From Tubulanus polymorphus (Eukaryota > Animalia > Nemertea), in assembly GCF_964204645.1 (NCBI RefSeq), contig NC_134033.1:3430131-3494130 (forward strand): a DNA stretch of 64,000 bases, in the 5' to 3' direction. A program made the position numbers and the translations under genes. Below, piece after piece: positions 1-64,000 of this stretch; within the stretch, counting starts at the first letter, position 1, and each line of letters begins with the position of its first letter. The notes under the pieces are model-generated. The model was not told where the DNA came from. It made no database searches and saw nothing but the letters and a program-made list of their open reading frames with translations.

Positions 1-767
1 GTTGCAGGAATTATAATTCAGGGTTTTTAGAAAGAGCATCAATTTCTACCTTAAAAATTAATTGAATATTTGACATAATTGAATAAAAATCGTTTTTGGA
101 CCGAATTTCGCGGGCGAATCATCAAAATTTGTGACGAAATTGAGGGGGTAAAAACACGAAATCCTGAATATCTCATTTTAGGAACCTCGGATCCAAAATC
201 TAACCTCATATTTGTAATCAGCACCATAAAAAACATGTCTGCACTAAATTTAATTAAAATTGGGCCAAAAAAAAAATTTTTACTTTGTACCCCATTTTTG
301 GGGTGCATATTTTGGGCATTAAAACCCTTATTTGCTCATGAAGATGAATCTCGATTCAAAATCTGATTGCATATCCGGAATCTACACCTCAGAATACATA
401 TTCCTACCAAATTTTGAAGGAATCGGAGAAAAAAAAATTTTCGCTGAAAAAAAACTCCTGGACCTTAAATTTTTGCCATTTTTGGCAAAAAAATCGAATC
501 TCTTCGATTTGCTTGATATTTTAGTTCTTTATATATTCAGGGGTGCGGATTCCAAATCTGCGATCAGATTTTGAATATCTTGATAACTCTGGGGTCCAAG
601 GCCTTTTGAAAATTTAGGGGTCCCCCCAAAAATTCGAATTTCTGATTTTCTGGGCCTCGGATCCGAAAAATTCTTTCAGATTTGTAATCAGCACCTAAGA
701 ATACATGTCTATACAGAATTTCATCGAAATCGGAGACAAAAATTATTTGACCCTTGGCCCCCTACCT
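1..767. mobile_element. End of a non-autonomous DNA transposon with internal direct and inverted subrepeats (runs off the window start)
   Basis: Recurrent modules (gatccaaaatctaacctcatatttgtaatcagcacc / gatccgaaaaattctttcagatttgtaatcagcacc; gaaatcggaga) in both orientations, ending in ...ttggccccctacc. No credible ORF. Confidence 0.45.
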
Positions 768-994
768 TAGATTGCCATTTCTCTGATACACCGTTAACTA
801 GACTTAACTCTAACTGCATATAACTGATTGGTGGCCTCAAATCTATTAAGTTTCATTTATATCTTTTAGGATGTTTGTCATCATTAGGATGAAATTATTG
901 ACGTTTGTGTTTGATGATCAGGACTACATCAGATGAACTGGATAAATATGTGTTGGCAGCGTTAACAAACAAACGAAAACATATTGGGAGAACT

Positions 995-1185
995 TCTCAG
1001 TCTCATCCTCATCTCATCATACTCATCTCTCATTCTCTGTCTCATTCTCATAGTCTCATCCTCATAGTCTCATTCTCATCTCACTCTCTCATTCTCATCT
1101 CTCCATCTCATAGTCTCATTCTCTCCTCTCGCTCTATTTCATTCTCATTCTCTCTCTCCTTACTCTGGTCTCATTCTCCACCATC
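995..1185. repeat. Degenerate (TCTCA)n pyrimidine-rich microsatellite
   Basis: Visible tctca/tctcat iterations; these generate the S/H/L/I-rich ORF 905..1198. Confidence 0.85.
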
Positions 1186-1727
1186 TACCGGGTTGTGATA
1201 GGAACTAGTTCCTGTCTCGCCCGGTAGATGGCATTATTTTTTTGATAAAATTTGCTTAAGCAATGGATAAATAGGAGTTCCTCTGCAGATCGTCATATAT
1301 GTCCCTATAGCGTAGCGGGTAGGGTGCTGCACTGCTAGGCGAGTGGTTGGTGGTTCTAATCCCATAATTATATTTTATTGATGATTAAATAAAATGTTGA
1401 ATTTACTTTTGCAATCAAGCTGTTGAATTTTTATTTTCGATTTTGGTCGTTTCAATAAAATGTTGAATTTTACTTTTGCAAACAAGCTGTAACAAATTCC
1501 TACTTTGAATTTGGAATAAATGCTTCGTCCTTTCCTTTCCTCGAACGTGAGAAGTTGAAAGCGGAAGAGTCCTCCGGTCAAGTGTGAAGTTGTGAGAGGG
1601 AAGAGTCCTTTCCGGGGCAAAGTGCCCGAGACAAAGAGATTTTATTAAAGAGAGCATTTTATATAGATTTATACTTATATTTATACTTTTTATAACATGC
1701 GGCAAAACGAAATAATGACAAGATGTT

Positions 1728-2392
1728 GAGATGGTTCTGTAGTCGGAGTAGAGTCTGCGTCTCGAGGTTTGAAGATGGTTCTGTAGTCGGAGTAGAGTCT
1801 GCGTCTCGAGGTTTGAAGATGGTTCTGTAGTCGGAGTAGAGTCTGCGTCTCGAGGTTTGAAGATGGTTCTGTAGTCGGAGTAGAGTCTGCGTCTCGAGGT
1901 TTGAAGATGGTGCTGTAGTCGGAGTAGAGTCTGCGTCTCGAGGTTTGGAGATGGTGCTGTAGTCGGAGTAGAGTCTGCGTCTCGAGGTTTGAAGATGGTG
2001 CTGTAGTCGGAGTAGAGTCTGCGTCTCGAGGTTTGGAGATGGTTCTGTAGTCGGAGTAGAGTCTGCGTCTCGAGGTTTGAAGATGGTTCTGTAGTCGGAG
2101 TAGAGTCTGCGTCTCGAGGTTTGAAGATGGTGCTGTAGTCGGAGTAGAGTCTGCGTCTCGAGGTTTGGAGATGGTTCTGTAGTCGGAGTAGAGTCTGCGT
2201 CTCGAGGTTTGAAGATGGTGCTTTAATCGGAGTAGAGTCTGCGTCTCGAGGTGTGGAGATGGTTCTGTAGTCGGAGTAGAGTCTGCGTCTCGAGGTTTGA
2301 AGATGGTGCTTTAGTCGGAGTAGAGTCTGCGTCTCGAGGTGTGGAGATGGTTCTGTAGTCGGAGTAGAGTCTGCGTCTCGAGGTTTGAAGAT
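1728..2392. repeat. 44-bp minisatellite, about 15 near-identical copies
   Basis: Unit gaagatggttctgtagtcggagtagagtctgcgtctcgaggttt with a 44-bp period (agtcgg at 1741 and 1785). No unique spacers. Confidence 0.97.
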
Positions 2393-3743
2393 CAAATATT
2401 GCCGGCTGAAAAACAAATCGGATAATCGTCAAGCTAATGAAGAAGATTGATTATGCAAAATGTACGGATGGGTGTAGTTTAATATAATTACCTTATCTTA
2501 ACGTAAAGATACCGAAACAGCAAAATGTGGGTTGATGCGGTTCCCAATGCAGCAGCAGACTAGTTCAGGACGTTGCGACAAACGAGTTGTGTACATGTAG
2601 TTGTCAGTAGTAGCGAACTGGTTTCGGTTTAACCCTAAAAAGACACAATATTCATAATGTATAAATGTGTGTGAAATTGAACATCGGAAATAAAGCGACA
2701 ACAGCAACTCGTCTTCATCAGCAAATTAGCCGTCATCTGTTCGTTGTTGAAATCCGACATCAACAGCAGCAGCAACACCAGTAACAGCAGCAGCAGTATC
2801 GGGATCTCCATCAACAGCCGCCAGTCTCATCTTACGTTCTCAATCGCTAGGCGTCACAAATTCCTTCACGTTCCAGTCTCTCCTAACATCATCAGCTGCT
2901 TATTAGTAGGTTGTTTGCTTGAAGCCACACGTTCCTCACGCCTTGTTGCAGAGCTCTTATAGGTTGACCTTCATCACAGGACATCGGTTCTCGGACTGGC
3001 GCCGGGTAGCTCGAACCGCGCTTCTAATACCTACGTCAACCAATCAACGACGGTGCATCATCGATGCGACCGGAATGGATCAATCAGAAAGCTCGATCGC
3101 GCATTCCTGTGACAGACCCGAGTCCGTGACGCTAATCCGACAGAACCATTCAATTCGTGCCAAACATTTTCAATGGGCCTACAGGTCATCGAGTTTAATT
3201 CGACTATTCATAGAGGCACATATTGTTTAAGATAGAAATATCGAATGCTACGATTTTAGCCTAAAATTGTATGCTGAAATTTTATCTAAACTATCCAACA
3301 AACTTTAGTGTAGATTTCCCTTCTATTTACGTCTGGTTTTGAACTATAATACCGGCTCAATTTTACTATTTTCGAGTTTTGCTTTAGGATATCGAAGTTT
3401 GCTTAAGGGTTTGTGCAGTCACGCGGCACTATTGTGTAGTAGAGCGTATGACAGGTCTCCAGAGAGTGATTCTCTATTGGATAGAGTTGTTTTCAATGCG
3501 AATTTATACACAAGTCCACCAGACATCGCCGCGTACACATCTTCTTTAACTGAAATCTGGTGAAATTAAAAAATTATCAAAGTTTTATCATCAGTTGAGA
3601 AAGAACTGTGATTGATCACCGCGCGCTGCTTGCACCGAATAGTCGCTTGGATTTCTTCAGTTCGAGGAATTGAATAAATATAAAAACATTTCCCAAACCC
3701 TCACCACTAAACTTAAAATAACAAACTAATATTGTAAAAAAGT

Positions 3744-4020
3744 CGAAGGTCCCTGGGGGAATTACTCCGCAGCCTGGACCGGTATTGTGGGATAAATAAA
3801 TAATTCAGCCAGAAACGACTGAATTAAACATAATTTACCCCACACCAGTTATTTTGTAGGACTCACGCATTAGCAACCTCATTCCAGGGAGGACAGTACT
3901 CTCGACTCGCCCGCTTACCGGAGATCATTTGCCACATCCTGACCCGCCTCCTCCGAGACTCGAACCTGGGCCACAGCGGTGACACGCTAGTCGCCGACCG
4001 ACTAAGCCATCCGGTCCGCC
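3744..4020 (-). mobile_element. tRNA-derived SINE
   Basis: The minus strand begins ggcggaccggaTGGCTTAGTCGG (A box) ... GGTTCGAGTC (B box), followed by a non-tRNA body. Confidence 0.7.
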
Positions 4021-7000
4021 CGATTGTGATAGGAAAACATTCTAACATGTAACTACGTATGTAACATGTACATGTACCATGTACATGTACATGTACATGT
4101 AACCATCGATTTCAAATTTGATTCATGCAACTGATTTCATACGTCATCTGATGCTGTATTTTGTTGAGATATATTTGGTTGACGAAAAGTGGCTTAATTA
4201 CATCAGCAAACTGCAGAATTTCTTTTCTATTGCGTCTGGCAAATCCGGTAAAATCCACCGAATTACTCGTTAATTTGTTTAATTTGTATTTATCTCGGAT
4301 TTAGCTTTAACTAACAACTGTGCAACCGGGTGCAGTTTGTCTATCCCCGTATCAACGCGGTGAACCCTTCGTTTCGGGATTCGAACCCAACGGCAGAGTA
4401 GAAATTATTTCTGTTTAGGAAATTAAGGTTAGGTTAGGTTTAAGCTTAGTCAAACAGATGACGGACCCTCGTTATAGCAAACTGAAATACAGTAGACTCA
4501 ATCTTAACTCGAATCGATTGTGATCTCAGTGATTTGTGTTTGAATTCCAATTTAACAACGGAAATCTGATTGCCAGCATTGAATGTAATGATTCCAGTAT
4601 TTGTGTTCGGAGTTTCAATGCTTATTCGACTTGAAGAGATTCGAGTTTTATGAGTAATCTAACGATTTATCAGATATAAACAACTGAAAACATTTTCTTC
4701 ATTGCATATTGGATCATACAATTTAAATCGTATATGTTGTAACCCGCTTTAATCGTCTGACACTAAAACCATTCTAGATTCTGTATTTAGAGGCGAGACA
4801 AATATGAAAATTATTGAGAAATAACTAAAATTGTGGATTTGTCACCCGACGCTCAATAACACAAAACTTTTGCAGGGATTTACTGAAACTGAAGTGTCCG
4901 TTCAAACTTTAAAATTGGCTTTAAGTTCAAATTATAAAACCAATTCTAAACACATTTGACCTGGTCCAGAGTTGATACGGGTAATTCGGCAGTATAGGAA
5001 GGTGGGCTAGACTATGACGGGCGCCTGAGAGGAGTCGAGTGAAGGTTTGTTAAGGGTTGTCGCATATATACCTCAAATTTGCGTTAAATTTTTTATATTT
5101 GCAATTATTATAAAACGAACCATTTTGGAAATCAACTAATCAATTGTCTCCATGTGTTTTTAAATGAAAGCGCGATGGAGCTAATGAAATAGGGCATCAA
5201 GTCGTCGACATGGTGACTAGAAAGGTATCATTATGTATTGTAAACGAGTATATCAGATAGTCACGTGAAGTGTGGGTTTGACTATTTCACGGAATGGCTT
5301 CTTATCGTAATAATGTTATAAATGTGTAAGTCACCGGTTCCGCAGATTGTGGTTCTAAACAACGCAACAGATGTCGCCTTCGCTAATTTACACCTGTCGT
5401 ACTAGAGTTTTCTCAGGAGACTCAGGAGGTTAGCTCGGTGGGCACAGGACGGCGCTCCGGCCCACAGACTGATTGAGGTTAGAAACGGACTTTCACTGAG
5501 ATGCGTCCTGTCAGACGTCTACTTCGCTCACAAATCCTAAAGCTCGCGCCACTAATTTCCCTGTTAACTGAATTACTGTAGAGATTGATCTAAAAGTTGA
5601 AATAATGTTCATGTAACTGGTATCTGGCTGATTAATGGAGACGTCATCAACTTTAGGAAGCAGAGCCTCATCAGAAATGATTTTGTCCCGGAAACCGTTT
5701 TTACATTCGAATAAACTTTGTACGATTTTGATGAATAAAATTCATGTAGGAATCAAGGTTTCAAGTTTGTCATTTTAGTCAAATCTGCGACAAGTGTAAA
5801 TAACGAGTCACTTTATTTTAATAAATCTTGCTCAGTCACACGTATAAAACCAGTCAACCAAATACAATACATTGAAATAGTGAAGCTGATTTTCTAGTGA
5901 ATCTGGAGTAATTGAATATAAAGTTTTATAATCGGTTTAATATCTTTGGTTATGAAAATATCCGAAAAATGACATCCGTTGCGTTTCCTAAGAACCACCC
6001 AGTAGAGTTTGGATGCTGAAACGACGCTTTGCTCATCTGCTGGTGCTGTATAAGGACTTCTCTCCGCTGGTTCAAGGTTCCGATACCGATACATTTAACA
6101 ATGTTGAGTTCCTCTAGGTAAGTGAAGTGTTTAGCGATTTGAAATACTCGAAACCAATATAGTTTGTGATAACGAGGGTCCACTGTAGTGCAATAGTGCA
6201 GGTGTCAATCTCTAACCAGGAACCGCCTCTTCAGACAATTACCATTTACAGTTTATGATTTGCGGACAATCAGTTTTTTAAAGTGTGCTGATTTCAATGT
6301 CTGTCTATAGTGTTTGTATAGTTATTGTCTCGGGTGAAGCCCTGTGGACCCAGTTCCACTCATTGAAAATCATCTAATCTTAACTCAGAGTTAACTCACA
6401 ACTGTCGAACTGGATCCTGAGAACACGTGGGACGTGTAGGGACATTCAATCACAAGGATCGTTGATATCGACTGTCTGAAGATGGTTCATGGTTCCGGCA
6501 GCAGATTGATACCAACATTAATTCAATAACTGTTTGGAATCAATTATTTCATGCTGACTTAAGCGGTCACTTGTTGCGTTAGCGATTACGTTTTTGCTGA
6601 CCACTTCTATTACGGTACTCAAATGTAGACGTGTCTGACGTGTCTAAATGCTATCTGTCATAATCGTCTTTTCTGGGTTGTCACCGTAAGTTCGAACCCC
6701 ACATTCAAAATAATGCTTTTATCAATAACCATTTCGAATTCTTTTGAACTACGGGCGTTTTTTGTGTTAGGAAAACTCATTCTTTTCGGATTTCTATGAA
6801 AAGTTCTTAAACCCGACCTAAATTGCAAAAATCTGAATCAATTTCTATTTAGATTGATCATTCAAACATGTATTTCACAACCACTTTATTTTCATAAATC
6901 ACACTCTCGTAGACCTCGCATATCTTCAGGTATTCAACCTCCTCACAGCGTCATCCTCTTATACTACGACACCGTCATCCTCGACACCCTACAAAACCAA

Positions 7001-8827
7001 TAGCATCAACATTTTAAAAGACTATGCAGGGCATATTTATGAAAAGGTGGTTGTGATTAGCTATAGACACGTCAGTGATATTTACTCCTTTTCAACGTGT
7101 TTTTCTAACTCAAATTTGTTTTAGGGGCACGAGTTACTAGGGGTCAGCGTCCCCGAAAAATGCGGAACCGCATCACGAAACGCCCTAGAGGAAGGCGGAA
7201 TATAGAGGGAGACGTGTTGGTTCTCGAGTACGACGCGGACAGAGGGTGGCCTTGTTTGTCAGGCCAGAAACGGCCATAGTGGGTAGTACCCTACAACCAA
7301 TCGAAATAGCCGGAGTGTCCCCTCTATGGCCGGGTTCGGACCCCGAGACTTCTTAATCCGCCGCTAGGGGTTACGCTACAGCAAACAATGGGAATTCCTG
7401 CCAGCTACAACCAACTTTTACAATTATTTCGTTTAAAGGACAGTTTTAGCATAATCTTATCATAACTTTATCATGTTTTCAATTTTCCTGCGGTTTATTT
7501 TGTAGGGTACTGTAAGTGATGATGTCATGAGATCGAGGATTCATGGCCTGAAGAAGATGTGCAAGGTTTTCTAAATACGATTTTGTAAATTGAATTGATG
7601 GTAATAGAATTTAATCGAATTATTATCATCAGTCTTCTGTTGTAATTAATTATGGATATATTGGATTTGAATGGACGTCATTGATAAACTAAAAGGACGC
7701 GGCCGAATCGAATGCGAGCTGAACCAATTAGATTTGAACTTAGTCATCTTTAAAGCAAATAATGGGTCTCAAAGGCTTAATTTGGGCCGAAAGCTTACAT
7801 TGAGGATCAACGAAAGTGAGAGAATTTTCCAAAACGAACTATCATGAACAGGTGGTTGTAACTGACAGGATTCAAACATCACTATAGCGTTATATATAGT
7901 AATCACTACAGACAACGTGTTTAAATTCGATTCTAAATTATGAATTAATGCTGAAATCAAACTGAAGCCTGGAACCTGCTACCCCTCAAACTTGACTGGA
8001 CCCTGCTACACCTCAAACCTGACCATGTATCACCATTAATTCCAATTTTCGATCATTTAGAGTTCATACCAGATAATTAGAAATCAAAATTAAAGATGAA
8101 CTAAACTCCAGGCAAAGAATTCGATCAGAAACGTTTAAAAGTGATCAGAAATGTTTTGATTCTAGGATACAGACTGATACCTTCGATAATGGACCCTCGT
8201 TACTGCAAAACTCATGGGTTGACTATTTCATATTATTTAATGATAACCTCACCTACCTAAAAGGAATTCGCCTACCTACAGAAAAACGACAAAGAAATTC
8301 GAACTCGGCACCAGCAGATGAGCGAAGCGTCCTTTACAGCATTCCAGCTTTACTGGGTGGTTCTTAACAACTCAACAGATGTCATTCTAACGATTAGTTT
8401 TAAACCGGAGTTGACAACTCGAAAGAACTTGGTATTCAATTGCGTCAGGTCAAGTCCAGCTTAATTTCAATGCATTGTACAGGTTTTACAGGTGTGACTG
8501 AGCAAGAACATTAAGAGAATCGTAATTTACACTTGTCGCAGATTTAACCAAAATGACAAAAACTTAAAACAGAACAAAATAGTTTCCACTGTTACTTTAT
8601 TCAAAATCTGCCATCATTTTTTCCGAGAATGCTATCCCAAGCTCTATTAATTTGCTGAAGCCGACTCGTCGCTGGACACCAGAAAGGGCCATCACAAAAT
8701 ACATATGTCTTCATTCGTTCAGTTCACTGAGGAAGTACAGTCAACATCGCTGAAGTCTTCTTTAGTTGAGAGAATCATTAAAATGATTTCTTAGCGAAAG
8801 AATGTCTTACAAATACTCCAGAGAACG

Positions 8828-9268
8828 GGATACTGGCAACACCAGATGGCGCAACAAAATACTGGGTTGGAAATGGTTGCAGTGTAAATAAAATCGTAAT
8901 CGTAATCGTATCACACCCGCAATATTTGTATATATTGTTCAACTTAGTAATCAATTTTTCTTCCATATGATGATTAAATCCTTCATGTACCAAAAGTTTT
9001 GGTTAGATCGCAATAAGCTATCTTATCTATCACAACTTTATTCGTAGTGAAAATCAATTAATTTTCAATGAAATTTGAACATCATTTTTAAGCTTCCAAA
9101 TCCGGAAATTATCAAACGAGTCATCGAATAGATATAAGAGTTCCTTTCTCTCTTTTAGTGTTTGGTATTGATTTCACCGATAATTGATTGAATAATCGTA
9201 AAAGTTGACTCGAATTAAATCGAAATGTAGATTGAATCGCGGTAACGCAGTACCACTAGCGATCCCGG
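8828..9268 (+). mobile_element. Degenerate copy of the MITE family also found at 11913-12264 and 24100-24375
   Basis: Shares accagatggcgc, ttttcaatga..tttgaac, aaaagtt...aatgtaga and ctagcga blocks with the other copies. Confidence 0.55.
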
Positions 9269-9911
9269 CGGATTTTTGCTGAAGCCTCGCTTCTCTCAGT
9301 AGCCTTGCCGATATCCCATTGTAAACACTTTAGAGTAATCATTTTACTCCAAGGTATATACAAATACAGATGTAGTGTGATGACTAAGCTGATTAGATGA
9401 CCTAAGGTAGGTTGACTGTAGTGGCAAGGTGTTAGGCCTGGTAAACGAGGGATCATCTGTTGGTCGGAAATTGCAAAAACCATTTCAGTAAAAAGTCTAT
9501 TTCTGTCATGAAAGCGCTCCGGTGGGCCGGAGCGCCGTCCTGTGCCCACCGAGCTAACCTCCTCAGTCTCCTGAGAAAACTCTACGACAAGTGTACATTA
9601 GCGAAGGCGACATCTGTTGCGTTTTTCAGAACTACCCTTCGTAGTAACCACAATCTCCGCTTGTTGATCTACTGCAGAGAGTCCGAGAGAAGTTTACTTT
9701 ACTTTCAAAAGGCAACTGCAAGTGTAAAATGCCGATAGCGTTGAAAATGTTCTCGCATGGAACATCTACGAAAGTAAGTATAATTCTCGATCAATACTAA
9801 ACATTATATCAACGAAACAAGATTTGCATCGGTTAATACTCTATTGCCCTTGACACCAAACACAAACTCTCAAACAGTCATACTATTTCTGTTTCCGTAA
9901 AAACTCGATAT

Positions 9912-10045
9912 TCATTTCAGGATGAGATCGAAACGTCGTGTCTTTTAGAATTATTGATAAGATAAACTATCGATTTTAAAATTCCTTTGATTTGTACATA
10001 GTGGGCTTTTATCTTATAATCCGTTCACCACGTATGAATGTGATT
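9912..10045 (+). mobile_element. Penelope-like element terminal-repeat fragment (partial hammerhead motif)
   Basis: gagatcgaaacgtcgtgtc plus ttataatccgttcaccacgtatgaatgtg, both shared with the copies at 15240-15425 and 28338-28641. Confidence 0.55.
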
Positions 10046-10652
10046 ATTTTACTACTGTGACACTGCGTTTTTTACTTTTCATACGTGTAGACACATGGGG
10101 TGATATATTCTCTTCCTGCCACACACCAACGAATCAAAATAGACTGGTAAAGGACAGTTATAGATATCGACTTGATAGATAAAAACGCTTCTTGGACAGT
10201 TGTTAATATTGGTCCTAAAATATACAATGAGCTACGCTAAGTTAATACCTATCGACCGAATCAAAAGCCTTTTCAAAATCTATGGAGGCATAGTAAAGTA
10301 AATCCAACTCGTCAGAGAAACAGATCGATAATACTTTTGGAAAAAAGAAATAGAAAGTGTGAAATTAACAGCTTGAACTATTTAAGTAATATATAATATT
10401 TAAGTATCTTATTAAGGAAATACTCTCATGTAACTAAATATTCAAGAACAATTATCAAGAGTGTCAATGATATATCGTTGTTCATACGAAGTACCTCAAA
10501 TAAATGTACTTTTTCAAGTGACCGACATCATATTAGAGGAGAGACACAGTCTGGTAGATTTGCACTTTGCAGATCCCCGAAATGTATGAATTATTTCGAT
10601 TGAGCTTGGAGTAATCATTTGACAAATTTGTCAAATGATCACTCCAACGATT

Positions 10653-10900
10653 GAGCGAGCGGTGTGGGCCAGTGGTTAGAGCGTTCGACTCTGGGAAGCC
10701 AGGTCATGGGTTCGAACCCCGTTACCGTATAGTGTCCCCGGGCAAGACATTCATCCTCATCGGCTCTCTTCACCCAGGAGTAAATAGGTAACTGGTCTAA
10801 TCGATGACTACTCCTGAGCGTCTAGCAGCTGCTCGGATGTTACTTCTCCCCGGGGAGAGATGACTGACACATAAATAGAGTTAAAGGCTAATTCATACCA
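10653..10900 (+). mobile_element. tRNA-derived SINE with a CORE-like central domain
   Basis: A box (gtgggccagtggttagagc) and B box (ggttcgaaccc), then gtgtccccgggcaagacattcatcctc...cacccaggagtaaataggta, which resembles the CORE-SINE domain. Confidence 0.75.
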
Positions 10901-11104
10901 AATTTGGAGCGCATTTGAAGAGACTCTAGTTTTGATTCCTTTGACAATTATTAGTATTAGTATTATCTATTTTCTTTTACTTTGTTTTTTTTAATTCTTT
11001 TGCTGTGTGTGCGTCAAGTACTAAACACTGACGGAAAAACAAACCATGAAGTCGAGTGCAACGCCCTCTATAGTCAAATGCAAGCGGCCTCACAGGATTT
11101 TCAT

Positions 11105-12557
11105 TCAAACGCGGCCGGATTTGCATTTTTGCGTCGTCAACTGAACAACAGCGAGTCTGAATTTGCTATTAGACAAACAATAGACTAAAAAGTTCATGCA
11201 TGAATCTACCACGGTCAGACCGATGGCGATCTTTCGCCGAACCATCAGCGACTCCATATAACCTAAATTACCTATGGGAGAATAAAATGTTGGAAAACCA
11301 AATAAATGCATTTTTTCAATAAGTTGCGTAGTTTCTAAGCAGACGAAAACAGCTAGAAGAGTAAATGACATTCTCAATACGCGTAACTCTAACGTATTGG
11401 AAGTTGGAATCTTTATAGCTGAACGACTTTTACCGATTCGTGAAAATTTGATCACAATCAAAGCCGCGATCAAAACGACGTTTACGACAAACAGCGCGAC
11501 CATTGGAGTGACGATACCAGATACTGCACCCCACCAGCCTTCTACGCGATGCTTCCAACGATTGAAAGGTCCGTAGTAAGCGAAAAACCTGCCCCGCCCG
11601 AGAGTAGGTGAATAGTGAATACATCGCCAGGGCTCAAGAGCTCGTTGCGGGAAGAAATGTCGGAAGGAAAAAACAAACACTGAAAACATTTATCAAGAAT
11701 ATGAGAAAATTCACTACTTTTCGCGTCAAGAACAATCTCGATTTTAACGGGAAAAGCGTAATTACGAGTCTTTCTAAACTGATGAGAACAACGCACCAGT
11801 TTCTTGTCTGTTGAAACATAAAAAACGGTCCCAACGCGACTTGTATTAATTCCCAGCCAAAATGCCAATCATCCATACGCAAAATGGTATCCCCTAAATG
11901 TATATAGAGGTGAATGGGGTACCCGCGAAACCAGCTATACCACCAGATGGCGCGACAAGCAGTAGGTCGTTCGTTGTCAAAATTAGTTCATTTTCAATGA
12001 CATTTGAACTGGATTTTTGAACTCCTCAATCTATATACTATCACAGCACCTACCAATATACAATACTTTCATTCTTCTAATCGGATATCGGTAAAGTTTC
12101 CAAAAATGATTCATTCATTTAAGAGAAAAGTTATTTTAGGTTTAATTGAAATGTAGACGAAATCGAACCTGGACGACCAACTATCTACTAGCGACACCTG
12201 GCGGATCCTCGCCTGCCATACGTGGAATCCTCGATTGCCACAGTAGCACTGCGGGTACCCCATTGTGCGTAGAGGGTACATGACGAACGCACTTGATGAA
12301 TAACATATGTCCAAAATAGCAAGAACTTTGAGTAAATAGTAAACATCTTTGTTCACCTTTTTCAAGACTAAAATCGTTAGGAGGTTCAAAGCGGTGCCCA
12401 ATATAGTGACGGGTCCGTAAATGAAAATGTACATATAAACGCTGATTTCATATTCCAAGCGGATCGGATGAGTATTCTGGACACGACCGCAAATGCCATG
12501 ATAGACTCGTGTGGTAACAGTACTTGACAGAACAGTAGTGTTTGAATAGCTCGTCAT
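11105..12557 (-). pseudogene. Class A (rhodopsin-like, peptide-receptor-like) GPCR pseudogene
   Basis: Three fragments in different frames: TM1-TM2 (GTALNLLTILVL; LAILD) at 12265-12557, TM3-TM4 (TRNWCVVLISLERL..FP) at about 11640-11912, and TM5-TM7 (DSCMNFLVYCLSNSKFR) at 11105-11640. Interrupted by a 352-bp MITE and a frameshift near 11645. Confidence 0.85.
11913..12264. mobile_element. MITE inserted in the GPCR CDS, with 14-bp TIRs and an apparent 3-bp TSD
   Basis: aatggggtacccgc (11913-11926) ... gcgggtaccccatt (12251-12264), flanked by gtg on both sides. Confidence 0.85.
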
Positions 12558-12838
12558 TCTTCTAGAGGTGACCCACTCGAAATTCAACTTTGGAGAGTAA
12601 AATATCACCTGGCGTCAGTACACACCCATTTTCAACAGCAGATAGTAATTTGTAAGAGACGACTACGAGTTGTTATATTCTACCTTAGCCCGAGGTACAA
12701 AGGCCTATTCGGAGTTATGGTGCACCGCTCGGGAACTCGAAAGCTCGATACTTTTAGAATTATACGCTATGAGTTCGTATTCGTATTTTGCTTGTAAGTT
12801 TATCAGAAATCAGTTGCACTGCCAGAACTTATAGACCA

Positions 12839-12994
12839 GGGGCCAGTTGCATAGTCACGACTTATGTCGTAACGTGGTCTAACATTTTAAGACTGGCCTT
12901 AAGTTTTTAGATTGGCTATAGAACTAAGTTGATCTTAGGTCTGGTAGACCTAAGACTGGTCTTAGGTCTAAGCCATGACTATGTTTCTGGCCCC
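12839..12994. mobile_element. Palindromic MITE with GGGGCC termini (Harbinger-like); relatives at about 29200-29560 and 33115-33750
   Basis: ggggccagttgcatagtcacgactta ... aagccatgactatgtttctggcccc, with internal taagactggtcttaag modules. Confidence 0.7.
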
Positions 12995-13749
12995 TGAGTC
13001 TATTGTAAAGCCAATCTAACAACAAGACCAGTCTAAACACTTTTGGTCCAGCTAAAATAACCGTTTAATAGTCTCGAATGCAACTGGGTGCTGGTACAAT
13101 GCATTTATGTTAATATCTAGAAATCTTAAATGGTATTCAATAAGATATAAGATAAGAAAAGTTTATTACTCTCCTACCATTTTCATGGTATAAGGAGGAA
13201 AAATAGTTTTGTTTACAAATAAAGAAAAATAAGTTTTTAGAACCACCCTTCGCCGAACTCGGAACCTACATTTTATAAATATCATGATTAAAACAAAACA
13301 AGAAGTCATTCCGTGAAATAGTCAAACCCGAAATTCATATGACTAATTTAATCTACTCGTTATAACCCAGTTAATCGCCATTGACCCATCAGATATTTCA
13401 TTCAAGATTCAAAGATTTAACTTTGAAACACATAATTTAGAACCATAACAACAAAAGAATATCAAAGATATCAATCAGGTCTTTCTAACACCTCAAACAT
13501 TTAACACTGGTCAGAAATTAATTCGAGTTAAGAGGAATGTTAGGAGTCTAATGTATCTGAAATTGCTGTAACGAGGGCCAATCTGTTTGATAGATAGGCT
13601 TAAACCCGACATAACCTAAGTTTCCTATACGAAAAACTGTTAGAAATTCTACTCACCAATTCATGGATTTCTTCGATCGATCAGTTAATCTGTTTGTTCC
13701 TTAGAAGATATGACATCCAAGCAGGCTGCAGTACTGAGCTCTGTTGGTC

Positions 13750-13960
13750 CAGGTTGGTTAAGTCCAGCACATATTGACAGCAATCAGGTCCTGAGTAAAT
13801 GAGGAAAGTTTGAATTCCACTTATGTATTCGTTGATTTAGTCCGCAGCAGGTATTGCATTGACAGCAATCAGGTCCCGAGTAAGCGAGGAAGGCCTGAAG
13901 TCCACTGTGTAATTGTTGGTTAAGTCCAGCACGCATTGACAGCAATCAGGTCGTGAGGAA
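13750..13960. repeat. Short tandem array (about 3 degenerate units containing attgacagcaatcaggtc)
   Basis: The motif recurs at about 13774, 13858 and 13935, with a further copy near 14150. Confidence 0.7.
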
Positions 13961-15239
13961 GTAGAGCTTCTCTGAAAATGAAACGTAATGATCACCGTTA
14001 TGATTTTTGATTTGACTCGTTACATTGTAGTCTGTTATACGCGGTATAAAACATATTCACTCACCACCAATTTCTGTCTGGAGCATCGTGGATCATTTCG
14101 AAAAATGTCTGGGGTCAATAGTGTTGGTTTAGTCAGCCTCGCGGTGTTGGCAGCAATCAGGTCCTGAGTGAGGAATGGCTGATCTGAAAAACAATTTCAT
14201 ATTTTACAAGTTTCAATTCTTACTGGAAGAATCAATACCCAAATAAAGATTGCGACTTAGTTTCCTCATAACTCATAGATTTATAGAATCCAGTAAAATA
14301 TTGAACTCACTCAACATTCAGGATCAGGACTTGAGATATATGCGCGTGTATAGTGCTCAGAACTGATTCAATTCAAATCGAACACGTATTACATGATTTC
14401 AAAGACCGACGGCAATAACAGGACACAATGTGAACATATTTCGTTATAATGCGGTTCAATGGACACCGGCACCACTGGCTTGATAATGTTTTGAAGTATC
14501 TGACGAAGCTGAACCACGCCACACAAAGTCAATGGAATATGTTTAGCTAGGGCGATTCCCTATCGAAAATCAATTAAGAGTGAAAATTGTTAAATTTTGG
14601 TGCCACCTCATCACACAGGGGTCGTCTCACTCTGGGAAAATGAACACGGGTGGCGTGTTCGGTCATGGGACGCTAATTTTTGACGATACATTTTTCTATT
14701 GGAGCGCTAGAACATTTTTCAAGCGACGCAGGACGTGTGAACCCCCAGTATTCGACCCTGTTTAATGCCAGGCGTTGACCGCGTTGAACACTGTGCCGTG
14801 GGTTTTACTAGATAATCGTGTTTATGACAATAGTAGTAAATGAATATCACGCGTAAAATCGACGATAAAAATTGTGGCTTAGGTTACAATATTTGTTACG
14901 AGCAGTCCTTCCCAAATATTCGAAATAACGGAGTTAGTGAGACAACGATTGCGGGATGGCTTTTATAAAAAAATGTCCATAAATCTCTTGAATTTTACTC
15001 AAAATTAGACTCTTATATCGTAGCATTAAATTAGAATGGGGAACATAGCAATTCTTAGTTAACCTACAACGCAACGGATTTACGCTCGGTTTTTATCCCA
15101 CGCGCTAATCGCCCTAGCTATTGAAACTGGTAGATACCAAAACATAATAAGGGACGATCGCTTAGGTAACAAATGTAACCTAAACAAAATTAATAAAAGG
15201 GCATTATATTGAAAATTGAGGGGTAGTAAATATTTGTGA

Positions 15240-15425
15240 AAACTTGAATATACGGAAGGTAAACGGATAATAAGATAAAAACCCACTATCTGCAAATTAA
15301 AAGAGTTTTAAAACAAGAAATTTATTAATTCGAACAATCTAGAATATATAAGATACACGTTTCGATCTCACCCTAAAGATCATCGTCAGGTATGACCTGA
15401 CGATGATCTCTAGGGTGAAGATATT
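15240..15425 (-). mobile_element. Penelope-like terminal fragment containing a hammerhead-ribozyme-like core, with an inverted partial duplicate
   Basis: Minus strand CTGACGA-T-GATCT-ttagggtg-AGATC-GAAACG; immediately followed on the plus strand by cctgacgatgatctctagggtg, forming a hairpin. Confidence 0.6.
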
Positions 15426-16170
15426 CTGGTAACGAATCATCGATCTCCTACGGAAGAGCAATGCGGCCAACAACGTTTTATTTTCAGTTTCAAAGGTCGA
15501 ATCTTCGACCTAATTAGTCTACGATTGGCTGGATATATAGACTGGTGGCGCCGAGCAGAAACCCGTCCGCCCAAGAATTCTTTTTGGGCGATGTAATAGA
15601 CCGATGAAGGATTTCCGGCCAGGGTTTGTATTGGTGTGAGCTCCAGCGGGTGGCAATCAAACCCTGGCAAGCGAGGATGAGACTATACCTGCTATCATTT
15701 TCTGATTTCAACTGTTTCCAATCCCATTGCCGATACGTTTTTAAATGAAATTCTTAATCACTTTCAAATAAGTGCAATTTCCACCATAATCGTCATAATT
15801 CAGGAGAAACAAGGATTTAGATGTAGATTCTGTTATTTTTTTACCGAAAGTTTGGACCTACGGGTGCTAGGTAGGACCCCCCAAAACCTGAGGTCAAGTT
15901 GAGGTCACGCAACCAAAAAAGTCGCCGACAACATACTGCCTGTGTGTGTAGAGTATATACAATCGCTTGTGAGCTCTCTATATGTCAGCAGCCAGGCTCG
16001 ACTAGTTTGCCATCTATCGGGGGTAATAGGAACCGTCACTTGAGGCGTGACCACGACCTAGTCTCTTTGTTTAAGCTGTCACGTGAGGCGTGACGACGCC
16101 AACTGAAGAGCCACGTTAAAACCAGTTTTCGTTCTAGTCCGACCTTCACTTCATACGTTCGACCATAGGC

Positions 16171-16236
16171 GCCTCCGTAGCCTAATGGATATGGCATCGG
16201 CCGCCTAAGCCGGGGGTTCGAGTCCCCCCGGGGGTA
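16171..16236 (+). pseudogene. tRNA-Arg(CCT)-derived pseudogene
   Basis: GCCTCCGTAGCCTAATGGATATGGCATCGGCCGCCTAAGCCGGGGGTTCGAGTCCCCCCGGGGGTA. It has an acceptor stem, a D arm typical of tRNA-Arg and anticodon CCT, but the variable region is deleted and U33 is replaced by G. Confidence 0.75.
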
Positions 16237-16748
16237 CATTTATCAATCCCAAAATCCCTACAATCAAAACAAACTTTTTAACACCACAATATAGCCAACT
16301 TTTCTTTAGCGGCATTCAAACGGAAGAGACCACGTTGAAGTGAAAATTTTCAGTTTAAACATGGTGTTGAATAAAACAACATGGTGTTAAATCAAACAAA
16401 AGGTCAAAGATCTTTTAATGGAAAACAATGGAGCTTGAATATCACATTTTTTAATGTAGCCCGAATCAGCCACTATAGATTTGTGTACGCTACAGGCTTA
16501 GGGAATAGCGTCATTTTTCTACACGTGTTTCAACTAGAATGTACTTCATTCGTATTCGGAATGTCAAACCGTTAGTTCAATCTACGTATGAACGCACAAA
16601 AATATTTTCCACTCCACAAGCGACAAGTTCCACAGACTCTCACAGAGTATAGCTTTCACCAAACGACAAGCCGTGCAGATAATGATAGGGCTTGTTTCGA
16701 CTGTTCGTCTAGATCGTAGGGTTCACGCCCGGCGTCTGAAATATCATC

Positions 16749-17741
16749 ATGGAACGCATTCAATGGTTCAACGAATCGGTTGCTCAGAAATGTTTCCCTA
16801 CAAGACGCGTTGTATGGAATCTGGTTTCGGTTATTATGATCGGTACAATAGGATGGTGCGGTATCTTCGTTAACACCGTCACGATCTTCGTCTTGTACCG
16901 TTTACATAAACTGAACCAGCCCGCCACTTCATATTTCATACTAATGTTACTCGCCATCTTTGACGATATAGCTAGCGTGGCAACCGTTATGTACAATCAG
17001 TTGACTTGGGTGTTGAAAATCAGCCGTCACGGAAAAATGGGATTGTTTTTGGACAGTGCATATGCGGCACCTGAACTTTACATAGCGGGTAACGTGCTCT
17101 TAAAATGGACATCTTATACTCGTAACAGCTTAACGGTACTTGTGACGTTCGACCGCGCGTTTAACATTTGTTTTCCATTTAAAGCTAAAAGACTTTGGAA
17201 GTTAAAGCAATGTAACGTCGTTTTTACGGCATTCTTTATCGTGTGGACGGCGCTGTTTTGTTTTCGCGCCCAAGACAGAATTATCGTGTACATCATTAAC
17301 GAATGCACGTTCGGCAGGCGTATGCTCTTTGTCAAAAATATCTATAATCAACCCAGGGCCGTGAGTCTTCTGCAAAATATCTTCTCGACTTACATACCCG
17401 TTGCGCTTGTACCGATGTTGAACATAATTATGGTCCTACGTTTAAAGAGACACGGCGAGGATCGTAATAAACTAACTGGTCCCAGCAGAACTGATAATCA
17501 AAATAAACAGACCAGCGGAGCTTCGAGAATGGTGTTTATAGCGTCTGCTATATTCGTGGTTTTAAACCTGCCCGATATATTTTACGATATACTGAATCTT
17601 ATGCCGAATCTAATTATATGGCCTTTATTGCTTACAAACGACGTTTGTCAAGCGCTGAACTCGAGTGTCAACGGTATATTCTATTTCATCTACAGCCCGA
17701 AATTCAAACAAGAACTGAAATCTCTGTGGGGTAGCTATTAG
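16749..17741 (+). CDS. Intronless class A GPCR (peptide/FMRFamide-receptor-like), 330 aa
   Basis: Seven hydrophobic segments with class A motifs: GIFVN (TM1), LAIFD (TM2), FDRAFNICFP (TM3) and LNSSVNGIFYFIYSPKFK (TM7/H8). ATG start and open frame. Confidence 0.92.
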   Translation: MERIQWFNESVAQKCFPTRRVVWNLVSVIMIGTIGWCGIFVNTVTIFVLYRLHKLNQPATSYFILMLLAIFDDIASVATVMYNQLTWVLKISRHGKMGLFLDSAYAAPELYIAGNVLLKWTSYTRNSLTVLVTFDRAFNICFPFKAKRLWKLKQCNVVFTAFFIVWTALFCFRAQDRIIVYIINECTFGRRMLFVKNIYNQPRAVSLLQNIFSTYIPVALVPMLNIIMVLRLKRHGEDRNKLTGPSRTDNQNKQTSGASRMVFIASAIFVVLNLPDIFYDILNLMPNLIIWPLLLTNDVCQALNSSVNGIFYFIYSPKFKQELKSLWGSY

Positions 17742-18149
17742 TTCGGAATGTTTGTAGGACGATAACCCCCGGGACAATACTCTCTCCTCACCTCGGAATT
17801 GTCCCCGATATTATAACCTCCCCACGGTCAAATAGACTTCACCGTAACCTGATCCTGGGGGTTTGGGTGTGGTGTCCGTGGAGGTCAGGACACCACACTA
17901 AAATCTCGAGGCGGTCCCTTATATAATTTCCAGACTGAATGTATTTCTTAAGTCGCGACTTTTTCATTTTATTCATTTTTATTCTTCATTTTGTCTTATT
18001 CATGCAATATTGACATAAATGAGAATGTTTTATTCATTTATCAATGATTATTTTTTGGTAAAAACGTCTGAGCATGGGTCGCCCTATACAATATCTTTGA
18101 GTGTGTCACAAAAAAACGAAACATTTTAAGTGTGTTGCTGTAAAGATTC

Positions 18150-21100
18150 GCGAAATGCTGCCGATTAAGAAATTAGCCACAAAAGCCGGTTACAAAGCCT
18201 TTTCAACTGGAACGGCAATCTCGTCGTAGACTCTGAAATATACAGAGGCGATGGAAGCGAATTTCATAACGTAGCGAAAGTAACCGACCAACCGGCTTAC
18301 GAAGAAGCGGTAGCCAATCAAGCGAAGATAAATCCCCCTCGCGATGGACATTTCACTTTTCGCGCTGACCTTGAACACGTACTAACAGCGACATCGACAG
18401 CACCACGCAACTTGCCCTCTAGACAAACGGCCAAGCGCACGTCTAGGAAACCCGAGCCGAAACGGCCACGCATTGCATCGGACGAAACTGTAAACGTGGG
18501 CGCAGCCTTGGAAGAAGCGCGCGTGGTATTAGACATGAACGCGGACCAATTCATCCCTACCGAAGCTAATCGTGAAGCTCCCCCCTCGGTTGAGGCATAA
18601 CAGGAGACCACAGAGCATATTTCGACTAAGTTATCGACATTAACTATAAATGTATGCGGCTTAAAAAGCAAAGAACATATTCCCGAGTTTCAATCGCTGA
18701 TTAAATCACATGACATAATAATCCTGACCGAAACGAAGCTTAACGATACAGATGAGGCCTGGGCTAAGAACTTCTTCAACAATTTGGGGTATACTGTATT
18801 CTTAAAAAATCGTGAGAAACTATCTTCGTTCCGGTCCGGTGGCATAGCGATTGCGATAAGCAATATTTTAGCTCCTCATGTAACTATTATCAAAAGTTCT
18901 TGTAATTATGTATCATGGCTACTTGAAGACAAGCATATAATTGACAAAGATAAAAATCTACAAATAGGGGCTGTATACTTACCACCAGAAACCAGTAAAT
19001 TTGGCGGAGTAGACTGCTTTAATGCATTGAATATCGATATTCTCGAGAAATTTAATAGTACAGAATCCTTTTTATTATTATGCGGTGACTTAAACGCCTA
19101 TACCGGAGCACTCTTAGACTACAATTCACCAGAAAACTACATAACTGTTGGATCAGACCTTGACAACGAGCTTCTTTTAGAAACCTATACTTGTGAACAG
19201 GTGCTTTCCAGTTATGACATATTAAGACGCAAAACTAAAGATCTCTCGGTGAATAACTATTGGTCCCGTTTAGTAGAACTGCGTAAAAACCATAGTATTA
19301 TTATTTTGAACGGCAGGATAGCTCCCGATCGATTGACCGGTGACTATACGTGTCATAAAGGCGAAATTAAACATATAGTAGATTACATGATCGCATCCCC
19401 TCATTTGATCAGTTCTGCAAGACTGTTCCAGGTTTTAGAATTCGAAAAGCTTTTCTCTGACGTCCACAGTGGTCTAATTGCAGAGTTCAGTTTTAAGATC
19501 GAAATTCCAGACCTGGCCTCTGTGGACGCCAGTGAAAACTGTCAAGAGAAAGTTAATTGGAAGCCAGATCTGAAGGATCAATTTGTTCAGTCCTTAGAAA
19601 GGGAAATGCCTCTTCTCAATAGTATCAGTGAATGTCTCGCAAACAACACATTAAATGCAAACGAGGCCAACGACAGGCTTTGCAATATATTGTTAACCAC
19701 AGCTGGTAACGTCATGGGTAAGCGGGTTTTGAAACGTAAATCCAAACCGCGGTCAGCCGTTAAAGCCACTAACAACGTAACAGTTAGACTAGCGAGGTCT
19801 GACTATCGCCGTGCCAAACGTTTGTACCTAAGCCTGCGCACTAGAAATAATCATTTTGAAATGAATCGTGCCTTTCGTAAATATAAAAAAACTATTAACA
19901 AATGGAAAAACGACAAAAGGCAAGAATTTAGCAGGAAAATTAGACAACTATCAAACTCTGACCCTCATACATTTTGGAAACTATTCAAAAAATCAGATAA
20001 CAATTCGTGCAAAGTTCCAAACTCCGATCTCTTCCAACATTTCAAATCTATGAATGAAAGCCCAGTTTTAAACGGAAACGAACCTCTATTAAATAACGTT
20101 GATGAATTTATAGGTAGTAACTTTGACCATGGCCCTTTGAATCAACCGTTCTCTAGGGAAGAAATCTCAAAATGTATTAAAAAGCAAACAAATTTCAAGG
20201 CCTGTGGTATCGATGGGATACCGAATGAGTTCCTCAAAAGTGCCGAAGAATCACTACTACCTTTAATAGTAAACCTTTTTAATAATGCTCTCGACACAGG
20301 CACTATTCCAGAGTCATGGTTGAAAGGCATCATTGTCCCTTTCTTTAAACAAAAAGGTAGCGAAAAGGACCCCGATAATTATAGGGGAATCACCCTTTTA
20401 AGCAATATTGGAAAACTATTCACTAGTATTATCAACGAAAGAATTACTGAGTACTTAGAAATTAACAATCTTTTGCTACAGAACCAGGCCGGTTTTAGGA
20501 AGAATCATAGCATTATGGACCACGTATTTACCCTCAAGGCTCTAGTCGACACCTTCCTAAACAACAATCAAAAACTCTATTGTATTTTCATAGATTATAA
20601 AAAAGGCTTCGAATCTATCTGGAGAAAGGCCTTGTGGCACAAACTAATTAACAGTGGTGTCACTGGCGAAGTACTTAACGTTATACATAAAATGTATCAA
20701 GGTTTCAAATCATGTGTTTTTCCGATAATAAAATGTCAGATTTTTTTGATAGCTATTTAGGGGTAAGACAAGGTGAAAATCTGTCTCCTATATTATTTTC
20801 TATCTTTTTAAACGACCTGGAAAGCTATCTATTAGAACGAAATAGTCCAACCCTAGATTTTTTCGGACCTAACAATGTGCCATGGTTCCAACTTTTAATT
20901 CTCATGTATGCAGATGACACGGTTTTATTAAGTAATTCGCCCGAGGGACTCCAAAAACTTATAGATAATCTCTGTGAATATTGCCAAGAATGGAAACTTT
21001 CAATTAATAATGACAAGACAAAGGTCATCATCTTCTCGAAAAGAAGATTAAGAATCCTACCAGAATTTTACATTAATGGTCACAAATTAGAAATAGTTGA

Positions 21101-22360
21101 TAAATTCAAGTACCTGGGTGTTTTCTTTTCATACACTGGATCGTTCACACAATGTCGTAAAACTCTTTCGGAACAAGCTATGAAAGCGGTATTTTTTGTA
21201 TTAAAAAAGTCAAGTGAACATTCATTAGACCTAGATCTGACCTTGAAACTTTATGATAGTATGGTATTACCTATATTGCTGTTTGGCTGTCAAATTTGGG
21301 GATATGAGAACACACAGGTACTCGAGCGTGTTCAGTTACAATTTTTTAAATATTTACTCAGATTGAAAAGGTCTACGTCTAGTGTATTTATTTACGGTGA
21401 GCTTGGGCGCTATCCTTTAGAGATTTATGTTAAATTGAGAATCGTTAAATTTTGGACAAAATTGATAAATCAGACTGAACATTTCTCTTCTTTTATGTAC
21501 AAATATATCTATCAAACGCACCACGGCGGTCGGAGTAACGCTTGGATTCTTAATGTTAAAAATATTCTTGTAAAAAATGGTCTCGGCCACGCTTGGGAAA
21601 CTCAATCTGTACCCAGTGCTAATTATCTTTATAGTATTTTGAAACAGAGACTCATGGATCAGTACGCACAAGGCTGACACTCCAAGGTCAACGAAACACC
21701 AATTTGCTTAACCTACAAGCGTTTTAAAAACTGTTTTAAATTCGAAGAGTACCTGACCAAATTACCCCCCAGTCTCCGTCTAGCCTTGTGTCGATTCAGA
21801 TGCTCGAACCATAAGTTACCTATTGAAATCGGTAGATATCGCCAGATTGAGCGAAACCATAGAATTTGTCAGAAATGTCATTTGGCAGCAACTGGAGACG
21901 AATTCCATTTTCTTTTAGTATGTCCCTTTTTTCAAAGCCTGAAAAACAAATTTATACCTAGTTACTACTGGCGACATCCCAATGAAAATACCTTACATAA
22001 CCTTTTCTGTTCGAGAGGTAAAACTTTGCTCAATCTGGCGATATTCATTAAAAAAGGTATCAAATTATTTACCTAATATAGTGTATAATTATCGGATCCC
22101 GATACTACAATTCCGCCTCATCTTTTGCATTATAATTTCATTATAATTATAATTATTATTATTATAAGTATTATATTACTGCTATCACTATTATTATTAT
22201 TTTTACTATTATCATAATTGTTATTATTATAAATATGATTATTATTAATACTATCATTATATTTTTTTGTAATATGCTGTAATCTATGCGCCACTTTTGT
22301 GCTCTGTGCAATGTTATTATAACTTGTGGAGTGAATAAACTAAACTGAAACTGAAACTGC
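18150..22360 (+). mobile_element. Non-LTR retrotransposon (LINE, RTE-X-like), degenerate: ORF1 remnant plus ORF2 with APE endonuclease, RT and C-terminal CCHC finger
   Basis: APE motifs (TINVCGL, LTETK, GDLNA, VDYM, SDVH) from about 18630. RT motifs (YRGITLLS, QAGFRK, GVRQGENLSP, YADD, YLG). C-terminal CQKC...DEFHFLLVC. Frameshift near 20720, in-frame TGA at 21675-21677, and a 3' tail aataaac(aaactg)n. The 5' boundary is approximate. Confidence 0.93.
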
Positions 22361-22796
22361 AAAATCAGTTTAATCTCACAGCGTGAACAATATTCATTAT
22401 TTACCCACTGATAGTTACAGGTTTCATAGAAGTTTAAGTTTCGACCAATCCCAATTTTTATTACGCATAATTAGCGGCATGAACATATTAAGTTTCTCTA
22501 CACCGGGACATCTATATAACAATTATAGAATTCTAGTGACCAATTCACTGCATGCAGCTTCAGCGTCACATGAGTGTCTTGATCAGTTTAAATCTATTCT
22601 CACTGCCATCTCTAAGCAGGTTTTATCTTAAAAAATGCTTCAACCTTTATCTTCTTCTATTGCATAGATTTTAGTCAACATCAACGAGATTATGACTAAT
22701 GCTAGTTTTTGCAAAGAGAAAGATATTTTCTTTCGCTTTAATTTCATGTCGGGTAAAGTTGCGTGCTAAGAGAAGAATCAATATTTACATCAATGG

Positions 22797-23747
22797 TTAT
22801 TTGACTGAATTTCTACAGCGGATTTTTGTACAAAAATATTCTCGAATTTCTCGTCCGAGTAAAAGATATATGTAGAAATTTACCACATAGTTACACTGGT
22901 GGAACATGCTAAAAATTTCGTATAGAAAATCTATCTGTTCCGGTGAACCTGGTAAAAATGTAGTAATAGTGGTTGGAAGTGTGAATATTGCAAATGCGAG
23001 TGAAACTGTTACGAGCATTATTGTTGTACGTTTTGATTTTGTAGTTTTCTGATCGGACGAAACCATTTTTGAACCTCTGAATAACTGAATTATTATTACA
23101 GAATTTGATGTCATGATCAACGTTAAAGGTAGCATATACGCATAGATGCAAAATACAATGAAATATATTATTTGATCAAATAATTCATAGTAACATCCAA
23201 AAGACTGGTCGGTAAAGTGTATAGACAAAGCAGGCGTGAGATAATTAAACAATACGCTCACTGCAGTAATTATCAGCATACTAAATCTAGCGAATCTCGG
23301 TGTACATATCAAACGAGATGTGAACGGGAAGAGAACAACTGCCCCTCGTTCTAGAGATATCGCTACTATCAACCACGAACTAGTACAGGATGCAAGTACC
23401 ATAACAAATTCATACATTTGACAACTGATCAGTGAGTTCATGATGAACATTGGACCGATGTTAGTGTGCAAGAGAACAAACTGTAAAACAGGCATCAGTG
23501 TAATGTTGATACAGAACACGAAATCACTGGCAGACAAAACGATCAGATAGTTAGCGTAAGATAAACCGCGGAATCTGCGACTTATCATTATCAGGAAAGT
23601 AGCCGAATTGCCGAAGGCTCCCAGGAGGAACACGGCTGGTAAAACGACCAGTGACACAGTACGGTAGATACCAGACTTGTTCTGTATAGACATGATAATG
23701 ATGTAACTGTTGTAAGTTCGACCAATTTGCATCTGAGTAGAATTCAT
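22797..23747 (-). CDS. Intronless class A GPCR (peptide-receptor-like), 316 aa
   Basis: N-terminal NST sequon, GAFGN (TM1), LSASD (TM2), Cys plus SLERGAVVLFP (TM3), and NYVVNFYIY (TM7). Confidence 0.92.
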   Translation of the reverse strand: MNSTQMQIGRTYNSYIIIMSIQNKSGIYRTVSLVVLPAVFLLGAFGNSATFLIMISRRFRGLSYANYLIVLSASDFVFCINITLMPVLQFVLLHTNIGPMFIMNSLISCQMYEFVMVLASCTSSWLIVAISLERGAVVLFPFTSRLICTPRFARFSMLIITAVSVLFNYLTPALSIHFTDQSFGCYYELFDQIIYFIVFCIYAYMLPLTLIMTSNSVIIIQLFRGSKMVSSDQKTTKSKRTTIMLVTVSLAFAIFTLPTTITTFLPGSPEQIDFLYEIFSMFHQCNYVVNFYIYLLLGREIREYFCTKIRCRNSVK

Positions 23748-24099
23748 GATTCACGATAATCAACTCGTGAAGGTGTGGACTGACAGTCTCGATAGATTGA
23801 CACTAATGAAGCTAACAAATTTATTGTTCGGATTAAATGAAAAATCAGTTCTAAGAACACAATTTACTCAGATTTAGTAAAGTTTATTATTTGTAAAAGA
23901 TATGAATATATCTAGATTGAAAAGAAATATTCGTCGTACAAGAATTCATTGTAAATGGTGAAATACTGATGACGGGGTCAAATATTAAAATATCTTAACG
24001 GGTTGGACAATGTCTATCAGTTCTATACAGGTAAAATAGCTTAAGTAGTTCATAATCAAAACACACAGTAAAGTATATAATCATTACTCATTACAGGAC

Positions 24100-24375
24100 A
24101 GGATCGCCAGTGGTGACTCGGTTATCGCGCTTCAATTTCTTCTACATTTCAATTAAATTCGAGTCAACTTTTCTCGTTAGTAAATCAATTTCTTATAAAA
24201 CTATGCCATACACTTATTAAGAACGTCAATCTCATATATATTTGAAAACTTATTTGACGAAATTTCCATTTCGAAGCCTAAAAATTCGGTCCAAAGTTAA
24301 TTGAAAATGAACTAATTTTTACTAAGTATAACTGAGTGTATTGTAGCGCCATCTGGTTTGTGCCAATACCCCATT
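24100..24375 (-). mobile_element. Copy of the 11913-12264 MITE family in reverse orientation
   Basis: Ends in agcgccatctggtt...taccccatt (TIR remnant) and shares internal blocks with the other copies. Confidence 0.6.
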
Positions 24376-24591
24376 CATACATTTCCTTTTCGAATTGAAA
24401 TTCGAGGTTGTTGATAGAAGCATAGTAAATAAGCGAACGGGAAGACCGACTCCTCAAAAATCCGCTCGGCACCGCTTGTGTTTTGTTCAGCGCCCTCACC
24501 GGTGGCGATAAACAATAGATTTTGTAGACTGGTTGCCGGTCTCTATTCTTAATTTAGCGTTTTTCATTGATTTGAATAGCCATAGAAGCGA

Positions 24592-24860
24592 CATCCTCGC
24601 TTGCCAGGGGTCCGGTATCACTCCCGAACTCGCTTCCACCAGCCCCCTAGCCTCACGAAGCGTGATTTCTATACTAGCGCTGTTGCGCGTGACGTCATAT
24701 ATCGATTTGCGAAATACTTCCTTTTTCGGTATAACGTTTGCTGATTGGTCAATTTAACGGGAAAACCAACATAAGTCTACTGACGGTTTGTTACAAGCGC
24801 TGTGATTGGTACGACCCGATTCTGGTCGGCGAGTAACGAATCCCTTGACGGGTGAAGATG
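24592..24860. mobile_element. Non-autonomous DNA transposon with CATC...GATG termini and a 9-bp TSD (Mutator-like); second copy at about 63060-63384
   Basis: tagaagcga|catcctcgc ... ggtgaagatg|tagaagcga. The body is nearly identical to 63078-63384. Confidence 0.85.
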
Positions 24861-25407
24861 TAGAAGCGATAACATTAAAACCTCATTAAACTTCTTTGTG
24901 AAACTGGGCCCAGGGCCCAGTTTCACAAAGAAGTTTAACTCAAATTTTTTGGTGTAATTGCCATTGGTTACTTCATGTTTTCAATGAGGACAACAATTCA
25001 AATTGTATTTGTGAGGATTATTGCTGATTAATGCATATTGAAAAAAAAAATATATATATGCAAGATATATCATACAAGATAAGGCTACGTGAAAATGCGC
25101 TTGTTTCTCATCACCCCCTTTTCTGCAAGGTGACTGGGCGGCAGGCTATTATCTTGACCTCCCTTTTTCAAAAAAAATAGAAACAAAAAGCCTTATTCCA
25201 AATTCTAAGAGTGACGAAGGCGACTACTTACTATTTTTAAATGGGGAAATTTCAGGTGACAACGACCACAAAGCAATATTCGTAACTGAAATGCTCGCCT
25301 ACCACAGTAACAGTAACAGTAACAACTGAAAAGCGACCGTGAGACAAAATCCTTAAACCAGCGTGATCAGGTTGTTTTCGGGACACGCAGGAGTGTTTTA
25401 CTTCTTT

Positions 25408-26290
25408 TTACGAAATTTTCACTGGCGATTTTTTTTTTTGGCGAGCGCGGAATATGAAACGAGCGTATTTTTTTGCGTTGCCTACTGTGAACGTAATATA
25501 CGTTTGTTCATTAAATTTGTCCGAGGATATAGCCGATTTTAGTACGACTAGATCTTGATCCTCGTAGAAATCTACAGAAAACGGATGAAAGAATATCGAT
25601 ATTTTTGAAGCTGTTTTAGGCCCAGGGGCCAGTTGCGTGGATTCAGATGCCAATTTTGAAAAAAATTGTCACGACGTCCCAAAAGGTACTTTGATGTCCG
25701 ACAACTTATTGACAAGTTGAAAAAATTGATGGTCTTCAATCCACACTCGAACCGTGCCGCCGTGAAATGTCTTTGTATGGAAGAAAAAAAAAAACCTTTT
25801 ACAACGGATGTATATGTTTTTCTGTCGGGCTAAGTGGTGTTATCTAAAGCTGATCGGATTAGTCTAACATGTATTTGAATAATTAAGCATATTTCTTTAG
25901 AACGAAACCTAAAATTCAATTAAATGACGTAAGATATTTAAACTGGACCAAATGATTAAAAGTCTCTGTAATACAGCCCGTATCAAAGATGCCGGCTGTC
26001 GTAGAATAGGTGATGCAAATCTAGCAATGTCTAGTATAGCCTATGCATAAATGCATCCTAACACGCAAGTTTAAATAATGTCTGGTAAAATGTACTAGAA
26101 TGGAGGCCCAAGATTCAACACTTCTCAATCAACATACTCACACAATGAGTTGATCGTTTCGCACTGCCAGTCGATAATTTTATATCTAGTGAAACTTCGG
26201 AATTTCTCAGGTAAAGTAAATCGACTTTTTGATTGGATCCAACAATCCCGGAACCACGTGTTGTAGTCGGCAGAACGACACAGGAATCAG
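25408..26290 (-). pseudogene. Partial duplicate of the PAN-domain gene (3' half of exon 2, intron and start of exon 3)
   Basis: Minus strand encodes FLCRSADYNTWFRDCWIQSKSRFTLPEKFRSFTRYKIIDWQCETINSL|gtgagt, paralogous to 28865-29010. The intron and acceptor are also conserved, but the 5' part is replaced by a repeat and exon 3 diverges after FYEDQ. Confidence 0.75.
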
Positions 26291-26789
26291 TGTTAACTCC
26301 ACACACTAGGGGCGGATGTAGGGGAACTTGTGAGACTCGTAAAAGACCATCAATTTTGTTCATTGCCTGTGTGGCCATTTAAGTGCCCTTTGCGGGATAT
26401 GAAGAGTTCTTCAAAACTGGTCCTAGTACACATGATATGGCCCTTTTTGACATCATGTGACAAGTCGTTCAAAATTGGCCTCTGGATCCACCCTGCCTCG
26501 TCAACACAACAGCTATTCTCCGCTGCATCAGTTCGGCGTGTTTAGTTTAGGCCGACGACTCGCCGGTAATGATTTATCGTGAGATTACAATTCGAGGCTG
26601 GGGAACGAATACTGTCGTAACACAAGTCAATTCAAAATAAACATAAGATGATATTGGCATACGATGTGAACAAACGCACTATTAGAAAGTACGTAAATGT
26701 TTCCGAAATTAATGTCACAATAAACTCGAGGTTTCCAAAAAATTGTGACCCACGCGAACTCTTGAAATCCATATAAAACATATGTATAC

Positions 26790-27128
26790 CATCCTCCCTC
26801 TGCAGGGACTCGAACCTGATGGCATCGCTACATTCAGCCACGGCACGAACCCCTGCATCAGTAGACCGGGTGCGCAGGTACATGCGCAGCTTTCCGAACG
26901 AAAACTAGCGGCACCAATCAGATTGCTCGTTGTATAATCGTTGAGGCAAATTTCAAGGAAGAACTATAAATGGGAAAACCCGGGCTAAAATAAAACGGGA
27001 TTTCTGATTGGCTAAGAATCACATCATCTGAACTGCGCATGTATCTGCGCACACGGTCGATTATGGCAGGGTTTCGTGCCGTGGCAATCTCGATGCCATC
27101 AGGTTCGAATCCCTGCCGGGGGAGGATG
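26790..27128. mobile_element. MITE with long TIRs and a 9-bp TSD (Mutator-like)
   Basis: tatgtatac|catcctccctctgcagggactcgaacctgatggcatcg ... cgatgccatcaggttcgaatccctgccgggggaggatg|tatgtatac. Confidence 0.92.
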
Positions 27129-27760
27129 TATGTATACGTCCATATGTATTCTGTATATTGCTGCAAAAAGTTGTATCTAGTTTTGTACTCTAGTTTGATA
27201 GAAAACTGAATTTGGGCGGATCTTTATCAACGGGGATCTTTACCTTTGTGGGATTTTTACCGGAGGGATACCTGAGCTTCAGATGAATGACTGAGCTTCT
27301 TTTCAAATTCCCTGACCTTTCCCTTAAGAAGGTCCTTTCCTACGACTCCTCGATTCCTTGAAATCTCCTCCTAAACCAAAAATGTTTTCCCTTGAATTTG
27401 AGCAAAATGCTCAAAAAGTCCTTGAAAACTAGATAAGTTTAAGGTTTTAAACCTAGTTGGCAGTCAAAGGCCACAGATACCACTTAATGAATAGTTTACC
27501 AAGATTAAAATTACCAATTAAGTCGGAGTCTACAATAATTGATATGTGAAAGTGATGCATACGCTTCTCGAAATTTGAAATATTTTCTCGATGAAAACTC
27601 ATTGAAAGGTCCCTTTATTCTGGAATGACTGATCACCAGGGACCCTAATTAAAGAAGAGTCAGTATTTCTTTACTTTCCCTGCATAGAAAGATAAATTTG
27701 TATATGTCGCTAATTTAAAAGCTTTTTCTTCCATCAGTATATTTTATTTCAGTTTAAGTC

Positions 27761-30682
27761 TTATATTTTGCCTATTAAGACGTTGAATCTAGATTCGTCC
27801 TTGAGGACGAGTTCGTCCGTTGCCGGCTGCCATTTTGTATCCGGTATCATGATACTGTTGTACAGACGACAGTTCCCCTCCGCAGATGATATCGCTTTGA
27901 AGACGATCAGATCGCATCTCTGATTGGCCAGACACGTCAACGCGCATTCTAATTCACTCCCTGACGTCATAGGCCCGACTGCAGCGACATCTGGCGATGG
28001 AATTTGCCCACCTTGATGCTCGTGGAAATCTACAGAAAAAGGGAGATAGAATTTCGATATTTTTGAAGCTGTTTAATGCCCAGGAGCCAGTCTTAGACCG
28101 AGGCCAGTAGCGAATCCAGGGGCCAATTTTGAAGAACTTGCCACGTGCAATAAGGTTCTTTGATATAACCTTGACAAGTTGAATTGGTGTACTTCCACCC
28201 ACACTCAATCCGTGACACGTTTAGAAAAAAGCATTGTTACAACAGCTTCAAAGACCGGATGTGCGTATATGTTTTTCTGTCGGGCTAAGTGGTGTTATCA
28301 ACAGCTGATCGGATTAGTCTAATATGTATTTGAATAAGATAATTCCCGCTATTTACAGATTAAAAGAATTTAAAAACCAGAATTTATTTATTAAATCTAA
28401 AATATATATATAAAAGACACGAAGTTTCGATCTCACCCTAGAGATCATCGTCAGTGTGAGAAATAGACTAAAAACAGGGGTATATATACAGAGGAGAACA
28501 GGTTAATTGAGTAAATTGGTGAGTGAGTAAATAATTAGTGTTTGGCAAGGCATGAAGTATTATGGTTTTTAAATTCTTTTAATCTGTAAATATTGGGATT
28601 TAACTTATTATCCGTTCACCACGTTTGAGTGTTGTCATCGTTCTAATATGTATTTGAATAATTGAGTCAAGTTCTTTAGAACGAAACATGAAATTCCATT
28701 AAATGACGTAAGATATTTAAAAATGATTACACGTGGTGATGCAAATCTAGTAATGTCTAGTATAGCCTTTGCATAAATGCGTCCTCGTTAAATTCTGATA
28801 ATGTCTGGTAAAATGTACTAGAATGGAGGCCCAAGATTCAACACTTCTCAATCAACATACTCACACAATGAGTTGATCGTTTCGCACTGCCAGTCGATCA
28901 TTTTATATTCAGTGAAACTTCGGAATTTCTCAGGGAAGGTAAATCGACTTTCTCGTTGGATCCAACATTCTCGACGCCCCGTTTGGTAGTCGGCAGAACG
29001 ACACAGGAATTTAGCGAAATTGGCGCACGATTTCAGACATTCGAGTTCACTCATTCGGCCGATATAGTTATCGTTGAAGTCTGCAAGAGCAAAACCAGGG
29101 ATGATGTTCCACTTCAGCCGGCCTCCTGAGGCGCATGCCGTATCTGTGGATGAGATGTGATCTATTAAACAACGAGCTTCATCAGTAAGCCGCCTCTTGC
29201 ACAGCCATGGCTTCGATTTAAAACCAGCCCAGTCTAAGCTCATTTTGGTTCCACAATTGTTGTATAACCGATCTAACAACTTAAGACCAGTCTAAGCTCA
29301 CTTTGGTTCTACAACCAATCCAACAACTTAAGACCAGTCTAAGCTCATGTTGGTTTTAAGGACTCGTTTTGGTTTTGTAGCCAATCTAGGTAACGACTAA
29401 GGACAAGCTTGCATTCATTATGATTCTATTGCCATATTCTAGACAACTTAAAACCAGTCTCAACTTAGTTTGGTTCTAAAAACCAATCAAGCTAACAACT
29501 TAAGGCCAGTCTGAGTCGGTTTCGATAAGAAATCGAATAAAATAACTTTAAGGCCAGTCTGATCCAATTTCGGTCCGATAACAAATATGATAACTGAAAA
29601 CATATACACACTTCTATACACTCTTTATAATCTACACTAAAGCCCAATTATTGAATGTGCAACACGTCTTGAAGGAGCATAATCTTTAATTATTATCATC
29701 ATTATTAGTTTATTATATCACAAAATACAAGTTTTTGTATGATAAAACACAATTACATAATACTGTATGGCGGATACGGATACGGATAAGATAATTCAGG
29801 TATATAAATACATTAAAAACATAATATACCAAAGGTGATAGAAAGCTTTTTATCAAAACTCAACAGCCCTCCCTTAATCAACAAATATTCGAACATCCTC
29901 AATGTTTTTAGATAATTAACTACAAGTCAAATATCTTCACTCAGTAATTTAGATTGTGTGTAATTAATTATCTTTGTATTGTAATTATCTTGTCACTCAG
30001 TAATTTGAAATTGTTTGTAATTAGCTTCGTTTTATTCTATATGAATACCAGTATGATATGTAAATTTAGTCATTTGCGCTATGCCCGAAGAGGGGATAAT
30101 GTAACTCCCGAAAACGTTCGCTTAATAAATATATATTACTCATTAGAAAATGAGATTTGTACTGATTTTGCTTCTATAGATCTGGTAATAGAAAGCCTTT
30201 CCACATACATGGAATATATCTATGTGGTCACACTGTTGGAGTCAGATTACCCATTTAATAGCTGAAGATGTATAATAAAGGCTTTCCTAAGAAAAGTGGA
30301 AAGATTGTATAGTTTACTAGTACTGGAAATTAAGTGGATGAATTGTTCGGATTTGTTCAGTAAGTTCTCGATGTATAATTTAATCTTAAGCCAGAGCATG
30401 CAGGACATGTAATCAATAGTTCTACAACGAATCCTCTTCGGATAACGAACTGACCGAGGAGACCGGAAAATCGGTTAGTCCAATATTACAGCTTTTAGTA
30501 ATTCAGTTAAGCCAATAGTTAAACCTTAACCCTATTGAATGTGTAAGTACGGAAAAATACATGGTAGCGCGATATTTTCGATCGAGATAAATCATTTTAG
30601 AAATAAAAATCTTACCTATTGGCAGAGCGTGTCCGACACAAAGGAGGCCAGACGACATGATTATTATGTTTAGACCGAACAT
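27761..30682 (-). CDS. Secreted protein with two PAN/apple domains (about 204 aa, 3 exons)
   Basis: Exon 30682-30616 encodes a signal-peptide-like MFGLNIIIMSSGLLCVGHALPI. Exon 29143 (or 29161)-28865 encodes SELECLKSC..CRSADY..RECWI. Exon 28029-27761 encodes SELECALTC..CDLIVF..NCRLY. Both introns are phase 1 GT-AG. Confidence 0.8.
28338..28641. mobile_element. Penelope-like insertion with inverted internal structure and a 20-bp TSD
   Basis: Flanked by tctaatatgtatttgaataa (28318-28337 and 28642-28661). The paralogous intron near 25863 has the empty site. Contains a minus-strand CTGACGA...GAAAC motif. Confidence 0.8.
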
Positions 30683-31000
30683 CTTAAGTTTCTGACCGTC
30701 TTCTCCAGAGATGAACACGTCTTTGTGCAGCTCTATCACGCGGCGCTAGCTTCGCTGCGCATTAGCGATGCGTTCTTTTTTATTTTCGCGATTTCAAATT
30801 CCACAATGAATTCTTGAGTCGGGCAATTGAATTTTGGTAATTCATCGTATCATTATCTGAATAAATGGCCAATGTTTAATTGTTTTTGTTGTCAAGATTG
30901 TTTTAATGGTGCCAACTAATTTTCACTACATTATAGTGAAAACTAGTTGTCACTACTAAAGGCCGTAAGCGATATTGAGGGAGAAATAAGAACCGTACAT

Positions 31001-31331
31001 GATGTCCTACAGCACACTAGCGACGCCTGGTGAATCCTCACTTGCCAAAAGTAAAGTGTCTGCTCGCTACGGTGTAGGCATACTTCATGTTCTCACTTGC
31101 AACAAGTGGAATCCTCTATTGCCGCAGTAGTCGATGTCCTACTGCACACTAGCGACACCTGGTGGATCCTAACTTGCCACAAGTGGAATCCTGTATTACC
31201 GCAGTAGTTGATGTCCTACTGCATACTAGCGACACCTGGTGGATCCTGACTTGCTACAAGTAGAATCCTCTATTGCCGCAGTAGTTGATGTCTTATTGCA
31301 CACTAGTGACACCTGGTGGATCCTCATTTGC
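31001..31331. repeat. About 63-bp minisatellite (same family as 46713-47185, opposite orientation)
   Basis: Unit gatgtcctactgcacactagcgacacctggtggatcctaacttgccacaagtggaatcctctattgccgcagta. Confidence 0.88.
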
Positions 31332-32267
31332 AAAATAAAATTTGGAAGTAATTGCTATCAAAAGGAAGGACAATGATGATGTTTGTCCAAACTTTTTTCC
31401 AAACAAACCAGAAAAAGAAGACTTGGAAGGACAGCTGGGAACATTTCCTTCTTCAAGTGGAGAAAACCAACCCCGGTTTATTCTCTATTCAGCATCTAGT
31501 ACAACTCGATTAAACTGAACATATAGTTTTCTTTTATTTCGCTACAAGACAAAATATAAATAATACGAGATAATTGTTTGATAATTTTGGACGGCGGCAA
31601 GAACGGCGACGAACAATGTCTAACATCGATAATAAACCCCTCAAAAAAACACAATATAGATATTTTACGTTTCAGCTCGAAATTCATCTCAAGATTCGTC
31701 TTTTGAAACTTAAGGTCGATTTATTGAATTAGGAACTAGTGTAAACTCCACACTAGGTGCGGATTCAGAGTGACTTGCAAAAGACCATCAAATTTTTTCC
31801 TTTGTGGACATCAAAGTGCCCTTTGGGATGTTGTGACAAGTCCTTCAAAATTGGCCTCTAGATCCACCCCAGCAGCACACAATGAATCAACTTTTGAAAT
31901 CCGGTGAAACCTGCTTAATCCTTTATTCTGTCTAATCCGGACGATATTTGCAGTCCATTTGTTCGCGTTAATATACAAGAAAATGACTTTTAATCCAGAT
32001 TTCCTGTAAATTGGATGAATTTCATTGGTCCCAAATGATCGGAATTAAGCGGGTTCTACTGCATTACTGCGAAAAAAAACAGTGTTTTTGGGTCTTTTAC
32101 TGATAACATGCTCCATTATTCCCGGTTAAGTGGACGGTTTCTGATGTACAGAAAAAAAAAACATAATCAACGAATTGTTTTGAACTCATCAACGAAAATG
32201 TTTTAAGAACTTTCGAGTTTCTTTTTCACGAGTGACTATTAATGAATATTGAAGTGTCAATATTCAC

Positions 32268-32760
32268 CTGGCAGCCCGGAATCTACAACCCTTCAGACAT
32301 TCACTATATTGTAGTGTAGATCAGTTTTTGAAAGCGCGCTGATAAAATGTCTAATGTCTGGTGTTTGTAGTTCATTTACAATTAAAAATGTCTCAGGTGA
32401 AGCACTGAACACATGTGAAGTGTGGATGATCAGTTTTTGAAAGTGAGCTGATAAAATATCTAATGTCTGGTGTTTGTAGTTCATTTTCAATTAAAAATGT
32501 CTCAGGTGAAGCACTGAACACATGTGAAGTGTGGACGATCAGTTTTTGAAAGTGAGCTGATAAAATATCTAATGTCTGGTGTTTGTAGTTCATTTTCAAT
32601 TAAAAATGTCTCAGGTGAAGCACTGAACACATGTGAAGTGTGGACAATGAGTTTTTGAAAGTGTGCTGATAGAATGTCTAATGTCTGGTGTTTGTAGTTC
32701 ATTTTTGACAGAAAACGTTAAAGTATTGAATGTCTGATAGGGTCTGGGCCCGGGCCGCAG
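32268..32760. mobile_element. MITE-like element with imperfect TIRs enclosing a 109-bp tandem repeat (also at about 39333-39500 and 42920-43530)
   Basis: ctggcagcccgg..cccttcagacattca ... tgaatgtctgatagggtctgggcccgggccgcag flank about 4 copies of a 109-bp unit. Confidence 0.75.
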
Positions 32761-32807
32761 ATCAAAACCTCCTAAGAAATATTCGAAACGAGAAAAAAAA
32801 ACGTTTC

Positions 32808-35800
32808 CTATAAAATCAACCGATCCCCGGTGATGTCATCGTCGTCCTGCCGTCCGGCGTATCGGTCGTCGTGGTAACCGCCGCCGCCGTCTGCCTGTTG
32901 TCGTTTGACACATTTTTGTTTACACTCCATCAGCCGTTCGATGTCCTTCCACATTTTCATCTGTACCATATTCGACGTGTGGTTCTCGCGAACCATTTTC
33001 TGTTTTTCGCGCAGACCTTTGCCGAGGTTCTCCTGCTCTTGGATTTTCTTCGTGTAAATTTCGCTGTGAATTGAAAATGAAAAAATTTCGAAAAAAAGTT
33101 CAGCTTATAATCGGCGGCTGATTCGGTAGTCGAGACTTATGTTCAATTAGAGGTCTTATATAATAAGACCGGACTTAAGTTGTTAGATTGATTATAGAAC
33201 TAAGATTGTCTTCGACTGGACTTAAGTCGAAGCCATGACTACAGAACCAGCCCCAGGGGCCAGTTGCACAGTCGTGACTTAATTCCAAAAAGGGTCTTAA
33301 AACTTAAGACTGGTCTTAAGTTGTTAGATTGGCTATAGAACTAAGTTGGTCTTAGACTGGTATTAAGTCTAAGCCATGACTATGCAACCTGCCCCAGAGT
33401 TCTAAGGTGGAAAGCGTTTATTTAAAAACGTCTCTTTCTTCTAATACAGAGAAATTCGAAGATTTGTACAAAACAAAGGTCGGACTCGCTCCGTGGATCA
33501 GATTTATAATACCGGTAGGCTAAGCAAAGACCGGTCTAAGTCCATGGCTTATACTAAAGACCGTTCTAAGACCACCTTAGTTCTATAACCAATCTAACAA
33601 TGTAAGACCAGACCCAGCTCATTGTAGTTTTAGCCAAACTAACAACTTAACCCCAGTCTAAGTCCAATTTAGTTTTATAGCCAAACGAACAACTTAAGAC
33701 CAGTCTTAGCTCATTTTAGCTCTATAACCAATCTAACAACTTAACCCCATCAGGTGTGACGAGCAATCATTTCAAACATCGTTAAAATTTATTCGTCATT
33801 GACCAAATTTTAACTGAACTTTTAGAATCCATACATTATCACATAACCCACCGAATAATATACATCGAATTCAATTTCCTACTCAGTTATCGGTACAGTT
33901 TTCATCAATTACTTATAAGACTGAGTAATTAACTGGCGAACCTAAGGGAACCTTGCTTGTAATCAGTGGAATCCTCAAATGCCACCGTAGCGTTGGAGAA
34001 TCCCAATAAGTGGCCGTACTTACCGGAAGGCTTTTTTCTTCTCTTGCGGATCGGACGAGACGTACGCTTTCATTTCATCGACGATTCGCTTCTGCTGCAA
34101 CTCGAGGATGTTTTTCATGCTGTGCATGTAGTGATAACGCGACTCCTCGGCCATGACCTCCTCGCGTAAACCGCGCACCTCCTACGAAAGGGTAGACGGA
34201 GAGAAAGACAGAGAACATCATCAATAAACACAGGTGACAAAGACACGCCTTTCAGTGCGTCTACACCGCAGTGCGGTGTATAAAACTTTGTGAATGCTAG
34301 TACATCACGTCGCGATGAATTGATGTGATAAGTTTCTATTTCCTATGAAAGGGCAGATGGAGAGAAAGACAAAGAACATCATCAATAATTACAGGTAACA
34401 GAGACATGCCTTTAAGTACATATACACCCCAGTGCGGTGTATAAAACCGAGCGACTGCTAGTACATCGCACGGTGGTGAATTGATGTAATTAGTTTTTAT
34501 TTCCTACGAAAGGGCAGACAGAGAGAAAGACAAAGAATATCAATAATTACAGGTAACAGAGACATGCCTTTAAGTACATATACACCGCAGTGCCATGTAT
34601 AAAACAGAGCGACTGCAAGTAAATCGCATGGCGGTGAATTGATGTAATTAGTTTTAATTTCCTACATCATCAATAATCACGGGTGACAGAGACACGCCTT
34701 TCAGTGCATCTACAACACCGCAGTGCAGTGTATAAATCAGAGCGACATGGCGGTTAATTGATGTAATTAGTTTCTACTTTAAGTAAAGATGGCAGCACCC
34801 GTCAAACATTGTGAAATATAAGTAACTAACGATACATTGCACTGCGGTGTAGGCATGCCCGATTCAAAACAGATGCTTCTACACAATTACATAAATGGAC
34901 TTCATCGATTTCTTCGCCAAAACAAGATAGGTCAACGATTCATAAATAATCGGTGACCGACAAACTAACCTGTTCAAGTTTTGATCGATTGCTCTCCAGT
35001 CCGGCCGACAACGTGTCGTAGGCGGCCTTCTTTTCTTCGTGAATCGCTGATAATTCCTACGTAAGAATAAAACGAAGACAAGCTATGAAATGAAAGAGCC
35101 GTTCAAGTAGAAATTGAAGATTTTCCACAAAAATTTTGCTGAAAAATTGAAGATTTTCCACACAAATTTTGCTGAAAAATCTTAACTTGAATTTCACAAG
35201 GTGTCAAATTGCCGAATCGAACTGTGGAATTTTCCCCTTTTTTCACATCCTTACAACTGACTTTCAGCCCTTTTACCTCAACAAAATACCAGGAAATTTC
35301 ACATGATTTTTTCAGATATTTAACTTTTTTTTTCGCGTCGAAGTTCAATAAAATAAGCAGTTACTTAGCAAAATCTGATTGAAATAAACTTTCGGTAACT
35401 TTTAACACCGATTACGAATAAATTCTCAGCTCTATGGAATATGGCATTTAAAAAATTGCGAGCAAAATATCTTCAAAGACAATCTTCTAGAATTCTTCAG
35501 ACATTTTCATGATTTTTTACATTTTCACAATTTTCATATCAATCCGACTCCCGTAACCCGGTTATAATAATTACGGATGTCTGCACATTCCATAAGCGAC
35601 TCTTACTCACCTGAGACTTTTGTCTCATGGGCCGAAGCTCTTTGATGATCGGGGCCAGTGACGATTTCTTCTCTTGTATTTTCATATTCAATTTGCGCAC
35701 CATGTCGGCCATTTCGTCGAGCGTGCGGCCTTTCACTTCGTCCAGTTCGCTTTTCTTCGTCGAGACCATTTCGAGTTCTTCCTGCGTGTCGCGGTAACCG

Positions 35801-38800
35801 GTCACGCCTTTCTGACTCTCGACCATCGCCTGTTTGCGAAATGAATATCGTCGTAATCGTGGTGAGCTCGGATAGGAACCACAGAAAGAAACTCTGTCGG
35901 GATTCAGACTATCAATTGTCTGGGGTCGCGAGCTCAGCGAACTACAGATATAAACTCATTGTCAGGATAACTATCAACTCTGTCGCTGTAGGGATTGAAA
36001 CTATCAATTGTCTGGGGTGATGGGCTCAGAGGACAACAGAAAGAAATTCATTGTCAGGATTAATAGCAATTGTTTGAGGGGGGGGGGGGGAGTGCGGAGA
36101 GGAACTAGAGAAAGAAACTCTGTGCTGCTCTCAGAATTCAAACTATCAATTTTCAGGGATGGAGAGCTCAGAGAAGAAATTCACAATCATTTGTGACTTT
36201 GAAGCCTCTGAAGGACTCAAATAGACAATAGTTGGATTCGTAGACCCTTTTAAATTTCAGTACAGTCAACCCCCGATATACGGCCCCCCCCCTCAATATC
36301 TGCCACCAGGTTTTCTCAAAGTACATCTCTATACAAATAGATAGAAAACACCGCCGATATACCGCCATACTCTCTATACCGCCGAAATCATTCTGCGCCC
36401 GTGTGGGCGGTATATCGAGGGTTGACTGTATTTAACATTCCTTCAAATTAAAAATTTTCAGAAACGTCGGGATTTAAACATTTTTTCCGATGATACTCAC
36501 GAGGTGATGGTTCAAGTGGTCGTCGCGTTGTTTCAGAATTTCTTGCGTGCGCGACAAAACGCCGAGTTCGGCGCGAACTTCGTGCAGCTCCTGACGCTTC
36601 TTCTTATAAACGGTGCTCTTACTGCGCAGTTTATTCACGTAGCGTTTGAACTGAAAACAACAAATGGTGAAAAAATTCCTTATTCTATTGAATGAGAAAA
36701 CATACCAGAGTCTTTAAAAGCCAGTCATCTGAGCTTGCTTCAATAAGTAGGATCCAACTGACTCACAACAAGCCTTTAACCCTTCAGATGCTAATCCCTA
36801 TTTCAGTGGGTTTAGTTTCAATAAGGATATTCATCAGACTCAGGTGTAATCTTTTGACTTGAGAGTGATATCCCAGTTGGATGGTACAGTAGACTCCGCT
36901 CAAGTCTGATCTTTTGACATCAGAGAGTGATATCTGAGTTGGATGGTACAGTAGACTCCGCTCAAGTCAGATCTTTTGACTTGAGAGTGATATCTGAGTT
37001 GGATGGTACAGTAGACTCCGCTCAAGTCAGATCTTTTGACTTGAGAGTGATATCTGAGTTGGATGATACAGTAGACTCCGCTCAAGTCTGATCTTTTAAC
37101 TTGAGAGTGATATCTGAGTTGGATGGTACAGTAGACTCCGCTCAAGTCGGATCTTTTGACTTGAGAGTGATATCTGAGTTGGATGGTACAGTAGACTCCG
37201 CTCAAGTCAGATCTTTTGAATTGAGAGTGATATCTGAGCTGGATAGTACAGTAGACTCCACTTGTCGGATCTTTGGACAAGATTTACCCAACTTGCGAAT
37301 GATAGCGGAGTTGTATTGTATTTAATTCAAGAATTGGGGTAGGAAAACGATTTCAAGTTGAAAATCTAAATCAATACGAGACCTCGTCTCCTTTCAGAAC
37401 TTCGCCTCCGTCCGACTCTTTCAAAACCGTCTGCTTCTCCTCGAGTTCCAGTTCGGCTTTGACCATCTCCTCTCGAGCCTCTCGCAGATTCTCGGCCGCC
37501 ACTTCTTTCTTACGAGCGATAATGGCCGCCTGGAATGCGAAGAAAACAATCATTACGAATCTCAAAAGTCTCTTATTAAGTACCGGGTAATCATCTCAAG
37601 TAAGAGATGATCGTTAACCCTTTCAGCACGTCTACACTGCAGTGCGGTGTATGAATCGGTAATTGATTTTGCTAGTACACCGCACTGCGGTGTATTGATG
37701 TAATTAGTTGTTAGTTTTTATCTCTATACAGAGATGACAGCACCCGTCAAACATAGTGAAATATTAGTACGTAACGATACACCGCACCATGGTGTAGACG
37801 CACTATAGTGGTATTCACGTTATTCAACACACTAGGGCGGAATTTTTCAGAATTTTCACATTTTGTCCAGCACTTAGGGTATTCATTAGTCAGCACGGAA
37901 AGGGTTAACAGAAAAATACAAATATCAAATTGCTCGGCGAAAAAATCATTTTGGCTTGGAAGTTGGGTCGTCATCTCTTCTTTTGAGCCTTTGTTCGAAC
38001 CGGGTTGAAACGGCTATAGTCACTGATCTGAATTCATTGAAAGCTTCAACTAATTCGATGACAATGAAGATGATTTTGTCAGGGCATGATTTTCCACTAA
38101 CCTGTTGTCTGAATAGAGATAGTTTATCGTCGATCGGGTCGTTGCTTCTCATTCGCTTCTCGATCAGTTCGTTGATCTCGGAGTTCGTTTGGCGAATCTA
38201 GAAAAAAAAAAACGAAGAAACTAACTCAGAACACATGAACAAGATAACATCGGCAGTTCGGCGGCGAAGGACTCCAGGTTCCGGAGCCATCACTTAGAAT
38301 CGTAGAGTTAAATTTTGCTCGATTGCAATTTTTTTTTAGTTTCAAAGATGTGAAATTCTACATACAGAATTCTACATGCGGAATTCGATGATCCATAGCA
38401 GATCGAGGGTGGAGGCCACTTTCCGCCCATTAACATAAATCCCTGCTAGTTTGCCCAATTTTTTCATGCGATTACACAAAATTCCCCGAGAATGAATCAG
38501 AGAAATTTCTAAATTTAAAATTTCACAATTTATTCATTTTTTTATTGAATCACATTGAGAAACACATGGTTAAAGGGCATTATCCAAATTCCCTGAGTAT
38601 TCCAGGTTTTCGGTAGAATTTGTCCAATTCCCAGAGTTCTCCCTGATTTTTTTTGATTCCCAAGGTTTTCCAGGTAAATGGCCACTATGAGATTGTAACC
38701 TTTTATGATTTAATTTCCGCGCCTAGCAAGTCGAGACGTAAGTTATAACTGGAATCAGACATCATTAGTTCCACGACTCCGGAGTCAAATACAATGACTC

Positions 38801-41800
38801 CCGAGTCAAATACAGTGACTCCGGAGTCAAATACAGTGACTCTTGAGTCAAATACAATGACTCTTGAGTCGAATACAATGACTCTTGAGTCAAATACAAT
38901 GACTCTTGAATCAAATACAATGACTCCGTAGTCAAATACAATGACTCTGTAGTCAAATACAATGACTCCGGAGTCAAATACAATGACTCCGGAGTCACAT
39001 ACTATGACTCCGGAGTTGCATACTATGACTCCGGAGTCGCATACTATGACTCCGGAGTCGCATACTACGACTCGAGTTCAGTACTAACCTTGTCTTGTAT
39101 TTCGTCTAAGTCGCGTTGACCCATCGCCGGCTCCGAGACGACTTGCTGCAAGTCCTGGACGACTTTTTTCCGACCGTCGACCTGTTTTGGCAGCTGATCC
39201 TGCACGATGTACTGATTCGTTTTCGTTTCCTCTTCCAAACGCTGCAACAATCCTGGGAGAAAAAACAACACCGCGAATCAGCAGAACAGACGAATGCATA
39301 CGTATCTATCTAGTCTGGAGCCGGTATCGCTAATTGAAAATGAACTACAAACGCCAGACATTAGACATTTTATCAGCACACTTTCAAAAACTGATCGTCC
39401 ACACTTCAATTGTGTTCAGAACTTCACCTGAGACATTTATAATTGAAAATGAACTACAAACACCGGACATTAGACATTTTATCAGCAAACTTTCAAAAAC
39501 TGGTTACCCAATAGCTGAATTTATCGAGATAACTTTTTCAATTTCGCCCCCATTCCTCAGTTATGAGGTCATCTTCAAGGTCATGTCGCTGAGAAAAAAG
39601 AGTTCTTAGTGCCTAGTCCTGTCAATAAGTGGCGCGCTGGGCCCATTCGTTTCACCGCACAACTAGGCTCTCGAACTAACATCACACCCGAGTTTCATCA
39701 AGATCAAGCCACTATTAACGAAGCTAAGTAGCACGAAAGACAGACAGACCCACGACAGACGCATTGCATGAGAATAAGGGTCACACGGAAGCTGGAGATC
39801 CAATTCATTTAATACTCATTTTCACCTTTCTTCTATAAATTGCTGAGAAAACAAATTTTCCAAACTCTCAATTTTGGCAATCCCGAATTTATTTATCTTT
39901 CATTCCGTGCAAATTTTTTGTTTCCCATCGAAACCAGAAAGCGGAAATATGTAAGATCAGTTGCAATTAAGACTATTAATTAAAGCAAGGACAACGATTT
40001 CATCGCAGTTTCTCACACTTTTCAATAAATTCTATCCTCGCGACGCAAACATTCGGAAGATGTGCAATGATTTAAAAGATGTTAAAATCCGAGTACGCGT
40101 TTTTTATACCGGTAACTTTCATTCGGCACGCAGTGTAGAATGAAAGCGTTGTCTTATATCCTCGTAGTAGATTTTTGCCGCCACTGGGAAGTGAGTTTTC
40201 GGTTATGAGGGGTGTATTTAAGGTGGCGGGGGTTTTAGCCAATGGAAGGAAAAATTGTGTATTTATGGTAATTAGAAGTCTTGGGGATAGACTTATTCGG
40301 TGATGTTGTTCGTTCTAGGTCTACAGCGCAGTTCGAGCACATCAAATTTTTTAAGGAACGCATATTTTTGTGAATTAAACCTTACGCTTTCCAGAGAGAA
40401 TTGTTTGTTCAGAAGGTTTTTATCTCTGGTTAGAAGATTGTGGAAAAATTAAAAGTACAGGAAGAATGTTGTTAGTTTGTTTATGTTGTGAAGAAGGTTG
40501 TATTGGGACAAAGAATTTAGGGAAGTATGTTGTCCTCAGCCCCCAGTTTGTACACGTAATATCAAAATAAAGACCTCAGCCTGTATTTTTATTAGGATGT
40601 CAGTTGTTCTGGTTGGTGTTTTAGGTAGTTTTTCAGTAGTGTCCTGTTTTTTAATATGGAGAGGATATTGGTAGGTACATTCGTCAAACTCAAAACGTCG
40701 GTGAATTTTGTGCGTGTCAAAATGACTTCACTCTCCACTAGCAGTGTCTTCATATTGCGCGGAGATGATGATTTGAACCGGGTCATTCTGGCCCTGACCA
40801 GACTCGAATCGTAAATGCATGTATCCCCTTTTATAGTGGGCCCAGAATCTTTGTGCACAATTTGTGTTAAAGTTTAAGAAATTCTATAATCCATTTTATG
40901 TTATTGTTTGTATATTGATGTAAAAAATCTGGAAAACAAAATGCTGCAGAAAATGCTGGTATCTAATTAATATTGTTTAAAAAAATTGCGAGGAAGATTT
41001 TCTTAGCAAATCTAACATCTGAAGACTTTTGGACTCGTCATGACTACGCTACAGAATCCTGCTTTTCATCGGGAAAGGTTAAACCTCTCAGCATGTCTAC
41101 ACCGCAGTGCGGTGTATAAATCAGTACTGCGCTTTGCGGCGTATTGGTGTAATTAGCGATCAGTTTTTATCTATTAAAAGACAGCAGTACCCGTCAAAAA
41201 TTGCGAAGTACTAGTAACTAACGATACATCGCACTGCGGAGTAGTAGCACTAAAGCGTTATGCCCGTTATACACTTGCACTTGGGGGCAATTTTTCAAAA
41301 ATTCTTAAATTCGTTCGCGTATTAAATTAATTAGCCAGTGCCAAAAGGGTTACTGATCTTTTTCGCGCACGAACAACGCTTTCGCCGTTCGTCGAAACCG
41401 ATCATGCACCAAACAATAAACGAAAAAGTTCGCCGACGAATCCGCGATCGGGAACAATTCGGCGAAAAATCGCTGCACGTTTTTGGTCGTGCCCGAATGG
41501 CGCCGACGCGGCAACTCGACGAACAGCGCGACGATCTTCTGATAACTCGTGAACGAACTCGGCAATTCGAAAATCATGAAAATAACCGAAACGGCGACCG
41601 TCAAACGAACGGCTTTCATCGAATCGGCGTATTCCGATTCGGCCGATTCCGACGTCGTCGTCGTCGTCAGTTTTTTGCGGCTACGCGAAATGCGACGAAC
41701 TTTCGCGACAATGTAGACGTTCGAAACGACGATGATCGTGAACGGCAGGACTTCCTTAACGGCGTGACTTAGAAACCACGAGTTCACGGACTTCCATCGG

Positions 41801-44800
41801 TCCCAGACGTTGAACGTGTGCAGCAGACCTCGCACCGGTCGGCCGGTGCAGACGTCGTAACCGGTGACGTCGGTTTTATGAGCGAGGCCGTAAATATGCG
41901 GTAGGTAGACGCACGAAGTAAGCGTCGACGCCGCGATGTACGCGTAAAGCGCGCGGCGTTTCGTGATTTTTGCGCGCGCGAAAAACGGAAACGCGAGCGA
42001 CAACAGTTTCTCGACGCTGATCAAAACGGTCAGCCAGTTACGCGACACGTGCGTCGCGTAGCGTAGAAAATCGATCGATAAATAGATATCCGGTTGTAAG
42101 TAGATGATCTCTTCCGGGTAGTCGCGGTAACGCGGATACAGGTGGACCTTCTGCCGGAAGATGAAGTCGCCGCCCACGGCCCAGCCGATCCAGTAACGCA
42201 GCGGTTCGCGGATACCGCGACATATCAAAAAGGCGATATCCGCGTACGCGAGATATACGAGAAGTTGAATCGATACGGAAATTATCGGTTGTTTTCGCAA
42301 GACGATGATGTTGATGACGTTCAAGACGAGTCCAGTTAGGGTTATCGACGTTCCGCCGACGAGTTTTAGAACGGCCATGTACAAGCCGTCTGTGCTGTAT
42401 GAGCAATCAGGCGTAAGCGTGAAATTAAACGACGTCTGCCCGTCGTCGGTGTCATTTGTCAGCATCGTAACGAGTACGTTAATGATTTTTTGTTGAATCC
42501 GTCTGCTCGAATATGTCAACCCGTCTGCTTTTCTGCTGTTCGTAATCCGTCTGCTCGCCAATCTCAACCCGTCTGCTATGCGCGATATATTATTACCTCA
42601 GTGATGTTCGTCTGCCGTGCGCGATCCGTCTGCTTGACATTATCAACCCATCCAGGCATTGTCCGTCTGCATTCGGTTGAAGAATATTCTTATATTTCGA
42701 GAATTCGAAGGATGAAATTATGAAATTGTTCGCTAGAGTTTGACAGCGATAATTGACCAATTTTACTGGGCTGTGCATAGTGAGAAAATTGTGAAATGAT
42801 TTGCCATAAATGAGATATTGATTTTGAATGCTGCGCTTGGTAATTATGGCAGGACGAAATTGATTTTTGTAATCGATACCTCAGGCTATTTTAAGATACC
42901 GGGGTACGTAGAAGTTGTCATTTTATCAGCACACTCAGCAAAACTTATCATTCACACTTCTTCTAATGTGTTCAGTGCTTCATCAGAGACATTTTTGATT
43001 GAAAATGAACTACAAACACCAAACATTTTATCAGCACATTTTCAAAAACTGATCGTCCACACTTCACATGTGTTCAGTGCTTCACCTGAGACATTTTTAA
43101 TTGAAAATGAACTACAGACACCAGACATTAGATATTTTATCAGCACATTTTCAGAAAGTGATCGTCCACACTTCACATGTGTTCAGTGCTTCACCTGAGA
43201 CATTTTTAATTGAAAATGAACTACAAACACTAGACATTAGATATTTTATCAGCACACTTTCAAAAACTGATCGTCCACACTTCACATGTGTTCAGTGCTT
43301 CACCTGAGAGATTTTTAATTGAAAATGAACTACAAACACCAGAAATTTTATCAGCACACTTTCAAAAACTGATCATCCACACTTCACATGTGTTCAGGGC
43401 TTCACCCGAGACATTTTCAATTGAAAATGAACTACAAACACCAGACATTTTATCAGCACACTCTCAAAAACTATTCACACTTCACACTACAATAATGAAT
43501 GTTTAAAGGGGTCCAGGTTCCAGGCTGCAGACTGATACAAGCATTAACCTCTTGACACATACATTCATCTAAGAAATCTAAGATAGTTTTTTCAAGTATG
43601 AAATCAGTAATCAAAATTAAATCATTCATATTGATGTTTTATGGATAGTCGATCTATTTCATACCTTCAGGTGTCGCGCCGACCGCCGCCTGTCTCAAGT
43701 CTTTCAGCTGATTTTGTAATCTCGACAATCTTTGGTCGCTGTGCATTATCTACAAATTACAAACATCGATTTTATCATTATTCTGACCTAAGGGTTCCTA
43801 CGAATCAGTCATTCCTACAATTTTAAACGAGAAAATTTCAAATTTCATGGAACTGTCTGCACCACTTTCATATCCCAATTACTGTAGACTCTATCTTGGT
43901 AAACCATTAATTTCTAATTTAGTAACTGCCGAATTGGGTAAAAAAAAATCTTGGTCCCAACTGTACCAATTTAGGGGTAGGTTAAGGTACAACTACAAAC
44001 TAGACAAAAACTTGTAATTGCCTATATCTCAAAATTGAAGTTGGAGTTTCGGGCATTTTTCTCATTTGAAAGCCGTTTCAAGCACCTTAGTTTATATCAA
44101 AAGCATTTTACCATTTAGAAGGAGTTTCAAAAGAAATCAAAGAGATCAAAGGTTCACGTCGAAAGGTTTGTTCCGAAAATTGAGGGGTCAATCAATTGCA
44201 TCAGAGATATTCGCAGAGATGAGAACGCCGACCTGTAAAATCCGCGGGTTATTTTTCTTGAGTGACATACGCGAACCAGCTGACGGCGTAGCCGTCAGCA
44301 CTAGCGAGCGCCGAAGGCGCGAAGCTATTTCGGGGGGGGGGGGTTGGGGCCCTCCCCCGAGAAAATTTTAGAAATTAAATACGTTTTCCGAGCACTTAGA
44401 GCGATCTTGAACCCATGAACGACTATTATATTTTTGAAGGTAATGGCTAGTTCCAATGTGGTACATCCTCATTTGATGACATTCAGCATCTCATGCATTA
44501 CGGGTCGAGCCCTGAATTATTGCAGTAAAAATGCGCCGATGAATGCTCACTAAAAATCATCACCCAGTAGTGTATAATATCCGAAAGCGTTCGCCACACA
44601 CACGCAGCAACAGTAAGTAGACCTATATACGTTACTACTGTTGCTGTGCGTGCGTGTCTGCAACCGATCGATAAAATACATACAAACTCATCGTAGTACA
44701 AATGTACATACAAAATCACTGTGTTGCAATGAATATGCATTGAAATGCGATACTTTTACGTGACGATAAGTAAAACAGGCACTGAACGCTTTTACGGTTC

Positions 44801-47800
44801 ACCTGATTACCGATCGCGCCGGACCAATTGAGTGAGATCATCACCCCCACCCCATACTTTTACATCATTTTTGGACTATTTGGAAAATTGATATTTTTCA
44901 ATACTGAAATCCGCGGGAAACCGCGGATCCGCGGGGAATTCTCATCCCTGTATTCGAGACTTCGATTAGAAGTTTGAAACTCACGAGATTCTTCTGTTCT
45001 TGTTTTTGATTGGCTAGTTTTTGTTCACGGTCGCGTTCCATGCGTAGGTTGCGTGCGACGTTCAACATCGGGGTAGCAGACGGATTCGACTCGACCTAGA
45101 AAACAACGAAACATGGAAATATCGATATCAGGAGTAGCAGACGGATTCGACTCGACCTAGAAAACAACGAAACATATCAGGAGTAGTGGATTCGTTTGAC
45201 AATTTTCGAATCTGGGAGCCTAAAATTAAGTGCAAATTTCATTGAAAATGAACTGATTTTCACTACGTATAACCCTGTGTTTTGGTATTCCATTGAAAAC
45301 CAAAACAGCCTACATGGCGCCAACATATATTTGTCATTCAGGCCGAATATGTTTAGAGATCGAGAGAACTAAGTTATAATTTCAGTACCTTTTTCTTCAG
45401 TCTTTCGACGCGTTTCAGTAAGTGTTCTTTCTCCTCTTCCATGCTGGCGATGTCTTTTTTAATATCACCCGTCGACAGGCCGTTTTTCTTCAGCTCTTCG
45501 CTGCGTTTGTGAAGATCTTTGAATTGTTCCATGTGATCTTCGTACTGAAAATAAACGGAACAAAAATAATCAGGATCCGCTTCCGCAGTCGTGGGGGTGA
45601 AACCAGTTGCATAGTTGTGGATCTGTACCAGCGTTGTGGATCTGATCCTAGTTCCACAGTTGTGGGTTTGTATTCAGTTTCACAGTTGTGGGTTTGTATT
45701 CAGTTCCACAGTTGCAGATCTGATCCTAGTTCCACAGTTGTGGGTTTGTATTCAGTTTCACAGTTGTGGGTTTGTATTCAGTTCCACAGTTGCAGATCTG
45801 ATCCTAGTTCCACAGTTGTGGGTTTGTATTCAGTTTCACAGTTGTGGGTTTGTATTCAGTTCCACAGTTGTGGGTTTGTATTCAGTTCCACAGTTGTGGG
45901 TTTGTATTCAGTTCCACAGTTGTGGGTTTGTATTCAGTTCCACAGTTGCAGATCTGATCCTAGTTCCACAGTTGTGGGTTTGTATTCAGTTTCACAGTTG
46001 TGGGTTTGCATTCAGTCCCACAGTTGTGGGTTTGTATTCAGTTCCACAGTTGTGGGTTTGTATTCAGTTCCACAGTTGTGGGTTTGTATTCAGTTCCACA
46101 GTTGTGGGTTTGTATTCAGTTCCACAGTTGCAGATCTGATCCTAGTTCCACAGTTGTGGGTTTGTATTCAGTTCCACAGTTGTGGGTTTATATTCAGTTC
46201 CACAGTTGTGGATTGGATCCTAGTTACACAGTTGTGGGGCTGTAGTGTTTCCAGTTGTGGGTGTATACCCAGTTCCATGCCCCCCAATAATGCCTAGATG
46301 TACTAGAAGCTGAAGAGCTAGAGAGGATAGGCCTGATTCACAGAGCTAAGGGAGGGAGAAACATTCCTGATGTAACCCCATAACTTTTTCAGAATACGTA
46401 CGTATGGTAAACATTTCCAAAATAGGTCAGTTTTTTAGTTCAGAGTTTAAAGGGTTAATTTATTGACCTGCGAGTAAAGCGCGACGATATCATCCTCTTG
46501 CATGAAGTCGGGAGGAACCTCGATTTTAACGAGGAACTTGGCGAGGTACGCGCGTTTCTTCAGCTCGTCCTTCTTAACGAGGAGCCACGTCAGTATCGGG
46601 TAGATCACCGACTTGTCGCCGGTGACGAGGCCTTGACGGAAGTTACTCCTAAAAACGAAAACAAATCGATGAACCTAAAGTTAATATCGGGCAAACGAGG
46701 ATTTGGTGAGTGAAGATCCACCATAATGTGCACTATGACATCAACTACAGCAGCAATAGAGGATTCCACTTGTGGCAAGTGATGATCCACCAGATGTCGC
46801 TAGTGTGCAGTAGGACATCAACTACTGCGGCAATAGATTCCACTTGTGGCAAGTGAGGATGTAACAGGTGTCGCTAGTGTGCAGTAGGACATACACTACT
46901 GCGGCAATATATTCCACTTGTGGCAAGTGATGATCCACCAGGTGTCACTAGTGTGCAGTAGGACATACACTACTGCGGCAATAGAGGATTCCACTTGTGG
47001 CAAGTGATGATCCACCAGGTGTCGCTAATGTGCAGTAGGACATCAACTACTGCGGCAACAGAGGACACCACTTGTGAAAAGTGAAAATCCACCGGATGTC
47101 ACAAGTGCAGAGTAGGACAACAACTACGGCGCAAATAAAGGATTCCACTTGTGGAAGTGGGTATCCACCACACCAGGTGTTGCTGGCATATTATGGCTTT
47201 CCACAATTCAATTTCTCTATATTTCTCATCAGAAGTTGAAGCAACTTTTCACCATTGAAGAAAATCAATTAGGCCTTTGAACACATTTTGACTGAACAAT
47301 GTGAGGTGAATTCCACAGTTATCTTCTATTTCACTTACATGTCATTGTCTTTCGGTTTATATTTGAGAATTCGTAGAATGTTAAGCAGACGGATCGCCGA
47401 CTGTTCGGCCGTTTCATCGCGAATATCGGCTTTTTGCTACAAAATACAACAACAACGAATAAATCATTAAACCGGGGGCGGCCATTTCTATTTCACTGAC
47501 TTCTTCTTTAACTATTCCCTGACATGCACGTTATTTTCCCCGACATGATCTGCTAAGAATCCAATAAATTAACACAGTCAAATTCATAAGACATAGATGG
47601 AAACTGTTTGATTGTCATCTAGCAATTTCAACACATTTCCATGACTTTTCCTGAAAGCTATTTTTTTACAAAATTTCCCTGTTTTCTACTATTCCCTGAT
47701 TTTTCTAATAAAGAAAAGACAATTCTCCGAACTTTTCCCTGATTTCCAGGTACGTAAGTGATCTAGGAGGTTTTATAGACGTTTCTAAAAAGATGGCTGA

Positions 47801-48235
47801 CTTATAGACCCCTCCGAAAAGATGTCGAAATAAATCCCCAAATGACATCATCAATCAATTTTTTCAAAGGGAGGCACAGCGGCCGAGTGGTTTAAGCCGC
47901 CGGTCACTGGTCTCGTCAATCTAGGGATTACAGGTTCAAACCCTGGTTGCGACATAGTTTCTCGGACGAAGGTTCTTCTCTGGTCTCTCCCCCATTGGGA
48001 AAAGGAAACATCGAACCCTCTTATAATGCCCTGCGCGGCGCTTAGCGGGTTGAGGGTCTGGGTGTTTAAAAAAAATTGTTTTCCGCCTGACCTTGGGGTC
48101 GATTTCGCCGAGAACGTCAGTGACGATTTGTAGAACTTGAACGCTCTCCAGAGAATCGAAACTGATCAGATTGTAGTGTTTATTGAACGGCGGTTTCGCC
48201 AGTTCAGCGACAATGAATTTCATCTGTTCGCTCAT
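32808..48235 (-). CDS. IFT81: Intraflagellar transport protein 81 (IFT-B core), about 683 aa, 14 coding exons
   Basis: Exons (minus strand): 48235-48092, 47436-47339, 46648-46468, 45544-45389, 45095-44985, 43749-43665, 39252-39089, 38197-38102, 37529-37383, 36650-36501, 35829-35611, 35056-34970, 34181-34024, 33063-32808. All introns are GT-AG and phase-consistent, giving 2052 nt. Peptides match IFT81 as I recall it, for example [69 protein letters not shown] and the C-terminal DRLIL. Confidence 0.98.
34182..34860. repeat. About 160-bp degenerate tandem repeat in IFT81 intron 12, built from the splice-acceptor region plus piggyBac-like MITE sequence
   Basis: cctacgaaagggcagac..gagaaagacaaagaa..caccgcagtgcggtgtataaa recurs about 4 times. 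Confidence 0.75.
36263..36428. mobile_element. Tc1/mariner (pogo/Tigger-type) MITE with TA TSD
   Basis: ta|cagtcaacccccgatatacgg ... cggtatatcgagggttgactg|ta. Confidence 0.88.
36835..37275. repeat. 60-bp minisatellite, about 7 copies
   Basis: Unit ctcaagtcagatcttttgacttgagagtgatatctgagttggatggtacagtagactccg aligns line for line. Confidence 0.97.
37618..37904. mobile_element. piggyBac-like MITE with TTAA TSD
   Basis: ttaa|ccctttcagc ... gcacggaaaggg|ttaa. A related copy lies at about 41080-41260. Confidence 0.8.
38773..39072. repeat. 21-bp minisatellite (gactccggagtcaaatacaat), about 14 copies
   Basis: Visible periodicity; each unit carries the palindrome gactccggagtc. Confidence 0.95.
41350..42465 (-). 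CDS. Intronless class A GPCR nested in IFT81 intron 6, about 371 aa
   Basis: First ATG at 42465 (MLTNDTDDG, with NDT and NFT sequons), then [31 protein letters not shown] and [17 protein letters not shown]. Lies between IFT81 exons 43749-43665 and 39252-39089. Confidence 0.92.
   Translation of the reverse strand: MLTNDTDDGQTSFNFTLTPDCSYSTDGLYMAVLKLVGGTSITLTGLVLNVINIIVLRKQPIISVSIQLLVYLAYADIAFLICRGIREPLRYWIGWAVGGDFIFRQKVHLYPRYRDYPEEIIYLQPDIYLSIDFLRYATHVSRNWLTVLISVEKLLSLAFPFFARAKITKRRALYAYIAASTLTSCVYLPHIYGLAHKTDVTGYDVCTGRPVRGLLHTFNVWDRWKSVNSWFLSHAVKEVLPFTIIVVSNVYIVAKVRRISRSRKKLTTTTTSESAESEYADSMKAVRLTVAVSVIFMIFELPSSFTSYQKIVALFVELPRRRHSGTTKNVQRFFAELFPIADSSANFFVYCLVHDRFRRTAKALFVREKDQ
42920..43530. 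repeat. 109-bp tandem repeat array (about 5 units), same family as 32300-32720
   Basis: Unit aattgaaaatgaactacaaacaccagacattagatattttatcagcacactttcaaaaactgatcgtccacacttcacatgtgttcagtgcttcacctgagacattttt. Confidence 0.93.
44214..44950. mobile_element. Non-autonomous DNA transposon with 12-bp TIRs and an apparent 6-bp TSD
   Basis: tattcg|cagagatgagaa ... ttctcatccctg|tattcg, with subterminal ccgcgg repeats. Confidence 0.72.
45630..46245. repeat. 26-bp minisatellite with two variant units in a higher-order pattern
   Basis: Units cacagttgtgggtttgtattcagttc and cacagttgcagatctgatcctagttc; these explain the spurious ORFs at 45422-46297. Confidence 0.96.
46713..47185. repeat. About 62-bp minisatellite with a CTCF-like core in each unit
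   Basis: Unit ...ttccacttgtggcaagtgatgatCCACCAGGTGTCGCTAgtgtgcagtaggacat...; about 7 copies. Confidence 0.9.
47871..48075 (+). mobile_element. tRNA-derived SINE in IFT81 intron 1
   Basis: A box (gcggccgagtggttt), B box (ggttcaaacc), body and A-rich tail. Confidence 0.72.
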
Positions 48236-49320
48236 CCTGTCGTCTGCTGGTCGACTGGTCCGGTGTCGCTCAGCAATAGTCAAACCTAGAAAATAGAAAT
48301 AGAATATCAAATATAGCCGTAAAGCGGCAATAATGGGTTTTCTGCCTCGATGCACCATTTACATTTGAGCTAACAAATAGTAAACTTGTTAAGCAAAAGC
48401 GGCAATAACGGGTTTTCTGCCTCGCATCACATTAGATTAGAGCACCCATCACATTAGAGCTAAGAAATAGTAAACTTGTCAAGCAATAGTGATAACAGGT
48501 TTTCTGCTTTAGTTTCGCTATTCTGGAGCTTATGTAATGAGGCTCTCTGACGTTGGTTTTTTCGATACCTCGTCTGTCTCTGGGCTCCACTCCACCAACA
48601 CAAAACAAAGAAAGAACAACCCGCGGGAACAGTGTAAAAGTACATACACACATTTTCACAGTGGTTGCCAGAAGGGCCACTGCCAACAAATTAACCCCAT
48701 TCCCGCTAAACTTCGAACTACGTTTAAGCTACATGGAGAACAGAGCCGCAGAGGCTATTAAATAAACTGCCCGGCTGTATTCGAGGGGGGGGGGGGTTGC
48801 AGACAGGGCAGTTGGGAAATTTGGAGAAAGTGCCCTTTTTGCAAATATCGTTGTTATATCCAGCCCCTTCCTTTCTCTGCCCCTCCCCCAAATTCAAATG
48901 CTAGGTATGGACAGCCCTGCCATGGTGCACTGACTGGTGGTTCTGACTGCTTCGCTTGGACTGTTGTTGGAGGGGCTATTTTCTCCAACTCTGTTCAACA
49001 CTTCTTTTCCTAAATTTTTCTAGTTAGAGGCAATTTTTCTTAGTTATGCACTTCTGTGCCTGAACTAGCCAATCAGAATGAGCTATTCAATTGGAAAAAT
49101 ATTGTTAACAGCAATCCGGTAATAATCCCGCATCGGCAAAATATCACCTGCCAATAGGGCCTAACTGAAATATCTAAATAAACTATTTGATTTGATTGAT
49201 TGAAAGATTTTTTGTTTACTTTTTTGTTTGCCTTTGGGATCGAAATTTAAGTTTTCTAGCGCAATATTTTTACTCATGTACTATAGGAAATACCTTGTTT
49301 GTATTATATAGATACCTTAC

Positions 49321-49560
49321 ACACTGGTTCTTCGCCTCAACAGTTCGAATTTCGGATTTTTAAAGCAGTTTTTGACGTTTCTAGCAGAATAGTTGAGGAA
49401 TGCCGAGATGTATCGTACGGTGCTGCCACATGTTGAATAAAAAACTCATTCAAACCTGTAGTTAGACTGGTTGCCTGTCTCATAACGGTAACCAGTCTAT
49501 CATGTAGGTAGACTGGTTGTCTGTGCAACTTATCCCGGTAACCAGTCCAGTCGGTAGCCA
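49321..49560 (-). promoter_or_regulatory. Candidate IFT81 non-coding first exon and promoter with X-box (RFX)-like half sites
   Basis: Coding exon 1 has an upstream acceptor at 48286-48287, so a 5' exon is needed. There is a donor GTAAGG at 49320. X-box-like sequences GTTGTCTGTGCAAC (49516-49529) and GTTACCGGGATAAG (minus strand) are present, plus an ETS-like CCGGAAGT near 49725. Confidence 0.4.
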
Positions 49561-50708
49561 GGTTCGATCCTCGAAGATTCCAAACCAAAATAAAAGAGAG
49601 AAACTGAAAGAATTTCCTCAATCAGTTGCAAACGAATTTCAAAAACTCAAAGTAGTCATTTGACTGTGAATCCTTCGTTTATTGTTTTTTTTTCATTGCG
49701 GATGGTTTTAATCCAAATCGATCCACTTCCGGCATTTCAAATTTGGGGGATTTAGAATTAGTTTCCAATTTAGAGGAAATGTCAGCTCTTTAGTCCTCGA
49801 GTCGGTAGTCAAAGTCATGGAAACTTTGGTGTAATGAAATATTGTTTTCATGGTCTTTACTGAGTATGTTTTTTTAGTCTTAGTAGGCTCTGATTCGGGA
49901 GTCTTTCGCGCGAGTTGAAATTCCTTAAAGATTCGTTAGAAAGATAATGACGGTGAAAAAGTGAAAAATTTTATCGCACTGCTCTTCGCGAGATAAAATG
50001 GGACAATGATTTTGCCTACTGCGCTTGGTAATTGTGGCGGGACGAAATTGAAATTTTACAATCGATACCTCCTTCGGGCTAATTTAGAAGTGGGCTTCCA
50101 TCTGGTAAATCTTTTTTAATTTTTAGAATTTTCCCTTTCAGCTCGACAGGAGAAGTTTTTGTAAAATACACGACGGTTCGTCACGGTCGGCGCTTTAGAG
50201 GTATATATCGTACGAAACGGTCCAAGATGGCCGATACCAGTGACACGGTCCCTTCAACTCATAATGGTGCGATTCCTTCTAAAAATTCTTTCAAATGTTC
50301 TCGAAAATCCTTTAATTTGATCAAAATACCTGAAATACAGAAACTAGATCTATCATCTGGGTACGAATTTACCAAAACTAAATATCTTAGATATTCTGTA
50401 TGTGGGGACTTTGTGTTCATTTTTAGCAATAACACATCAAATCAGGAACTCTCTACCACCGTCACCACTCTGTTTTCAGAGACATCGGTTCTGTCTTTCA
50501 GATGCAAATATATAAAACTGACCTTTTCAAAGGTGCGAACTACATGTATCAACAGCGCCGTTGAACATTGTTTCACTATATACAAATTAAATAATAATAA
50601 CAATCATTATTATTATCATCATTATCATTATCATAAAATGCATCGGTTTACAGAATATAATAAAAAAGAATTAAAAAAGTATGGCAGTTGATCCTGCTAT
50701 CAAATATG

Positions 50709-51046
50709 CATACTCCATCTGCAGGGACTCGAACCTGATGGCATCGCTACACTCAGACACGGCACGAACCCCTGCCATAGACGACCATGTGCGCAGTTAC
50801 ATGCGCACTATCCGAACGAAAACTGGCGGCACCAATCAGATTGCTCGTTGTATAATCGTTGAGGCAAATTACAAGGAGGAACCATAAATGGGAAAACCCG
50901 GGCTAAAATAAAACGGGATTTCTGATTGGCTAAAAATCACATCATCTGAACTGCGCATGTATCTGCGCACACGGTCGATTGTGGCAGGGTTTCGTGCCGT
51001 GGCAATCTCGATGCCATCAGGTTCGAATCCCTGCCGGGGGAGGATG
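50709..51046. mobile_element. Second copy of the 26790-27128 MITE, 9-bp TSD
   Basis: tcaaatatg|catactccatctgcaggga ... ccctgccgggggaggatg|tcaaatatg. Confidence 0.92.
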
Positions 51047-51128
51047 TCAAATATGGTTAGTTTACGACCGGTTTTTTATTTCCAGCTCTTGATGAATGAA
51101 GATTGACGTCAGCGCTGTTCTGTTCTGT

Positions 51129-54100
51129 CTATATATCTATTCTCACTCTTTTATTGATTTTCTTAATTTCTGACCTGATGCAATATTTCATCGCAGTCTG
51201 GTCGCTGCCTATGTAACGGATATACAAGTCGGATAGGTGCGGACGATTTTCGATTAATTCGACGAATATATCGATATCGCCTTGCGTAACCAGGCTCTTT
51301 CCGTAAGCGAGGAACTCTAACCTACGAAGCGATGAGACGCTTTTAAGTTGTCGGACGATGGCGTTACACTGTTCCGCTCTATCAAGATAGCTTATAATAC
51401 CGACTTCTCGCAGCTCATTTACCGCGTCTGATGATAGATACCGAACAAGCGCGTCGCCATCAGCTTCTGAAAGCAAATCTATCAATAATACAGTCAACCG
51501 CGGCATTTGACCTAGAACGCGGCCTATTTGCAAATTACTAGTTGCGTGACAAGTAAGATGCTTCAGTTTCGGCATCGAGCCGACGCTATCACTGATTTCT
51601 ATCGACTGATTCGTCGTTAATTTGACCAGATCGAGCTGTATCGTTTCGATCGCCGAAGATTTTAACGCTGCGTTAAAAAGGTCCAATTCTTTCCCGGTCA
51701 AATTTTCATCGAACATCACTTTGTCCAAAATGTGAATGCTTTTCAACTTGGGAATCATATTCGTCAGCTCTCCGAGTATACTGTCGTCACTATCGGGTGA
51801 TACGTCAAATAGAGATAGATGATTTAGGAACGGATGAGATTTCTGAATATCGCCTAAAAGTTTCGCACTTAGAGTCGCATTTTCGATAAATAGAATTTCC
51901 TGTCTATGTTGTGTTGAGGTAACACGACTGATCAGCTGATCTTCATCATCGGGTGTAATCACTCGACTCATTCTTATCCATTCGCGCTCGAGTTTCTTGT
52001 AGTATATAATATCGGGGGTACCAAAAATGTCGTGTCCATCTAGGCACACAAACCAGTTCATGCTATTGCTCTTCTGACACAAAGTCAAGTACGGATTATG
52101 CTTGTCTATTGGCGATGGGATATTCGTGTCTGTCTTGGCTATCATACCCTGAAGACAAGTGTTACTCGCCATGGCTGTTGCCAATGTAGAATATTCGTCG
52201 TCGAATATTCCGCCGGGTTTCAGTTCGAAAAGAGGATCCCTTAAATAAACTACCTCGGTCGGGCATTGTTTGTGTTCGAGTATTTTTGCCAGGGTGTTAA
52301 TTTCAAACCTCATTAATGAACGTACGATCAACATTTTTCCGATATTGTGAACTATTTCCGCGATTGCGTCGTCCGGCCAGTCGGCTTCATGCAGGTAGAT
52401 CGATAACTCATAAGATAATACGTAGCTTTCGGATCGGAGTTCGATGAAGCGTTCGTAATCGGGAATGACCGACATTAGGAAACTACTTCGACGGTTAAAC
52501 ATTTCCACGTGATTTAGTTCATCGATTGTGACTGCTTTCAAATTTCTATCTATCAAAGTCTTGAAAAGTTCACCGAGGCCGCGGTTATGCTTGTAACGAT
52601 GCAGCAGCCCTGCCATGAATCTCGGGTATAATTCACCATATTGTTCAAGTTCTTCCGGCAGTTTATCAAACGAGCATTTTTTCCAGGGTGTTTCACCACT
52701 TTCGTTGAATTGTACTACTGAGTGTACCGCCGCCATAAATTCTTGCACAGATTTGTGTATGAACCGTAGCTGGACGGAGCGGTCTGATTTCTGTCGCGGC
52801 GACATCTCTTTGCACGTCAAAGCCGTCATCTTCGATTCGTCGGGTTTGAGACGATTTTCGCTGAAGCTGTTTTGACGCGCGATGAGCGTCTCGTACGCAA
52901 CTAGACAAATTTCCTTAAACGTCTCGGAATATTCGATATCGCGAAAAAAACATTCCGACGACAAGTCGATGCCATCGCGTTTACTGATCAGAAAACATGT
53001 CAAATCGATGTAGATATCGGTGAGTTTTGATGGTATCGTAATTTCGTCCTTGTCCATGTAGAGAAAACAAAACATGTATAGTATCAACGGGTTGTAGTAG
53101 ATACTTTGAAATAAAGGTGACGCTTTACTTCTAAGTAGGTCGAATAGCTCATCCGCATCGCGCTGGGGGAATTTCCTCTTCATTATATCGATGACTTCTT
53201 CCGTTTTGAAGCCGGATATCGATGCAATGGTAAATCTTGGATTGGTGACGATCATGCTGCCCCCGGACTCGCGCGTTGTTATGACGATATGCACTTTTGG
53301 TAATTCATTGGTGACGCGTATGACACGTTTCTTCGCTTCATCGTGTTTCAACTCATCGAAGCCGTCTAGAAAGAACATCGCTTTTTCTGCATTTTCCCGT
53401 ACGAATCTCTTAAAACTATCAACCGTCAGATTCTTTTTAATTTCTTGATTTATAAGATTTTCGAAAATGTACTTATAAATACACGCGTTATCAGCGGGAA
53501 GATCATTTAACGGTATATAAAACAACATAGGAAACTCCTTTAGAAACTTCGTCGGTGAGCTCGTCCAGCTTAAAACCAGATTGATTATTTGTGTAGTTTT
53601 ACCCATACCGGGCTCACCTACGAGGCACACGCGTTTCATAGCGCGCTGATCATAAGCGAAAAGCTCCTTGAAATCATCGGGTAAAATCACTGACTGTTCC
53701 TCACTTTCTTCATAGCTCAGCGGATTTCGTTTTCGGGGTCGAATTTTCACGTGTTCTCTGGTGAAGAAGTCGTGGAAATTGATGAATTTATCGCTCCACC
53801 AAACCTCTCTGTAATATTCAACATCGATCATTTGTTTGTACGTTTCTTCCAGACACTCCCGAACTTGAGTAACATCTGTAAAATGAAATGAATTTACGAC
53901 TTCAGATAAATGCTGATTTCATATTTCATTTTTCAAATTCAAAGAAAACAATCATAGGCTACATTGCAGGTTAAATCTAAAAGATGTTCCTTTTAATGTT
54001 GAAAAGAATCGGGTGGGTTCATTTTGGACTTCAGAATATTGAGAGACAAGTAATCTCAATTGCGTCAGAGACCAGTCTCATGATTTAAGATGACATTCGG

Positions 54101-54364
54101 ACTCGATTCAGATCCGTGAAACTGAGCCCAAAATTTAAATGCATGAAATCTATAATTACCTAGATTCTGAGGAGGTCTGTCGATGCCTTGCTTATCTTGG
54201 TGGCAGCACTGATTTATTCTTGTATAATTTATTGTATTAGTCGCACCGATTTGAGCTATTTCAGCATTTTCTACATTTATTCCTGGATTACTCTCCGCCA
54301 TCTTGTCACCGATTTGAACTATTTCAGAATTTTCTGCATTTATTTCCGGATTACTCTGCGCCAT
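51129..54364 (-). CDS. NLR-type protein: N-terminal tandem RHIM-like motifs, NACHT NTPase and degenerate LRR-like C-terminus (about 983 aa, 2 coding exons)
   Basis: Exon 54364-54160 (phase-1 donor gtaatt) splices to 53875-51129 (acceptor ttttacag). Walker A GEPGMGKTT, Walker B MFFLDGFDEL, VITTR, NPLIL, winged-helix FIHKSVQEFMAA, and LxxLxL repeats in the C-terminal third. Confidence 0.92.
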
Positions 54365-54403
54365 AGTAGATGTACTGAAAAACAGAATTTAGAATTCATT
54401 TCA

Positions 54404-54622
54404 TTACAAACTCTCTACCGGCCACTTCTATCAGGTTTACAGATTACAAACTCTCTACCGGCCGCTTCTATCAGGTTTACAGATTACAAACTCTCTACCG
54501 GCCCTTTCTATCGGGTTTACAGATTACAAACTCTCTACCGGCCCTTTCTATCGGGTTTACAGATTACAAACTCTCTACCGGTCGCTTCTATCAGGTTTAC
54601 AGATTACAAACTGTCTACCGGC
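54404..54622. repeat. 40-bp minisatellite, about 5.5 copies
   Basis: Unit ttacaaactctctaccggccgcttctatcaggtttacaga. Confidence 0.95.
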
Positions 54623-55342
54623 CGTCTGGTCGAAACGAACGCTAAACAATTCTAAACAACATACCTGATGATATGATAAATCTGTAAGATGAATATATAC
54701 TGCATCAAACGTGTACTTTAAGCACAGAAACTACTGCTAAATAAGTGTACCACTCAATATGTGTACTGCTCAATGAGTCACCAACTATTAAATGCGCATA
54801 TCAGTGACAAATATTTTATCATCGATAGATAAGAGTAAAAAACCAGTATGATATAATGTCCGTGTGAACCCCGTACATTGTCTGATACGACGCGGTTGAT
54901 AAATGAAAATTACCCGGCAGGCAGGTGTTTATTTTTTTATTTCTTTAAAAGAAACACATTTTTGGAAATAGTGACCAGGCATGCAACATTTTTATTTTTG
55001 ATGATATTTGGAAGCAACCCTTCTCTTTGTTTTCTTTAGACCTAAGATACCCAGCCAAATATGTGTCATAAAGACGTTTGCGGGCATTCACTGAACACCA
55101 GAACCGAGGAATCATTACTACATGTAGCACTCTCACTGAATGGAACATTGTCAGAAATATCTTTAAGTCTTCAACATGCCTTGAACATCTTGGCTGATTG
55201 ACACGAACGACCAGGGCAGACAGGGAAACTAACTACCGGAAACTACTACTAGCGACACCTGGTACACCACCACGGAATCATCTACCAGTTGGCGGTACCG
55301 GTAGCGCATTGTACTCTTCGGGATAATCAAATATATCACATC

Positions 55343-58300
55343 TCATACATAAGCTTCAGCGTCGCAGGACGCCGCCCAGTCCGGTATTTGCAGAAGATAA
55401 AACTTCAAACGATCGGGTATCGGTAAAAATTTCACTCGATCGCAATACGTGCTCGCCAGGATCACCTTACGACACAAATCCTGCAAATTCAAATCCGCGT
55501 CCAACTGCCAAACGCGTATGAACCCGTCCGTCGACGAAACCGCCAGGTACTCGTCGAATCGGCTGAACGAAACATGTATGGTAAATGGGTATTTCCCTGT
55601 CGCCAGCTGTCGAACGTAGCCGCCGTTATCCTGCGCGATACCGTCCAGGATATAAATCACTCGTAGATCATTCGCGTTTAAAATCTGAATTCGCAATCCG
55701 AGCGTGACGGCGATTACATCTCCGCTGCGACTGTATCGTAACGGACAGTTTCGGCCGTAAAATAAAAAGAAATCGTCTTCGTCGTCCGCTTCGTGTTCGT
55801 TTGTCGTCAACACCGTCGACCGAACGACCGCTTTCTCGTCGACATCGTAAACGTGGAGTTTACTGGCGTTGCCGCGCGTCGCGAACGCCAACACCGAATG
55901 CGCCGATTTCGGGTCGAAGTCGAACGCTCGCGGGTTCGAAATTCGACTGCCGAATTTTTCGAAATCATCGACGACGTTCAAAAACGGCTCGGGGCGTTTT
56001 TTATCACGACAGTCGACGAGAGATATGTCACCGTTCGACATGGCGATGGCGATGAACTGACTATCCGGCGACCACTTACACTCGCCGCCTACGTACTCGT
56101 CGCGACCGATGTCGCTGTATCGCACGCGACCGACGACTCGGAACGCGCGTGTCTCGATGACCGAGAGTTCGAATTCATCGCCGAAGCGAGCGATGAACGC
56201 GAGGTATGCGCCGTTCGGTGACACGGCGCCGCAGCAGTGCGCACTGATGTAGTAGCTGGTATCGAATTTAAGACGTTCTCGCTCATTGAACGCGCCCGTT
56301 TCAATATCCTGAACGTAGATCTTACAGCCGTCGACGAAGCAGACGTATTTGCCGTTGGGATGAGGGCGAATTCGGGGCTGCGGGAAGTATTCGGCACTAC
56401 TAGTTCCCGGATAAATGCGATACGCTGTAGAGAAAAAAATAGAACACATTTTCATCGCAATTTTCATAGGCGTTCCCAGGAATTTTCATAGGGGGCATCA
56501 ATCCAGTATCCAAGCACAATGTCGGGTGTTTGGTGGGTTTTAGAGACGTTTTTTCAGGCTCTAAATTTATCACTAAGAGGTAAAAGACAAGTTAAATTGG
56601 CAAGAAAAATCTTGTACATTGATAACAGAGTAATTTAAGAAGTAAATCTCGAAAGGGGGTAACCCCCACACCCCTCTGGGGACGCCTATGATTTTCTATC
56701 GGTTTATTGGTTTACGACGTGATAGGGTGATTTATGGAAGCAACCGTATTATTTATGATGTCTAAGGGTGATTTTTTGGCAGCAACCATAGTTTATCAGT
56801 GATGTCAATGGGTGATATTCCGGGAGTAACCGTGCTCCTAGAAGGGTTTATTCAGTAGTTTCCGGCTAGAGCGGTACCAGTCTATTCGGCAACCTGTAGT
56901 CATAATAAAAATAGTTCCGAAATCTACTGTATACGATAAGATGATGTCATAGGGGGAGTTATGGAAAAAGCCATTGGAAAGGTCTAGGCGATTACCACGG
57001 TAATTAATGATGTCATATGGGAACTCGCAGAGTCTGGGGAAGGGTAGATATCTTAATGATGTCATAGGGGGAGTTATGAAAGAAGCCATTAGAAAGGTCT
57101 ATAGGTCATTACCACGGTAATTAATGATGTCATATAGGAACTCGCAGAGGCAGCCATGGGGAAGGGTCAATATCGTGATGATGTCATAGGGGGAGTTATG
57201 GAAAAGGCCATTAGAAAAATCTAGGTCATTACCACGGTAATTAATGATGTCATAGGGGAACTCGCAGAGTCTGGGGAAGGGTCGATATCTTAATGATGTC
57301 ATAGGGGGAGTTATGGAAGAAGCCATTGGAAAGGTCTAGGTCATTACCACGGTATTTAATGATGTCATAGGGGAACTCGCAGAGTCTGGGGAAGGGTAGA
57401 TATCGTGATGATGTCATAGGGGGAGTTATGGAAAAAGCCATTAGAAAGGTCTAGGTCATTACCACGGTCATTACCACGGTAATTAATGATGTCATAGGGG
57501 AACTCGCAGAGTCTGGGGAAGGGTCGATATCGTAATGATGTCATAGGGGAGTTATGGAAGAAGCCATTGGAAAGGTCTAGGTGATTACGGTATTTAATGA
57601 TGTCATATGGGAGCTCACAGAGGCATCCATGGGAAGGGTAGATATCGTGATGATGTCATAGGGGGGGAGTTATGAGGTAGCCATATTACCTGTAGTCGAT
57701 GCGAGATGCCATTTAACGACGAATCCTTCAGGAGTCATCAGCCGCGGTGAGATTGATCGAATCGTGGAAATACCTCCGCAACCTACCAGTTCAACGTCTG
57801 AACACGGAATAAACTCGCAGTCGACGAGCCACAAAAAATTCTCCAGTGGTTCCTGAATCCCGTATTCCATGAACCAGTTTACTGGAATCAAATCATCAAT
57901 TTCAACATCGACCCATTCGTTGTGATTCAATATTGTAATTTCTATCGACGCATTTGCCAGCAGAATATCCAGAAGACAGCGGTATTGATATATAGAATGT
58001 ATGTTAGTAATACATGTAATTTACAGGCAGTACTGTTCCGTAAGACGAGTGCTCAGGACAAATGACCTGATCAATCAAAGTCCTGTGTGCTGGTCATATG
58101 GTCAGTACTGATAATAATGATAATATGTCTAGCCTTCTGGCTATTGTTTTAACACTCCTGATGACGTGGTCCTCATGGGTATAAAACCCGGAGACACACG
58201 TCGCTCTCTCTCTCTTTTCTCTGACTCGTGGTCACTTACACTCAGCTCTCACTTTGAGTACTACAATAAAATTACATTTTCCAACTATTAACCGTAGTTC

Positions 58301-58574
58301 TTACTTCTGAGCTAGGACCTCTATATCAGTATTCTTATTAAAAGATTTTATATATGAATGCGATAAGTCAGAGTCAGTAGTTACCTGGTCTCCGACCGGT
58401 TGTGCGAGGCATCGCGCTGAATGTGCTACAAATAGTTCGCGGTTCGCTGCGCAATTCGACCGGAAATGGCCGGTACTTTTTGTGCGGGATGAAAATATCC
58501 GTTTTGGATTTCTCGAACGGGAGTGCCGGAAATGTAGTGGAAGTATTGTGAAATTTCGATTTTAACACGCCCAT
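55343..58574 (-). CDS. WD40-repeat and SOCS-box protein (WSB-like Cullin5-ElonginBC substrate receptor), about 507 aa, 3 coding exons
   Basis: Exons 58574-58385, 57941-57690 (weak acceptor but tactaac branch point upstream) and 56424-55343; both introns phase 1. WD blades (CKWSPDSQFIAIA, VSFSRFDEYLAVSSTDGFIRVWQL) and a C-terminal SOCS box LQDLCRKVI...LPIPDRLKFYL. Confidence 0.88.
56465..56690. mobile_element. MITE with cataggcgt.cccag TIRs
   Basis: atttt|cataggcgttcccag ... ctggggacgcctatg|atttt. Confidence 0.75.
56938..57678. repeat. About 118-bp dimeric minisatellite (two atgatgtcatagg subunits per unit), about 6 copies
   Basis: Alternating ...ggagttatggaaaaagccatt.gaaaggtctagg.. and ...gggaactcgcagagtctggggaagggt.. 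subunits. Confidence 0.93.
58034..58328 (+). mobile_element. Probable solo LTR in intron 1 of the WSB-like gene
   Basis: TG...CA ends, internal ggtataaaacc TATA-like box, CT-rich tract and AATAAA. The flanks gtac/gtat form an imperfect 4-bp TSD. Confidence 0.55.
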
Positions 58575-58964
58575 TATTGATTTGAAAATGTTAAGACATT
58601 ATATGCCGAATTCGTTCTTGAAAAAACCCGGGACAGCAAATCGACGTCGCTCTTCTCTCGGCGATTTTCGCGCAGCATTTTTCCATTTCGCGGATCACCG
58701 AGAATTCCTCTTCTTTTAACTGTGATCTAAAACACAAACAAGAACAATTTTTTTGGAAAGTAATTCATTATTTCGACAAAAATATCTCCAGAAATAACTC
58801 CAGAAATACCTTTGTATCTACGTACATGTATTACTTATGATATGATTGACTAAGAAATCAAGCAAAATACTCATTCAGGGTTTCTACGCCAACACAGTCA
58901 ACCCCCGATATACCGCATCCCCGCCTACCGTCACGGTTTCTTAATGAACATCTCTATACAAATA

Positions 58965-59140
58965 CAGTGGAAACTCGTTACAGCGAACTTCATTAGACCA
59001 GAAATACGTTCGTTGTAACCGATAGTTCGTTATATCCAGTATGAAATTAATCGGATTTTCATTCTTGGGACGAAATTCTATATTTGTTATTATATCCGAT
59101 GAATCGTCGTGTCCGAGTCCGTTATAACGAGATGCCACTG
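58965..59140. mobile_element. pogo/Tigger-type MITE (TA TSD) nested within a copy of the 36263 MITE family (about 58895-59260)
   Basis: ta|cagtggaaactcgttac ... gttataacgagatgccactg|ta. Confidence 0.85.
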
Positions 59141-59497
59141 TACATAGTAAAACACCCCCGATATACCGCCCTCCCATTTACCGCAAAGCCCGGCTACCGC
59201 CAGGTTTTCTCAATGTACACTTCGACACATATACATAGTTAAACATCCCCGATATACCGTTTTATCCATTCATTTATTCATTTCAGAAAAACTAGCATTA
59301 ATGTGTACAATATGACAATCAATACGAAATGTTGTAATATAAAACTAGAATGTGGTTTCAGAAAAAAAGGCTTGTATGAACTGAAACCCAGATAAAGTAT
59401 GTAAAATATAAATGTTTGTACAAACTGTGGTTGGTTTAGAGAACTATTGTTTAAAAATTCAACCCTGCGAAAAATGCAGAGATTTTAGAACACACCA

Positions 59498-59607
59498 GGG
59501 CCCGGTTTTATAGACTGGTATTACCTTTAACCCGGGGGTTAAATCAATTGAAAATGAATTAAATTAGCCCCCGGGTTAAAGTTAATACTAGTCTATAAAA
59601 CCGGCCT
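59498..59607. mobile_element. Short palindromic MITE
   Basis: ccggttttatagactggtattacctttaacccggggg ... cccccgggttaaagttaatactagtctataaaaccgg. Confidence 0.7.
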
Positions 59608-61199
59608 AAGTACAATACATAAATAAATCTGTTTAAACATGATCAACGAAATGAGATAATCGATTGAAGTGGAGGGCGGGTCCATCTTTGATTTGAAAAT
59701 TTCAAACTTTACTGTTTGATGACAATGAATCGACGCATTTAAAACTCAAACAGATCAGCGAAGGTTTAGATATCTGTTCGATGTTTTGAAGCCATTGGCA
59801 AAATACCGACTTCAAATCATCTAATCTAAACAAGTTAGGATTTCTAGATTGAAAATAACCGGACACAAGAGTTAGATTCAGAGCCTGTAGGTAGGGTGAC
59901 AAGAAGTTAATAAATCCATCTATCGTTCGGCAAAGACGCGCTGGTTCAGATTTTGGGGATGCCAATTATTGGTGTGTGACACTGAGACGCACATATTTAT
60001 GATAGACTTACTTTGGAGCCTCGTTCCCTTTTAGATGTCATCATTCATTTCAAAATGTTCACTCTGCATTGATAACACATGTAGCACAGGGCTGCCAACC
60101 GTAACAAATTGAGATTTTTCAGTAAATAAACATTGAAATATAAGTATGCAAGAAAAATTAATCAGTAATCAACAGTAAGACCATCCGACAGGAACATCTT
60201 TCATATTCCTGTACGTATGAAACTTCAAAAAAAGCAGTATATCTCGTTAAAAAATAGTAACAAATACTGAAAATCAGGAACAATTTGGCAGCTCTGGTCG
60301 CAATAAAGTAAGTTGATTCAGAATTTGACTTTTATTGAAAAACACTCGGCGCAATCGCATTTCTCAACAATTTCACAAATTGGCAATGGAAAATACGGGC
60401 GAATTCAGATGAAATGATATGCAATAATGAAATGAGTAGATTTTTCGCATTGAAAAACACAAAACATTGGTTTTTAACCCGATTTTCGACGTTTGTAGCG
60501 GAATAGTTTAGGAATACGAATCATGCGTGTCGTACGGTGCTGCCACCGAGAAGAGCCGTTCTAAACAATCTGCAGAGCTGCCCTGTTAGGCGATGCGCTT
60601 CTCCGGCAGAAAGCTGCCCTGAGAGGCGAAAGGTATAAATGTCAAACTTGCTACGATTTGGACGAAACAGCGCGACGAACTACTGGAGATATGAGACGCC
60701 AGGGGAGCCTTGTCGAGTAATTAAATAACTATTCCTGTCAACTCAACAACAAATGGTGAAATATTCATTCAGGCTAAACAAAGATTATACGGTACTTCGT
60801 TTCTCCGCAGCGGTTGGGTAATTTTTGTAAAATTTAATCCGGTAATTTGTAATCAGTTACTTTCTATAGCTGCCGGGTCTGTTATGGTAGATCAAGATTC
60901 TAAAAGATGGACAGGGTAGATAGACGGCCGGCCGGGTCAAGTTTTAAGCTTAGCAGAGCCGTGAAACAATTGCAAAATTTCAGGTATCATTTTTTGGCTT
61001 ATTAACAGCCCTAACTCCAAATAGGCAAATTTTATATGATTCACTATTTAATTCCCCCTGGTGGCATGGTGGCAAGGAACATATTCAATCCCTGTACTTC
61101 ATGAGCGGGACGTATGATACTAAGATGGCCGCCAATTGCGCCTGAACCCTACCCGTCTTAGTGTTCAGTGATTCAGTGATTCAGCGAAGTTCGAACACC

Positions 61200-61680
61200 C
61201 CAATATTTCATCGCGGTCTGGTTGCTTCCTATGTAACGGATATACAGGTCGGATAGGTGCGGAATATTTTCGATTAGTTCGATGATTAATTCGACGAATA
61301 TATCGATATCGCCTTGCGTAACCATAGGCTCTTTCCGTAAGCGAGGAACAACCTACAAAGCGATGAGACGCTTTTAAGTTGTCGGAAGATGGCATTGTGT
61401 TGTTTCGCTCTATCAAGATAGCTTATAATACCGACTTCTTGCAGCTCATTTACCGCATCTGATGATAGACCGAACAAACGCGTCGCCATCAGCTTCTGAA
61501 AGCACATTTATCAATAATACAGTCAACCGCGGCATTTTGACAAAGATTATTCCTGCTTTTCAACTCAGGAATCATCTTCGTCAGCTCTCCGAGTATACTG
61601 TCGTCACTATCGGGTGATACATCAAATAGAGATAGATGGTTTAGGAACGGATGAGATTTCTGAATATCGCCTAAAATTTT
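61200..61680 (-). pseudogene. Internally deleted, frameshifted duplicate of the NLR 3' (LRR) region
   Basis: High identity to 51181-51520 and 51737-51860 (LGDIQKSHPFLNHLSLFDVSPDSDDSILGELT; EVGIISYLDRA), then jumps directly into a copy of 54905-55235. Confidence 0.92.
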
Positions 61681-62029
61681 CTCATTTTCAAAATCCATGA
61701 AAATGACCCGACAGACAGGTGTTTATTTTCATTTCTTTAAAAGAAACACATTTTTGGAAATAGTGACCAGGCATGCAACATTTTTAATTTTGATGATATT
61801 TGGTAGCAACCCTTCTTTGTTTTTTTAAAGCTCAGATACCCACCTTTTACAAATATGTGTCATAAAGATGTTTGCGGGCATTCACTGAGCACCAGAACCG
61901 AGGAATCATTACTACATGTAGCACTCTCGCTGCATGAAGCATTGTCAGAAATGTCTTTTAGTGTTCAACATGCCTTGAACATCTTGGCTGATTGACACGA
62001 AGGACCAAGGCAGATAGAGAAACTAACTG

Positions 62030-63050
62030 AATACGAATACGAATACGAATATTTATTACACCCCATAACCATTTCCATGGTATATGGAGGAAAAACAGCG
62101 TTAACAATAATTACATAAACAGTAATAAAAGCTACAAAACTTAATTAACTGGTCTCACACTTATGAACATAATATACTATTTACTATTTACAATACATAT
62201 ATTTACAATACATATACTGCTGGAGGGATTTATATACATCTAGACCTATTTTGATGAATAAAGCCAAATTTAAAGTTGGATTTTTTAATACATCTAAGTT
62301 CCGAAAGGTATTTATATCTAAGTGGTTTTCACGGGATTCGCTTTACGTCAATATACATAGGATAACGCCCTAGCTCTGTCGGCACTTGCACATTATGGGA
62401 ATATTTCGTAACTTTCATAATAATTTTACAGAATAAGCAATGGAGGTTTTCTAGTAAATCGAGATTCTCATAACCCCAGATTTCGCAGTCATATAGAGCT
62501 ACAGGAGCGACACACACCTGTCAAATAGTTTAAGTATTACATCTATCGGAAGTTTCAAACGTCTACCCTTCTGAATAATAGAAAACATGGCTCTCGTAGC
62601 TTAATCATAAAGCATTTTTTTGCTTTAGCGAAACTGCCATTCCAGTTGAATTTTACTCCAAGATACAAATAATCTTCAACTACCTCTAACTCATGGTTAC
62701 CAAACATAAATTTCGAAATTTCCTTGATCCTACTTTTACTTCTAGCGAAGACTAATATTTTAGTTTTATCAACATTCACTGAGAGGCCAATATTCAAATA
62801 ATGTATCTAAATGTAACTGGAGAGATTTTTCATCTTCTGCAAGAATAACTGTGTCGTCCGCGTACAGAATATTGAATAGATTAAGTACAGTCCCCAGTTC
62901 TGAATCACAATTCACATTCAGTCGTTCAATAGACAAAGTTGGATTACCGCGCGTGAGAAAAAACTCTTCAATATCGTTTAGAAATAGGGAAAATAGAATT
63001 GGTATTAAGTTTTCACATTGTCGTAAGCCTCTATCTGCAGCAAAGTAATG
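62030..63050 (-). mobile_element. 5'-truncated degenerate LINE (RTE-X-like RT 3' part) with a (TATTCG)n tail
   Basis: Minus strand encodes LYADDTVILAE, VNVDKTKILVF, YLYLGVKF and LYDCEIWGYENL..ELGRYPM; tail aataaatattcgtattcgtattcg. Confidence 0.88.
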
Positions 63051-63059
63051 TGATGTGTT

Positions 63060-63384
63060 ACCGCGGGTTCCCGGGTTCCGGTATCACTCCCGAACTCGCT
63101 TCCACCAGCCCCCTGGCCTCACGAAGCGTGATTTCCTTACTGGCGCTGTTGCGCGTGACGTCATATATCGATTTGCGAAATACTTCCTTGTTCGGTAAAA
63201 CGTTCGCTGATTGGTCAATTTAACGGGAAAACCAACAGAAGTCTACTGACGGTTTGTTACAAGCGCTGTGATTGGTACGACCGGAATCTGGTCGGCTAGT
63301 AACGACTCCAACGACTCGTGAGGTCAAGGGGTTCGGCGAACGGCTTTAGCGTAGAGGGTTCGGATCCCTTGACGGGTGAAGATG
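63060..63384. mobile_element. Copy of the 24592-24860 Mutator-like element
   Basis: Near-identical body, ending cccttgacgggtgaagatg. Confidence 0.8.
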
Positions 63385-64000
63385 CGTTGAATATGGGTTG
63401 GCTCGAGCCGCGGAGCCGACCAGTACGGGGAAATTTCCCCATAGCGGGCTGTCCATTGTGGGGTAGTCTCCGCGCATGTAGTTATCGCATCTTTGGATAG
63501 ATGTCGTACGAGGTGGATATTTCTAGTGAAGTAAATTATATGTACATGTATTGACCTCGATATACTTTTTATTCTAGTCGGGAGAATAAACGTTTCTTGT
63601 ATCTTATCTCTTGTCCTAGTGAACAGTTTATTCCAATTCAGGATCGGGTGAAATCTTTTACCTGTAAATTTCTTAGTAAAAGCAGTTGTGGAACGAGATA
63701 TTCGACATTCGTAACACGTAAAAACTTCGAGATGACATCGCTCGTGAGACTGGTAATGAGGGCTGCAAGTTCGGCATCCCGACTTTCTTCTTCAACAAGT
63801 TCAATTTCTTCGACGAGGCAGTTTTCAGCAAGTGTCGCTTCGCAGAAAGAATTGAACCGGCCCCCGACTGGTAATGAAGTTTATAGAGCCGGAGGTATAG
63901 CTACTATGGCTAGATTGCCGTTACAGTCAACAGCTGAAGGTAAAAGCAAATAGAATTTCAAGCTCAAAACTAGGGAAATACGTACCAGGGCGGATCTAGG

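What the first reader, a model, noticed from the sequence alone, without database searches (positions are those of the whole stretch)
51129..54364. NLR with a tandem RHIM-like (amyloid-signalling) N-terminus instead of a death-fold domain
Seen: the ORF track splits this gene, but a phase-1 GT-AG intron (54159-53876) joins the small exon 54364-54160 to the NACHT-LRR exon. That exon encodes two 21-aa repeats, MAQSNPEINAENSEIVQIGDK and MAESNPGINVENAEIAQIGAT, followed by NTINY, and I see no CARD/DD/DED/TIR domain before the NACHT. Established: RHIM cores are (I/V)Q(I/V/L)G in a context such as RIPK1 IYNSTGIQIGAYNYM and RIPK3 IYNCSGVQVGDNNYL. Fungal NLRs such as NWD2 use a short N-terminal amyloid motif to template a downstream death effector (HET-S). 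Inference: this is an animal NLR that signals by nucleating a RHIM amyloid, directly coupling an NLR sensor to a RIPK/IMD/MLKL-like partner. I cannot confirm from the sequence whether this architecture is already described in this lineage.
Basis: partly seen in the sequence, partly recalled or inferred. Interest (0 to 1): 0.9.

Follow-up and report, generated by a model that had tools for sequence, protein, structure and literature searches.

The report
Ribbon-worm NLR with doubled RHIM-like motif
A ribbon-worm immune receptor gene carries two copies of a short amyloid-type signalling motif (RHIM-like) at its front end instead of a death domain; this design was already predicted in amphioxus, and here the copy number varies from zero to ten between sister genes, but function is untested.

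Summary
Isoform X1 adds only 17 residues, with no death fold. The NACHT-HD2-LRR body resembles NLRC4/NLRP folds.

The 21-aa units come from a 63-bp duplication that includes the start codon. They follow the RHIM register, but neither is a full RHIM: each has Ala at one of the four essential aliphatic positions, and Pfam RHIM does not score them. A single-copy paralogue has the full tetrad, with RHIM as its only (sub-threshold) Pfam hit. Sister genes carry 0, 1, 2 or 10 units. The ten-unit array ends in this gene's pair, and AlphaFold models it as a beta-solenoid. Change among the young units looks neutral.

RHIM-NACHT proteins were predicted in amphioxus in 2014, so the design is not new; I found no report from spiralians. 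This scan noted the family at several other loci of this genome. No partner was found; amyloid formation and the splice junction were not directly shown. Verdict: real, new variant of a known kind, possibly attenuated.

The parts
54665..54705 (-). Coding part of the upstream exon used in RefSeq isoform X1 (ATG 54705, GT donor at 54664); with the 10 nt before the exon-1 ATG it adds 17 aa, no domain; in-frame stop 4 codons upstream of its ATG
   Evidence: a contig of run X2 ends exactly at 54665 with 77 letters continuing elsewhere
54403..54623 (.). 40-bp minisatellite (5.5 copies) in the intron between the upstream exon and exon 1; related sequence lies upstream of paralogues L002 and L003
54160..54374 (-). 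Exon 1 (acceptor AG at 54375; coding from ATG 54364 in isoform X2): two RHIM-like units plus a polar linker, 68 codons + 1 nt
54302..54364 (-). Unit 1 (aa 1-21): tetrad I8/A10/V16/I18, core VQIG, no C-terminal Asn-x-apolar strand
54224..54301 (-). Unit 2 (aa 22-42) with tail to aa 47: tetrad I29/V31/A37/I39, core AQIG, complete tail N43-x-I45
53876..54159 (-). Phase-1 GT-AG intron, 284 nt; the same acceptor context precedes the NACHT exon in paralogues L001, L004, L005 and L006
   Evidence: low intronic depth in run X2
51129..53875 (-). Exon 2: single exon encoding the pre-NACHT helices, NACHT, helical domains and LRR solenoid (914 aa + stop)
53166..53633 (-). NACHT NTPase (Walker A at 53618, Walker B at 53375, both intact)
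   Evidence: Pfam PF05729 E 1e-15
52521..52757 (-). NLRC4-type helical domain HD2
   Evidence: Pfam PF17776 E 1.5e-5, below the curated cut-off
51132..52463 (-). Divergent LRR solenoid (about 15 strand-helix units, aa ~540-983)
   Evidence: AF2 pLDDT mostly 70-90; Foldseek best hits NLRC4 and NLRPs; Pfam LRR_14 E 2e-4
61201..62028 (-). Deleted, frameshifted duplicate of the same gene: upstream flank (54903-55234) joined to two LRR fragments; lacks the RHIM-like exon and NACHT

Best explanation
The gene encodes a cytosolic NLR sensor whose only N-terminal signalling module is a RHIM-derived motif, doubled by a recent 63-bp duplication inside exon 1. Shown: gene structure, intact NACHT, LRR, no death fold, RHIM ancestry of the unit, and copy-number variation (0, 1, 2, 10) among paralogues. 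Inferred: ligand binding to the LRR lets the NACHT oligomerise; this crowds the disordered N-termini, whose units stack as in-register beta-arches (one 21-aa coil per unit); the stack seeds a RHIM adaptor (RIPK1-like or RHIM-death-domain protein), most plausibly leading to NF-kB or cell-death signalling. This is the logic of fungal NWD2/PNT1. The two imperfect, acidic units probably form a weaker, two-rung seed that needs oligomerisation or a partner to nucleate.
For: Both units fit the RHIM register; the essential tetrad sits at offsets -8, -6, 0, +2 in RIPK1/RIPK3 (bioRxiv 10.64898/2026.02.19.706818), followed by Gly and an Asn-x-apolar tail (PMC4262963). Each unit has 3 of 4 tetrad residues. 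The same paper finds the third strand dispensable for RIPK3 nucleation, so the missing tail of unit 1 is not fatal. The relaxed pattern occurs twice in the whole six-frame window, both times here (pattern chosen after seeing the data). Single-copy paralogue P0003 has the full tetrad and RHIM as sole Pfam hit (13.8 bits, E 0.043); P0050 likewise (14.1 bits, E 0.034). Unit 1 versus the P0003 unit: pN 0.12, pS 0.51, Fisher p 0.007. The ten-unit paralogous array, whose last two units match this gene's pair at 59/63 and 62/63 nt, is modelled from the single sequence as a beta-solenoid (best pLDDT 84.8, pTM 0.79). Residues 1-69 are unstructured in the full-length model. RIPK1 homologues with RHIM exist in Spiralia, and non-mammalian RIPK1 (including zebra mussel) needs the RHIM for full NF-kB activation (PMC12119088).
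Against: No Pfam RHIM score for this gene's units. No match to RIPK RHIM chains in the PDB. Profile comparison with an amphioxus RHIM-like motif aligns the cores but is not significant. A similar first-position variant (TQIG) fails to activate NF-kB when placed in RIPK3, though it still supports ZBP1-dependent death. Changes among the young units are 3 synonymous to 17 non-synonymous, as expected under neutrality. The motif is frameshifted in L003 and replaced in other paralogues. No partner was recovered. AlphaFold tends to build solenoids from near-perfect repeats (own knowledge); no shuffled control could be run.
Confidence: 0.52

Rival explanations
1. The motif is RHIM-derived but degenerate in this gene. 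The doubling is a neutral in-frame minisatellite event in a repeat-rich genome, and the protein acts as a sensor that signals through a helper NLR (as NAIP does with NLRC4) or is drifting to a pseudogene.
For: Ala at one tetrad position in each unit; no HMM score; neutral change pattern within the array, including GQIG and VLIG cores in L001; frameshifted motif in L003; a decayed gene copy at 61201-62028; many minisatellites in the window.
Against: Unit 2 has no amino-acid change against the last unit of L001; NACHT under purifying selection (pN 0.07-0.11 versus pS 0.19-0.28); open frame of 983 aa; the neutrality test has few sites and little power.
Confidence: 0.27
2. The units act as a RHIM decoy or regulator, or serve only to stabilise the receptor's own oligomer. 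Imperfect, acidic repeats would cap or compete with amyloids formed by paralogues with canonical cores, as the RHIM-like repeats of Drosophila Pirk/Rudra inhibit the IMD pathway.
For: Pirk/Rudra carries several 18-residue half-RHIM repeats and is an inhibitor (PMC4262963); residues 1-47 hold 7 acidic and 1 basic residue; canonical cores exist in paralogues P0003, P0010, P0013 and P0050.
Against: The protein keeps a full NACHT-LRR sensor with intact Walker motifs, which a pure decoy would not need; no data on any interaction.
Confidence: 0.1
3. The resemblance to RHIM is coincidental (an Asn/Gln/Ile-rich low-complexity leader), or the true effector domain lies in an unrecognised upstream exon spliced to the open acceptor at 54374.
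For: All HMM scores are below the Pfam cut-off of 20 bits; ESM Atlas found nothing; the acceptor is open in frame; paralogues take other N-termini (Ig domains) at an equivalent position.
Against: Two different paralogue motifs each return RHIM as sole hit among 24,736 families; full register conserved across subfamilies; both RefSeq isoforms lack such an exon; no death-fold frame within 9.6 kb upstream.
Confidence: 0.11

Closest known systems
Amphioxus RHIM-NACHT-repeat proteins (Branchiostoma BF82280; Kajava et al. 2014, PMC4262963)
   Same: Animal NACHT protein with a RHIM where a death fold usually sits; prediction only. I also found a RHIM-like motif before the NACHT in Branchiostoma XP_078670847.1 (HEPN - RHIM-like - NACHT - LRR).
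   Different: Here the host is a spiralian; the units are head-to-tail with no linker, arise by intra-exonic duplication including the ATG, and are imperfect. The NACHT is only distantly related to the amphioxus ones (E 1e-18 to 1e-40), so orthology is not shown.
Fungal NWD2/HET-S and PNT1/HELLP, bacterial BASS3 NLRs
   Same: NLR with a short N-terminal amyloid-type motif and no folded effector domain; PP and BASS3 share the RHIM core.
   Different: LRR rather than WD40/TPR sensor. No effector gene is adjacent: neighbours are a WD40-SOCS-box gene and an IFT81 exon. The doubled motif is on the receptor here, whereas it is on the effector in HET-S.
Mammalian RHIM proteins RIPK1, RIPK3, ZBP1, TRIF; Drosophila PGRP-LC/LE, Imd, Pirk
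   Same: Register of the motif; several RHIMs in one sensor (ZBP1); short half-RHIM repeats (Pirk).
   Different: None is an NLR; ZBP1's RHIMs are separated by long linkers; this gene's second core is AQIG and neither unit reaches the Pfam cut-off.
NLRC4 / NAIP / NLRP-type NLRs
   Same: NACHT-HD2-LRR fold; best Foldseek hits.
   Different: No CARD, PYD or BIR; 12-15% identity; a lineage-specific expanded family with NACHT and LRR in one exon.

Membership tests
NLR (NACHT-LRR) | NACHT NTPase with intact Walker A and B | tested here: met
NLR (NACHT-LRR) | C-terminal LRR solenoid | tested here: met
   AF2 model and Foldseek; Pfam LRR_14 weak
NLR (NACHT-LRR) | N-terminal death-fold, BIR or TIR effector domain | tested here: not met
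RHIM (PF12721) | Core tetrad (V/I)Q(V/I/L/C)G | tested here: inconclusive
   Unit 1 VQIG meets it, unit 2 AQIG does not
RHIM (PF12721) | Aliphatic tetrad at offsets -8, -6, 0, +2 | tested here: inconclusive
   3 of 4 in each unit, Ala at the fourth; 4 of 4 in paralogue P0003 and in two L001 units
RHIM (PF12721) | C-terminal Asn-x-apolar strand | tested here: inconclusive
   Present in unit 2, absent in unit 1
RHIM (PF12721) | Pfam HMM score at or above 20 bits | tested here: not met
   No hit for this gene; paralogues 13.8 and 14.1 bits as sole hits
RHIM (PF12721) | Motif in a disordered region | tested here: met
   pLDDT about 25, no secondary structure, aa 1-69; the neighbouring NACHT is also low-confidence, so this is weak
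RHIM (PF12721) | Forms amyloid and binds other RHIMs | not testable with these tools
   Only a structure model of the paralogous ten-unit array
NWD2-type amyloid-signalling NLR | Matching motif on a downstream effector, usually the adjacent gene | tested here: inconclusive
   No such gene in the window (pattern found only in exon 1); database searches returned only paralogues but were limited by length and word filters; whole proteome not searchable

The most novel reading that the evidence does not exclude
A spiralian NLR family signals through RHIM amyloid and tunes its nucleation threshold by expanding, contracting and exchanging a start-codon-containing 63-bp unit (0, 1, 2 or 10 copies). 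Tandem units fold into an intramolecular beta-solenoid seed, and an ATG at the head of each unit could let one mRNA yield proteins with different unit numbers.
Probability: 0.25. Interest if true: 0.78.

Novelty: new variant of a known kind. Interest (0 to 1): 0.5.

Why it matters
NLR-to-effector amyloid signalling is established in fungi and bacteria, but in animals a RHIM-bearing NLR has only been predicted (amphioxus). An expanded family in a nemertean would extend the design to protostomes. Its natural series of 0, 1, 2 and 10 units with canonical and Ala-substituted cores gives a ready-made test of how RHIM number and quality set an amyloid nucleation threshold. This particular gene is an intermediate, imperfect member; the single-copy and ten-copy paralogues are better test objects.

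Tried and rejected
Pfam on exon 1 and on short windows of it: no RHIM; a weak SH3_KALRN hit (E 0.2) was rejected as noise. PDB sequence searches with the motif and two motif profiles: nothing, or chance FKBP hits. ESM Atlas feature searches: nothing usable. Partner searches by motif: only paralogues. Upstream death-fold exon: none in frames of 70 aa or more up to the window end; shorter or more distant exons are not excluded. An artefactual splice was rejected because the RefSeq model is identical and paralogues share the acceptor. Foldseek on the array model gave no significant hit; VIA-align gave only generic beta-helices, with no HET-s or RIPK amyloid among the listed rows. Literature search for 'RHIM-NACHT' or AQIG with RHIM gave nothing; the supplements of PMC12119088 held as text name no nemertean. 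A formal clade test for recombination was not run. ArchCandy was not available.

Full report
Identity and gene structure. The long ORF at 51129-53831 matches, at 100%, RefSeq proteins of LOC141911268 from the ribbon worm Tubulanus polymorphus. Isoform X1 uses it, adding 17 residues from an exon that ends at 54665; that frame is closed by a stop four codons before its ATG. No death-fold or TIR family scores on exon 1, on X1 residues 1-160, or on any minus-strand frame of 70 aa or more from 54370 to 64000. Searches on the window were done exon by exon; I built no joined model, and whole-protein steps used the RefSeq protein by its id.

Expression evidence is indirect. No run holding this DNA is on record as RNA. 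Run X2 nevertheless behaves like RNA: depth in the intron bin is 1.4 against 32-122 for contigs on the exons, one contig stops at the donor 54665, and one (about 89% alike, so a paralogue) stops at the acceptor 53875. The 54160/53875 joint was not among the rows displayed, so it is not directly confirmed.

The receptor body. Exon 2 has NACHT (E 1e-15) and an HD2-like region, with intact Walker A and B. AlphaFold gives a confident strand-helix solenoid from about residue 540 and leaves residues 1-69 unstructured; the NACHT part is low-confidence. Foldseek's best matches are NLRC4 and NLRPs. It is an NLR without a folded effector domain.

The N-terminal units. They are a 63-bp duplication starting at the ATG (53/63 nt identical). 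Deep mutagenesis of RIPK1 and RIPK3 identifies an essential aliphatic tetrad at offsets -8, -6, 0 and +2 from the core (10.64898/2026.02.19.706818), and Kajava et al. describe an Asn-x-apolar tail (PMC4262963). Unit 1 has I8/A10/V16/I18 and no tail; unit 2 has I29/V31/A37/I39 and the tail N43-x-I45. Each is therefore one residue short of the tetrad. A relaxed register pattern occurs only at these two places among 128,000 six-frame positions, and at least once in 0.017% of shuffles of exon 1, but I chose the pattern after seeing the sequence. Pfam RHIM does not score either unit, and PDB sequence searches did not retrieve RIPK RHIMs. The family evidence is better. The single-unit paralogue P0003 has the full tetrad and RHIM as its only Pfam hit (13.8 bits, E 0.043), as does P0050 (14.1 bits, E 0.034). 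Unit 1 against the P0003 unit shows pN 0.12 and pS 0.51 (p 0.007). I conclude that the unit descends from a RHIM, and that this gene's copies are imperfect.

The family. About 15 loci in this genome share the NACHT-LRR exon at 59-69% identity; the best hits from other species are far more distant. The N-termini differ: one unit (L002), a frameshifted unit (L003), two (this gene), ten (L001, LOC141910914, whose RefSeq model starts only at unit 4), separate mini-exons (L005, L006), or Ig domains (P0006, P0009, P0048). This gene and L001 are sisters in all three regional trees, with modest support. Exon 1, the intron and the first 400 nt of exon 2 are 95-99% identical between them, while silent-site difference is 0.19 in the NACHT half and 0.47 in the LRR half. 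This gradient suggests partial gene conversion or recombination; the direction is unknown, and misalignment may inflate the LRR figure. The last two L001 units correspond to this gene's pair. Among these young units, changes are 3 synonymous to 17 non-synonymous, compatible with neutrality (p 0.78; few sites), and several hit the core.

Structure of the array. AlphaFold, given only the ten-unit L001 sequence, builds a beta-solenoid with one 21-residue coil per unit and strands on the two RHIM strands (best pLDDT 84.8, pTM 0.79; other models 60-70). It resembles generic parallel beta-helices (Z about 16). This fits in-register stacking, but AlphaFold often builds solenoids from near-perfect repeats (own knowledge) and no control could be run. 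It concerns the paralogue, not this two-unit protein.

Mechanism. Most likely, ligand binding to the LRR drives NACHT oligomerisation, which crowds the units into a cross-beta seed that recruits a RHIM adaptor. Sensor anatomy and motif ancestry are shown; oligomerisation, amyloid and partner are inferred. A partner class exists in the clade: RIPK1 homologues with RHIM occur in several spiralians, and the RHIM is needed for full NF-kB activation by non-mammalian RIPK1, including zebra mussel (PMC12119088). The same paper shows that a TQIG core loses NF-kB activity but keeps death signalling, so AQIG may be weakened. Two unchecked first-reader notes describe RHIM-plus-death-domain adaptors elsewhere in this genome; I could not test them, and my own partner searches returned only paralogues. 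The main rival is a degenerate motif doubled by a neutral minisatellite event.

Comparison with what is known. Kajava et al. 2014 reported many RHIM proteins in amphioxus, with the RHIM at positions usually taken by death folds, an NWD2-like RHIM-NACHT-repeat protein (BF82280), and two or three RHIMs in several invertebrate proteins. Among the 147 new hits of my own wide search, one amphioxus cluster carries a RHIM-like motif directly before the NACHT. The design is thus known from prediction. I found no paper on it in spiralians within the searchable library. What is not covered there is the linker-less array with variable copy number. This scan has already noted the same family at several other loci of this genome, and those notes are not independent support.

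Verdict. Real feature, RHIM-derived, new variant of a known kind; function untested and this copy possibly attenuated. Interest 0.5.

Noticed in passing
window 55343-56467 (-): Single-ORF WD40 plus SOCS-box gene (WSB-like) directly upstream on the same strand. Overlapping X2 contigs run from its 3' end (55378) to the NLR donor at 54665, across three AATAAA/ATTAAA signals, so a long 5' exon or read-through is possible; contigs cannot prove one transcript.
   Followed up: partly
window 61201-62028 (-): Decayed duplicate of the NLR: upstream flank joined to two LRR fragments at 89-94% identity, with exon 1 and NACHT deleted.
   Followed up: partly
L001:5812-6441 (LOC141910914): Ten head-to-tail units, each starting with ATG; the RefSeq model starts at unit 4 although the frame is open from unit 1. 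AlphaFold models the array as a beta-solenoid. A better experimental target than this gene.
   Followed up: yes
L003:5931-6020 (LOC141910915): Paralogue whose RHIM-like unit (core VRIG) is out of frame with its first ATG; RefSeq starts downstream of it.
   Followed up: partly
proteins P0006, P0009, P0048 (LOC141906709, LOC141906642, LOC141906641): The same NACHT-LRR exon fused behind Ig domains and, in P0006 at least, a hydrophobic transmembrane-like stretch: candidate membrane-anchored NLRs, or gene-model fusions.
   Followed up: no
proteins P0049, P0050 (LOC141913982, LOC141907592): Short models (335 and 297 aa) with RHIM-like motifs and only part of the NACHT; truncated genes or annotation fragments.
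   Followed up: no
proteins P0061, P0195, P0196 (Branchiostoma): HEPN_DZIP3 - RHIM-like - NACHT - LRR architecture; P0066, P0085 and P0111 have looser RHIM-like stretches before the NACHT.
   Followed up: partly
window 50709-51047 and 26790-27129: 340-bp element with terminal inverted repeats just behind the NLR stop codon; very high depth in all runs, a likely MITE.
   Followed up: no
window 16749-17741, 22797-23747, 41350-42567; 18784-21677, 62772-63083; 28848-29279; 47936-48358: Three single-ORF GPCR genes, reverse-transcriptase remnants, a PAN-domain exon and an IFT81 exon; many minisatellites. Ordinary content.
   Followed up: no
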